Positions 1 through 64,000 of a DNA stretch of 64,000 nucleotides are shown here, one piece after another. Source of the DNA: Yuukianura sp. NJ FZ-2021. Its lineage: Eukaryota. The translations under genes and the position numbers were made by a program. The DNA lies in assembly GCA_046563655.1 (NCBI GenBank), contig CM102283.1, positions 1,302,001-1,366,000 on the forward strand. The letters run 5' to 3'. Below the pieces are notes generated by a model that saw only the letters and a program-made list of their open reading frames with translations, did not search any database and was not told where the DNA came from. How positions within the stretch are numbered: the first letter of the stretch is position 1; each line of letters starts with the position of its first letter.

Positions 1-324
1 TTTCTAGGACACCTCATACCGAAAAATATTCGTTTTTGGCCAAAATTTGGCTCAATAACTACAATTTTCTCAAAAACCCCCAAATATTTAGTAAATATTT
101 CTTATTTTCAAAAATATTTATAAAAATTAATATTTAAAATATTGATAAAAAATATTTTTTGGGACTCTGGTAATTATAAAGAGACAATGAGTAAAGAGCA
201 TAATAATTCAAAGAAATTGGTGGATTTAAGGTTTACCGATGTCCAAAGTAAAAGTTCGGACACTACATCAATTTGGCACATCAAAATAGGTGGAAGTATC
301 TGGCAATATCAGTATCCACTTCTA

Positions 325-419
325 TCCAGCCATTTCTTCCGGATAAAACCGAATGAACTATACTATCCACTGGATGTCCACTGGACAAAACGTCAAAAAA
401 TTGATATCCAGCAACTCTG
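325..419 (-). mobile_element. Terminal fragment of a dispersed MITE-like repeat (end CAGwGTTGCTGGATATC)
   Basis: Reverse complement aligns with 9622-9690 (tggac..aa.gtcaaaaaa.t.gatatccagcaac.ctg and ccatttcttcc shared). Confidence 0.5.
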
Positions 420-800
420 TCTAATACCTCTCAGAATGGATGACACTTGACATTAAAAAAAACTTGACACGTAGTCCAATTGATTTTTTTTATCGAAATT
501 TAGTCTGGGTAGACTAATCTATTTGTTCAAAGTTCACTCAAATTAGACCGTTTCAGTGCCTCAACTTTAACAATTTGTATGCAACCTATACTAAAGTGTG
601 GAAAAGGAAAACAATAATCTTGTGGGATACTGATATGACAGGAATTCTCATAAGAGTTCAATATCACAAGACCGATCTCACCAAGATCAAGGTCTCATGA
701 CGTCGAAGAGCTCCGCGTTTTGACGAGTGTCACTTGATTTCACACACATTAGTTTGCAGCAAGGCCGGTTACTCCAACTCAAAAGTTGTTAAAATTGGCA

Positions 801-3269
<2,469 letters not shown>

Positions 3270-3733
3270 AACAATTCTATCATGCCTTTTTTGAAACTGT
3301 CCAAGAAGCAACAACATTATAGAAAAAAGAATTCAAAAATTTGAACATTAAAAATTCAAAAGCGTTCCATAAAATATTGAGATCAGACACAGTATTTATT
3401 AAGTGTGTGCAGAAGCTACTTTACGCATCGGCCTTTGTCTGTCTGTCGGCCCGGTCGGCATTAATTGGAAAACTAGACAGCTGATCACGATTTACAATTC
3501 TGTCTACATGTAAGTAAAACTTCCGCGACAGAAATTTCAAACTCGAAAAGTGACACAGCGACAGTGTAGGTTGGTGGCACGGGCGAAGTGAGAGTTGTAT
3601 TTTTTCCCAACCAAAGAAAAACTTGTTCTTCAGAAAACTTACTTTTCTTTACTTAATAACTTTACTTACTTAAACTTTCCAAGTTCATTATGTCGCAAAA
3701 GTAACTACTAACTAATCGTCCGTTACGTTTAAA

Positions 3734-5203
3734 CTAATGCATTTCTAAAATTTTGTCAGGTTGCCACTTAAACATAATTAGAAGATCAATTGTCCTTATT
3801 ATCAAGAATTGGGCAAAGTAAGGAAATGTTACCCGTGAAATGGATTGTGAAAAGATGGAAAGAGCAAGTGGCTTAAAACTTTTAGCCATTTTTCTGGAAT
3901 AGCGTCCAAAACGTCTAGTACTTCTGTAGTCTACAGGATATCTAGTTGAAACTGTAAGTAGATCAGATGCAAATGTGAGTATTGACCGAAACGTTATAAC
4001 AGTAACAAAACATATTCCGAGTGCTGACAGTGACAACCAAACGCCACAATCTTTAAAGCAATAAATGACACAAAATATGTAGATGGGAATGACAGCGACC
4101 ATTTCAAATACAATAAGAGACCGCCAATTTTGAATATCAACTGCCCGGTTGAACAGCAATTGAATGACACGGTACATCAATCCGAACTTCGGATTCCCCT
4201 TCTGGTATAGGATTCCATGATGGTTATCAGCAGTATCCTTGATGCTCATCTGCAATCTGTTAATGTTTGGTATCTTTACAAGTGTATGACTTACTTAATA
4301 TTCGTCATTTTTTATGTAATTTACCGTAATTGTTCTAAAAGGTTCCGGCACCACTTGACTTGTGCTGATAGATAAATTATAAGGTGGACGTAAAAGAAGT
4401 CAAGCAGGAATGTGACAAACATACCGGTAGTGACACAGATAAAACCCAGGAGATATTGCTTTCCAAAGGCTTTCATGATTTCATTTTTGATAGCCGCAAA
4501 GAAATGAACGTCACTTTCTGCTAGAGCGAACACACCAAACGGAAGGCTAGCCAGAGCAAATGGCGCAATGAGTAGACAAATTTTACCGTAAACTTCGAGA
4601 CCATCATGCTCAAAATACGACTCTGGAAGTACATCTCCTATTATTTATAAGATGAATAAAATATCAAAAATAATATTTGTTATACAAAGTACTAATAATA
4701 TCATTAAATTAACATAAAAGAATAAGCATACCCAAGGATCTCGTAATTTCTGAAATGCTGGCCACTGTAGAGTAGATGCTTTTGTGTTTGAACAGAAAGA
4801 ACAGTTGAAAGGAAACAAGTTGAATAATAATACAGGATACTGTGAATGCAAATATTCTATGGGGAATTCTTAAGTCCGGCGTGAAGAGGTCATATTCCGC
4901 AATGAACATAAGTGATCCCATGTGCACCATAATTAAGATCAAGGCTGTTAAATTTGATAGGATTTGCTGGTATTTGTTACCGCAGGCTATTTCTAACGTA
5001 ACCGCGACATTGCTGACGTTGCCGACCTTGGTTTTGTTGAAATCAATACTAGTGAAGTTGGCCATTTTGACGTTGTAAGCATTGACATTGTTGATGCTGC
5101 TAACCCTAACTGTGTTAACGAGTGACAATTTGTAAACCGAAAGCCCTGTATAGTACCCAAAGTTACCCAAGTACTTCAAACAGGTCAGCGTGAACTGTGA
5201 CAT
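3734..5203 (-). CDS. Divergent gustatory-receptor-like 7TM chemoreceptor, 3 exons (cluster A copy 1)
   Basis: Exons ~5203-4732, ~4639-4324, ~4257-3734; several hydrophobic helices; C-terminal KSFKPL...FLIIRTIDLLIMF typical of GR-superfamily TM7; paralogue directly upstream. Confidence 0.75.
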
Positions 5204-6640
5204 TGTTACGTATGGTGTTGAGAGATTATTGAAACCTATTGCGTTGTTCTTAAAAAACTAAAAAGCTCTTGCATATTTTTTGTTTCTGACTTTGAAATTG
5301 CTGCAGCGCTTTTTTTATATTGTCAAATCGTTGAGCAAGAGGCCAAATCAAATAAACTGATTGATTGATTGATTTATATTGTCAAACATAGTTCTCAGGA
5401 GTTTGATATTTTCGACAAAAAAAACATAAATTCAAGGAAACAAGTTTCATATTTACACTGCTGTTGCTGTAGCTGTGTTCGCAAATTCCCTTCATAATTT
5501 ATTTTGAACGTAATCTTTTGTTGAAACAGTTTGAAAACGGTTTAGGCAATACTATACCGCCCGATTACAGGTAACTAACGAGGCGCGGGAGTTTTAAGAT
5601 AATTTTCCCTGTTTTCATGTATTTTAACTTATTCAACGTTTTTGAAGAAACATTTTGGGAAAATTTTCAAGAAAAACAGCAGCAAGTGAAACGGGAGTTG
5701 ATTTTTTGACGATTAATTTTTGTGAACATGTTTAAACCATAAAAAGGTTTCAGATTATTATCTAGATAAATTCGCAAAGCCATCAAAAATTTAGCCTTTA
5801 TATTACTGGCATGGACATTATTCGTCTACTGAACAAACGTAAATTTTAGTTACCAGGCGTTTTCTAGTAGCGAACCTAATCATCCTTACATCGTTGGAAG
5901 AAGCTTTACGTGGCAGAATAAAATATTACGACTTGCAACAAATGTTCAAAAGCTTGGAGAAAAAACGAAATTTGAGACAGAGTTAATGGACAATACAGAA
6001 CTGACCAATAAAAAAAAAGATGTAATGTAAAACTGTCTGAATTGTAAAACATTTGAAACGGAAAAGCAACAATATTTCAGTAAGATTTAATTTGAAAGTT
6101 TTTAACTTGAAAACTTTACTTTCAAACTCCAAAACAAAAAAATTTCCGGAAAACATTGCGTTGTGAATAACTTGTTATATCTTGTTTTTTTGAATCCGTC
6201 CGTTTTCCCAATTCGAAATATTTTCGACTGGGATGAGTTTCGTTTTCTGTTGAAATTGACAACCTTTTTTCAGCAGTTCCAATCTAAAACGCCTGATATG
6301 TACTTCCTTCAGTGCTTTTCCACGAAGTGAATACAAAAGTCAACAACATTCATTTAAATTTGCTATGCTGGAAGTCATTTGCTTTTTGTGACTCTTAAGC
6401 TTGTTATCCATGATTTAATTTGGGACCGATAATCATGTGACTGCTCAAATAAAACTGAAATGCGCGTTTGCAGTTTCATTCAGGCACTTTTTGAATCACA
6501 AAATTTGTAACTTGTTAACTCCAAATTAGTTATTTTTACTATTCAAGTTCATTGTGTTGCAGCTATAAATACTAGCAAGTTACGAAAAAATACAATCGAT
6601 TTCTAAAATTTTGTTTTAATTTCTACGTGTAGACGAAGTC

Positions 6641-9166
6641 TTAAATTGAACCCAAAGGTTTCCACTGAAATAAAATTAAAAGATCGACAGTTCGTATGAT
6701 CAAGAATTGGGCAAAGTACGGAAACGTTTCCTTTGAAATGGGACGTGAAAGGATAGAAAGCCCGAGTGGCTTAAAACTTTTAGCCATTTTTTTTGAGTAG
6801 CGTCCAATACGTCTAGTACTTCTGTAATCTACGGGATATTTAGTTGAAACAGTAAGTAAATCAGATGCAAACGTGAGTACTGACATAAAAGTTACAAGAG
6901 CAAGAGAACATATTCCGACTGCTGACAATGACAACCAAATGCCACAATCCTTAAAACAAAAAATGAGACAAAATACGTAGATGGGAATGATAGCAACCAT
7001 TTCAAATACAATAAGAGACCGCCAGTTTTGAATATCAGCTACCCGTGTGGCTAGCAATTGAATGGTGCGGTAGATTAACTCAAAGTTCAAATTGCCGTTC
7101 CGGTATACTAGGATATCGTAGGGGCGGCAATCAGCGGTAGTCTTCATGTTCATATGAAATCTGTTAAAGTTTTGCGTCTTTACAAGAGTTTCTAAGATTT
7201 GTTGTTTTTTTTAGGTATGTTACCGTAATTGTTCTAAAAGATTCCAGCACCACTTGACTTGTGCTGATAAATGGATTATAAGATGGATGTAAAAGACATC
7301 ACGTGCAAATGTGACAAGCACAACGGTAGTGACACAGCCAAGACCAAGAAGATATCGCTTTCCAAAGGCTCCCATGATTCCATTTTTGATGCCTACAAAG
7401 AAATGAATGTCGCTTTCCACTAGAGCTACCCAACCAAAAGGTAGCGTCCATAGAATAAGTGCTACGAGAAATATATACATTTTTAAGTAAATTTCGAGAC
7501 CATCGTGCTCGAAATACGCCTTTGGAAGGACATTTCCTAGACATGGAGGAATAAAATACTTTTTATATGAACATAATACAAATATAATATAATTATAACT
7601 AAATAATAACTATAATAATATAATTATAACTAAATAATAACTATAATAATATAATTATAACTAAATAATAACTATAATAATATAATAATACATAATAAAA
7701 ATACTTAAGGATCTCGTGATTTCTGAAATGCCGGCCAACGTAGAGTAGATACTTTTGTGTTTGGACAAAAAGAACGTTTTAAGGGAAATCAATTGAACTA
7801 TAGTACATATTACTGTGAATGCAAAGATTCTGTATGGGGTACTTAAACCAGGCGTAGAAAGGTCATAGGTCACGATGAACATAAGTAGTTCCATGTGCAC
7901 AAAAATTAAGATCAAGGCTATTGCATTTGAAAGGATTTGCTGGAATTTGTTACCATGGTCTATTTCTAAAGTAACATTACCATTGTCGATTTTGACATTG
8001 TTTACGTTGACATTGTTGACGTTGCTGACTTTTGTTTTGTTGAAATTGACACTATTGACGTTGGCAGTTTTGACGTCGTTGGCCTTGACAACGTTGGCGT
8101 CGTTGACCGTACCCTCCTTAATTAGTGACAATTTGTAAACCGAAAGCCCTGCGTAGTAACCAAAGTTACCAAAGTACTGCAAGCAGGGGACTATTTCACC
8201 ACTTTACAGTTTTCACTTTTCAATAATCACTCCGCAGTTTTCAATTTTTGCAAATTGAGGATGAGGAGCGTTTCACCATAACAAATTTCCTTCCGCAGTT
8301 TTCAACCTTTTTTTTTTGAAAAGTGAGGAAGAAAAACTGAGCAAAATGAAGAGTGATGAGTGATGACTCTTCATTTACGTCTCGTAAATATGGATATTGC
8401 ACTACTGCAAATCGAAACTTTAGGTCCAAGTAGAACTTGGTGACCGGGTATGGGAAACCGTCCGTTAGTGAACGCCCATTAGTGACTGTCAATTGGAGAC
8501 TATGCATTGGCAACCGTCGTTTAGTGACCATTAGGATATCGGCCCAACAGTGACCGTTACCCCTTACCTTAAGGTGACCTTCGAAACTCTACAGTCGCTC
8601 TATGTCAGGAATAATTCCCGGATCCTTATGGACAGTAACTTATGGAGCTATACAATTATGAACGGACCCTTATGCACACAGGAAGCCTCCGTAGTTTCCC
8701 AAGGAGGATGTCCCCCGGGTCTGGACAGGGTGTGTGTGTGTGTCAATTTGACAAAATTTTAGTGAAAATTTGTGTAAAAAGCTTATTAGTAAGTCAATTT
8801 CAATCGTTAATATAACATCTCATGACCAAACAGCTTAGTAATGGACGGCAACTCATAAGAATCAAGCACTTTTCAACCTTTGAAGAAGCCCTCGACCTTC
8901 TTCAAAAAAAATTGAAAAGTGCAAAACTTTTCAAACTTTTTGTTGCCAAAGAAAAAGCAGTGAAACACTCTTCACTCTTTTTTAGTGAAAATTTCCTCAA
9001 TTTTCACTTTTCAAAATCAATCCCCAATTTGCAATTTTCACTTTTCAACGTTGTTATGGTGAAATACTCCACTCCTCAATTTTCTCGAAAACATGAAAAT
9101 TGAGGAGAAAAAAGTGCAAAATGAAAAGTGGTGAAATACACCCCAGGTCAGCGTGAACTGTGACAT
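6641..9166 (-). CDS. Gustatory-receptor-like chemoreceptor (cluster A copy 2), coding sequence interrupted by a transposon after codon 7
   Basis: High similarity to 3734-5203 in all exons; the start MSQFTLT lies at 9146-9166 and the continuation CLQYFGNFG at <=8186, separated by the 8187-9143 insertion. Confidence 0.75.
7583..7690. repeat. AT-rich minisatellite, ~31-bp unit (tataataatataattataactaaataataac) x~3.5, intronic
   Basis: Direct tandem copies visible; absent from the equivalent shorter intron of the paralogue (4640-4731). Confidence 0.85.
8187..9143. mobile_element. Non-autonomous DNA transposon, PIF/Harbinger-like, 957 bp, 3-bp TSD CAG
   Basis: TIRs GGGACTATTTCACCACTTT / AAAGTGGTGAAATACACCC; CAG duplicated at 8184-8186 and 9144-9146; subterminal IR tttcaccataacaa (8271) / ttgttatggtgaaa (9051); empty site seen in the paralogue (~5181). 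Confidence 0.9.
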
Positions 9167-9270
9167 TGTTTGGTATTGTATTGAGAAAAAATTGAAAATC
9201 ATTGTGTTGTTCTTAAAAAAAATAAACCACAGTTCTATGGAGGGAGTTCGGTGGCAAAATTATTTTAAAG

Positions 9271-9457
9271 TTTCGCGCGTTAAAACATGTTCCGCCAGTT
9301 AAAAACTAACGTTTTCGCGTATTACTTTAATGCGCGAAAACTTTTTTTAATTGCAGTAATTTTAATTGCAGAAAAATTTTAACGCGCGAAAAAGTCTAAG
9401 CGTACGTTAACGGAACGTACGCTTAGGAAACGTACGCTTAGAAAACTCACGCTTAGA
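9271..9457. repeat. Nested short inverted repeats (tttcgcgcgttaaaa / ttttaacgcgcgaaa; ctaagcgtacgtt / aacgtacgcttag x2-3), probable MITE remnants
   Basis: Palindromic arms read directly from the sequence. Confidence 0.5.
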
Positions 9458-9621
9458 ATGCATGTCCAATAGAAATCACATTGCCAGAACTGATCAGAAT
9501 TAGTATTCTGTAAATTATTATTTATTGTCTATTATTATTTATTATTTATTATTTATTGTAAACTATAAAACACTTCTTTTCTCATATGCTTTGTAAAGTT
9601 TTCAAAAATGTGTAGCCCCAT

Positions 9622-9690
9622 ACAGTGTTGCTGGATATCCACTTTTTTGACATTTCGTCCACGGCTGGATATCCACAGGAAGAAATGGAC
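9622..9690 (+). mobile_element. Terminal fragment of the same MITE-like family as 325-419
   Basis: Begins TA|CAGTGTTGCTGGATATCC; matches 325-419 in inverted orientation. Confidence 0.5.
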
Positions 9691-9959
9691 GAATCCAAAG
9701 GGTGCAGATTTGCCCGCGGGGTTTGAAATACTTAAATCCAAAAAACTTAAGCAATTCAAAATACCGTACAAAAACAAAGGAAATGTCGTTTTTCTAAGAG
9801 TTTTAAATAAATACTTAGTTTTAGCAACAAAAGAAACTCTTTTTGATCTTTTTCGTCCACTCGTCTCTGCAACCTAAAAATTTGAGATTAAACAAATCCA
9901 TTAGGAACAATTCCGGAATTACCTCTCACCCGCAACTTCTCATTAGTATATAACAGATT

Positions 9960-11448
9960 TTAAAATTTACGATAGTAGAGGATAAATGTGATTGTATTGT
10001 TTGCAATGGCATCAACAATTATGAAAATGCTCATATATGAAATAGTGTACACGTGACAGCCTTCTACTTTGCATGGACGGATCGCTTTCAAGGATTTTCT
10101 GTAGTACAACTTTCGTTCCTTACGCAGCCTACCGTTCCAAGCAAAATTTTGGCGCCATTTTTCAATCCACTTTTCCGACTTGGTGCGAATGGAAGCCGCG
10201 TTGAGATAAAATCTAAGCGTGCCCAGGAGACTACACAATGCAAAGAGCAATAGACTAATTGCCAGCACGGCCGATTCTTTTTCTACAACGCTGAATCCAA
10301 ATGCCATTGTGACATTTACCATTCCAATCAATGTTAAAAGTGCAATGATTTTGTTGTGAGCGATATTGAACAGACCAATCAGGATGCGGAGACAGTTGAA
10401 TCGTGATAGGTTAAAGGTAGTACATTCCAGAACATGATTGGATAGCACCGAGTACGACATAACAAAAATTGACATTTGCGCAATTGCAGTATATACTTTC
10501 ACTAATGAGAAATATACTGCCCATCCACCGACAAGTTCGCTCACTATTGCAAAAAAACTGACGACATTATGAGGAAGTGGAATAAAAGGGAAAAAAACTT
10601 TGTTCAAAATTTTGACAACTAAAAGTGCATCGTTGTGGTAGAGAATTAGAGAGGCAACCATGACCACATTCAAAAAGCCAAACCACGTTACATCGATCCA
10701 CAGCATTTTTGAAAAGTTTGTTGTCAGTAGGTCACTCCAATAGCTTTTCGTTTCTGAAAATTTCAAAAAAAAAAGTTTTCATTGAAAATTCCAAGTATAG
10801 AAGATGTGAACATTATTTCTAACACAGAAAATGGTCATGTTTGAGTTCGAAGGTCCGAACTTGAAGTACTAGTGAGCATCAGCTAAAAGAGTACACTCAT
10901 ATTTTGTTTCCATAGAAACGAGTTAAAACTTATATAAACATAAGGGGAACGCAAATTCGAAATTGAAAATTTAGTTCTGTTATGAAGGAATTTTGAAAAT
11001 GCGTTATTTCACTCGTATCCAATCCACAGTTTCGAAATTAAACAAATAACTGACTTTTGCGTTATAATATTACAATCCTATTATATATTTTTAAAAATTA
11101 TCAACCTTTGTCAGAAATGATAGCATAATGAATGGAATTGAGCACTTGTAGACGTTCTAGTGCGTTCGCATTGCCTGTAATGTCAAATACGAGAACCATT
11201 ACTGCAATAGGGATTAAAAAATGAACAAATTTTTCCGCAGATGAACTGAACTCAAAGCGTTTAAACAGAATGTAGACGATGATACTGCTCAGTACGAAAC
11301 AAAAGTCGGCAAAAATCCAAAACCGATACATTATATTGTACTTTCGTGAAGTATCAATTTTTCCTGTTTTAGTTCCATTTCGTGAAACTTTGAGTGGAGA
11401 GTTATACGTTATGTTTGAAAAGTTTAAAATTTGGTAGTACAGTTCCAT
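9960..11448 (-). CDS. Divergent gustatory-receptor-like chemoreceptor, 2 exons (cluster B copy 1)
   Basis: Exon 1 MELYYQILNFS..ISDK|GT (~11106), exon 2 from ~10753; multi-TM; C-terminal KAIRPCKVEGCHVYTIS...NNTITFILYY. Confidence 0.75.
10871..11048 (+). mobile_element. Degenerate copy of the Tc1/mariner-like MITE at 52779-52993 (intronic)
   Basis: agtgagcatcagctaaaa..tacactc.tattttgtttcc.tagaaacgagtt...ccacagtt.cgaaattaaacaa is collinear with the intact element. Confidence 0.75.
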
Positions 11449-12739
11449 GGTGACCTCAGTTTTATTACTGCGGAGACAATTGCAAACTGAAAAGTTGAAA
11501 AACTTGAGGTTTTGTGTTTTAAAATAAAAGCCCAAAACTGTCCTTGATCTTAGTCGTCAACTGTATTGTTTCAATTTACAAAATTACATGGCATTAGAAC
11601 ATCCGGAACTATGCACATCATGTTATTTCTTATTAGGTGGTTTTTTGAAATTTGGTGTCATCATTTTTTTGTGGATATTTCAGATACTCAGACAAAAAAG
11701 ATGAAAACATTTTTTTTCCATAAATAAGCTAAATTGGTTCATCCTTTTTGGTGTTTTTATAATTTGAATATGCAAAACCTTTTTAAGAATGTTCTTCCTA
11801 TTTTGAAAACGGGCGGGACGCTAAGTTTACCCTGGTTTGCAATTTTTTGTAAACTTTCTTTTTGGAAACCATTTACATTTCAAGGACTTACAAAATTGTT
11901 TCCTAGATTGATAAACAACTTCTAAACAAAACCGTAGTTTAAGCTTTAAAATGTCATGTACCGAGTGCTCCATAGTGTACATAAGTGTACATAGTGTACA
12001 TATTTAACTAAGCTTTCGAAATTTTAAAGTGTCTATATATGAAATTTTTTCTTTGGAATATTTCACAGACTTTGGAGTTATTTGAAATCATAAAAAACTG
12101 AAGCGATGTGGCAACACTAAAATTAATAAGGCAAGAGAAACTCTGACTTTGCAAATAGCTTTTCTAATATTTTTCTAACAGTGAAGTGAAACTATGACTA
12201 GCATGTGTTAATATTATATATTATATTGTTAATATTTATGTCAAACTATTTTAAACAGCTGTAAAAGATACTCTGAAGTGAAGCACAATGGAGTTCAATG
12301 AAGTGCACTATGTTGACACGTAACGAGAAAATAGAAAAATTTCAAATCAAGGACGGCAAATGTATTTTATTGACAAAAATTACATTTTTTATGAATAAAC
12401 TGAAAGTTATATTGACCTTGAATCGAATCAAATGAACTTTGCAACTTTCATTTAACGAAAGTCATAGATCTTTAGTACTCATTCTTAGGAATCCAAAGCA
12501 TACTGCGCATGCTTACTGGGGCTTCGCCTTTTCCTGTTCGTTTGTTATTATTTTTTAACATATCAAATATCCTTTTCCAAAATACACTACAAGGTTAGAA
12601 GTTAAGTTGTATTTTAAAGAAGTTTAGCGCAAAAATCATCACTACAAGCTAAACATTTAAGATTAAACTAATCATTTAGGAACAATGCAATTCCGAAACT
12701 CCCTCTCACCTGTAACTTTGTATTAGTATGTAGCAGATT

Positions 12740-14195
12740 TTAAAATGTACGATAATAGAGAATAAATGTGATTGTATTGTTTGCAATGGCATTAACAATA
12801 ATAAAAATGTTCATGTACGAAATTGTGTACACGTGACAGCCTTCTACTAAGCACGGACGTACCGCTTTCAAAGATTTTCTGTGGTACAGCTTTTGTGCCT
12901 TGTCCAGCCTAGTGTTCCAAGCCAAATTTTGGCGCCATTTCTCAATCCACTTTTCTGATTTGGTGCGCATTGCAGCCGCACTGTCATAAAACCTAATCAT
13001 GCCTAAGATACTCCAAGTCGCAAGCAGCGATAGACTAATACCCAGCACGACCGATTCATCCACAACGCTGAATCCAAATGCCATTGTGGCATTTACCACT
13101 GCATTCAGTGTTAGAATTGCAATAAGGTTGCCATGGGCGACATTGAACAGACCAATGAGCATACGGAGACAGTTGTAACGTGATTGGTTAAAGGTAGAAC
13201 GTTCCAGAATATGATTAGATAGCACAAAGTAAGACATTTCAAAAATGGATATTTGCGCAAACACAGTGTATAGTTTTACGGCTGAAATGTATATTGCCCA
13301 TACGCAGCCAATTTGACTCAGTATTGCAGAAAATGTTACGAATTCAAGTGGAAGTTGAACGGAAGGAAAGAATACTGTGTTTAAAATCTTGACAAATAAA
13401 AGAGCATCTTTGTGGTAGAGAATTACAGATACGATTATGAACGAATTCAAAAATCCAAACCACGTTCCATGGATCCACAGTATTTTTGAAAAGTTTGACG
13501 TTAGCAGGTCATTCCACAAGGTTCTAGTATCTGAAAATTTAAGAAAACAATTTTTTTTAGCTCAAAGTGCACTTTTGGTATATGCGTTTTGTATTAAATG
13601 TATTATATAGCATTGTACATATAATATAGATAATATGTGTATTATAATCACACAGTTAATTTGCATAACTAAAAAAGTCTGGGGAGTGACGTCACAGATT
13701 TGGAATTGACCAATCGCGGGAGCCGTTACAAAGCGGACAAAAGGAGGCGGGGCTTCCTAAAATCCATACTTTTCACAATTTTCAAAACTTTTGTATAAAA
13801 AAAACGGTCTAAAAATGTTAACTCTATACTATATTTTATAAAAATTATACACCTTTGTTGGAAATGATAGCATAGTGAATGGAATTGAGTACTTGAAGAC
13901 GTTCTAGGGCCTTTGTGTTTCCAATAATATCAAATATGAGAACAATTATTGCAATGGGAATTAAAAAGTGAACAAATTTTTCAGCAGATGAACTGAGTTC
14001 AAAGTGTTGAAACAGAATGTAAATCATGATACTGCCCAGTACGAAACAACAGTCAACCAAAATCCACAACCGATACATAATATTGTAAGTGCGCGAAGTA
14101 TCAATTTTTCCGGTTTCAGTTCCATTTCGTAAAACTTTGAGTCGAGAGTTATAGGTTAGATTCGAAAAGTTCAAAATTTGGTAGTACAATTCCAT
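12740..14195 (-). CDS. Gustatory-receptor-like chemoreceptor, 2 exons (cluster B copy 2)
   Basis: Paralogue of 9960-11448 with the same intron position; ORFs 13845-14195 and 12740-13530. Confidence 0.75.
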
Positions 14196-14690
14196 GCCGA
14201 CCTCTGGTTTACTACTGAGGAGAAAATTGCAAACTGAAAAGTTAAAACTACTGTGCTATTTTACCATTAAAATGCTTTTATTGAAAAATTGGCCTTGATC
14301 TTATTACCTTAAACTATTGTTTGCTTTTTCGTTCCAAATCTATTTAAAAAAATTTACATCGATTTAACAATAAAATACCACGCGTACATACATTTTGTGG
14401 TTTTAGAAGGAAAGTTTTGTAAAGAAGACAGCACAGTTCGTGTTTTTCGGCTTTTAGAATTCAAAAAAGTTAAACTTGTTTAAAATATTAAAGTTACCTC
14501 AATAGGCGTAGTGTCCTTGTGAAGTTTTTCTTTGCAATCATAAAAAAAATGAGGCGATGACATGGCAAGACTGGGATCAATAAGATGTGAAAAATTCAAT
14601 AACGCTGAGAACAGCTTTAACATATTTTTTTAACAGCGAAATGAATAGCTTGACTATCACGTAATTATTGTGTACTTTAAGCATCTGAAA

Positions 14691-15487
14691 CTACTTACAA
14701 TAAGCAATAAATGTAATGGCATTGTTCGCAATTGTGTTAATTATGATGGAAACATGTACGTACGTAATAATATACATATGACAAACTTCTACTCTACATT
14801 CACGAAGTGAGTTAAACGTTTTTCCCATGTAGATCCTTTTTGCTCTGTTACGCTCCCCGCTCCATGCAAAATGTTGGCGCCATTTGTAAATCCACTTTTG
14901 GGAATTGGCTCTTATGGCAGCCGCAGTGCCATAAAAGTTGAGCAGCCACAACAATGCTAACGTTGCAAATAGCACCAAACTCCCAGCGAGCACGGCCGAT
15001 TCGTCCAGAACGCTGAATCCATATGCCATTGTAACATTTACGACTAAATTCAGCGTCAGAATTGCAATGAGGTTGCGATGAGCGTCGTTGAATAGACCAA
15101 TCAGAAGACGGAGACGATTGAACCCCAATCGGTTAAAGTCAGTTTGTCCCAAAATGTGATTTGAAAGAGCCGTGTATGCCGTAACAAAAATTGAAATTTG
15201 AGCAAGTGCGGTGTAAACCTTGGCTCCTGAAATTGCAATAGCAACTACTGCTCCAATTTGACCAAAAGTTGCAGAAATTGTTACGACTTGTGGTGGAAAT
15301 ACTATAAAAGGAAGCACAAGTTTGTTCAAAATTTGGATGAGTAAGATAGAATCTTGATAGAATCTTCTTGATACATGATGTAGATCCCGGTAACAAAAAT
15401 AATTAGAGTTGTCGCCCAAATTCCATGAATCCAAATCATTTTTGATAAGTTCAATGTGAGGAGGGTTTTCCACAGATGTTTGGTGGC
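14691..15487 (-). pseudogene. Chemoreceptor pseudogene (cluster B copy 3): exon 2 only, frameshifted
   Basis: Homologous to exon 2 of copies 1 and 2; an 11-bp tandem duplication gatagaatctt (15345-15366) breaks the frame; no MELYY-type exon 1 before the PAQR3 3' end. Confidence 0.7.
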
Positions 15488-16104
15488 TGAAAATTTGTTA
15501 AAATGATAAAAATTGCGTAGTTAAGGCAATGCTATTATACATGTATTATGCATATATATAAGAGTCTTGTCACTAGAGATAATTTAAATGAAACTTGTAA
15601 AACTATAAAGTAGCTTCACTTCATGTATTTCACCCAAACTATCCCAACGAAGCTGCGTTATATTTCTCTGAAGTAGTATGTATTGTACTTTTAGTATAAT
15701 ATATATTATACATTTGCATACATATAATATACTTATATTGTATATACCTTTGAGCTGAAACTAAATACTACACTACGCTAGACAAAATCTAAGTTGGCCC
15801 AGTAAAATTCTTTCAAAAAATAAACTGGTTCTTGCCGGAATTCCACCTTACGAAATCAAAACTAAGTATTTTTTATATTAATAGTAACATAATCTAACAA
15901 CATAATTTATACACAGTTGAGTGAAATTGGGTGGAAGTATTTGGACTAACCTAGTCAGGGTCTAATCTAAACTAGATCTATTTCTTTCCTAAACTTTCTT
16001 TGAGTTAAATTGCGGTGTGTCAATGGTATTGCCGACAGTTTTGTGAGCATTTTTTAACATCGACTGAACGTGACTAAATTTGGCGCCAAATGTTTTGAGT
16101 ATTT

Positions 16105-18267
16105 TTATTCCGTTAGTTCTGGAAATAGAAACCTGTACTCTTCGTCACAGGGGTTAGAGGCTCTAAATTCCAGGTAGAGCATTCCCGTGTTGTGCCAATG
16201 GTACAGAGCTGCGACCTAGACCAAGATATACTTAATGATTAATGAAATATAATTAATAATAGTTATAGTATTTTTTGAAAGTAGAGCGACATTTACAATT
16301 AGAATGTGCCAAATTTGATGAGAGGAGCCAACGTAGTTAACGAGTCCAGGGAAGAACCTTTCTGGAATTCTGAATATGAAGAAGAGGAAGGCTACGGCAG
16401 TGATGAGGTACATTGCAGCTATGCGCGGGAGGAGGAGCTGTGTTTTAAATTACAAATTTTGAAAACGAAAACATTTTGATTTTATTTTTTTTTTGAAAAT
16501 TTGATTTTGGAATTTACCGCCACTACAGGACTGTCCATGCCTCCATGAAGGATTGCCCAGTGACCTGTGGGGATGACCCCATAAGCTGCCCAGCCTCCGA
16601 AGACAAGCAGGCGCAAATGGAAGTACTCTTCTGTTACGAGTTCCTTCTTCGATAACATTGGAAAAATCTGCATCGCCATGGCAGAAGTGAAGATGGCACC
16701 GACAGTCACCAAGTAAAAGTTCAACCAGAATGGTACACATGAAAACGCATAGTAGATTCTACAAAAGACAAAGCAGTCAAAATGCTTTAAATTTTTCAAA
16801 TTTTTCAAGACTTGAACCTCAAAAATTCATGGTTTTATTTTTACCCGGAAATGTAAACTGCCAAAAGTGCGAGTGAGACACCAAACAGGTCAGCAAATAG
16901 CCACCGTCGGTAGAATCGTTCCGAATGGCAGCAGAAAATGTGGTACAGAGATGAAAGAAGCATACATGCCTATAGGTTCAAAATTTCACGAAAGATTATT
17001 TTCAAAAGTTTCACTTTAAAAAAAAGAATTTCCAAAATTTTTTGTAGTTTACTTGAAATGAGACAAGCATGAGCGTCATGACCATTTGGTCCCACGGATG
17101 TGTTGTTGGAAGGTCAAGCAAACCGCAAACGTCGTAAATGGCCAGACTCAGGAAAAATATCCAGCCAATGAAATGCGTCCAAATATTCATCGTTTCATTT
17201 GTCATCCAAAACACGCTGCAGATAAAATTTTATGAAATTTCATTTATTAGTTTTATAATAACAATAATTTTTTATTATTTCTTAACTTATTATTAGAACA
17301 AAATTCGTTTGCGAATTTGCGAAAGTTACAACGAAACTACTATGCTGTTGAAACAAAAAGTTTTCCTTATTTTTTAAATTTTATTTCTTTCATGTGTGAA
17401 GATACGGTGCAATTTTTGCAGTTTCCCAACTTGAAACGAAAGTTTCTTCACTTTCGTTACGCAAAGCTTCAAATGTAAACTACATTGCCAAAATTTGTGG
17501 CAACGCGGCTTTTGCAATTCTACTTTTGACATTCCCTCACCTTCATTCTGTGCCTTCATTTGCAATAATCAATAACTGTGAATTATGTTGTTTTTTTTTT
17601 GCAAATTTAAACGGGATCCGTACGAGTCGCTCAATATGTAACGAAAAACTAAAAGCCAGGTCAAGTATTTCCACAAATGTTGATTTGCATTAGAAAAATA
17701 TTTTTGCAAACATGATAGTCAGCAGATTATTTCAAGTTTTTTGTGCTCTTAAATTTTGAGTTAAGTTAATACAATATTGAATTTACATATTATAATATGA
17801 ATTCCTTGTAATTTATAAATATGTTTTACAGAAATGGACTAATTTACTATAATAAAATAAGTAAGCCGATTTTAATAAAAGTTTGTTTCGTACCTCTGCA
17901 TACATTGTTTCGGAGAAATGCTTGACCTATAGCCCCCCGTGATGAAGGGATTGAACTTCAAGTAGGAAGGAGCATCTTCAAAGTTGAACACTCTCTTATC
18001 CAGCGTCTCCCCACTTGCACAGACGTGACCTTGAGACCCCTTGAGATCATAGTTCGTGAGTTTGTCCTTGTCCAGGCCCTTGGAACAAGGCCCCCAGCCC
18101 TTGGAGTCTCCATGCCCGTCTTCGGGAAACGAACACTTCTTCTTCATCCTCTGAGTCAAACTGGTTGTCTGGGCAGGGGTCGTGTCCTCTGTCGGCTCTG
18201 AAGGGTCCCCCCTTGGGGAAGGGCAGTTGGTTGGTGCACTCCACCAACAAATCTTCAGAGGTAACAT
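16105..18267 (-). CDS. PAQR3: Progestin and adipoQ receptor family member 3-like (PAQR3), multi-exon
   Basis: FEDAPSYLKFNPFITGGYR, NETMNIWTH, SSLYHIFCCHSER, YGVIPTGHW, RIPERFFPGLVNYVGSSHQIWH motifs across GT-AG exons. Confidence 0.88.
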
Positions 18268-19055
18268 GTCTCCTTTCCCAATTTTTTGCTACCTTTGCCA
18301 AATTTTTGCAATTGCAATTTGCAACAAACGGAAGTAAGAGTGGAAGACGGTTGTGAAAGAGGAGCAACTTTTGACAGAAAGGATTGAGATTTGGAGGCCA
18401 CGGGGGGAATTGGGGCCTGTGCGAAATCAATAAAAGCTGTGGGGGAGGCTGGGGGCGGGGAATTTTGCACAAGAACAACTAAGGAACAAGAAGCTTTTGC
18501 ACATGTACAGTGGAAAAGCAAAGTGACTTTTGCACTTGCGTACTTGAAAAACCAGACGTGAAAACACAGAAAGAAGAAAAGTGAAAGTAAGGCACTGTGC
18601 AAAAAATTTTTTTCTAGAGAAGAGCAGGAATTATTCGCAACTCGTTTTATTTCTTTTCGCGACGGCGTTATTTATGCTTCCTCGTCGCAAGCCATTTGGG
18701 CAGCTCTTCGCGTATAATTCTGGTCGAATAGTTTGCAACCACAAGTTGCAACATTTATAAACTTTGTATTTCAGACATGTGCGAAGATAAATACTAATTC
18801 TCATATGTTAAAAATTTGTAATCCGGGGTTTTTTCCTTGGGGTTCTTTTAATCACAGAATTCAAAAATTACACTTCGAAAATATACGGAATTCAAGGAAT
18901 TGTATTTGGGTAAATTTTTCGGAAATGATCGATAACTCCTTTCAACAAACGCGAACTTTCTCCTCCAAACCTATATTTCTCCTCTCTCCTCATATGTTCT
19001 GTTTTAGAACAAGGTTTAAAATATTTTTTGTAGAAAACGAAACAAACAATAGTTA

Positions 19056-19790
19056 ATGGAAATAGAAGAAGATGAAGAAAAAATTATTAGGGGCAATTCA
19101 GTTGAAAGTCAGGATTTGCCAGCAGCCTCAAGCAAAGAAGTCGTGAGTCCAACCAGAAATTTTTTACAATAAATTTTTGTTTTTATTAAAGTTTAATTAT
19201 TAAGTGTTAATTTTTTTTTAAATGATAGAATGAACTTTAGAAACAACACATCGGTATTCATTTTAAATTAACTTTGCCTAGGTTGCATCTGGTGTTGTCA
19301 GTGTCTTTACTGGAGTGATTGGAGTTGGAGCTCTTCTGTACGCAGCAATAGTGGCTCACCAAGACGATGCTCTTCGCTTCCTCGCAAATTTACTTGGCCT
19401 TGGATTTCTCGTGTTGGCCGATATTTTTCTACTGCGCACGTCGCTTGAATGGATGATCCTCGGAGCTACGGTTAGAAGCGAATTAAAGACACTGCAAAGC
19501 CTTATTTTGACGCTGATCCTTCTGGACGTCTCTATAATTGCTGCATGTACTGCGACAGTATTTTGGTTAGAAATCTACTCGTTCCTCCCCGTGCTCTTCC
19601 TCATCGTTAGCTTCAACATTTGGCGCCAAAGGACTCTCATTGTCAAGTATTTTTGTATCTAAAACCCAATTTAATTAGTCAAAATATATATTTACATAGT
19701 TAAAGTTTTTATCAAATTTCGTTTTAAAGGACATTTTGGGTGCCCATCCTTTGCTTACACAAAAGCCCAGACAGATTGTATCTATCTAAG
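19056..19790 (+). CDS. Uncharacterised small multi-pass membrane protein (about 4 TM); 3' end uncertain
   Basis: ATG 19056 MEIEEDEEK..|GTGAGT intron..CTAG|VASGVVSVFTGVIGVGALLYAAIV... four hydrophobic segments; divergent from PAQR3. Confidence 0.55.
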
Positions 19791-20050
19791 TCATTGATTA
19801 TTATAATCATTCATTATAAATTTAACTCAAATTATTCTATATCAACGTGGAAGTTTCATAATTCTTAAGGTATGACATTTTGATATCCTGCTACATAAAC
19901 TTCCAACAGTTGTTCAAGCGGTGATTTAATTTTGTTTTAGCATCAACAAAATTAATTGACAGTTGATAGAACATATTTTCCTCTTTCTGCCAAAGTTATT
20001 TCCTTGCTTTTTCTTATTAGATGATTAACAATTATACAGTAAGTGTTTAT

Positions 20051-20150
20051 NNNNNNNNNNNNNNNNNNNNNNNNNNNNNNNNNNNNNNNNNNNNNNNNNN
20101 NNNNNNNNNNNNNNNNNNNNNNNNNNNNNNNNNNNNNNNNNNNNNNNNNN
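20051..20150. other. Assembly gap (100 N)
   Basis: Run of N; identical 14-mer cagtaagtgtttat on both sides. Confidence 0.99.
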
Positions 20151-20688
20151 CAGTAAGTGTTTATTTTGCCGTCGAGCTACTTTACGAATCCACTTTATGC
20201 GTCGGTCTGTCTGTCCTGTATTTACAATTTGTAAATCGACTTAATGCTTCCCAACATTTTTTAGCATAATAGGCAAGATCATAGTTTTCTATTGGTTTTG
20301 TATTCTGTGTGGCTAGAATTGACTTATTTTCAATTAAAGTTCAAGGTTACCGACCAGAAAAAATACATAGTCAACCATGCACTGGTTATAACTATCTCGT
20401 GGTTAGAATTACCCGTTGTTATAATTTACACAATTTATCGTCGTTTCCGCCAACACTTTGACCTAAAACCAAATTCTTTTGCAATACAAGCACCCACGTG
20501 TAGATTGCATACGAAGGAACTGGTTTTCTGTCTCCATTTACTACAATGAAAGTATGTCACTAGGAAACTATCGCCATTGCTCAGTTTTTCCCAACCATGA
20601 CAATATCAGTTGCGTTGATCATGTAACTATTTGAGTGCGTTAAATTTAAAATTTTAATTAAAAAAATTAGTTGTGTGAAAACCACTAC

Positions 20689-22448
20689 ATGGCTCGTAGT
20701 GTTTGTTCGATTTTCCTCGAAGTCATTTTGACAATTTTCTCCTTAGCAGTTTTTTGTGTTATTTTGCTCCCGCTCCTTCTCGTGCTCTTTGGATCATGTC
20801 ACGCGTGGAGACTGTTGCTGATTGCCTGGGTGAAATTATTTCCCAAAGGACGGATACGAATCATGGGAGGTCAGAATCCAGTGGTTGCCATTGACGACCT
20901 CCAGAGGCCGCTGTCCACACTTGTTGGCATGGGGGCCTTTGATGGACAATTTGACGTTTGACAGTGCCCTTGAGTACGTATCGGCAGTTGTCAACGCAAA
21001 GGACGCTTCAGGTCAACTCCTAAATCCAGAGTTCCATCAGTACTATGAAGAGTGGTTTGGATTCTTATGGTGGAAGTGGGAGGGAGAATTCAAACTTTCG
21101 GATCATGTCAAGTTATGGGACACTGGTGACAGGATATCTGAAGAGATGGATGTTATTAGCATCATTTCGTACCTGGAGAAGTTGGCATTTCCAAAAGCAA
21201 AAAGTCCATGGGAGGTCATTGTCCTCAGAAACGTCCATCTTTGCGGTGTCAAGGACGAGCAAGAGCCAAAGACGCTTATAATTTTTAGGTAACATTTCAA
21301 AAACACCGGGAAGATTTTCAAAAAAAAAAAATTAAGTTCAACAACAACTTTGAATTAAAATCCAGAAAACTTTAGTTGTGAATTTGTTTTGGACAGATTT
21401 CATCACGGGTTGGCCGATGGAATTGCGGTGATGCAGTTGTTTATGAAGTTTGTGTTTGACGATGAATTTGAAAAAGTCGCGCGTCCAAAATACATTGAAC
21501 GAGACAAATGTCAAGAAAAACTGCGTCGTTTGCTGGCGATTGTACAACTGCCGTATGAATTTTTCAAGCAGAGTATAACTGCGTACGATGTAAACGAGTG
21601 GCATTTGCCAGAGAGACAACTTAAGCGCCAAGTTTCAAAAGCCTGGACAAAACGTATTCCGATTGATGTCATCAAGCAGGTCAAGGTCGCTCATAACGTC
21701 GGGTTCACAGCCGTACTCATTTCGGCCATTTCCGGAGCTATTCGGGAAGTTATGATTGCAAACAAGGTTCAACTTCCAAGAAAAATTCACGCCATTCTTC
21801 CTCTTCCTTGGCCAGGGCACCCTAGAAAACTTTGCAATCACTGGTACAATCTCACCTCAATCTAAATTTAAACAAAATTAAACAATAATTAAATGTTTTT
21901 TATATGTAATCGTACTTATTTTATTTCTAATTATTTTAATAATTTATTATTTTGCTTAACTATTTAATCATAATTTTATTTTTCAACTTTTTAGGAGTTA
22001 TGGCTTCATAACGCTTCCAGTTGGAACTGAAAATAGACTGAAGAGACTAAAAAAGTGTGAGAAGTACGTGACACAACTCAAGAAGTCAGTAACCCCTGCC
22101 GTGAACTTTGCCATATTGAAGATGTTTAACAGCCTGCCGACTTGGGTAATTCGGAATATGACCTTGACCAACTACTTTCCCACGGTCATCTTGTCCAACT
22201 TCCCTGGACCCCCTCCAGGAACAAAAGGCGTCGGAGACTTCCCATTGGTCGACAGTTGCTTTACTGGTGGACCACTCCGCGGAAGCATTCCGATCAGTAT
22301 TACCATTCTCAGTTACGACGGATTTCTACGCATCGTCCTTGGCGTAGATGAAGCCATTTTCCCAAGGTATGAGATGACGACGCACATGATTCAAAACATT
22401 GAAAGTGAATTTCAACTGTTGAGCACCACACCGACGGACGTACCGTAA
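20689..22448 (+). CDS. Wax ester synthase/diacylglycerol O-acyltransferase (WS/DGAT)-like protein, with an apparent 1-nt frameshift at ~20950
   Basis: N-terminal TM; KSPWEV..., spliced R|FHHGLADG (HHxxxDG catalytic motif), LSNFPGP, ITILSYDG C-terminal motifs; 3 exons. Confidence 0.85.
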
Positions 22449-23047
22449 ACTTTTTTTTACCGTAAATTTTTTTACTGGTAAACGTACCGTAACCGAATTC
22501 ACAAACTGACTTGTCCAGTAAAAAGTACGACCAGAACATGCTTATTCCGTTCGCTAAAAAAGTCAATGTTACAGATTTTTCGATGACAATTTACATTAAT
22601 TGAAAAATAACTTTAACAATAATTACTTAAGTCGTAGTATGCCGGAATTTTCTTTTTTTAAACATGTTGATCATCATGAAATGCATTTCTCGTTAGTGAA
22701 TTTGAATTTATTTTTCCAATGATACTTTCATAGCATTAGGATTTTCTAGCCATTACACTGTGTGATGAAGTATTGTATCGTGGAGATTAGTGCAGGTATG
22801 GGAAAATAGCTCAAGCTACTTTATGGTTCGACCTTGTCTGTCTGTCCCGTCTTCCGGCAATTGGATGAAATTATGTTGGAAACGGCTAAAGATTTGCGGA
22901 ATTTGTTTTACTAATGTACGCTAGAGGTGACGGGGATGTTCTTTATTGAACTCCTTCCGGGTCAAAGGTCAAGGTCAAGCAGTTTCATCCACGTGAACAA
23001 GGGAAAAGACTTATAGTCAAAATGAGTTTAACTTATGGCTAACTAAC

Positions 23048-25551
23048 TTAAACGACCTGCCAGAGTGTTTCATACTTTATGTTTCGCACCAACGGTTGGA
23101 TTGCATGTGCAAGTGTTTTAATTGCAAAGTAGTAAGGAATCAGCACAGCTTCAGACGTTGCAGAAACGAGTCCCATCAAGAACCCAAGTGGCAGCACCAT
23201 AAAAATTAACCAGACTCTTGAATGCAGATTCAATTCTTTCGGGCCTTGATCCTGTCGTCCCCCCTTAATCCATGCCATTCTAAGCCTTAGTTTGTCATGC
23301 AAGTTTGTGAGGACATGAAAACGATTGCCCATTATGCCAGACTGAGTGAGTCGTTTTATATTGGATGTAAAGTCGTGCCAGCTATAGGAACTGCGTAGAT
23401 TGAAGCCAATCGCTACATCTTGTGCGAATATCGTCTCATCCAAAAAGTAATAGATTGACCGAGTAGAAGTGTTGTTTCCATGGGAAAGTTGTTCCAAATG
23501 ATCAAAGTAACTTTTGGCCACTGATTTATCCATGTAAATATGTTGAATAGAGAATTCTTTGCTACATCGTGCCATGTTTTCTTCATCAGTGACACCACAT
23601 GGTAGGAGTCGCATGTTTTGGAATAGGTTGTATGCGGATTTTTTAGCTTTGCCCATTTGCTTAAGTTTGTTCAATCCGATGCGCACGTAATCTGATACAA
23701 CTTCCGTTACGTCCGCTGGATCACGTACGAAATCTTTCAGTTGCCGTAGCAACACCTCTTGCATACTTGATTTAATATATTCTTTGCAAGTTTCTCCCTT
23801 TTTTAAACCCAGAATACGGTTTCTGTCGAGGATTCTGTCTTGGTATTCAGGTGGGCTACAACAATCAAAGATTGACAGAAGAATACCAACATAAGGAACA
23901 AAAACATAATTTTGCTCAATTGCTTCCGCCATTGAATGTAGTTCACGGCCAGGAAACGGTAGTGCAAGTGACGTAGTAACAATGCCCTTGTAACCATTTG
24001 TAAGCACCACAGCCATCAATAGAAATGTTGCAGTAAAGGCTTGAAGTCCCTTTCCACGCATGCCTGGAACGTTAGACAATGAGAAGCCGACTTCCAACAA
24101 GGTGAGGTATATAAATACAGGGACCTGTAGCGATACGGGCCTGTAGTGAGGGCATGCGGCGAAGAATACAAAAGACATAACAATTGAAATGCACAACCAG
24201 CACCATGCTTTCGTAGTAAATGGGCGAGTGTAGTCTTCCAATCCAAACCGAACACCGTCTCGGTAGCATGTGTATCCATACAAGCGCATTGTCTTGAGCG
24301 GAAACGACCTGAGGCGATGCAATTTATCTCCAGAAGTAAAGATATCATAGTACATTTCGATTGTCATATCTAAAACCATTCAAGAAAACAAATCAGATCA
24401 AATAAAAGTTATCTAGCTCAGTAATGATGAGTGCAATTAGTAGGGGTTAGCTTTCACTAAGGCGATAGTTATACTTATACAGCACTAAAAACTAATATCT
24501 GCAATTTAGATTGTTCCTGCCATGAAAAATTTGGTTTATTTTAATATGTGTCATTTGCCTGCTTGTTATAATAATTTTAGTTAAACTATAAGTACTGTAA
24601 ACGTTATTTTTACCTGCTCCTCTTGTACCAAGTGCAACGCTTTTGTTGAATGGAGCAACAAGGAATGCCTGTAGCGGAGGAAACATCAGCTTATGTTCTA
24701 ACCATTCCATTCTCATCAAACTTGACCCGGCAGCAACAGACAACGTTTTGTAAAATCGTCTTCTGAGGACTTCAAAGTCCAGAGACAGCGGTACTGACTT
24801 GTTGTCTAGAACTTCAAAATACAGTACACCCATCACGGGAGCGCCAACAAAGATTTTAAATTTGCTACTGCTGACTGGTACACCACAGTCTGTGTAAACT
24901 ACTCTCACAAGGATCCGACTGAAATATAGTTGTTGCCTTTCCTTTTCCTTCATCTCTGCAGTTAACTGCTTAACTTCCGCTTTATATCTGAGTCTGACTT
25001 TTTGGAATAACGCAGTAGTCTGTTATTACTTGAAGCTGAGGATCCTGTATCATGTAAGTTTGGAGAAGTACATCATGCCTCTCCCTATATATTAAACCAT
25101 TTGACCAATTCTTTATGTAAAACGGTCTGTGACGCCAGTAGTCATCCAAGTATCCAAAAATGTCAACTTCCTCGTAACCCGTTTGCGGGAAAATCGCTGT
25201 GACCCGAACGCAGTTGACGTTTTTTATATTATAGTGGGGGCTGTCTAAAACACAGAACGATGGACTTCTTGTTTCAGTGAAATTACTTGACACTGTCTTA
25301 GTGGCACATAAGCTCCTTTCCTCCCGCCGTGGTTTTGCCATTTTTCCATTTTGCGCCAATGTTAGCGCATGTGAACTGTAGATATTTGTGTACGTCGAGT
25401 ACATGATAACATGGTTGTAACAATTGGCCCAACTTCCGCCCAAATACAAATCCATGTCGAGGTCTCCAATGACAGCAGACTTCTTCTTTGCGGATTCCAC
25501 TGCACCAAACAGCACAACAAAAACGACGAATAAAATAAACTTTGCAGACAT
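23048..25551 (-). CDS. Divergent ionotropic receptor (IR)/iGluR-like chemoreceptor, apparent frameshift at ~25020
   Basis: Signal peptide MSAKFILFVVFVVLFGAVES; M1 RPFTTKAWCWL, pore-like TLLEVG, M3 VLTNGYKGIVTTSLALP, LTQSGI, final TM; intron ~24613-24372. Confidence 0.7.
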
Positions 25552-26959
25552 TTTCACAATTGTTTCAATTAAATTGTTTACTCCCGATAATTTTTGCGAA
25601 AAGAACTTTGTAGTAGTGAACGAATTTTGATGTACCTTGGTGTTAGATACTAGACAATCAACAGCATACTAAAGACGTCTTTGGGTAAAAAGTAGACAAT
25701 ATCTATTTAAAATTAATTATTATTAGCTAAAAAATTATTACTATTAAAGAAAGGCTGGCCAGCAGTGTAGGTATAGGGTAGTGGCGACATGCAAAGAATA
25801 CGAGAAATCGGTTAGGTAACCAACACTTCTTGATTACATTAAAGGCGGGAATTTTCAAAATTTTGCATTTAAAAAATTAACGTTTGGAGGTTTGTCTTCT
25901 TTGCATAAATAAGAATGACTCCAACTTGGAGCCACTTCAATAAGGCATAAACACGAAAGTCTAAAACAAATTAAGCGCAAAAAAAACCTTGGCTGACCTT
26001 GGCTGAAAAAATTAACACAAAATCTAAACTGATGAATTCAAACTACTAAAAAACAAGTATTTCTAACTATTTCAAACGCGACTTTTTTAAATTTTGAAAA
26101 ATTATGACACTCACTGAAACAAGTTTTGCACAAAGTAAAAAATTCTCGTCTTCTTAAGTTATATGCTTTGAGAAATGAAAAATTCTCACATTTTTGAACC
26201 AGACAGTGCCTCAGGAATTTAAGTTTCACCTTTGGTATTAAATTTAATAGTTTCGTGTTTCACTTCATTTTTGAAGTTCTTGAAGTATTGAATTCTAAAA
26301 ATAGGAGGCAAAAAATGAGAAATTGTGTTTTGAGCGTAAAGTCAAAATGTTTCTAGTCTTTGAAAAAATCACATCGAATTGTATCTAAATCCCAAATTTT
26401 GAAAACGCTTTTCTGTTAGGGTTCCACTTGAAGTATCGGACACTAGCCACAGTTTGTTTAAATTCTTGAACATTGGAAATACTTTTGGGACAATCTTACA
26501 TAATCATTTTACTGCAATCTCTTCGGACGTCTAGAATCTTGACCTTTACCATGTTAACAAGCAGTGTTCCGTCAAAAGCGCTTTTTGAAGTCGACGCTTT
26601 GCTTTTTGCTGGAAATATGCCATTTTTGCTGCTTTTGTTGCGTTTAACTTAAAAGGCAAAAAAAACATTTGCCTTCGTACCTCACAACACTGCTTTAAGA
26701 AGTAAACCTTATTTGGTACAATATCTGCCAGTTCTTTCAGTCTTAGACACTCCAAATCAAATTCAAGTTTTGCCGCAAAATATATAAAGTCACTGTTATT
26801 AACTGGCGAAGCATTCGCATTGGCTTACGTTTTATGCATTGGCATTGTCTGTTTGGCCGGCCGGCGTTTTCGGCAATTATCGCGAAAACGATTGAACATT
26901 TCCGGGCTCTGTTTTCACCGATGTACAGCTAGTGACACAATGATGTTCACTATTGAATA

Positions 26960-27290
26960 TCATCCCGGTGGGTCAATTCCTTCCGCGTCAAAGGTCGAGG
27001 TCAACCGGGATTCCCGGTAACATAGAAAATGACCTCTACAAAAGTTGTTCGCCCCATCGAGACCAACAACTTTTGTGTACATCAAGTGACCCAAGTGACT
27101 GCTTTCGGAGTCAAAGGTCAACTTTTTCGATTTCAACGTTCTGCTATGGGGGAAGTGGTGGAACCCAACATGACTCCCCGGGGAGAGGGGCGGGAAAGTT
27201 GGAGAACCTACCCCACTCCCATTAGAATGGGGTAGGAAAGTGGAGGGATCCCACCCCCACTCCCATTGAGGGTCAAGGTCAACGGTTCTC
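26960..27290. repeat. Probable transposon-derived segment with direct repeats (ggaaagt.ggag...ccccactcccatt x2) and AGGTCA-rich motifs
   Basis: GC-richer island, duplicated ~45-bp motif at 27193-27267, (a/g)aggtc(a/g)aggtcaac at ~26990 and ~27270. Confidence 0.4.
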
Positions 27291-27742
27291 TTCGCAATTT
27301 ATTTACACCGATTTACAACCGTTTATTTTGCTTCAGGTTTTGAAGCTGTCGAAATCGCTACCAAATGTATTCCACCTTTACCGCATCACTTTCCCTCGGC
27401 ATGATTAAAACGGCACTACTACACTTGTATGGTGAATTACCGCAAACCAGCGACGTAATAATTAAAAGTAAGCTTTTGTTCTGGACTTAGTTCGTCTTGT
27501 CCTGAAAATCTTTTCATCTCAACGGATGATAGAAATTGGAAGAATTGTCAAATAAGAAAAAATGCTAAATAAAACCGAAACTTTGCTATGGCGTGAAACG
27601 GCACGTGTGGACAGGCGTCATTAATTACCCAATTTTAATTTGCTGATACAACTCTATTAGTTGCTTTGTGAATAACACTTCAATACACTTTCAGCATACA
27701 TTGGTGCTCGTTAGTGTGAGTGAGTTGGGCAAACAGTGCACA

Positions 27743-29215
27743 ATGCTGGGCAAAAAGTCGTTGAGAGCTTTTCAAAAAATTTTGAAAATTGCGTACGTTT
27801 TAAATTTAAACACCATGGTTGTCACTGGGAGTCAACGAAAAACAGATGCAAAGATAGAACTAATTGCGACTAATCCAGCAACTTCCATTTTGAGGAAATT
27901 TAAAATTTCGCGCCTCGGATTCAAGGTCATGATGATTCTGATTTTTGGAAATTTTATTTTTGGAGCAGCTCGGATCGTCCAGTCGATTGCCTTTCTAGAA
28001 AAACCTTTTCAAAATATTATGTTCCAAGTGTTTGTCCAGAGTGTCAATCTTGTTTCTTGTACAATGAATTATACAATGTTCGAAAGAATGGATGACTGGG
28101 CTTGGAACATTTCAGCCTTCTTGGACTTGGAGTACCGCTTGACTCGTAAAAAAATTCTGTCTTTAAGTTTGCGCTCGTGTAATTTGTTTTAAACATCACG
28201 GAGTGAATTAAACAAAGAACACTGATTTTTTTTTAGAAAGATATCAAATTCGACCTGTCGGAGACAGAGCGTTGAAGTATATAGTATTCTTTACGCTGTG
28301 TTGTTTTACCGAAATTCCCTCAATGATGATTTTGTATTTGGCAAATATGGACAAACCGGTGTATCTTGGATCTTTACGGTACTACATACCACCTGAGTAC
28401 GTAATGACCAACTACGTCGCGTTTGTCCTTTTCTTTGTCCATGAAGTTGTTATGTTCTTGGCTACCGTTTTCGGGTCACTCCTACTTTGCTACATGTACA
28501 TCATGCTCTTACAAGGCGGTCGTTTTTGGCTAGAGGAGCTGGGGTGAGTAAAAGTACTTGTACGGTAAAAACTAAACCTGATTTTTCCTTAATTCAGTAT
28601 CAGTTTCTAACAATTACAAAAAATCTTCATCAAAATCTTTTTATGTTCCGTTTGCTTCTTTTTTTTAGTCCATATCAACAGAACACTACCGGCGGAACAC
28701 CATCGACTTTGAAAAAATCCCATTCGACGCACAATGACTTACGAACATTTCCGATTACCTTGAACACTATCCACTGCTGGCAAATCCTGCTGACCTTCTA
28801 TGACAAATGCGCAAGAAGTGCCATCATTGGTCAACATATTTCCGTCCCTGCTGGACTCGTTACATGTACTTTTTCCACAATTAAATTCTGGGGATGGCAC
28901 AACTTTGAATCCATCCCGGCCGCCCTCTCATACCTCGTTTTTCCAGGGGGCATTGCCATCTTCTTCGCATGGATAGTTTTGATTCAGCCTCAAATTGCAG
29001 CGATCTATGTTACTTCCACTCGAATGAAAAACAGGCTATACACAACCTTAGAACGAGCGGAACCACAGGAGCGGGAATATCAACGTCGATGCATTCGGTC
29101 GCTGAGAGACATACGAGTGATGCTGGGCTCATTTTTCCATTACAAGACAACAACAATGCCACAAGTTCTGGACGAGTGCATTGACAGCACGATTGATCTT
29201 TTGGTGGCATCATAA
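27743..29215 (+). CDS. Divergent gustatory-receptor-like chemoreceptor, 3 exons (cluster C copy 1)
   Basis: MLGKKSLRAF...; GT-AG introns ~28146-28236 and ~28544-28668; C-terminal RSLRDIRVMLGSFFHY...STIDLLVAS. Confidence 0.75.
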
Positions 29216-29717
29216 CTTTACCGTATTTCTCCAAGTAGTAGACCAAAGTAAAACAACTCAACGCCTATTTTACGGTTGAATGTTATTGATATTTTTTGGG
29301 GATAAATGATTGTCGTCGTCGCATTATGTCTATGTGGATGTCTAATCAATTCATCATCTTTCCTCGAAATGATTTAAAATGGCATGGTTTCGGTTATCGT
29401 AACAGTGTTAATGGAATATTTAAGCTACTTTTTTTGTTCGATTTGCTTTTGAGATTTAGTCCATCGCTACGTCAAGGAAATCTCTTAATCTCAAAGGCAT
29501 GATGGAAATTGTAAAAATGGTTAAAAAAACTAATTAAAACCAAAACTTTGCTTAAGTATGAAACGAGACACATGGACAGGTTGTCAATTATTTAACTGAT
29601 TCAATTTTGATACGACATTACTGTATTAGTTGCGGTATGAATAACATCTTCATCAGCATTCCGAAATTTTGAACTGTATTATTCGTCAGTATTAGTGAGG
29701 TGGGCCAACAGTGAACA

Positions 29718-31258
29718 ATGTTGGGCAAAAGGTCGTTGAGGGCTTTTCGAAAAATTTTGAAAATTGCTAACTTTTTGCGCCTTAATACCATGGTTGTCAC
29801 TGGGAGTCGAGGAGAAACTGATGCGAAGATGGAATTAGTTGCAACGAATCCAACAACTTCGCTTTTGCGGAAATTTGAAATTTCGCGCCTCGGATTCAAG
29901 GTCATGATGGGTATGATTTTTGGAAATTTTATTTTCGGAGCAGTGCGGATCATCCAGTCGATCGCCTTTATGGACAAACCTTTTCAAAATATTATGTTTC
30001 AAGTGTTTGTCCAGAGTCTCAATCTTCTCTCATGTACAATCAATTATACAATGCTTGAGAGTATGGATGACTGGGCTTGGAACATCTCAGCATTCTTGGC
30101 CTTGGAGTATCGCTTGACGCGTAAAACAAATTTTTGGGTTTTGTTAAATTAAATTTTATCAATTTAGCGTGTGAACTAAATTTTTTCTTGAGATTTTGAG
30201 TAATTAACGTCTTTTCCCTCTCTCATAATTTTTTTAAACTTCATGCGCAAATTAATTTTAAACATTTTAGGAAGATATCAAATTCGACCAGTTGGCGACC
30301 GAGCCTTGAAGTATATAATATTCTTCACGGTTTGCTGTTTGGCCGAAATTCCTTCAATCATGATTTTATATTTGGCAAATATGGACAAACCTGTTTACCT
30401 CGGATCTTTACGGTATTATCTACCACTGGACTACGTGGTTACCAACTACTTCGCTTTTGTCGTTTTCTTTGTCCATGAACTTCTCATGTTATTGGGTACG
30501 GTTTGTGGGACACTCGTACTTTGCTACATGTATATTATGCTCTTACAAAGCGGTCGTTTCTGGCTAGAGGAACTTGGGTGAGTAAAAGTGCTTTTACGGT
30601 AAAATTAAAAAAAATTTTTTTTTAAATTTAAACCTTTAACATTAATCTTCATTTAAAAATCTTTTTCAAAATATTGATAGTACCATTTGCTATTTCTCTT
30701 ACTTTATTTAGTCCACATCGACACAAAACTACTAACCGAACACCGTCGACTTTGAAAAAATCTCATTCGACGCATAGTGACTTACGGACATTTCCGATTG
30801 CCTTGAACACTATTCACTCCTGGCAAATCCTGTTGACCTTCTACGACAAATGCGCAAGAAGCGCCATCATTGGTCAACATTTTGCCGTCCCTGCTGGACT
30901 CGTTACTTGTACTTTTTCCACAATTAAATTCTGGGGTTGGCACAACTTTGAATCCATCCCGGCCGCCCTCTCTTACCTCGTGTTTCCAGGAGGAACTGCT
31001 ATCTTCATTACCTGGATTGCTCTGGTTCAGCCTCAAATGGCAGCGATCTATGTCACTTCTACTCGCATGAAAAACAGGCTGTATACGAATTTAGAACGGG
31101 CGGAGCCACGGGAACGAGAATACCAACGACGCTGCATTCGGTCGCTGAGAAACATTCGCGTGGTGCTGGGCTCATTTTTCCATTACCAGACAACAACAAT
31201 GCCACAAGTTCTGGACGAGTGCGTTGACAACACGATCGATCTTCTGGTGGCATCTTAA
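29718..31258 (+). CDS. Gustatory-receptor-like chemoreceptor (cluster C copy 2), recent tandem duplicate
   Basis: Highly similar to copy 1 in all three exons and in ~80 bp of 3' flank. Confidence 0.75.
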
Positions 31259-31362
31259 CTTTACCGTAGTTCTCCAAGTAGTAGACCAAAGTAAAACAAA
31301 ACTCAACGTCTATTTTATGGTTGAATTTTATTGATATTTTTGTAATCTGTGGTTCCATAATT

Positions 31363-32504
31363 TTAGCTAGAATTAATCGATTTTTCCATGAGAGGTTCCT
31401 GTGAAGAGTCGGGAACTGGAGTAGTTGTGGTGATCGGTACCTCCGGAGTAGTGGTGACAGGTACCTCAGTTGTGGAGACGGATACATCAGTAGTAGTAAT
31501 GGGTACTTCAGTTGTAGTAGTCGTAAGCTCTGTCGTAGTGGTGGGTACCTCAGCAGTAGTAGTGATGGGTATCTCAGTTGTAGTGGTGGGTACCTCAGTA
31601 GTGGTAGTGATGGGTATCTCAGCTGTAGTGGTGGGTACCTCAGTAGTGGTAGTGGTGGGTATCTCAGTTGTAGTGGTGGGTACCTCGGTAGTGGTAATGA
31701 TGGGTATCTCAGCTGTAGTGGTGGGTACCTCAGTAGTGGTAGTGATGGGTATCTCAGTTGTAGTGGTGGGTACCTCAGTAGTGGTAGTGATGGGTATCTC
31801 AGTTGTAGTGGTGGGTACCTCAGTAGTGGTAGTGGTGGGTACCTCAGTAGTGGTAGTGGTGGGTATCTCAGTTGTAGTGGTGGGTACCTCAGTAGTGGTA
31901 GTGGTGGGTATCTCAGTTGTAGTGGTGGGTACCTCAGTAGTGGTAGTGGTGGGTATCTCAGTTGTAGTGGTGGATACCTCAGTAGTGGTAGTGATGGGTA
32001 TCTCAGTTGTAGTGGTTGGTACCTCTGTAGTGGTAGTGGTAGTTATCTCAGTTGTAGTGGTGGGTACCGTAGTGGTGGGTACCGCAGTGGTGGTGGTGGG
32101 TTGCTGAGTGGTGGCAGCAGTTGTTGTGGGTTTGACAGTTGTCGTCGTCACGTTGTGTGGATCCACCGGCGTTGGTTGCATTGCTACAAGCGTACAAAGA
32201 AAAGCCTTAAATTTTTCAAAAATCTGGTTTTTGAAATACAGAATTCCAAAATTCTGTCTTACAATGAGCAATTACGGTAGCCACAATTGCACAAACGGCA
32301 GCCACTGCTACCACTGCTCCCACAATCTTGGCAATCCGAATCCACTTGTCCCGCGAAGCAGGAGGTTCACTTCCGGGCAAAAGACGTTCTAAAATCACAA
32401 AATAAGGTTAAAATTTTTACTATTTCCAAAGTGAAGAAATAAAAAATTTCAACTTTCAATGCGTAAAATGCATTCGGTGTTGCTTTACCTTGATCTGAAT
32501 TCAT
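31363..32504 (-). CDS. Type II membrane mucin-like protein with Thr-rich TTTTEVP/TTTTEIP repeats, 3 exons
   Basis: MNSDQ|ERLLPGSEPPASRDKWIRIAKIVGAVVAVAAVCAIVATVIAH| (signal anchor) spliced in phase to the 31363-32183 repeat exon. Confidence 0.8.
31490..32097. repeat. Coding tandem repeat of alternating 21/24-bp units
   Basis: gggtatctcagttgtagtggt / gggtacctcagtagtggtagtggt repeated >20 times. Confidence 0.95.
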
Positions 32505-33749
32505 GTCGAAAATTACTCAATTTTCCGAAAAAATTACTAGTGTAACCTCTGACACTAACTTTTGTAATTGAGCGACGTTGTGATCTTCCTCTGTCCGTTC
32601 TGTTCTACAAGTGACTTTGGTCTTTCCTTGTTCTTCAGAAATGAGGTAAAGGAGACTATGTTCTGTTGGGGAATGAATAGAGAGATAAACTTTGCCTTGA
32701 TGGCAACGGAAAGGTCAAAAGGTCACCGGTTATTTCTTTATTCAGTTGACTTAGACGTGATACTCCAAGTCATTTTTCCAGAGAAATCCATGCCTGAAAA
32801 AATTTTAAACACAAAAAAACTAATCCTTCGGCATTTTAAAAGCTTTTGAAAATCTTTTTCAAAGGCTTTCAAAAATGCTGCTTCTTTTGTCAGTTTTCTT
32901 GAATAGGACTACTTTGAAAACAAAAATTTCCCCCAAATCCAGTTCTGAAAAATTTGTCACGTGACCTTGACCTGATGAGGTCAAGGGTCACCATTCACGT
33001 CAATATCACGCGCTGGACACAAATGCCGGATGCTGGCGCTTACATTCAAAGGAAATTTTTGATTCGATTGTTATGTATCATCATATCTACGTCATGTTAG
33101 TATGTAATATGACGTAGTGGAAAAGAAAAGTAAAATTCTGTGTCAGCGTAAGTGCATTTCCTGTAGAGCGAATTTCCATGTTAAGGAAATGAGTTGTGTC
33201 GAATTCGCGGGAGCATCTTTCTTTTTGGCGGCAAATTTGAAAAATCACGAAAATGGATTAAATGACTTCTGTACGTCACGTGGCGGAGTAAGTTCAAATA
33301 GCAGTTCAGTGTTTGCCAAAAATCATGCTTGTGATAACTGCTTTTGCACTTTAAGCTTTACGCCAAAAGGTGTGAAAGTGCGAATCTGCACAGGTTACGG
33401 ATTGATAATGGATTTGGACACAAGGACAACAAAAAATGATAGACACTCAAATCCTGGACAGACACAGTATCAGACACTGTGTGTTTCACCTTAGTCGGAA
33501 TTTTGCAAATGAGCAATTCCAGAAGGAAGTAATTTTTTTTAGCAATTTGTCAATTATTGATCTTCTTCCGCTCCATTTAAGACCTGGCGTCACACAATTC
33601 CGATTGGGACAGTTGACGAACGGTGCTTGATTGGAGAAGAGCCGAGTGCAAATTTTGTGCAAAGTTGCAAATTTTGTTTAAAAGGAGTAAATTTTTAACA
33701 TTTTTGAAAAAGTAAATGTAGAAATTGTAAGTTTCAAAAAACATTAAAG

Positions 33750-34797
33750 ATGAATTCTTCGGTAGTGAATTCGACTACTTCTTTGAGCGTGCCAACGGTA
33801 GCTCCAACAATCCAAACGTTTCCGTGTCCAGCGGAATTCAAAAAGTTTTACTGTTTGAACAACTCCAACTGCTTTGTCATCAAAATAGAAAACTCACTCA
33901 TCTACAACTGCGAGTAAGTTTAACTCCAAAAAAAAATTAAACATGGTACAAAACGTCAATGCTTAGCGTTGTCACTTTTTTTTCAAAATTTATTTGAAGC
34001 ATTTAAAAATTGAAAAACCCAATTCTCAGTAATTTTCGGAACAGATTTTGGTATTAAAGGTGTAAACGCCTTCACTCAAGCATTTTTTGATTTCGTCACA
34101 GGGATTTTGAAGGTTTAGAAGCTAATCTACTAAATACATACTTCAAAATAACAAAAGAATTTTTACGTAAACATTTAAACTGTAAGTTTCAAAGTTGGAA
34201 ATTAGAAGGATGTCATAAAAATCGAAATCAACCACTTCAAAAAAATAACACCAAGAAAATAAAATTAACTTAAAAACGATAATCCAAAATTAAAGTAGAT
34301 TCAAAAACTCTTTTTTAGATGTGACGATGGATATGTTGGCCAACGTTGTGAATTCAAAAATCTTGAACAATCCTACTTACGTAAGCCACATCGAAATGAT
34401 TACTTTAAAAAAAAAGTTTTTTTGTGTGTTTTTAAAAACAAAACTAAAGAAACTTACTAAAAAACGTTTAAAAAAATTCGAACAGGTCAACGGTACAATG
34501 CGATGCTCCAACAAGCTTCTCTCACGTCCGCCTTCATCGTTCTAATTATCCTAATTGTTCTTTTCATTCTCTACTTGTACATACGCCAAGGCAGGAAGCG
34601 AAGGAATAACAGACGAGCGTGAGTAGGAATTTCCAAATTTGAAAAATTCAAAATTTTGAAGAGAAAGTCATATTTTTTTTTGATTTTTTAGAACTTACTC
34701 TTCAGCTGAATTTCGTGAAACAATTTCCTACGAAACCGCCACTCCGAAAAGGCCAGAAGAAGAAATGAATCTCCCATTTACCAAACCCAACCGTTGA
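33750..34797 (+). CDS. TGF-alpha-like EGFR ligand (Spitz/Keren family), 4 small exons; 5' end uncertain
   Basis: Not in the ORF track. Spliced translation CPAEFKKFYCLNNSNCFVIKIENSLIYNCE|CDDGYVGQRCEFKNLEQSYL|RQRYNAMLQQASLTSAFIVLIILIVLFILYLYIRQGRKRR: six-Cys EGF domain plus Spitz-like juxtamembrane segment and TM. Confidence 0.88.
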
Positions 34798-36140
34798 ATC
34801 GAAATTTTCTCAAATTTAAAAACAAACTTTGTTAAAAAATTCAAAATTAAATTAGAAATGTTTTCTCTAGAAATACACATAATTTAGTTTTTTATAACAA
34901 AACAAAACCAAAATTTGAATTTAATCCCAAGGCAGTTGGCAAAAAGATTTGAATAATTTCAAATGACATTCTCTCATGTGGTTCACGAATCCTCTGAAAA
35001 TGCAGAAAAACACACCGGTGCTTTTGCAAAGTTTGAAAACTACAAAACTTTTTCAATAACAGAAACTTCAAAATTCTGACATTCAGGTTTTCAAATTCCC
35101 TCAAATGGTTAACCCTGTTGAAAACTTTCTTGTTTGCTTTTTTTCTCAGCTCAAAATCACATTCTGGTGCAAATCTTATCACTTTTTTTTCTCTAAACGA
35201 GAGGTTTTGAACCTCATCTTCAAAATTTTGAAGGAAGCTCTATGCTTTTTGAGTGCGTTTTTTTGTGAAAACTTTGTGTTATTTTGGGATAATCGTAAAG
35301 AGGGGGTGTGTGCTGAGCTGTCACTGCCAGACGCCACTTCACTTAGCATACTGCTCCACTTTCTCCGTTTCAAATTCACCCGCCGCCGTTTGTTAGGATA
35401 AGCCAACTTAACATTCTCCCGCACCTTAATTCCCGCCCGCCCATTTTATGGCCTCCACGCACAAAAAACAACGCACAAACCCTTGACAGTGAAAGAGGGC
35501 TGCAAGTAATGGACGGATTTTAAATGCAGTGGAACAGAACGCCTAATCCGATTGGACAGGAGAACAAAACGACTAATCTGATTGGTCCGGACAATGAGTT
35601 GGATCTTGAAAGACAATGAGTTGGATCTGGAGAAAATTAGGAGAAAGAACAATGGGAGTTGGAATTGGAAAAAGCACAAAAGACAAAACAAACTGCCCAT
35701 TCCACAGGAGGTTCACTAACTGAAACTAATTCTTCATTTATTCATGCATCACCAAGTCCATTGACTACTTCCTAGCCTAATCTCAACCTAACATTAGGCT
35801 AACAATTACAAAGAATAACCTAACATTATATACACTCACCAACTTTCCATTACTAACCTAAACTTCATCTGTTGTATGTGTGACCTAAAATCTATCGCTT
35901 CGCTTGAAAAATCTGAAAAGTTAGGCGAAAAAACCCGAGTGTATTTTTTTTTTGTATTTTCATGTTGCGCTGAATTTTCACTTTAGTTTTTTTTTAATTT
36001 CCTTGATCTCTCTGAACCAAGAGACTAAAAAGTAAAAAACAGATCCGAAACCTAACCTGATTCGAAGCCTAACGTAATCCTAACCTAACATAAGGAACAA
36101 ATGGGTTGCTTAATTATAAGAACCAGTGTAACTTAGGAAT

Positions 36141-38386
36141 TTAGCAGGAACAAGACGAAGTGCTCAGAGTGGGAAAGGACTGGAGAACAATAGACTCAAA
36201 GGAATCGACGTACAAAACGGAAAGACGGCGGAAGGACGCTGGTCTGCAACAGCCTTTTGAAAGTTCCCGCTTTTCTTCTTCAGTCCTCTCCTTCCGCCCC
36301 CATTTTCGGGGGAACGAGCGACCAGTCCCCCCGCCCCCACTTTCTTCCTAAAAGAAAGCCATGCAATCAGATTCAAACACAAAAGAACTCCCCCTCTCCG
36401 TCCATTTTGTCGGTTCTTAGAAAAGAAATCTCTTACGCAGGAAACAACTTCAGCCTCGTCCAATTTGTTCTCTGTTAGGTTCGCCTTTTTCCCAAAAACC
36501 ACAAATTAGTCCAAATTTTCAAAAGTTCAGTTTTGACAAAAAAAATCGGCTGGAAAAGTTCAAGTTCAGTTAAAAATTTTTCACCTGAGCACAAGAACCT
36601 CGGCAGTAGTTTTGTGGAAGCGTTGCAGGGGCTAAGATGCCTTCGGCCCATGGCAAATCAACAACAGAAATCGAATATTCTACCAACTTGCATTGTTCCA
36701 AAAGAGGCTACAAAAGTTAACAAACTGTTAGAGGTCAATGACCTTTCAGAGGTCAACGACTTTTCCGAGGTCAAAAAACTTAAACTTTAATGAACTTACT
36801 GGTGACAAGTTGATGGAGTTGAATTTTGCAGAATTTGGCTCGACAGCCATTGATCTGAGCGAACTTGTCATTTTCGAACGATTTTTAATTTTTATTTTTG
36901 ATTTTCGATTTTTTGACACTTTCTGTCTGAAAGTGTTCAAAGGTAAAATTCGATTGTCCACATCATCGTCATCTGTAGATCGCTTGACCCTTGTCCATGG
37001 ACTGATGTCATTTTCTTCTGATCTGATGTCGTTGACCTTTGACCTGAGGTCATTGACCTCTGGGCCGGCGCCGTCACTTGCATTGTTTGAAAAAATGAGT
37101 AGAAATGGTTTGTACAAAAGACGAACATGTTCGTCCAATGGTAGACTGTGGTACACTTCCCGTCCAGTTCCAAATTCTGGAATTACACCTTCCAGTCCCA
37201 CGCTAAGAGTCTCTCCCTTTCCTAGAATATGAAATCTGAAATTTAGATTTTCAATTTTTCGGGTTCTGAAATTTTGAAATTTTGAACAGACGGTATTTAT
37301 TCTTGATGATACTGGTGACATCGACTCTCTTCCAGCCTCTGCCTGTCGGAAGTGGAATCCTGTCAGTTGTTGTCACTTTTCTTCCGCCTCCTCCGACATG
37401 CTTCCGCACATTGCTGGACTCAAAAAATTTCAATCTGAGTTCCTTTCCTCCACGCCCCGCTTTTTTCCTGAAGATGTGTATCTCTGCTCGCCAAAAAATT
37501 TCGTCTGACAAGGACGTCAGGTTGAAATTTAAAATTTCCCGCCTTATTTTACCTGCAACAGAAAAGCATGTCACCCCAACAATCAACTGAAGTGTCAACC
37601 TCTTTTTCAAAGATATTTTTGTTGTAGGTTCAAGATATTCACTGATAGTACGTGACAATATTTAAATTTTTTTTTTTGAAATATATTTTTTCAAGAAAGT
37701 GAAGATTTTGGAGATTTTTTGAAAATGCGTTTCATAACAAGGTGATTGGGCGGGAAAGGATAAATGGGCTGTCAGAAGCAGTCGGTTTAGAGCCAGCTTA
37801 AGCTGCTCTCTTACCATTATTGCACTCTTTTGTGAAAGTCAAGACTTTCAACTCATGACAAAAAAATCAAAAAAAAAGTCCGACTTAAGAATGCTCATTC
37901 TTAGCTAGCACTAAATTTAAAAAAAAGCGGCGAAAGTGAAAGTTTGTGGCGGGAGTTTGAATGGGCGCAATTTCGGTGGCTTTAATAGCCACTTTTCTCC
38001 CCTTCAACCAATCAACTGTCTCATTCAACTCTCTTGCATTTTTCATTTTGAAATCAGAGCTTTTTGTGCAAAGTTTGAAAACTTTTTTTCAAAAACGTCT
38101 TTAAAAGTTGTTTCTTACCTAAAATACATCTGACCTTGAGTGGTGACCCCTGTTGACTTTTGCTGTCTTCACTGGCTTGTTTTTGGTACAACTCGATCAT
38201 AAATTTTGGCGGAAGTGGAAGTGAACTGAAACCTAGTTTTCCTTGAAATCCCGTTTGTTCTAAAACGGTTTGCAGTTGATTCAAACCTAGCGCCGTGTGA
38301 TCAAAACTTACTGCCAGCACTGAAACAATATTGGAAAACTGGATGACACACAGGATGACCCAGGTCAACCTCTGGTGACCTCTCAT
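36141..38386 (-). CDS. Divergent TGF-beta/BMP-family ligand precursor
   Basis: Signal peptide, PPKFMIELY and FNL..AEIHIF prodomain motifs, furin site RVKR; mature domain CKLVEYSISVVDLPWAEGILAPATLPQNYCRGSC (36585-36707) and CCRPASFRRLSVLYVD...CSC* (to 36141), seven cysteines. Confidence 0.88.
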
Positions 38387-39949
38387 CTTGGAAATGCAAA
38401 AGTCGTTGACCTTTAAAAAATTTATGTTACGTTCGCGCTGCTTGCCAGCGCTGATCTGATTCCACCGAGAAACTTTCCCCCGCTTTTGGCTTTGTCATTC
38501 ATCCAAACATTTTGTAGCATTGGTTGTGCGCAACTCTGTTAATAATCCGTTTTTTTTATTTTCAAAATGAAACACCAAATTTTAAAGATCCGTTCAAAAT
38601 TTAACACTTTAATTGGAAATACAAACTAAATTTTGAGGTTTCAACATGATCGGTAGGAAGTAGCTTGATCATGGAATCCAATTCTGCCAAAATCGTCCGC
38701 TCCATAAGAAAAATCTGAAAACCGAACTCCGCGACCAGAACAATTTTTGCCTTTGAACAGAATGACGCAGAGGCCGTTGGTGTCGATTGACGAAACTTTG
38801 TGGAGCGCCTGCGCTGGGATTCCGGTACAACTGGCTGGATTCGTTGGGACTTGAAGGTCCCATGCATCTCCTTAAATTGTTTGATGCAAGTATTCAAAAT
38901 ATCATAAAATGTTTAAATTAATACAAAAACTGATTTGAACAAATTTACTAAAACTTGCCGTGTGACAATCCTTGGTAAATCCGTACAGTTTGGGAATAAA
39001 ATTCTCCGTTTCCGCTCACTTGCCGCAGAGACAGTTTTTCACTCAACAGTGCTACCTGAGTTACATTTAAAAAAATTGGAATTAAATTTTTTTTACACAT
39101 ATTGGCAAGTATTGAAGTACGTAAGTCTCTACAAATTTAAGTCTTTAAAAATTACCTTTGTTTCCAAATTTCTTACTGTCAGGCTCTCAGATCTCAGCAT
39201 TGGCTCCTACATGAAATTGAAGAAAAATATCGGTTTCGGTCGTAAGTTTTAAAAGATTTGTGTAACAATAAATTTCAATGCGTATTTTCCATTGAATACA
39301 AATTGGTTTTGGATGGATTTGATGGTTTCCAGTTGGGCTGTCATCGACTTTTCCTAAAGTTATTTAAATATATATAAATAATTTAAAATTCTTATGTTTA
39401 TGTTAAAACATTACAGCAACAGCTTTAAAAGATTCTTCTATTCATCTTACAAAGGCTTGCTGTTCCATAATAACTCCTCGGACGATTTGAAATAATTGAT
39501 CGGTTACAGATTCGTAGCTGGCGCTACGCGGCACTGCTGCTGGCATCGCACAAATCTGAGTAGTTTAGAAAAAAAAATTTTTTTTAAATGCTGAATTTTG
39601 TATTTTTTTTTATACTCAACTAGTCTTACCGTGGGCACCAATACTATAAACCCAAACATAGTGTCAAAGGTCATACTGATCTCAAGTATAGAAAAAAAGT
39701 TTACCAAAAGAGAAATGAACGTGATAGGAGTGAATTGGTTATGGGATTGTAAAGCAAGAAACATGTGGATGTTGCAGGAGGTCGTTGACCTTTAGGTTCA
39801 TATGTTATTCAAACCACCAGACGCGCTAAAACTACTGTGCTTATTAAAGTTAATTCATGAATATTTCCAATCCATATGAATATTAATTAGTTATTGATTA
39901 CTAATTGATTTTAATTTTGATTTCTATTAGTATCTTTGTAAAAAATTTA

Positions 39950-42866
39950 CTACTTTTTTAAATGTAGTTGAGCTGCACAAGATTCTTTGAGTTTGGAAAT
40001 TCCTGCACTTCTATTGGACGCGTACTTTTGTTCCCAGGCGTCGAGAAGAAGGTTGTGGTAATGCGGCTGTTGAAAATATTTCAAGTAGCGATGACTCGTT
40101 GTCGAAGGAAATATTCTTACAAATCCATCGCACTATTAATTTTAACAAAAATCATATTTCAATATTATTCAAAAATTAATGCATTTTTAGCTTATATCAT
40201 TATACCAGGCTTAGTTTAAGCATACTTTAATTGAAGAGTAATTAACAGTATACCTGTGTCAGCTCATCTTCTGCAGTAATTAGCTCCCGTAAGTCATCTC
40301 CAGTTAAATTTTTCAAAATGTGTTGCCGGTACTACAAACAGCATCAAGCACAATAGAAAACGGATACACCAATATAGAACAAAATAAAAATTCGCGTTTC
40401 TACGTACCGACAATTCTGCCAAATTTTTGGTTAAAAAGGCATGCTTCCGTTTAGTATGTAAACTGTTTTTGACTGTGTACAAGTTGCCATCAAATGTAGT
40501 TTTCACCAAAGTTACGTTCTCTCCCAACCGTTCCCTTATGACTCCCTAATTCAAAAAAAAAAAAATACTCACATTTAAAAAAGCAAGAAAACGACTTTTT
40601 TGCCATTTAAAGTGTAACGTTGATTCAACCTGGGCAGATTTTGATAGTGATGGTGGAAAGTGGTAGCCGGCAATATTCAAGTACTCTGTAACTAGTTTTC
40701 CTTTTAAATCTTTCAGAAACCCAGAGTCAGTTCCCATTCCTGTAAATATGTACAATTACTGTATAACCGAGCATACTTAAACTATGAATATAACAACCGC
40801 ATTGAGCTGAACATAATCGAAAAAACGAATATCAGTATACCTGGTGAAACGTTGACCTCGAAGAGCCATGGTCGAAGTTTATTGTCCATGCCGATATCAA
40901 AACCGTACAACTGATACGAATTATAGCGATTTTGGGCCTCCGAAGCATATTTTGTCATTGAACTCTCGACCGAAATCAACGTCTTGAGAATCACGTCTTC
41001 AATCTTGTTTTTGATTGGTTCTGTAGCGACCCCTCTGTCTTCCAAGTAGCGCCAAAATGTTTGAACGGACCTTAAAATATATTTCCATCAACTATTTGAT
41101 TTGAAATAAAATATAGTATGATATATCTAATCAATAGCGAATTAGTATTATAGGTTATATAATCTTTAAGGATTTTAGCCTTCATATGAGATTAATGAGA
41201 TTAATTATAATGATAATAATAATAATAATAATAATAACAATAATAATAATAATAATAAAATCCACCTCCGAGTACATAAATCCAATACTCAGCTCCACAT
41301 ATGCAAAGCGGTTTTTCAGAAAATCGTTACATGTCGAAATGGGAAATTGTCATTTTTTGGCGGTTTCAGTTGAGCTGAAACGAATCATCTCCCTATTAAG
41401 AATTGAAACTGTGACATTGCACTGTTAAGTAAATGGGACAGATCAGCAACAAAATCCGCTGTTATATGCCTCGGTCTATACTATACTCAACAGCACTTAT
41501 GCTGAGCGGTTTTTCAGAAAATCGTTACAAGTGGATGTGGGAAATGAAATAAAATTGTCATTGTTTGGCGGTTTCAGTTGTGCTGAAACGACACGACAAA
41601 TCTATGTATAAATATGTTCCAAGTTACTTACCACTGAAGCCCTGTCGTTCCATTTAAACTCTCATTCTTTACGTAGCGACGACTTCGTTTGTTGATGGCG
41701 CGATTTGTCAAGTGGATTTGTCTCTTGTTGGCTTTGTCACTTTTAGCGGAGTATTTTGAAACAGCAAATCGAACAAATCCGTCTTTGTAGAAATACGCCC
41801 TAATAGTAAATATAATGAAATTTAAAAAAAACGTAAGTCTTTAAAAAAATCAGACTTTTTTTGAATTACGTACCTCAAAGGTCTGAAGCTTGTGACAAGT
41901 GCATAAAGACGGAGATCAAATTTTCTGTTTTGAACGAGCAGAGGCCGAATGTATTCCTGAACAACCCAACTTCTGTTACTAGATTTAATTTGACTCCAAT
42001 TTGTAATCACACGAACCCCAGCACCATTCGCCTTGTTTGTCTGTAACGTTAGTAACAAAAAAATTATAATGTGTATTAGAATACATTATTATAAAATTAG
42101 TTACATAGTATTCGCCCATACCGGTTTGCTAACCCACAAGCATTTGCCTGAGTCACACTTCTTTGCCGTCCACACCGCTTTCAGTCTTTCTTTGTCTCCG
42201 GGAAGCAAAAACGTACGAGGAACAAAGTCGTAGGTTCGAATCCCATGACGCAAAATTGACATATTCAAATTGAGCCACAACAATGCTTTGTTATCCAACT
42301 CACGAGCACCTAATTTCATTTTTAAATTAGCATTTATATATTTAGTTATCCAAATCAATAGCTAATTAACTCTGTAATTAACTAAACCAAAGGCAAACGA
42401 CTGCATTTACAAACAAACCTGGCAAATAATTAAGTTTTTGATGCCTTTCGACTGTGCTGAACAACGCTTTGCCCCATGGAACATTGTAGTTTGAGTCAAC
42501 TAATGTAAATCCTAAATCCAAACAAAATGCTAGACAACTTTTTAAAATTTAAAAAAAGTTTTTTCAAAAATTTGAATTACCTGAACTTTTCAGAGTGTTT
42601 TGAACAATTTTGCTCCTGACTCGTTCCTTTCTCCAAGTCAAATGTTTTCTCACTTCCCTCGGCCATGGCGGTGAAATAGATTCGTTGTGAAGCACAAATT
42701 TGTAGTATGGAGGGACATTTGGAAACAATGATGCTCTGACCCCTGATAAGTTTGTGACCTCCTTAGCAGTTTTGAGTTGGAGGTCAATGCCATTGGCTTC
42801 TTCGGGTAACGCGTGACCTTGAAGTAGGCTGACACTCAGCAGCAACAACGGCAGTTTCATTTTCAT
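39950..42866 (-). CDS. TTLL4-like tubulin polyglutamylase-family ATP-grasp ligase, copy A, with N-terminal signal-peptide-like leader
   Basis: [67 protein letters not shown] motifs over ~10 exons. Confidence 0.9.
41213..41258. repeat. (AAT)n microsatellite, intronic
   Basis: About 15 AAT units with one AAC interruption. Confidence 0.95.
41308..41590. repeat. Imperfect ~80-bp direct repeat x2 in TTLL copy A intron
   Basis: gcggtttttcagaaaatcgttac...tttggcggtttcagttg.gctgaaacga at ~41308-41384 and ~41507-41591. Confidence 0.8.
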
Positions 42867-43179
42867 GGAAAAAGTGACTGAATTGAGCACTAAGTGAAGT
42901 TTTCTACTGCGCGGCGAAAAACAAACGTTAAGCAACTGGCTTCATCCACTACTTCATTTATTTAACTATTATTAATAGTCTTAGCACAGTTGTTATTTAT
43001 GCATGTAAATTTAGTATAACTAATTCCAAAAATGTTGTTAGCAGGAAAGTAGTACTCCAGGAGTAAGTTTTGTGTCGACGTAAAAAAAAATACAAAAAAT
43101 GGCAAAGATGAAATCATTGGCACTGCTCGTTCCCTTCAACAGAATATATTTAATAGATCTTTGTTTCTGTTATTTAGTT

Positions 43180-46008
43180 TTACCTTTGTTTATTTTTATA
43201 ATGTCGAAGATGTAATTTTGCAGCACATGCTGTTTTGAGTCGTTCAATCCCTTCAGTCCTGTTGGCTCCGTATTTCTGTTCCCAAGCGTCTAACAGCAAA
43301 TTGTAGTAATGCGGTTCTGCAAAATACTTCAAGTAGCTGTGACTCAATGCCGATGGAAAAATCCTGACAAATCCATCGCACTAAAATTATATTGAATAGA
43401 TATTATATAACTAAATCCATAAATAATAAACTTAACAATATTTATAATTATAGGATACCTGTGTTAGTTCATCTTCTGCCGTAATGAGTTGGCGTACATC
43501 ATCCGCAGTTAAGTTTGTAAGGATCAGCTCCTGCATTGTCTAAATAAAATTTAATTTACTCATAAAAGTATAACGTTTTAAAATTTTACATCCAAGGTTC
43601 CTTGACAACTGAAGTGTAATTCCTACAACAGGTTGTTCAATGACTCAGAGTTTCCAAAAATACTTCAAACAAATTTCATTCCATTTCCATTTCCAAACCA
43701 ACCCCATTTACATTAGATGCAAAAAATTACCATAGAAAGGCAGCTTTGGTATTTTCAAACTAATTTTAATACCTTCCAGATATTGGACAACCTGGTGAAG
43801 AAATTTTTTTTTGTTGACGAACCTTGGTTAGTTCGGAGCTTGACCAAAAGTTGTCAATAACCGTCTGGTGCTTTTTCTTTGTTTCGATGCCTGTGTTAGC
43901 AAAGTACAGTTTGGAGTTAAAGGTCACTGACCTCGGAACGACATCGCCCTGACTCCGAAGTCGTTTCACGATGGACCCCTAGCAACAGATTAACTTTCCA
44001 AAACTGTCGAAAACTTATGAAAATTTGAAAAAAATTTGTGTTTTTTTCAGTTACTTGAGCGGAACGTGGAATTGACGCTGGAAAATGGTAACCGGCAATA
44101 TTGAAATACTCCGCCACGAGTTTTCCTTTTAAATCTTTCAGGAGTCCAGAGTCCATTCCCATCCCTGAGCGTGAAATTGAAATATTTTAAAAGAACGTGA
44201 AAAAATGTTCCAAGACCTCTAGTACATTTTGGGAAATTTTCATAACTCACCTGGTGAAATGTTCACTTCGAATAACCATGGCTTAAGGGCGTGGTCAATT
44301 CCAATATCAAATCCATATAACTGGTAAGAGTTGTAACGGTTATGAGTTTGAGAAGCGTGAGCGAGGATCGAACCTTCCACCGAAATTAGCGTTTTTATTA
44401 TAACGGCTTGGATTTGCTGCTGGATTTGAGTTGTGTTTACGCCTCTTGCATCCAGATAGCGCCAGAGTGCCTGAACCGACCTTTCACGCAAACATACACT
44501 TTACTAATACTAATATAATATACTATTATTTTATTGCTATATAAGTTTCTAAATTTACCATTGACTACCACTGCTTCCATGCAAACTGTCGTTCTTTACG
44601 TAATTTTTACTTTTCTTGTTTATCGCACGATTAGTCAGGTGCATTGTGGCGACTCTTGCTTTTTTCGTGTCGTTGGAAAACTTTGTGACTGCGAAACGCA
44701 CAAACCCATCCTTGTAATAATACGCCCTAGAATATTATATAGGTATACTAATTACACTTTAATATATTATTTTAGAACTATTTCTATTATTACTACTATT
44801 TTAATAAGTTACCTTAGTGGACGATAACTAGTTACGAAAACATAGAGTCTGAGATCAAACTTTCTTTTCTGAACCAACAGTGGCGAGATATACTGTTGCA
44901 CAACAAGCAATTTTGCATTGGCCAATTCCATTTGTATTTGTCGCCATTTTGTTACCACTTGAACTCCTGCGCCATTGGCTCTATGTGGCTGTAGAATCAG
45001 AATGGAACATCGTATTTAATATTTATAGAGTCAAATTAAATAATTTAGAAGAAATAGTACTTACAGGTTTTATTATCCACAAACAGCTACCTGAGTCACA
45101 GTTGTTGGTATTCCAAGCGTGTTTGAGCTGTGCAATGTCGTCGGGTAGAAGAAATGTTTGTGGAACAAAATCATACTCTCCCGCTCCAGTTCCGTGTCGT
45201 GAAATAGACGATTTCAAATTCATCCAAAGCTTGGCCTTGTTTGCTATCTGTCTCGAACCTATAATTTAATACTATATTGTATATTGTTTTGTGTTTTATT
45301 GTATTTTATTAGATTGTCTATAATCATATTGTATTTAGTTATATTGCATTTATTTAAAAAAAAACATTATAATAACTAAACTTCATTGTACCCGAAAAGT
45401 ACTGAAAATAGTACCTGGTATCTGATTAATTTTTTGACGTGGTTCCACAATTATGTTGACTTTTACGGATTTATCCCAGGGAAAGTTCCAATGTTTCCTT
45501 ACGAGTCGAAAACCTGCAAAAAAAAAAGTTTTTACTTTTCACTTTTATTTAGTTTATGAACGACGCATTTTAAAACAGTTAGGAAATATACTATAAACCA
45601 ATGTAAATCTTATTATATTACCTGAGCTTTTAATTGTGTTTCTAATGAGGTTGTTATTAACTGAATCTTTACGCCAAGTCAAATGTTGTTGAATCTCTGA
45701 TGGCCAAGGTTCCGTTGATTCATTGTGGCAAACAAATTTGTAGTATGGTGGAACATTTGGAAACAGAGATGCCCTCACGGCTGAACTTTTGGCAGTCTGT
45801 GACCTTTGACCTTGTGCAGCCTCATTGTTTCTAAACCTAAACATTTTTTAACTGGAGGATTTTGACATGTTGAATTAAATCAAGAAATACTTCCTTACAA
45901 TTTTTGCCGTTCGCTTCCGCTTTTCTTCCTGACTTTTTTAGTGCCATGTCCAGGAAAGGAAAGCCCTTGCCAGAGACATAAGATTAGTAGCACAAAAACA
46001 AATTTCAT
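43180..46008 (-). CDS. TTLL4-like ligase, copy B (tandem paralogue), with N-terminal signal-peptide-like leader
   Basis: Exon 1 MKFVFVLLILCLWQGLSFPGHGTKK..(46008-45899) splices in phase to [16 protein letters not shown]; same catalytic motifs incl. HLTN, YGFDI, FEVNISP. Confidence 0.88.
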
Positions 46009-46583
46009 GATACGTTGGAGCAAGTTCAAAACCAGAAACAAAATTCGGTTTTATTTCATTTGAGACTAAAGGGGGTGAACTCAAAAAAGCGTTAGGTATA
46101 AAGCAAAGGCAAAATTCTGGCAAAAGCAACTCGCATTAGAACAAAAATGGATGAGCTAAAACATTATTCGTCATTTGTTCAGCCACACATCTTAAACTAA
46201 TATTATTCATTATAGTTAATTCTTAGAATTGTAATTCTTATAATTCCATAATTGTATTACTTACTGCAAGGTCAACTAACCCGTGGAAAAGAAAACACTT
46301 GTGCATAAATTATTTGTCAGAAAAAATCTATAAGCGAGCGCATGCAGGGACACCTATTATAGCAATAAAAAAAGGATTTCGATTTGAAAAAAAAAATTCT
46401 TTTCATCAATCCTTTTTTTTTTCTTAAAGAAACTCAAACGAGAGCTAAAGCAATTCTTTAGTTAATTTTTGTGTTTTACACAATTTTTTCACTACTTGTT
46501 ACTAACAATGCGTGCAGGCATAGAAGTAGAAAGGAGAGATTTGGACCTTTTTCTTAATTCTTTTTCTTTTCAAAAATGAACCC

Positions 46584-47974
46584 TCATTTTTGAAAACACA
46601 AAAGATCGATGACATTTGCTATAATGACGTCCTTCATTACAGACGGGAATGTGCTTTTTTGAATGACGGTAGAATCTGAAATGTGGACGCGGACTGCACG
46701 CAGACTCTTGAGTGACATGGTATCCAGGCTCGATAATTTGTATCTTCGCGCCGTTATCAGAATTTTACGAAAATTGATCGAGCATTCGTAAACTTCCGCG
46801 GCCGAATCCATGATGTCGTTTATCAATTTGAGGAATCCCGCCGCTAAGCCAACGGCCACAACCGTCGTTGCCACACCGCATTCCGGCGCACAGTAAATTG
46901 TGCAGAATAGCATTGCGATGATACATGAATATCCAACTGTCAGTTCCGCACAAAACCAGTGGCGCCACTCGGTGTTGAACTGTTGAACTATTAGTTGTAC
47001 CATTTGGTACAACCGCATTTACGACAAACTGTCACAGTTCTCTCTATAAATGTCCAGAAAATTCTCCCTCTCAAGAAATTCTAAAATGTCAAGAATTATA
47101 ATGCAAAATATTTTGAAAAATGTAAAAATTACGTGCTAGTGGTTGTCGCTAGGATCTTTTGAGCTACATGGAGCGACATGACCACTGGTATTATGTTGAA
47201 GATGAAAATGAATTCGAAGGCCACCCAAACCATCACAACTGCAACAAATCCACCCGCGAAAATAAAGTAAAAGTCTCCGAAGATTTGTACGGCGACCAAT
47301 TTAATGATCTTGAACGCATGTGTTTCCAGCTCAAGATGGACGAGCATGCCAAGTGGGATACATGGAATTGTCAAGATCATGAGTACCAGGAACACTGCAA
47401 CGGAATTTCCTGTGTCACTTTTCAATTTTGATTGCGGAGAAATTTGTCCTGTTGGAATATTTTTTATTACAATTTTGTGAGGGTTCGCATCGCATCAGTA
47501 TAAAATCTTTCTACCGAAATACCTATGTTTTAGATAGCTAATTCTTCTATAAATGCTAAAATCTTAGGAATCGGTTGTAACTAAACGCAAGTAATACTTA
47601 CGCAGTTCTTGAGCCAGTTCGAGTATTTTCTTCATAAAATCAACGTTGGCTGCGGCGTCGAAGAAAACTTGGAGTTGGAATAATATACATTCCGTGATCC
47701 AAGTGCACATCACAAAAGTGACAATTCGTTCCTCAGCAGGGATATTTGGTGTCAAGAGGTCATAAACCAGCGCAACAATGATGACCAGCAAATGGATCAA
47801 TACCGAAGCTGCGATGATAACCTTGAACAAGCACTTGTTCGAACCGTCTAGACCGGCTTTGACGACCTCATCACCTGAAGCAGTTTTAGAATAAGCGAAA
47901 TAGTACGGTACCACTCCGTAGCGATGGCCGAGATTAATAAAGCCAAAAATTAACGATAGTTGTCCGAAATTCAT
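46584..47974 (-). pseudogene. Gustatory-receptor-like chemoreceptor, probably pseudogenic
   Basis: 3 exons, C-terminal KSLRAVRVHIS..IIANVIDLL; in-frame TAA at 47019-47021 in exon 3, and exon 2 donor phase does not match the obvious acceptor. Confidence 0.6.
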
Positions 47975-49750
47975 GTTTCAGCGGTTTCAGTATCGTAGCA
48001 GTAGAATTCAGTTGGCGTTTTTTATGAGATGTCAACTGAATTTAAAAACAAAGATTAACATTAATTTAGGTCTAATTACTCTACGAGGCCAATTTATGGA
48101 ATGATGTAGCAAAGAAAACTTGTCTCATTATTAGAAGGCAAGGAAAAAAGGAACTTTTTGTCTTTGCTATTTTTTGCCTATTAAATATTACAGTTTTCAA
48201 AGCAGCAGATATAAAAAGAACTTAAAACTTTAGTTCTCTGAATGATTCAATGAGCTATTCTTTCATTTGACGTCAAATATGAGAACATAGCAGTCTAAAG
48301 TTTGAGGTGAGCCTTTAAAATAAACTTTTCTAAACGGTGAATGTAAGCTGAAGTAGTTAATTTGATGCGGGCTCATTATTTTCAACCTTTGACACAGCCA
48401 AAATTTGACTAACCCAACAACGCCATTGTAGTGACCTTATCGAACGGCTTGAATCATGAAATAACATGGTAGTTTTTCCACATGAAAAAATTCTTTGGTT
48501 AGCTCAATAATGATTTGTCAAAAATTCAAAAAACTGTGAATTATTTAGTACATGGATTTAAATAATCCTCGTATAGATAGTTACTAGCGTTTTTTCCCGT
48601 CCAGGACGACTTTAGCAGAACCCATAATATGTTCTGCAAAAAAATAAATTTTTTGAAGGTTACCCGACCTATAACATAACGTATACCTGACTAAACACTC
48701 CATTGAGAGTCTAATTGCAAACCGAAATATAGAGCGAAATATAGAATATAAATATAGATTCTATATTTGTATTTTATATTTTGAATTACGAAATATTGCA
48801 CAATTTACACGAAGAAAAATACAAATATTAATATGAATATCAAACTCGTGAGTCCTGATAAAACCAGAAGAAAAAAAAATATCACCCTAATTTTTCCAAT
48901 TCGAATCAAAATTTGGGGGATGATAATCCCCTACGGATATCTCGAACCCCCCAAATCATCAGCAATATCTAAAATTTCTTGATGAAATCTACCGAAGTCT
49001 CAGATATACCTAAAATTTCTATTTGATTAAATCTATCTTAAATTTTTTTGACTTGGCGTCTGTTCAAAAATCATGGAACGTTTGACCTTGCAATCCGAGA
49101 ATTTGTCCCACTTGGACCCCATGTTTGGCCAGTATTTGAAATGACTTCCTTTCGAAAATTTTACACAAGTTTCTATACGTCTTCATCTAGTTATCCTGAA
49201 AATTTCATTGGTGAAACATTTCAAGTACACCCATTTCTGCCAGGCCCAAAACACGTCGATAATCGAAACCCTCCTTTCAAATAAAAAACGTCCTTATTTA
49301 AAACAGAAAAGGAATCAATTTTGAAAAATAATATGGAATGTTTGATTCAAAAGTGTGCTGTTTATAGTTGAGCACATAAAGAACATAAATCAGGAAGAAG
49401 AGAAGAGAAAGTTTGCTACACTTTCTTCTGAAAGTCTCGAATTCCGAGAAAACACGACTACTCGCGTCTCGGCAACTCTTTCACTTTCTCGCAAATTTTT
49501 TGGCGCTGTTCGTCTGTGTTTTCTTTTCATCTGCATCCTGATGATTATAAGTTCCGAAGAAAGTGTGGTTCTGCACGGTGGTTTTCGCCCCATTGGGCTC
49601 CACACTTTGCAAAATCAATTTCCGCTCTCTCAAATCATACTTAATTCAAATGAAACTCATGTGATTCATAACTTATAACCTAATTTTAAAGTGAAATTTA
49701 TCCAGAATTTTTGAATAATTTTGAAAAGTGAAAGTGAAAGCGGGGACTTC

Positions 49751-52746
49751 ATGTTTCTGGAAACAGTGATTGATCCCATGTTAGAATGGGTTAGAACAGT
49801 GCCTGTTGTGAACAAATCTTTTTGTTTTGGTGTCATGGCAACGGCAGTGCTTTTTGGAGGCTTGACTCAAATTGACTGTGTTGGTAACCATGAAGGGAAC
49901 AATGGTAACCATGGTAACGCTGCGTGGTTATCTCTCACTATCGTAACCACGGGACTCATTTTCTTGTCGTATTACCTTGGCGGGATTTTCAATTCCAAGT
50001 TAATTTCGGAAGAGGAATATGGAGGGCATGCAGTTTTGAGATTTCAGAGTCGAGTAAAACTTCTGCCCATTTCAGAATTGATTAGAAAACAGGCGCGAAA
50101 AGCAGAACGCGAACGCGTGAAAAGTTACGAACGCCGAATTTCTGCAATGGCGGCCGTGAAGGATCATGTTAAAACGCAATCCGATTTTTTAGTTGAAGCG
50201 ATTCTGGAGGGATACGTTTATCCCTGGTATCATCAAATCAGTGAAGAGCGTCTGTTTCCCATGGAAGTTCAACTAATTCTCCACGAAGCTTTTGGAAAAC
50301 TCAAAACAAAAATTGAAAACGTACGTAACAGAAATAATACACAAATTTTCGCGCGCGATGTAATGAATACTGAAATTTTCTAGGTTGATCGTACGTTACT
50401 AACGGTCGAAGTAGTGGAAATTCTTCATGCGCATTGGAATGAGTATTGCACTGCTGTAAAGAAAATCAAGAGTCCAAATGAACTCCTTATTCAAAAATTC
50501 ACGTAAGTTCTTAAAATTTAAAAAATTTCCAAAAAATTTTTCTAACTTGTTTTTAATAAACATTTTCAGACTATGCCACCCGTACGTTGAAAATCGAGAG
50601 GAAGTTCGGAAACAGTATGAGAGCCTCTTGTCCAGCTTCCTTCCCGAACTTCTTCCAGCTGAGCTCCAGTCTCCGCTTCTCTCCAAATTTCTGGCTGGAA
50701 TCATCGTCAAGGGAATTCTACTCTACTACGTTGACCTTCTCACTGACCCGAAGTGGCTCAACACCTTCCTCGTGTCACTCATTTCATCTGGAAACTTTGT
50801 CACTGTCTCAGACACGGGTTCGAATCCCAGCGGCTCTAATATTTCCTCGTCTCCTCCCTCCCCCTCCTCCACCAGCGGAACTTTCACTCCCCTTAATAAA
50901 GTAGAGTCCGCAGCCTCCCCTTGCGGAAATGGAGACGAAACGGACAAACGTTTGGAACATGTTGGCGCCAGAGCATCGCCAATTTCAAATTTTCTAGATT
51001 CGAAGGTCAACGGCGGCAGGGAGAGGTCAAAGGTCAATGACCCCGGGGAAAGGTCAGAGGTCAATGACCTCCAAGAGAGATCAATTGAAAATGCACTGGG
51101 CGGTGTCCTGTCTACCACTGCTCTGCCGCTTCTTCCGGACGGAGTATCCTACGCAAATCCAACACAAGAGCCACCAGAAGAAAAGAAATTTTCAATTCAG
51201 TTTTCAAATATTCCCGCCCACAAACCCCACTACCCCACCTCCCCTTCTACTGCACAGAGACACAAGTCGTGGGAAGAGGCGCCACACCGCCCCACCAAAG
51301 ACGATGGTGGGGCGGATGATCAGCTTACGGCTACTGGTGGCGCCAAATCATTTGATGAGTGCCGTGCCACTTCGTTTGTGGAACGTCAAAACGAATTTGA
51401 CTTTGGTCAACCATCACCAGCCTATGAAGAAGCCGAAGACTTTGCAGCGACTATTGCCAAGTTACGATCGCTGCTAGAACAGCGACAAAGTCAAACCAAC
51501 ATTGTGGAAGGACTCAGCGGAAAAGAGGAGCCGGGAAGTGTTCAGGGGGAGGCAAATTCAAAAGTGGGAGGAGTCAAAATTGGCGCCAAGACACGACGAC
51601 ATCTTGATTCCCAAAGTAGCGGGTCGAGTCTTGGATCTGACGGGTCATCTGTTAGTGCTCCTGCCCAAGACGCTGTAGACAGGTATGAACAAAGTTAAAA
51701 TTATGTCTTCTGGTTTTTGAAATTTCCAACTTTCAAAATTTTGAAAATTCATTTTATGTATTTAGCAAACTTGAAAAAATTGAAGACGACGAGGATGCAG
51801 TTGAGGACGATTGCGAATCGATCATCAGCCGATTTTTTCAAGACGTTTCAATTCCAAAGACAGAGTCGTGTGGCGACTCTGCTGATCAATTTACACTCTT
51901 CTGCATTCAAGTAACTGTTTTCAAAATTTCAAAACAAAGTTTCTTAAACCAAAAAATATTAAAAGTTCTGATTTTCAGTATACCGGCGTTTATGTTGAAA
52001 ACGAAAGTGGTGACTATGGTTCTCCCAAACTTGTTTTGAGAACGACAACAGTTAAGCGGAGTTTGAACGAGTTTCTGCTACTTCAGACGCAACTGGAGAA
52101 AAACGTAGATTTTCGTGGTCATTTGCGTGGAATCAAATCACATAATACTTGGCTTAGCCTCCCGTTCACTCATAGACGAATCTTGCTTCAACGCTACCTG
52201 CAACAGCTCTCTGCTCACCCCATTCTCGGATTCTGTCCCGAACTATGTCAGTTCATGGCCTACGGTGACGATGGATTTCAAATGTTCGCGCCATTTCCAA
52301 ATCGGTCCACTCACCTTCCCAGATTCGATCGTCTCACGAAAACTTTCACTGGAGTTCTGAATTCTCTTAAAGATGCTCTCCCGAGTTTTGCTGATGACGA
52401 GCATGAAGTTCGTTCTTTAGATGGCGACGGCGGGAATCGACCTGCGAAACCCCGGAAACGACTCAAGTCGTTTTTCCAATTTGGTCCGGACAAAAAGCAT
52501 TCAAATGAAGCGGTTGAGGTATGCCCCGAATTCAAAATTTCGAAAATAATTCTTTTTGAATTCTCTAAATAAGGGACAGGAGCTCCTCCTCTTTCTCACT
52601 TTCACTCGAAGTCGCGGTACCGTAAAGTTTTAATTTTGGAGGGAACGTATGTTTCAGTTTATCGGCTTATTTTTTACGATTGTTTTTTTTTTGGTTAATT
52701 TTTTTTGGTGCGAAACAAAAGTAATTAGATAGGTAATATATGTAAA

Positions 52747-52778
<32 letters not shown>

Positions 52779-54052
52779 CAGTGAGCGCCAGCTAAAACCA
52801 TACACTCCTATTTTGTTTCCGTAGAAACGAGTTGAAAATTAGGTAAACATGGCGGGAAAAATAACTCAAAATATGAAACTTCAGTTAAACTCTTATGATG
52901 AAATTTTTGTAAATCGCCTAATTTCACTGGTTTTCCCTCCACAGTTACGAAATTAAACAATTTCGGGTGTATGGTTTTAGCTGGCGCTCACTGTATATAT
53001 ATATATATATATATATGTACAAACTGCGCAACTGCGCACAAACCGCAACTGCGCACAAACTGCGCAACAGCGCACAACCTGCGCAACAGCGCACAACCTG
53101 CGCAACAGCGCACAACCTGCGCAACAGCGCACAAACTGCGCAATAGCGCACAAACTGACCGTTTACCAGAAATCTTACGGTACTGGGGGAGGCGCCTACT
53201 ACCAATCCTCCAATGGTGATTTTTTCCCTTATTTAGAGAATCCACTGTATCTAGTTTTTTCAAAAATTTTAGGAGGTTGAGGTCAGCAGGACGAGCGAAG
53301 GAAGTGAGAGTGACGCAACAACGTCAGATTCGGAAGATGCTAAGAAATCGAGTGATTCCGAATCCGAAACCGAAAAAAACTTGACTCTCGGTTCAATTCC
53401 GGCGCCTGTCCAGACCGAAATTGTTAGTCCCAGACCAGGTATTTGAATCTTTATAATGACAAACTCACAAACTCTCCCGAGTGACCTTAAGTCCTCTTGC
53501 ATGTCTTCCAGAAACATCTCTTGATGGCATGTACCCTCTGGCATCCGCCGTTACGAAATTTCTCTGCGATGTTCTATGGCTCCCAGAACAGCGCCCTAAA
53601 AATGCTTCCGTCAGCGCCGTGATGTCCGTTAGCGGAAAATCGCTGGAGCGCTATCTCTCAGAGTCGTTGGACATTCTTCTGTCGGAAGATGCGTTTGTGG
53701 GGTACATGGAAATTATGACTGGGGCACTACGCGACTGGTCAACTCCAACTGCAGCCAATCAGGAGCCTCCTGCGCTCACTGTCGACGATTTGAAACTTTG
53801 TCTCAAGCAACGGCTTCCGAGTACGGTTATTTTTGAAAAACTAAAAAAAAGGTTTTTTTAAAAGTTAGCGGGAATTTTTGAAGCTTACACTGTGTATTTC
53901 CAGCATGGGTGCGATGGGTATGGGGCCGCAACCGTTTGGAGCTGACAATCGAGCGATTGGCTGAATTCTTCCAAATTCCCGCCCTCAACCATGACTTTCT
54001 ACTCTCCGTTAGTGAGCTCATTTTTAGTAAACTACGTACGAAGAAATTGTAA
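49751..54052 (+). CDS. PXA-PX sorting nexin (SNX19/13/14/25 family; SNX19-like, no RGS domain seen)
   Basis: Two N-terminal TMs, PXA (ILEGYVYPWYHQISEE..F..EV), PX (TTVKRSLNEFLLLQTQLE..LLQRYLQQL), Nexin_C-like end (FFQIPALNHDFL). Confidence 0.8.
52779..52993. mobile_element. Tc1/mariner-type MITE, 215 bp, embedded in a (TA)n tract, intronic
   Basis: Perfect 27-bp TIR CAGTGAGCGCCAGCTAAAACCATACAC / GTGTATGGTTTTAGCTGGCGCTCACTG, TA runs on both sides. Confidence 0.92.
53019..53157. repeat. 19-bp minisatellite (acaacctgcgcaacagcgc) x~7, intronic
   Basis: Direct tandem copies. Confidence 0.9.
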
Positions 54053-54684
54053 TGGAGATACGTACGGATACAACGGTTTACTTGTGAAATCGTTGTATAC
54101 TTTGACGCACGGTGTAACGGTTAGCGATAAATTTAAACTGGAGTCGGCATCTGTTTCATAATCTTGAGACTGACGAGGGAATAACGACAGAGATGTCGAC
54201 AGAAAGCAGGGTGGTTAGAAATAACAGGAAACACGACATTAGACGAAAACGTTGTATTTAATTAGAATTAGTTGAGTAGTTACAGTAGTAATGGAAATTA
54301 TATTTAAATATTTTATTTTAACATATTTTATTTTTAGTAGCTTACATACCTCCGTCTACAATAAAACCGTGACCTATGTGTAGCATGTAACAAACTTAAA
54401 TAACACAAATAGTAATTCATTCTAATTTTTAATTATTTCCTTTAATTATAATAGTTTAAGGTACTATCAGTTTAGCTGCTCGCGTAAAGAGGCTGAGGCG
54501 CTAAGCCCATGTACTATTTGTGGAGTTTTCATTTTCAAAATTTTTGTTCCAAAATTGCGCGAATCTGATTCTGAGTCCTCTGAGTCCAAACTGGAAGTTC
54601 AATCTGTTATTCAATTCAAAATAAACAGTTCGATTTAAGTCGCTAATTTAACGTTAAATTGGCGACATTTTAGATGTGTAAAAA

Positions 54685-55586
54685 ATGCAAGCGAACAAGC
54701 TAAGGTCTGTCTACAAAGCGATTTTGAAGTTGCACCGGTCATTGCCTGCGGAGTTGAGAGGTGAGTCACAGTCAGGTTTTTGTGTAAATGTGATTCTTAG
54801 CTTCCCGTTTTTAACGAGTAGAAAATGTTCTTAACGTTCATCACTCCAAATATTAATTGGCTTTAATCGTTCAAGTTTAATTAGCTTGTGCTTTTAATCT
54901 TCCAGAGCTTGGAGACGGATACGTTAAGGACGAATTCCGACGGCATGTGAAGGGGGCGACAGAAAACCAAGCCAAAATATTCATGACAGAATGGACGGTA
55001 ACGAACTCTAAAAAAATTATTATGCCTACAGCCCCCTGCAAATGGCGCCCATAGCAACCAACGCAATTTTTTGTTTGTGACGTCACCAGCTGAAAAATAC
55101 CGTAATCGTAAAATCGTAAAATTGGAACCCGCTGGCATTTATGTAAACAAGATGTGTCTTACGGGTTTCTATAGGACACCACCAATAATTGGCAGAATTC
55201 CGGTATTTTCAGCCGGTGACGTCATTTTTTTTTCCACATGGCAACCAAACAAATTTTCCATTCGCACTACCTAGTAGTATTCTATTTACCTTGTTATGCC
55301 TATGTATGATTCTGCTGGTTAGGATTTTAACGTTGCTCTATTGGTTTGACTGGAACAGGATTATTTCAACACTTTGGCTAAACAATTGAACGTGAAGGAT
55401 AGAATAGCAGCGTCTACGGAAAGGGTGACTAATGTTAGTGATTTGGGCAAAGCCATTCCTCTTGAGAAACTGGAAGATTTTCAAGCCGAGCAAATCTATC
55501 AACTGTACGATCTTAAGTTGGCAGCGACGTCACAAACACAGTCAGAATCCAAGAATGATCATCCTTCTTCAACTACAAAGCTTTGA
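54685..55586 (+). CDS. SDHAF3: Succinate dehydrogenase assembly factor 3 (ACN9/LYR family), 3 exons
   Basis: MQANKLRSVYKAILKLHRSLPAELR|ELGDGYVKDEFRRHVK..FMTEWT|DYFNTL..LG..LEDFQAEQIYQLYDL. Confidence 0.92.
55078..55225. repeat. Intronic inverted repeat (24-25-bp arms), MITE-like
   Basis: tgacgtcaccagctgaaaaataccg ... cggtattttcagccggtgacgtca. Confidence 0.7.
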
Positions 55587-56089
55587 CGATTAGTTCACCT
55601 AGCGTAACATATAAAGTCAATTTACTATTAGTAGTTTAGCTTAAGTTCAAGTTCAGCATATTTTGAAGTTAGCACCAGCACCAGCAGGATCTGAACCATC
55701 TCAATAACGCTTTCATCGACATTGGGTGTCACTCAGCACTTTTACTTTCGTATTAAACGATGCGATTTAAATGATGTTGAATTAAGGAGAAGCATATCTC
55801 TTTGTGTTAGAAGGTTTTTGACACATCTTTACTTGTTTACTTGGATGGCCTTGAATGGTTGGTGCACTGTCTTTAATCCCTATCTTTTTTTGTGACATGG
55901 CTTATATGGTAGTGGTACAGCTAATCTTCCCGCAAACAAGAATCAACTAACCACTTCAAGTTCAAGATAAACCTCATATGTGTCTATTGTCAGAGACTGA
56001 AAGTTTAGTACAACGAGTACTTACGCCTAAGTTAAATAATTAAACTGAAGGCTAATTTGAAAATCACCCCTTTCTTAGCATCATCCATC

Positions 56090-57560
56090 ATGGACTTCAT
56101 TCAGTTTAACAATGGGAAGTTAATGCCAATCCTCGGACTAGGTTGTGGATTGTTACAGGTCAGTGATTTACTTCACTAAATTTTAATTTTTAAAACATCT
56201 TAAATTGTGTCTTTTCAGACAACAGACGAAAACGATCTGACTGCAATACTCGACAAAGCACTGGAACTGGGCTACCGACATTTTGACACGGCTTATATGT
56301 ACGAAAATGAGCATATCCTGGGCAGAGTTTTCAAGAAGTGGATTGATTCTGGGAAAATCACGAGGCAAGATCTCTTCATAACGTCAAAGGTCAGCATAAC
56401 GTCAACAACAGTAAACAATTTATAGTTATATTAGCTGACTTAAATCGAAGATTCCATTTCTATTTTTGTAGCTTCCTTGCAATGGGAATCGACCGGAACA
56501 CGTACGCCACTTCCTTGAGCAGTCCCTAGCTGACCTTCAAATGGACTACGTTGACCTTTACCTCATCCATAATCCAATTGCCTATCAATGGGTCAGTGAC
56601 AGAGCCTATATACCCAAAGGACCGGATGGATTCGGACTTCTGGACATGAGTTCGGATTTGCACGCCCTCTGGAGCGCAATGGAGAAACAAGTGGAAGATG
56701 GTCTGACGAAATCCATCGGACTTTCAAATGTTTCGGCATCTCAAGTGCGCAGAATCTGTGAGTTCCCTTCTACACGTATCCTTCCAGCCAATGTCCAAGT
56801 GGAGTTCCAACTTTACTTTCAACAAAAGGAACTGCACGCAGTTTGCAAGGAATTTAACATCTCAATCTGTGCATACGGACCACGTAAGTTAAAGTCCACA
56901 AGTCTATCTTAACTGGAAGTTCAACTTAACGGGTTAAACAACGTCATCTACATGTATTATTTAGTCGGAAGTCTTCGGCGGGAGACGACGCCGCTATTTA
57001 TAAACAGGTAGTTTTTTGCAACTTGAATTTTGAATTCAAAAAGTTTTTTTTTAAATCGTTTGACATGAAATGTTTGCTTGTTTACAGATTCAGATCTCCG
57101 AATGTACTCCAGGATTCAACTGTAATTGAACTGGCAAAAACGTATACAAAGACTCCAGCACAAATCCTTTTGCGCCACTTGATTCAGCTCGAAGTGGCTC
57201 CACTTGTCACAACAAGAACTTTGGACCGTTTAGTGGAAAATTTTCAGGTTTTGTTTTTCGTTTTTGCAAGAATTTCAGTTTTCGAAACTTCCGACTTTTT
57301 TTTTATATTTTCGGTTTTTTTTCTAGGTTTTTGATTTTGAGCTGGAAAAGGGTGAGATGGAAACATTGAACAACCTTGACAAGGGTGAAGCCGGAAGAAG
57401 TTTTAGATCAAGCATTCATCCGCCAGGGTAAGAAACGTCATTTTCAAGGAAATGGTTAAAACAAAATTTAAAAATTACTTTGTTGTTTTAAAGTGCTGAA
57501 AAACATCATGAATTCCCATTTCCTCCGAAGCCGATTGAAACAGAAGCCGTTGCACCCTAA
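56090..57560 (+). CDS. Aldo-keto reductase family 1-like, multi-exon
   Basis: MPILGLG, GYRHFDTAYMYENE, DLFITSKL, DYVDLYLIH, KSIGLSN, PANVQVE; D-Y-K-H catalytic tetrad present. Confidence 0.93.
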
Positions 57561-58754
57561 AATTTTCAATTCGTGCTATTCCAGTTCAAGAATTTGCAAA
57601 CGTTGTCACTCTTAGTTTGTAGAGAATGTAGAAATTTCGTATTTTGAAATAATATTTTCCTGATAAAAAAGTTAGGTCATACTCTTTGACCTATAAAGTT
57701 GCCTAAGTTGCACTGATTTTGTGTATCTGTAACACACATGTTGTAAATTTTAAATTGACAGTCAGCGTCACGAATTACTGTAGTCACACTTTGGGGAATT
57801 TGGAAGGATATTCTCTACTTTATCTCAACCTAAATTCTAAAACTACTTAAATTTCGAACATAGTTGACAAATTTTGAGTGTCAATCCGTAAATCCCCAAA
57901 TAGATTTGGATTTAAAATTGATTGAATTTGATGTATCGTGTGCCTCGTGGAGGCAGATGGAAATTTCCGTAATTGAAGATAAAAACACTTATGCAAATCG
58001 CTCAAACAAATCGCTGCTGCTACAAACCATTTTTAAACATCATGTATCTTGCATCTGAATTGAAAAAATTCCTAAGTTCAAAAACTGAAGTGTGAGAAGA
58101 TTCGAAATTTTGAAATCCTGGAACTCACAATGGATTTGAGAATTCCCCCAAGCGTTAAAGACCTTGTCCCACTTTTGAGAACCAGGAAGCTTTTATTTTT
58201 GTCCAGAACGTGAACGGCCACACGCAACGGAGATATGACCTAACGAGGTCACTAACTATAATGACACGAGTTTTGAAAAGATGACACACTTTTGCGTACA
58301 TCCCAACCACTTTCTTACAATTCTTGTTACAATCTGCGTCATGAAGGATCAAATTCCCAAAATAAAGCTAAGCCAAGAGCTGGTCAGTGCTGGAGCGGTT
58401 AGGTTTTGATCCTCTTTAGATACCCCAGTCGTACGATGTCATCAGAGGTCAAGGGTCACGAGTGATTGAGCTTATGAAGAAGATCAAAATGACACGCTAC
58501 GCCATAGACTTGTTTCAAGTTGAAACTAGAAGAGGCTTTAAATAGCACCCAGTCCTGGCCCACGGCAATCAGAATTAAATCCTACCCCGATCCAACCACC
58601 AAATTGCACAGCAGAACAATAGAAAGTTCTGAAAAGTACGTTACAGGTCGTAATCCTACTGGATTTTCTATTTACACAGAAAAAAGTTCTAAGTGGTTGC
58701 TGGAAACTTGTTAAACTTCAAGCTTTCTGTTTTTGATTTTTGAATACGAACAAC

Positions 58755-60239
58755 ATGAGTCCCACTCCAACGCTGACGGAATCGCGTCCTCACCAGTCTG
58801 GTGAAAGCGACAGGAAAGAGGAGGTCAAGCGGGTCAAGGGAGACGGTGACACTTTGGACGACCTCATAAGGAATCTCCATGAAGTATTTTCTGGTGACAG
58901 TGTCAATGTGGAGCAAGTCGAAAAGTTGATGAGTTCCTATCAGAGCAAGCCATCTGAATGGAGAAAGTTCGCCAAGTTTGATCAGTACAGGTGAGCTTTC
59001 TTTGTATTCAAAATTTTGAATTCCTAAATTTTTTTGGAAAATTCTTAAAAAATTCCTTAACTCTCCGAACTTCTTTGGGAAGTCCGAAAATCTTCAAAAT
59101 GTCATAATTGTTGTTAAAAAAAATAAATTCAGGAATCCCCCCCCCCCCCCCCCAAAAAACATGGTAAATTCTCGAAAAAATGGGAATTCTTGAAAAGCGT
59201 AAAATATTTTTTTACGAAAAGATGGCGAATTCCGAAGAAGTTCCTGAAAAGCTAGGAACTCCTTGAGCAACAAGGGATTTCATGATAAGCCTGAGAATTC
59301 GTGAAAAAGTTGAGAATTAACAAGAAAATTGGAAGCTCGGGAATTCCCGCTAAGAATTCCCGAAAAACTTCGTAGTGCGTGTAAATGTTCGGGGAGTTCC
59401 TAAAACTTCCATAATTCTTTAAATCTTTACATTCCCACAAAAAAATTCCCCAAACATTTGGATAGATTTTTTAACATTTTTCAGAAAAAGGGGAAATTCC
59501 TATTTTTAAATAGAAATAAGTTTTCTTTCTTTTAGGCACGCGTCTTTGAAATACGCAGTAGAATAGAGGTTGTTTGCACAAGTTTTCGCAAGATGTTTAC
59601 GAAGTTTTGTTTTTGCTCGTGCGTAGATATACACGGAATCTTGTTGACGAAGGGAATGGGAAGTTCAATCTGATGATTCTGTGTTGGGGAGAAGGTCATG
59701 GGTCAGCAGTGCATGACCACGCAGATGCCCACTGCTTCATGAAGATGCTCCAGGGAAATCTAAGTGAGGTTCGCTTCGAATGGCCAGCAGAGGGCGAGCC
59801 AGAGGATTCCCTCAACGAAATTTCAAGGACGACGCTTCAGGAAAATGACGTTTGCTATATTAACGGTAAAAAATTGAAAAAAAATACTTTTTTTTAGAAA
59901 AGATTGCCTTTAAATTTTGAAAATTCGAAAATTTCAGATTCACTTGGACTTCATCGTGTTGAAAATCCGAGTCATACGACGGGAGCAGTGAGTCTCCATC
60001 TCTACTGTCCACCATTCAATTCCTGCTCAATGTTTGACCAACGTACTGGCCATAGAACCAAATGCCAGGTCACCTTCTGGTCAAAATATGGTCAACGTAC
60101 ACAATACGTAAGATTTCAAAATTTCAGAAAACGAACTTCAATAAAGTTTCAAAGAATGTTGGGAACATGGATTTCAAAATTTCGTTTTGATCTTGTTACA
60201 CAGGGAGTGGACAAGGTTGCGGAACCAGAGAACAACTAA
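58755..60239 (+). CDS. CDO1: Cysteine dioxygenase type 1
   Basis: [69 protein letters not shown]; 3-His iron site and Cys/Tyr cross-link residues present. Confidence 0.96.
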
Positions 60240-60797
60240 AGGTCATCGTCAAGTACCAATTGAAGGTGATTTCCTAATTAAAATGACAGTGACATGCGCA
60301 GATGACCTTTTGACTTTCTAACTTTATTATCAACTACATTTTAGCATATGTTAAGTTAAACACTTAAAACTAATGTGACGGTTAAACTAAACTACAGTTA
60401 ACCATTTCTAGCAAATTCTATTTAAATTTAACACGAATTAAAGTTAAATAAAGATAACTGAACAAAAGTTGTGCAACTCAATGGAAAATCTTCAACCTGG
60501 CAACTGCAGTTGCATAAATCCTTGGATTTCCTCAGATTTGTTTTAGAACTGTGAATTTTGAACGGTAGTTTTGCAATGAGCTTTTAGGTTAGGTTGATTA
60601 GGTTACCCTAAGGCAACAGTATTTGAAGTTTTTGATTAAGGAAATGTGCGATGGAATTAAGTAGGCTCATCCTTCCAATTGCGCAAGCAATTCTAAACTT
60701 AATTCTGCGTCATGCTATCCTCTTTTTGCGAAATTTGAAGCCGCCAAGTCCAGTTTTGCGATGAAGTTCAGGCTTAACGACGGAGGATGGGCGCATA

Positions 60798-61440
60798 GGT
60801 CACTTGAAAGTCAAAACTTAATACTTAATGCACTTACATGATTTAAGTTCATCAAATGACGTTGTCGTGTGTCAAAAATTCTCACGTCATAAAATCTATC
60901 ACGGCTGGACATAATACGTGTATTAGCTGGTTTTTGTTTATGTACTACAATAAAAAATGTGCTTGGAAATACAAATCACAAATTATTTGCGAAATGAACG
61001 CCATAATTGACAGAAATGCTTGACGTCAATAAGTTGACGACTGATGGATGGAAATAAGGAATCAAAAGTGGTGTTATTCGTCGTGCTTCATCTTAAAATT
61101 TGCAAATTTTGAATCTTTATGTTCGAAAAGTTTCAAAAGAGTTCCATTTTCCAAATCGATGTATTAAAATATTCACTCCTCCATTTCTGAAATTCTTCTG
61201 TTGTTTCAATCGAGTAAAATTGGGATAAAGCCGTCAGGAGGAAATGCTTTTAATAATTTGCATATTTTTTGCGCGAGATTTTAGATTCGGGTAATTATTT
61301 TAGTTAACTTCTGAAGGTTAATTAAACCTTCCCAGACGCTTATCATGTAGCTAACATAGAAATAGGTACTAAACAAAAAATTAAAAGCATAGAAATGGAA
61401 TTTATTCTACGCTTTTCCTTTCTAAACCTGATTGTCTGAT
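60798..61440 (+). repeat. Upstream flank of the 61683 receptor, duplicated at ~63230-63915
   Basis: Collinear blocks (ggtcactt.aa.gt.a.aacttaat, acatgattt.agttcatc, ttttccaaatcgatgtattaaaa, catgtagctaacat) in both places. Confidence 0.85.
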
Positions 61441-61682
61441 GTTCAAAACGATCCACAATTTTCTGAATAACAAGAAAATTTTCCACCGTTTGTCCACAAG
61501 CACTTCTACCTAAATTAAGTTTTTCCAAAACCTATCACAACATGCTGTTCCGGCTCCTACAATTTGAGTTTTCAAAAACAAAACAATTAAGACGAAAAGG
61601 TTAGGTTATTTCTGAAGTTTTGACTTTTTGACACGACTTGAGTTTGAACAGTTTTGCAACAATTTGGTTAAACAGAACCAGA

Positions 61683-63053
61683 ATGAATTCAGAGAAAGTA
61701 ACCCGCTTTGTCATTAGCCTGTTCATGGCTTACGGCTGCACGTTGCAAATTTTTCCATATCGCTGGAACGCCGCAAAATTTCAACTCTACAAAGCATCTC
61801 GGCTGCAGAACTGGGCGTTCAATTTCCATTCTGCTTGCATGTTTTTCTACTTTTCATTTATTACGTTTCGGCTAATTTCAACAATTGGTGACAAAATGCC
61901 GATCCTCGTTCGGCTCATTATGATTGTCTGGGTTGTCGCTTATGGCCTTACGAGCTCCTCAACGATCCAATTCTACAAACGTCGAGAGGAAATCATGTTT
62001 TTTGCAAATGCATTGTTCACAGCCAAGGTTAAAGGTCAACAAAGCTTAAGCCAAAATGTGGCTGCGGATGGTAAAACCTGAAAAATTAAAAACATTTTGT
62101 TTCAAACTTTCATATTTCGAAAAAACAACAAGTATTTCTAGAGTGTTAAGAATGAGATGTTTACAGTGGGGGCTTCACCATCTTGGATGGAACCATTATG
62201 GAGCTCGGCGTTAATTTGCGTGAGTTCACTGATGTTGTACACAAGTGGTCCTGCGCATGCAATCGTTCTATTCACTGGACCGTGCAATCCAACATACATC
62301 AGTTCAGTGATTCTCAATTGCTCGTCATATTTTGACAAGCCGCTGTCGACGCTGGAAGCAACTCCATACGTTTTTTACGAATATTACATAATTGGATTTG
62401 TATTGGCCGTTTGGAGCTTCAATTGGACTTTCCTCTTCATGGGCTGGTGCTGGATCATACGCATTATGGAACGCACGCTTTCGCAACTCCTTTTGTATCA
62501 GTCTCAAAAAATGAAGAAATTTTTAAAAAATTTAGTATTTTGGTATTTGTTCTTATAAATTCTACGTATACATAGGAATCAAAGCAGAATGTTCTTGGTG
62601 GCAGCGGAATTGGAGTACAGACACTGTCAAGTTCTGTCGGTACTTTTGAATGACGGTTTTCGATTTTTCATACGGATGTTTCCATCTGTTTTGTTCACAA
62701 TGGCTGGATTGATGCTGTTTGCTACAGTTCGCTACGCCTCGGTGCTACCGTTCCATCTATACGTTGTTTTCCCTTCGTGTGGTCTGCGATGTCTGTACGA
62801 AGCGACAACAGCACTGGCTGCAGCGGGCATGATGCATCAGCAGAGTGTCGCGTATTTGGCGACATTTGGAAAACAAATTCAGCATAGCAACGGAGGGTTT
62901 GAGCGGAAATGTCACAGGGCGTTTCACAAGTCGTGTCGACCATTGCTCTGCAAGGCAGGATCCATGTACACTTTTGAAAATTCAATTGTGTTGGTCTGTC
63001 TGTTCAACTGTACGCAGTTGACATTCAACATGTTGGTGACCTATAAAAAATAG
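61683..63053 (+). CDS. Divergent gustatory/odorant-receptor-like chemoreceptor, 3 exons
   Basis: MNSEKVTRF..FPYRWN; multi-TM; C-terminal KSCRPLLCKAGSMYTFE..TQLTFNMLVTY. Confidence 0.75.
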
Positions 63054-63229
63054 GACAAAGGTTATCCATCGCCTAAGTCAAAGGTCAAGTTGACCCCGTA
63101 GTCATAAGTCTACCTTGAATTTTCAAAAAAAAATGAAATCCTGAAAAAACAAGAAAAAAATAATTAGTGATTGTATAACTTGTGTATAAATAAAAGTATC
63201 AAAAATCCAAAACAGTTCTTACATTTGAC

Positions 63230-63915
63230 GGTCACTTAAAGGTAACAACTTAATGAATTTACATGATTTGAGTTCATCATATTATACGTGCTCTTGTGTG
63301 TCTAAAATTCCTACGTCATAGGATCTGTCACGGCATGACATAGTACGTGTAATAAGTTGTTAACCAATTATTACATAAATTTATGTTCATGTACAGCAAA
63401 CGATGTGCTTTAAAATACAAAACAAAAATTATTTGCAAAATGAATAACACCATAGTTGACGAACGGAGCGCGTAACGTCAATGAGTTGAACATCGGATAG
63501 AGAGGTATCAAAAGTGATGTTGTTGACGTGCTTCATGTTAAAATTTACAAATTTTGATTTTTTTTGTTCGTAAGTTTCAAAAAAAAAGTTTCATTTTCCA
63601 AATCGATGTATTAAAAAAGAATTCATCACTCAATTTCGAAAATTCCAAAACTTTTTTTTTTCTTTTAAGATATAAATGTTTTAATTTGACCAAACTTGGA
63701 TTAAAAAGGAGGAGAAAGGGTGTCTAATACTTTCATAATTATTGTGAAAAATATTCGATTTGGACAATTATTTTTAATTAACCTTTCAACGTTAATTGAC
63801 CTTTCCACACCCTTGCCATGTAGCTAACATTGAACTTGACGTCAAACAAAAATTTACTAACATAAAAACATAATTTATTTTACGCTTCTACTTTCAGAAC
63901 CTGATTCTGCCATGC
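63230..63915 (+). repeat. Second copy of the 60798-61440 flank
   Basis: Same collinear blocks in the same orientation, about 2.45 kb downstream. Confidence 0.85.
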
Positions 63916-64000
63916 TGAAAAAACACAATTTTGTGATTGAAAGCTTGTTCTCAACCACTTAAATTACATTTTCTAAATTAAATTTTTCGAGAAATTGTCT

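Follow-up and report, generated by a model that had tools for sequence, protein, structure and literature searches.

The window, that is, the whole stretch of DNA that was analysed (64,000 nt), carries on its minus strand a three-exon gene and its tandem paralogue. The first coding exon of one of the two is interrupted by a short DNA transposon bounded by terminal inverted repeats (TIRs) and a target-site duplication (TSD). The features needed to follow the argument are listed below, with the exons as inferred.

9144..9166, minus strand: first part of the interrupted gene, with the ATG (9166-9164), codons 1-7 and two bases of codon 8
8187..9143, minus strand (orientation of the interrupted gene): non-autonomous TIR DNA transposon, 957 bp, recognized by its TIR pair, TSD and the empty site of the paralogue
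9110..9143, minus strand: TIR at the gene-strand 5' end (GGGTGTATTTCACC...); contains the candidate donor GT (9141-9140) and another GT (9139-9138)
8187..8220, minus strand: TIR at the gene-strand 3' end (...GGTGAAATAGTCCC); contains the candidate acceptor AG (8192-8191)
9144..9146, minus strand: TSD copy, upstream on the gene strand; CTG (plus strand CAG)
8184..8186, minus strand: TSD copy, downstream on the gene strand; CTG (plus strand CAG)
8437..8527, no strand assigned: internal repeats of the element with a 14-nt period (family D2, 5 copies)
7705..8183, minus strand: rest of coding exon 1; alternative native-exon acceptor AG at 8178-8177 and N/V-rich repeat at 7955-8123
7224..7536, minus strand: inferred exon 2, from paralogue comparison and frame continuity
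6641..7160, minus strand: inferred exon 3, stop codon included; encodes three hydrophobic segments, of which the last is at the extreme C-terminus
3734..5203, minus strand: tandem paralogue with an uninterrupted insertion site, 435 codons in three inferred exons, from alignment with the interrupted gene

The interrupted gene and its family

Conceptual removal of the element and of one TSD copy leaves three exons with an open frame of 444 codons (435 in the paralogue), so the remainder of the gene is intact, as the original prediction had it. Comparison with the paralogue gives a dN/dS of 0.46 at a dS of 0.43. If one reads through the element from the gene start, a stop codon is reached after 42 codons. 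The heptamer TTTTCAG stands before four inferred exons; it is only mildly enriched in the window, where it occurs 37 times against 25.6 expected, a count that 4 of 100 shuffles reach.

The gene had been labelled a chemoreceptor, and this label finds no support in Pfam: neither the three exon frames nor the 38 members of a family alignment (A2) match a chemoreceptor family at E values up to 1, the families considered being the nematode serpentine families and the insect-type 7tm_6 and 7tm_7. The hydropathy profile of the 444-residue conceptual protein has seven hydrophobic 19-residue peaks, the last at residues 418-436, but these describe topology only and are not specific.

Searches for relatives were made at several levels. 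Pfam gave nothing for the exon frames or for the alignment members. The profile of the alignment had 0 matches among solved structures at E values up to 10, a word-based search for longer homologous proteins found none with either a single-exon or an alignment query, the queried sequence was absent from the Protein Atlas, and Rfam placed no family within the window. The full HMMER search returned 37 matches at E values up to 0.001, 3 of them at 1e-10 or better, and nearly all (35/37) are fragments of 108-199 residues. The 10 that were looked up belong to environmental or Logan assemblies and are unnamed, save for one "hypothetical protein"; a Pfam scan of 13 short matches found no family. Two long matches (P0004 and P0030) were dropped from the alignment because they matched via many repeated stretches. 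The detectable relatives of this family are only unnamed fragments from environmental assemblies, and the family may deserve a description of its own.

The element, its empty site and related copies

A 957-bp element with a CAG TSD had been proposed to interrupt codon 8, and this is borne out by the TIR pair and the duplicated CAG. Segments 8186-8220 and 9110-9144 form the longest of 88 inverted pairs within 7800-9600 (35 nt, 86% complementary). If the TSD is counted as 3 bp, the TIRs are 34 nt long and imperfect, with GGG at both tips. A 4-bp TSD (CCTG) is formally possible, because the element ends in the same base as the one adjacent to the TSD; with that reading, however, the termini would be unequal, and the 3-bp TSD is therefore more economical. 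Mismatches affect 5 of the 35 TIR positions, and two of the five are positions 4-5, where the asymmetry described earlier (GGGAC vs GGGTG) was seen again on re-examination.

The element is non-coding, its longest open frame being 115 codons, and no second copy was found within the 64-kb window. The 14-mer TIR core occurs exactly at the two TIRs only. Four more sites in the window have one or two mismatches (1.66 expected), and the best of these, at 55362, was rejected as a further copy, its surrounding sequence being unrelated.

The paralogue had been taken to show the empty site, and the alignment indeed runs uninterrupted past the insertion point. Positions 7694-8187 align to 4721-5184 and 9144-9220 to 5181-5257; since these paralogue segments, one running to 5184 and the other from 5181, abut, the paralogue is contiguous across the insertion point. 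Its sequence there (...CTGACCTGTTTG...) has a single CAG/CTG copy.

As described in parts of PMC4482050, the NuwaI group of PHIS (PIF/Harbinger-ISL2EU-Spy) has a CWG TSD, TIRs of 12-61 bp and first three bases that are usually GGG, and is found mainly in animals, with fish, beetle, crustacean, mollusc and anthozoan hosts named. Here, a 3-bp CWG (CAG) lies at 8184-8186 and 9144-9146, in what is one insertion only; the TIRs (34-35 nt, 86% complementary) fall within that length range and have GGG at both tips, and the element resembles NuwaI further in being a short non-autonomous derivative with subterminal repeats. The Harbinger-related CWG duplication of the original prediction thus agrees with NuwaI, as far as the cited parts of PMC4482050 describe the group, in both CAG TSD and GGG termini. 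The assignment draws on TSD and TIR structure at a single insertion site. The fit is a structural one and homology to NuwaI is putative, because no transposase partner was seen; a Pfam scan of 41 window frames found no transposase domain.

For related copies, we compared the locus with DNA contigs from four runs of two studies, organism A being represented by X1-X3, all from one sample, and organism B by X4. In both organisms the element is covered by many contigs that are 80-99% alike; joints that fall within it (8372 to 8457, 8528 to 8595, 8630 to 8837, and 8660 to 8839) look like the products of internal deletions. Both organisms also have several paralogue contigs in which the site is uninterrupted, with joints from 8182 to 9147, 8182 to 9148 and 8187 to 9195. 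The match of a copy in organism B also starts at 8184 (record 28), which lends weak support to the CWG TSD.

In X1 and X2 there is a contig that passes directly from 8183 to 9144 and lacks the 960 nt between them; 4 letters at the joint fit either side. The depth of this contig in X1 (73.2) is the same as that of a contig that also skips 7955-8123, so it would represent a paralogue or a structurally different allele. Element bins in X1 are deeper (376-3485) than gene bins (70-688), where depth is not a copy number. Among the matches listed (32 of more than 2600), no contig bridges the exon-element junction.

In metagenomes, a 19-nt TIR pattern was found at 114 loci. Searching these with the whole element by blastn returned the pattern itself and one 91-nt match (71%, in L050); because so little was found beyond the pattern, we take the 114 loci to be chance matches. 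Neither genome_contigs nor viral_contigs contained a match to a stricter, 29-nt TIR pattern.

Candidate splice sites in the terminal repeats

On the gene strand, the sequence enters the element as ACC TGG G|GTGTAT and leaves it as AAATAG|TC CCC TGC TTG. The GT at 9141 and the AG at 8192-8191 arise from two TIR mismatches, and conceptual excision of 9141..8191 (951 nt) gives MSQFTLTWVPCLQYFG, in frame and stop-free. The product would be the native sequence plus 9 nt (MSQFTLT-WVP-CLQY); in this conceptual sense, the idea that GT and AG borne by the TIRs would restore the frame, with three added residues, holds up. The junction itself had been placed at 9143 to 8190; the acceptor side stands, but on the donor side the last exonic base is 9142. 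Because both sites lie within the element, the residue would always be 6 nt plus the 3-nt TSD, and the frame would be kept in any codon phase. Read from the sequence, CTGGGTCCCCTG allows no stop in any frame. Use of the other GT with the native-exon AG (junction 9140|8176) would be another conceivable spliceosomal product, 3 nt shorter than the native sequence (MSQFTLTWG|YFGN).

One might ask how often such an arrangement appears by chance. Among 5000 random 957-nt pieces of the window put in the place of the element, a GT..AG pair of any kind lay within 10 nt of both ends in 19.8%, and in 4.6% there was a pair that was in frame and stop-free; the element itself, in the opposite orientation, has none. 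At a random rate of 4.6%, the configuration is therefore uncommon, yet unremarkable for a post hoc observation.

The strength of the two sites was scored with a crude splice matrix of 9 donors and 11 acceptors inferred from the window's own introns. The candidate donor scores 6.1 and ranks 2 of 68, although the matrix itself includes the same heptamer: GGTGTAT is also the donor inferred for a neighbouring gene near 13850 that looks intact. The candidate acceptor scores -4.4, against 3.1 to 11.2 for the inferred acceptors (n = 11), and ranks 47 of the 56 AGs in the region; within the element there are higher-scoring AGs, such as those at 8720 and 8485. The gene strand of the element has neither TTTCAG nor TTTAG. 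On that strand the final 60 nt of the would-be intron are rich in purines, and because the ends of the element are inverted repeats, its 3' end would be purine-rich in the reverse orientation as well.

Readings of the insertion

A recent knock-out allele is the simplest reading. We consider it probable that the element is an ordinary recent exonic insertion, that its GT and AG are by-products of TIR divergence, and that any rescue is owed to general host activities. A cut-and-paste non-autonomous transposon, with the CWG duplication and GGG-initial TIRs of NuwaI in the PIF/Harbinger-related PHIS superfamily, would have entered the first coding exon of one tandem-duplicate gene, itself apparently a member of a lineage-restricted family with seven hydrophobic segments. 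The insertion is probably young, since the TSD is perfect and the host frame undamaged, and given the early read-through stop the allele by itself would be disrupted. The GT and AG near the ends would then come from ordinary TIR divergence (5/35 mismatches) and not from an evolved intron device. Rescue of the message, if any, might proceed through cryptic spliceosomal sites or through TIR-pairing "SOS" excision, not through the design of the element, and loss of one copy may be tolerable given several paralogues in the family.

Some observations do speak against an ordinary insertion, and they are largely those that would favour an introner-like element, whose TIR tips evolved to be asymmetric so that one orientation carries GT and AG, 9 nt (three codons) remain after removal by the spliceosome, and exonic insertions are tolerated. 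Two TIR mismatches supply a GT..AG pair that is in frame and stop-free in any phase, at a random expectation of 4.6% and with none in the opposite orientation; the donor heptamer is, by inference, used in a neighbouring gene; and a host frame without decay is also what one would expect of a tolerated, spliced insertion. There is precedent as well, in that Aureococcus introners share the design, carrying both splice sites and adding 12 bp or four codons (in the cited parts of PMC9860276), and about 82% of classified introners are TIR DNA transposons (in those of PMC12130899). However, a single copy was examined, its acceptor ranks 47/56 behind a purine-rich stretch of 60 nt, and better-scoring AGs lie inside the element (e.g., 8720 and 8485). 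With 5 mismatches in 35 TIR positions, one such pair is unremarkable, and introners are reported in only two animal groups in the cited parts of PMC9860276. We regard this reading as quite improbable. Its extension to an introner family with fixed asymmetric TIR tips, in which one orientation brings GT and AG and each exonic insertion adds three codons in any phase, strikes us as very improbable.

It is also conceivable, if unlikely, that the TIRs pair in the pre-mRNA and are removed with the element by SOS rescue, a spliceosome-independent and imprecise excision in or near the TIRs to which GT and AG would be irrelevant. Removal of Tc1 from C. elegans pre-mRNAs was reportedly described by Rushforth and Anderson in 1996. 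A fraction of the excision products would be in frame, and the allele would therefore be hypomorphic, not null. In silico, both the minimum-energy and the centroid fold of 8150-9180 (gene strand) pair the TIRs of the element, and the insertion is exonic, in the N-terminal part, beside a repeat region whose length varies among paralogues. The cited parts of PMC12779559 describe a pathway that, in C. elegans and human cells, involves AKAP17A, CAAP1 and the RNA ligase RTCB. Exonic Tc1, Tc3 and Tc4 are cut out of 90-100% of host mRNAs, which requires that the TIRs pair; scrambled yet pairing repeats still function, the cuts fall within or close to the repeats and rarely at GU-AG, and repeats of non-autonomous elements are targets too. 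Set against this, the same parts of PMC12779559 give 54-nt repeats for Tc1, whereas the TIRs here are 34-35 nt and 86% complementary; they leave the required repeat properties undefined; and in them the authors describe recent exonic insertions as rare and seemingly purged. As for repeat mis-assembly having placed the element in the exon, the window does have a scaffold gap (20051-20150), the element appears to be multicopy, and the contig matches listed include no exon-element junction, but a clean 3-bp duplication at the very point where the paralogue runs on without a break is a signature of transposition and not of a mis-join, which makes such an artefact scarcely credible.

Read as an ordinary recent insertion, the locus offers a clean case of a NuwaI-type, Harbinger-related non-autonomous element in a coding exon, with the empty site documented by a paralogue. 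Aureococcus already provides introners that bring both splice sites and lengthen the message by whole codons (cited parts of PMC9860276). Should precise removal be true, the element would be either a natural target of SOS splicing, as distinct from laboratory alleles, or an introner whose TIR tips contain both sites, and either route would bear on how genomes tolerate exonic DNA transposons and on the origin of new introns. If the introner reading were true and the host an animal, a Harbinger-related introner of the cut-and-paste type would be present in a group in which introners are reported to be rare.

Comparison with known systems helps to place the element. Like SOS substrates, it is an exonic DNA transposon with TIRs capable of pairing, and removal at the RNA level near the repeats could partly restore the frame; its repeats are, however, shorter and imperfect, and the likeness lies in predicted TIR pairing. 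With the Aureococcus introners, as presented in the cited parts of PMC9860276, it shares a TIR/TSD structure in a coding exon, a GT and an AG both inside the element, and a multiple-of-three residue made of element bases and TSD. That family comprises many spliced copies with transcript support, whereas the present case is one copy known from its sequence, with a poor acceptor and a residue of +9 instead of +12 nt. Micromonas introner elements are similar in their 3-nt TSD, short TIRs and MITE-like DNA element tied to intron creation (PMC11282704). The Micromonas elements supply one splice site themselves and co-opt the TSD for the other, leaving the mRNA length unchanged (PMC11282704), whereas here both candidate sites belong to the element, which would leave 9 nt behind.

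Element anatomy and the empty site

The minus-strand open frame begins with an ATG at 9166-9164 and comprises seven and two-thirds codons before a 957-bp element (8187-9143) interrupts it. At the element's two ends, 8186-8220 and 9110-9144 pair as inverted repeats of 35 nt with 86% complementarity, the longest among 88 such pairs in 7800-9600; beyond these terminal inverted repeats (TIRs) a weaker inverted similarity (about 75%) extends roughly 100 nt. Either side carries the target site duplication (TSD), CTG on the gene strand (CAG on the plus strand), at 9146-9144 and 8186-8184; a 4-bp TSD (CCTG) is formally allowed, yet makes the element termini unequal.

The tandem paralogue occupies 5203-3734, likewise on the minus strand. 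When the region is aligned to it, 7694-8187 matches 4721-5184 and 9144-9220 matches 5181-5257; since both flanks align to adjoining stretches, the paralogue is unbroken exactly at the element's position, where it reads ATGTCACAGTTCACGCTGACCTGTTTG with a single triplet copy. Judged from sequence, such an empty site is a transposition signature, and the paralogue's continuity and one triplet copy argue against a mis-join as the origin of the element in the exon. The original prediction, a 957-bp element with a CAG TSD in codon 8 and the paralogue as its empty site, is upheld by the TIR pair, the TSD copies, and the frame start for the former, and by the contiguous alignment with one CTG/CAG triplet for the latter.

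The longest open frame of the element is 115 codons, and it has no coding capacity; no transposase domain was found among the 41 window frames scanned, and a search of the whole window found no further copy. Close to each end there is a cluster of short TTTTCA / CACTTTTC-type repeats, and 8437-8527 holds repeats with a 14-nt period. Within the PHIS superfamily (PIF/Harbinger, ISL2EU, Spy), the NuwaI group is described as having a CWG 3-bp TSD and TIRs of 12-61 bp, usually GGG-initial, and as occurring mainly in animals (PMC4482050). By its TSD and TIRs, the element would qualify as NuwaI-like, and the proposed Harbinger-related kinship is borne out structurally, as the CWG TSD and GGG-initial TIRs fit this group.

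Contigs from four DNA runs were placed at 80% likeness; a single sample of organism A accounts for three of the runs, and the fourth is of organism B. Many cover the element (80-99% alike, both organisms), and the match of a copy in organism B starts at 8184, hence including the CAG. Joints inside the element (8372>8457, 8528>8595, 8630>8837, and 8660>8839) look like deletion derivatives. Several paralogue contigs run unbroken through the site (8182>9147, where ACAA or ACAT intervenes, 8182>9148, and 8187>9195). In one contig 8183 is followed by 9144, and the letters at this junction are those of this gene's empty site; the contig's depth in X1, one of the organism A runs, is 73.2, equal to that of a contig also skipping 7955-8123, and it could be either a paralogue or a different allele.

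The interrupted gene and its neighbourhood

Removing the element and one TSD copy by coordinates gives a 444-codon open frame in three predicted exons, with intron borders taken only from paralogue comparison and frame continuity, which sustains the view that the gene is otherwise intact.

Predicted exons of the interrupted gene
9166-9144 + 8183-7705, minus strand, exon 1
7536-7224, minus strand, exon 2
7160-6641, minus strand, exon 3

The paralogue frame has 435 codons (dS 0.43, dN/dS 0.46 between the two). Exon 1 contains an N/V-rich coding repeat (7955-8123, 15/24-nt periodicity) whose length differs among paralogues, 124-169 nt being skipped in several contigs and the window paralogue being 10 codons shorter there. 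Putative intron 1 holds a 31-nt unit repeated 3.5 times at 98% identity (7584-7690).

By hydropathy, the 444-residue predicted protein has seven hydrophobic segments, of which the final one covers residues 418-436; this seven-segment family has loci at 6641-9166, 3734-5203, and 46587-47977. With the C-terminal exon of three window paralogues as query, an exhaustive HMMER search returned 37 proteins with E values up to 0.001, 35 of them fragments (108-199 residues). Ten were looked up; these came from environmental or Logan assemblies and were nameless save one "hypothetical protein". A word-based search among longer proteins found no homologue, and solved structures searched by profile gave 0 matches at E up to 10. 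The relatives found are short fragments plus two long repetitive proteins, with no full-length homologue. Family members share LKSCxPL..G..I.K.TFP.I..D.I....I.LL..F at their extreme C-terminus, a pattern that may resemble the final helix in gustatory receptors of the insect type. The "chemoreceptor" label is a guess from topology, its sole support: the seven segments agree with it, but neither the exon frames nor the 38 members of the family alignment match any curated (Pfam) family.

The 5' flank (9175-9700) consists of very high-copy repeats, with a summed contig depth in X1 of 9,900-168,000 per bin where single gene contigs have about 60-90. It includes palindromic 15-nt units (9395-9457) and a stretch, 9622-9675, resembling 371-420; likeness to the paralogue's upstream region is lost beyond 9220, some 55 nt upstream of the ATG. 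Three minus-strand genes without a Pfam family (9960-15497; large exons 9960-10778, 12740-13561, and 14691-15497) make up another tandem family. It has predicted introns of about 320-350 nt ending in TTTTCAG, and one of its predicted donors, GTGTAT, is the hexamer of the proposed transposon donor. At 31059-32280, both strands carry overlapping long open frames, four in all (246-327 codons), with 0 of 4 matching Pfam.

Other features in the window
1844-3269, carboxylesterase gene
20051-20150, scaffold gap (100 N)
20834-22448, WS/DGAT-type acyltransferase gene
49715-52572, PXA-PX sorting nexin gene
56472-57334, aldo-keto reductase gene

Candidate splice sites in the TIR tips

Two of the five repeat mismatches fall at TIR positions 4-5 (the tip reads GGGTG where the element starts on the gene strand and GGGAC at the opposite end) and yield GT at 9141-9140 and AG at 8192-8191. 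Excision of 9141..8191 gives MSQFTLTWVPCLQYFG. As both dinucleotides lie inside the element, the residue is always 6 nt plus the 3-nt TSD, so the frame is kept in any phase; the retained CTGGGTCCCCTG is stop-free in every frame. Reading both tips and computing this excision confirmed the predicted TIR asymmetry and in-frame product.

Six GT..AG combinations arise once 20 nt of flanking exon are included, two of them in frame. The second in-frame pair joins 9140 to 8176 (MSQFTLTWG|YFGN), with a donor, GTATTT, that is the hexamer of the gene's own predicted first donor and an acceptor, CTTGCAG, from the native exon. The opposite orientation offers no GT..AG pair. Among 5000 random 957-nt window pieces set at the same site, a GT..AG pair lying no more than 10 nt from the two ends occurred in 19.8%, and an in-frame, stop-free pair in 4.6%; the real configuration is uncommon, though noticed post hoc.

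Sites were scored with a crude matrix built from 9 donors and 11 acceptors predicted from sequence in the window's paralogue pairs and domain-bearing genes (training ranges 3.8-7.9 and 3.1-11.2).

Crude-matrix scores of candidate sites in the region
9141, minus strand, donor GGTGTAT: 6.1, rank 2 of 68
9139, minus strand, donor: 2.4, rank 25 of 68
8190 (exon resumes), minus strand, proposed acceptor: -4.4, rank 47 of 56
8176 (exon resumes), minus strand, native-exon acceptor: -0.4, rank 27 of 56

The 9141 score is partly circular because its heptamer, also the predicted donor of a neighbouring gene near 13850, belonged to the training set. The gene strand of the element contains no TTTCAG or TTTAG, and AGs inside it, at 8720 and 8485, score above the proposed acceptor. 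The element's final 60 nt on that strand are purine-rich; because the ends are inverted repeats, the opposite orientation is equally so at its 3' end, and the family therefore looks poorly suited to giving a 3' splice site.

Transcript fates and known systems

The most probable reading is a recent, ordinary insertion: a NuwaI-like non-autonomous element landed in one gene of a redundant family, and the GT and AG are by-products of TIR divergence; read through, the interrupted allele meets a stop after 42 codons. Introner-like splicing, as originally proposed, has the GT and AG in the tips and the restored frame in its favour, but the poor acceptor places it last of the three fates weighed. SOS splicing may instead remove the element from the transcript if the host has the pathway, which is reported to remove exonic Tc1, Tc3, and Tc4 in C. 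elegans and human cells without need for GT-AG and to be triggered by terminal repeat pairing (PMC12779559). In the predicted minimum-energy and centroid folds of the transcript, the two TIRs pair. The same account places SOS cuts in or near the repeats, rarely at GU-AG, with in-frame products only a fraction (PMC12779559).

Introners derived from TIR DNA transposons are well documented, these making up about 82% of classified families in one account (PMC12130899). The precedent for the exact design proposed here is found in Aureococcus, whose introners are described as carrying both splice sites and leaving behind a constant remnant, made up of element bases and the TSD, that lengthens the reading frame by whole codons (four residues from 12 bp; PMC9860276). 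Micromonas elements, with 3-nt TSDs, are described as taking one splice site from the TSD (PMC11282704), whereas here both candidate sites lie inside the element.

Follow-up and report, generated by a model that had tools for sequence, protein, structure and literature searches.

Tandem TTL-family genes on the minus strand

In the window (the whole 64,000-nucleotide stretch of Yuukianura sp. NJ FZ-2021 DNA analysed here, numbered from its first letter), the minus strand carries two complete, intron-rich TTL-family genes in tandem, hereafter A and B. Their models were built from coordinates as follows:

42866-39950, minus strand: gene A, 10 exons, 546 aa, one stop, at the end; introns all GT-AG, 69-561 nt long
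42866-42581, 42511-42419, 42309-42122, 42040-41874, 41799-41632, 41070-40841, 40739-40630, 40545-40408, 40331-40254, 40132-39950, minus strand: exons of gene A, the last including the stop
46008-43180, minus strand: gene B, 11 exons, 579 aa, a single terminal stop
46008-45899, 45836-45622, 45513-45415, 45258-45065, 44988-44813, 44726-44559, 44480-44251, 44164-44055, 43978-43823, 43539-43459, 43380-43180, minus strand: exons of gene B, the last including the stop
43149..43154, minus strand: ATTAAA ~26 nt past the B stop, likely poly(A) signal (consensus match only)
39915, minus strand: ATTAAA ~35 nt past the A stop, the counterpart in A (consensus match only)

All introns of the two models (19/19) are bounded by GT-AG, and the nine introns of A coincide in position and phase with introns 2-10 of B, while alignment between their intron sequences is lost. 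The proteins are 60.5% identical (328 of 542 aligned residues), with saturated synonymous sites (pS 0.77; dN 0.31) and an omega of 0.13-0.19 in the core regions where dS could be computed; both genes are clearly under purifying selection. A and B are real old tandem duplicates, complete and intact, and a tblastn search identified only these two TTL loci in the window. The B stop and the A ATG are separated by 313 nt, and 575 nt lie between the B ATG and the final exon of the upstream gene (stop at 46584), in agreement with the ~0.3 kb and ~0.6 kb reported in the first-pass annotation. Since an ATTAAA directly follows each stop, A and B look like separate transcription units, and the motif at 43149..43154 would likely end the B transcript ahead of the A start. 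Note that the gene upstream of B is a multi-pass membrane gene with family members at 3734-5257 and 6641-8203.

The assignment of the pair as TTLL4-like was sustained by two kinds of matches. Seven of ten exon pieces (core exons) were tested against the Pfam TTL family (PF03133), and five matched with E-values down to 1.2e-18, four of them above the cut-off at 47-68 bits and the fifth below it (17.5 bits vs 20.1). For the N-domain, the TTLL4-type motif was present in all 13 library matches; two of the seven match clusters looked up bear the name TTLL4, and the TTLL4-named fragments match at 35-44 bits. In addition, two library fragments end at A/B intron sites (after the N-domain Ser-Gly and the Lys-Pro of the ATP-lysine strand), which suggests that these sites are common to A/B and the TTLL4-type fragments. 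The nearest solved structures for the exon pieces are the glutamylases TTLL6, TTLL7 and TTLL11, the best matches being the TTLL6/TTLL7 cores (6VZQ, 6VZT, 8U3Z and 4YLR) for three pieces, with E-values of 1.7e-10, 7.4e-07 and 1.5e-03; exon 1 of A retrieved no TTL-family chain from the PDB even at E-values up to 10. The CDSGxC, HNES, HLTN, GFD and ExN motifs were all recovered in both copies, as previously claimed. Autonomous TTLL glutamylases carry a cationic microtubule-binding domain behind the core; in the aligned proteins, core and C-terminal block are separated by a stretch of similar length.

Leaders and 5' ends

The N-terminal part of both genes contains the following features:

42810..42866, minus strand: leader of A, 19 codons with two Lys, a hydrophobic core of 11 uncharged residues, then Gly (-3) and Ala (-1)
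45958..46008, minus strand: leader of B, 17 codons with one Lys, a hydrophobic core of 11 residues, then Gly (-3) and Ser (-1)
45837..45898, minus strand: B-specific intron 1, 62 nt, phase 2 (three-frame view and model)
42907..42921, minus strand: acceptor-like pyrimidine tract and CAG, 40 nt upstream of the A ATG; the exon would start at 42906

The two predicted start codons (ATG at 42866 and 46008, minus strand) and the leaders quoted for them in the first-pass annotation were found in the sequence. Both leaders show a signal-peptide-like succession of a basic residue, a hydrophobic core and small -3/-1 residues. The A leader, followed by acidic residues (Glu-Glu, Asp), reaches a peak 9-residue hydropathy of 2.8, the top value of the whole protein; the B leader (peak 3.7) likewise exceeds the rest of its protein in hydrophobicity, and after it come a Pro/Gly turn and, starting 6 residues on, a dense Lys/Arg cluster, with ~7 Lys/Arg inside the 20 residues after the leader. 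A hydropathy scan found no membrane-span-like segment besides the leader in either protein. Both leaders have a Gln-Gly ... Pro pattern, and the conserved SLFPNVPP core start follows the predicted cleavage sites at a distance of 26 aa in A and 42 aa in B (announced as ~25-40 aa), with only 45 (A) and 59 (B) residues ahead of the core motif. This arrangement differs from that of TTLL4, a tubulin polyglutamylase of the initiase type, as the long N-terminal extension is absent from A and B and a hydrophobic leader stands in its place.

A cleavable signal peptide is expected to combine a basic n-region, an uncharged hydrophobic core of 7-15 residues and small residues at -3 and -1 at the N-terminus; both leaders, at N-termini that are themselves predicted, pass our own crude n/h/c-region rule. 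In this AT-rich window, the rule also accepted 9% (35/391) of the open frames that start with ATG and span 40 codons or more, and 10 of the 109 ORFs that reach 60 aa when read from their first ATG, so that a single leader is not rare. Two leaders go beyond chance, since they occupy homologous positions at the first usable ATG of saturated paralogues whose introns can no longer be aligned.

The frequency of hydrophobic frames in AT-rich sequence nevertheless leaves some room for mis-modelled 5' ends, an account that we regard as unlikely but deserving real weight, in which the mRNAs would have other first exons or start codons, the enzymes would be ordinary cytosolic TTLL4-like ligases with a short N-terminus, and the hydrophobic stretches would lie in the UTR or, behind an upstream exon, inside the protein. 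In B, the leader exon (46008-45899) has a strong GTAAG donor and joins the next exon in frame through a 62-nt, phase-2 GT-AG intron (exon 2 starting at 45836, with a second in-frame acceptor 6 nt downstream, at 45830); the earlier statement that this exon splices in phase is correct, and the junction argues against such an error. An ATG at ~45844 inside this intron, in the frame of exon 2, fits mis-modelling better, as it would possibly provide a leaderless B start if the intron is retained or if transcription starts downstream. In A, no in-frame ATG other than codons 1 and 3 precedes residue 142, and these two lie ahead of the hydrophobic core; as the region from residue 45 onwards is constrained, translation from exon 1 must include the leader. 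The acceptor-like site at 42907..42921, which sits below an in-frame stop at 42942-42944, could be the acceptor of a 5'UTR intron or the entry point for an upstream coding exon and in this respect favours a different 5' end. Against it, the 313-nt gap offers 40 in-frame ATG-donor-acceptor combinations, and among the 15 best of these 40 at most 32 codons are added, with weak donors (scoring no higher than 2 of 6). On the minus strand, stop-to-stop frames in the 313-nt and 575-nt gaps never exceed 65 aa, and neither gap can encode a long N-terminus, as had been argued from the little room available. Moreover, the ATG, the leader and the Gln-Gly ... Pro pattern were kept after saturating divergence, although the introns became unalignable.

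Elsewhere, a form does exist that has no leader and a very short N-terminus. The transcript-like metagenome contig L001 encodes a 634-aa TTLL4-like protein with the same N-terminal motif as A and B, a C-terminal block 46% identical over 81 aa and a core ~30% identical; unlike A and B, it is leaderless, has only 13 residues ahead of the motif (an in-frame stop precedes the start), contains an acidic insert and is acidic in net charge. A short N-terminus is thus not unique to A and B. On the recurrence of signal-bearing TTLLs in relatives, a check that the first-pass annotation had called for, the leader remained unaligned in all 13 N-domain matches of the homologue search, no leader-bearing orthologue was recovered among them, and L001 was the one related locus retrieved. 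If the leaders were model artefacts, the pair would come down to short TTLL4-like genes, ordinary and lineage-specific.

Catalytic and substrate-pocket residues

In TTLL6 numbering (native number = chain index + 50), both copies retain the counterparts of K125, K174 (which we take to be an ATP/Mg ligand), R219, R241, D346, E359/N361 and K377 without exception. Judged from this alignment with the TTLL6/TTLL7 cores, the ATP/Mg ligands are intact in both copies. The substrate-pocket residues differ from those of TTLL6/TTLL7 at the following positions:

41634..41636, minus strand: A Gln300, at the TTLL6 K283 position (donor-glutamate lysine)
44561..44563, minus strand: B Gln320, at the TTLL6 K283 position
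42026..42028, minus strand: A Asn194, at the TTLL6 Q180 position
44974..44976, minus strand: B Asn211, at the TTLL6 Q180 position

[quoted passage not shown] This lysine pair is incomplete in A and B: the K377-type lysine is kept (A Lys390, B Lys410), and Gln occupies the K283 position, which is Lys in TTLL6, in the five ciliate relatives aligned (5/5) and, by reading of its translation, in L001. Similarly, the initiase Arg is absent from both copies, which have Asn at the Q180 position. Since this position is Cys in the relative P0002 and also, by reading of the translation, in L001, the Arg/Gln rule may fail outside the enzymes studied.

Compared with TTLL4, for which the same preprint gives Ala and Ile, A and B resemble it in having Ala at the TTLL6 C179 position and an aliphatic residue at the H362 position (Val in A, Ile in B). 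They depart from TTLL4 in the Asn that replaces the initiase Arg, in the Gln that replaces the K283 lysine described there as invariant, and in an Asn-Lys-Ala environment of K125 instead of the usual Arg-Lys-Asp. Because Gln at the K283 position and Asn at the Q180 position are found in both copies, the label 'glutamylase' given by the first-pass annotation is not secure, although the TTL-family core with its ATP/Mg residues stood. Indeed, with one of the two donor-carboxylate lysines being Gln, the donor may be an amino acid other than glutamate, and with Asn as the acceptor switch residue, the linkage type may likewise differ.

Candidate location in the secretory pathway

The mature proteins are poor in cysteine (0.76% in A and 0.89% in B vs 1.7-2.7% in six leaderless relatives) and contain more N-glycosylation sequons (11 in A, 7 in B) than the ~4.5 expected, while the leaderless relatives have 1-9 vs 3.5-6.3 expected, with a clear excess only in P0005 (9 vs 5.1). 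These statistics may give weak support for secretion. Four Cys are shared by A and B, one of which also occurs in TTLL6 and P0002. Both proteins are very basic, with 86 (A) and 82 (B) Lys and Arg vs 47 (A) and 42 (B) Asp and Glu.

With belief and doubt in about equal measure, we propose from these sequence features that A and B are TTLL4-type ATP-grasp ligases that lost the long N-terminus and gained a cleavable signal peptide. A lumenal or secreted location appears evenly poised when judged from the leaders, the low Cys content and the excess of sequons. The proteins would enter the ER co-translationally, the leader would be cut after Ala19 (A) and Ser17 (B), and the strongly basic, Cys-poor and probably N-glycosylated enzyme would work in the ER/Golgi lumen or after secretion, where, with ATP and Mg, it would attach an amino acid to the carboxyl groups of acidic segments in peptides or proteins of the secretory pathway. 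The redirection to the ER/Golgi or extracellular space claimed earlier hence holds only in part: the leaders, the low Cys content and the excess sequons agree with it, while the basic cluster of B and a possible leaderless start count against it. Following the positive-inside rule, Lys/Arg residues after a leader argue against simple translocation, which is therefore disfavoured for B with its ~7 Lys/Arg within 20 residues downstream. The known TTLL substrates are cytosolic, which also counts against a lumenal enzyme.

The charge distribution of B bears on a rather improbable alternative, in which the leader would stay uncleaved and anchor the N-terminus in the membrane, like that of microsomal P450s, and the catalytic domain would face the cytosol on the ER/Golgi, modifying tubulin or other cytosolic proteins near membranes. 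The Pro/Gly turn and the dense Lys/Arg cluster after the B leader favour a cytosolic C-terminal side, the strong basicity of both proteins is as expected for binders of acidic tubulin tails, and the cytosol is rich in ATP and free glutamate. In A, the charge pattern is opposite (Lys-Lys before the core, Glu-Glu and Asp after it) and points to a translocated C-terminal side; moreover, the 11-residue uncharged cores are short for a membrane span, small residues occupy -3 and -1 in both copies, and low Cys with excess sequons fits lumenal exposure. That A and B are decaying or catalytically dead pseudo-enzymes, whose ligase activity would have gone with the K283-type lysine, as the K283A result for TTLL6 would imply (10.1101/2020.06.07.139295), is very improbable given ORFs intact across 10 and 11 exons, the kept ATP/Mg ligands and second donor lysine, clearly purifying selection, and a Gln that should still be able to hydrogen-bond.

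Returning to the proposed signal-bearing ligases, all described TTL-family enzymes are, to our knowledge, located in the cytosol, cilia or nucleus, TTLL6 and TTLL7 being cytosolic microtubule enzymes, and A and B are an unusual variant of this family. A full-text literature search found no description of a TTL-family enzyme with a signal peptide, nor of a TTL-family member in secretory or nematocyst compartments. We tentatively consider, at somewhat less than an even chance, that this arthropod pair represents the first TTL-family ligases in the secretory pathway or outside the cell, as ATP-dependent enzymes that would post-translationally add amino acids (maybe not glutamate, given the Gln in the donor pocket) to acidic segments of secreted peptides or proteins. 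If they are lumenal or secreted, amino-acid-ligation marks such as polyglutamylation would extend to secreted proteins, and A and B would point to substrates not yet recognised. Proteins are modified inside the secretory pathway by FAM20C-type secretory kinases and by the vitamin-K-dependent gamma-carboxylase. For cnidarian nematocysts, one report (10.64898/2026.08.23.746573) gives very high levels of poly-gamma-glutamate and ascribes them to a bacterial-type synthase. As precedents, these systems place ATP-using or glutamate-directed chemistry in post-ER compartments, but their folds and families are unrelated to A and B, and the window has an arthropod rather than a cnidarian look. Since donor and acceptor positions changed alike in two anciently diverged copies, A and B form a natural test of the published TTLL donor and site rules.

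The tandem gene pair and its relatives

The window consists of eukaryotic DNA (~36% GC), and the minus strand of 39950-46050 carries open frames with TTL-family sequence, exon pieces of which match Pfam PF03133, the best E-value being 1.2e-18. When the two copies were aligned as DNA, conserved blocks alternated with stretches that could not be aligned, each of these stretches bounded by GT...AG. Spliced models constructed from coordinates only were as follows.

42866-39950, minus strand: gene A, 10 exons, 546 aa, one terminal stop
46008-43180, minus strand: gene B, the tandem paralogue, 11 exons, 579 aa, one terminal stop

All 19 introns of the two models are GT-AG, the positions and phases of A introns 1-9 are those of B introns 2-10, and tblastn of the window found no third TTL copy. 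The proteins are identical at 328 of 542 aligned residues, with saturated synonymous differences (pS 0.77; dN 0.31) and an omega (where dS was computable) that is 0.45 in the post-leader linker but 0.13-0.19 in the core. Saturation combined with low omega argues that A and B are functional genes retained for a long time. The tandem TTL-family pair of the first-pass annotation thus stands, with complete spliced models, Pfam matches and shared intron sites: A and B are real genes, derived from TTLL4 and under constraint. Note that A intron 5 (41071-41631) measures 561 nt versus 78 nt for the B intron; with an ATT/AAT microsatellite and a ~100-nt element present in two similar copies, it looks like a repeat insertion.

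Searching 1.84 billion representatives with A exon 1 (HMMER) returned 13 weak matches (35-44 bits), all fragments of 89-242 aa that align to A residues 26-95 only, i.e., the N-domain, and none covers the leader. The source name "tubulin polyglutamylase TTLL4" was carried by two of the seven N-domain match clusters checked. Two of the fragments end exactly at A/B intron sites, a coincidence suggesting that the pair arose by duplication of a TTLL4-type gene that already had introns. One of the fragments (P0008) starts with a hydrophobic stretch; since a long acidic region follows, as in canonical forms, this start is probably intron-derived. In a word-based protein search, A exon 1 scored against none of 167 longer candidates, while the catalytic exon gave six matches, of which the five examined (P0001-P0005, two source-named as the ciliates Climacostomum and Stentor) are 44-50% identical and leaderless. 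The metagenome scan yielded no locus with the catalytic-exon profile and a single one with the N-domain profile, namely L001 (1-1981), a transcript-like contig with a 634-aa TTLL4-like ORF that starts after an in-frame stop, 13 residues before the shared N-domain motif, and is leaderless. Judging from this ORF, a short N-terminus on its own is not special. The L001 protein is almost without N-terminal extension, has a long acidic insert ahead of its C-terminal block and bears a net acidic charge. Altogether, the TTLL4-like placement finds support in the N-domain fragments named TTLL4, and signal-bearing homologues were met in neither the protein nor the metagenome searches (P0001-P0005, the 13 HMMER fragments and L001).

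In the ESM Atlas, A exon 1 retrieved unrelated clusters only (scores 0.76) and the catalytic exon generic TTL clusters. The nearest solved structures for the core exons are TTLL6, TTLL7 and TTLL11, with TTL lower-scoring; the PDB gave no TTL-family chain for A exon 1 and no match for two short exon pieces, and an Rfam search of the window gave no match. Because the protein database clearly includes arthropod proteomes but gave nothing close to either A or B, the pair may be confined to a lineage with poor sampling.

Leaders and putative secretory location

Both leaders, at ATG 42866 and 46008, were confirmed in the sequence.

42866-42810, minus strand: A leader, 19 codons; two lysines, 11-residue uncharged hydrophobic core, Gly at -3, Ala at -1, Glu-Glu next
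46008-45958, minus strand: B leader, 17 codons; one lysine, 11-residue core, Gly at -3, Ser at -1

Before residue 142 of A, the in-frame ATGs are codons 1 and 3 only, both preceding the hydrophobic core, and the frame is closed by a stop 25 codons upstream of the start. The B leader lies on a separate exon that splices in phase to the core, as previously proposed, via a 62-nt phase-2 GT-AG intron with a GTAAG donor; the start of exon 2 (45830-45838) offers two in-frame acceptors 6 nt apart, whose protein products would differ by two residues. Hydrophobicity is highest at the leader in both proteins, and neither has another membrane-span-like segment. One signal-peptide-like start by itself is unremarkable, because 35 of the 391 ATG-started frames of the window pass our own crude three-region rule. 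The case for the leaders rests rather on their retention in both copies, their position at the first usable ATG and the Gln-Gly ... Pro pattern common to both, despite a divergence that left no similarity between the introns. An ORF at 24982-25668 (minus strand) likewise has, after its first Met, a hydrophobic stretch and several lysines, i.e., a signal-peptide-like start with basic residues, like B.

Mature A and B contain 4 and 5 cysteines (0.76% and 0.89%) versus 1.7-2.7% in six leaderless relatives, and one cysteine shared by A and B is also present in TTLL6 and P0002. N-x-S/T sequons number 11 in A and 7 in B (~4.5 expected), compared with 1-9 in the relatives (3.5-6.3 expected); five are common to A and B, one of which lies within a catalytic motif and is hence uninformative. 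Both proteins are very basic. Low cysteine and excess sequons are weak signs of secretory exposure. The secretory location claimed earlier is favoured by leaders in both copies and disfavoured by the lack of leader-bearing relatives and by a Lys/Arg cluster after the B leader; a secretory or lumenal location is the best single reading, which we hold at even confidence. Full-text searches on TTLL enzymes and secretion listed no paper that describes a secretory-pathway member of the TTL family.

It is unlikely, though worth weighing, that the 5' ends of A and B are mis-modelled. An in-frame ATG within B intron 1 could yield a leaderless form, and an acceptor-like site at 42907-42921, upstream of the A ATG, is a caveat to the short N-terminus; however, the best 15 of 40 upstream ATG-donor-acceptor combinations for A add at most 32 codons through weak donors. 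Indeed, the earlier argument that there is little room for a long N-terminus holds: 313 nt separate the B stop from the A ATG and 575 nt separate the B ATG from the stop that ends the preceding multi-pass membrane gene (a genuine family member), and neither gap has a minus-strand stop-to-stop frame of more than 65 aa. ATTAAA occurs 26 nt past the B stop and 35 nt past the A stop, which fits separate transcription units. The other main rival, a membrane-anchored protein whose domain faces the cytosol, appears somewhat less likely still: the dense Lys/Arg cluster after the B leader would favour a cytosol-facing anchor, but the charge pattern of A is the opposite, classical one.

Active site and donor specificity

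TTLL6 numbering was transferred through a P0002-TTLL6 chain alignment (native number = chain index + 50) and then a P0002-A-B alignment.

Active-site residues of A and B at TTLL6 positions
TTLL6 K125, K174, R219, R241, D346, E359, N361, K377: A and B unchanged (kept in both)
TTLL6 C179: A Ala, B Ala (changed)
TTLL6 Q180: A Asn, B Asn (changed)
TTLL6 R182: A Ala, B Ala (changed)
TTLL6 H362: A Val, B Ile (changed)
TTLL6 K283: A Gln, B Gln (changed)

The catalytic motifs are retained, since the ATP/Mg-type positions (K125, K174, R219, R241, D346, E359 and N361) are unchanged, and ATP-dependent ligation is likely conserved in A and B. According to a TTLL6 preprint (10.1101/2020.06.07.139295), K283 and K377 bind the side-chain carboxylate of the donor glutamate, are invariant across TTLL glutamylases and are each essential in TTLL6; position 180 is Gln in elongases and Arg in initiases, and in TTLL4 residue 179 is Ala, 180 is Arg and 362 is Ile. 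Compared with TTLL4 as described there, the A/B site looks TTLL4-type, but the switch Arg is replaced by Asn and one donor lysine by Gln, identically in both copies. The name "glutamylases" is not secure, as the K283 position is Gln and the Q180 position Asn in both copies; neither the amino acid added nor its linkage should be assumed to be glutamylase-like, and the label should be dropped pending a donor test.

Surroundings of the pair

Other genes of the window encode a carboxylesterase, a WS/DGAT-type acyltransferase, an aldo-keto reductase, a cysteine dioxygenase and a PXA-PX protein, in addition to a mucin-like repeat gene and unclassified multi-pass membrane genes in several tandem arrays. 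Springtail and hemipteran proteins match the cysteine dioxygenase exon at 79-80% identity, and insects or crustaceans account for most of its named matches, which makes an arthropod the probable source; with springtails and insects as best matches, a cnidarian nematocyst poly-glutamate role was dropped.

3734-8203, 9960-15497, 27647-31258, 46584-47977 and 61632-63053: multi-pass membrane gene arrays, no Pfam match
31363-32271, minus strand: long open frame of mucin-like tandem repeats rich in Thr; across the repeat the other strand is open too
20051-20150: the only N run of the window (100 N, assembly gap), adjoining the WS/DGAT-type gene at 20834-22448

The multi-pass membrane genes form pairs or triplets that are 52-82% identical and may be lineage-specific chemoreceptor-like families; the gene directly upstream of B is 25-33% identical to the 3734-8203 pair.
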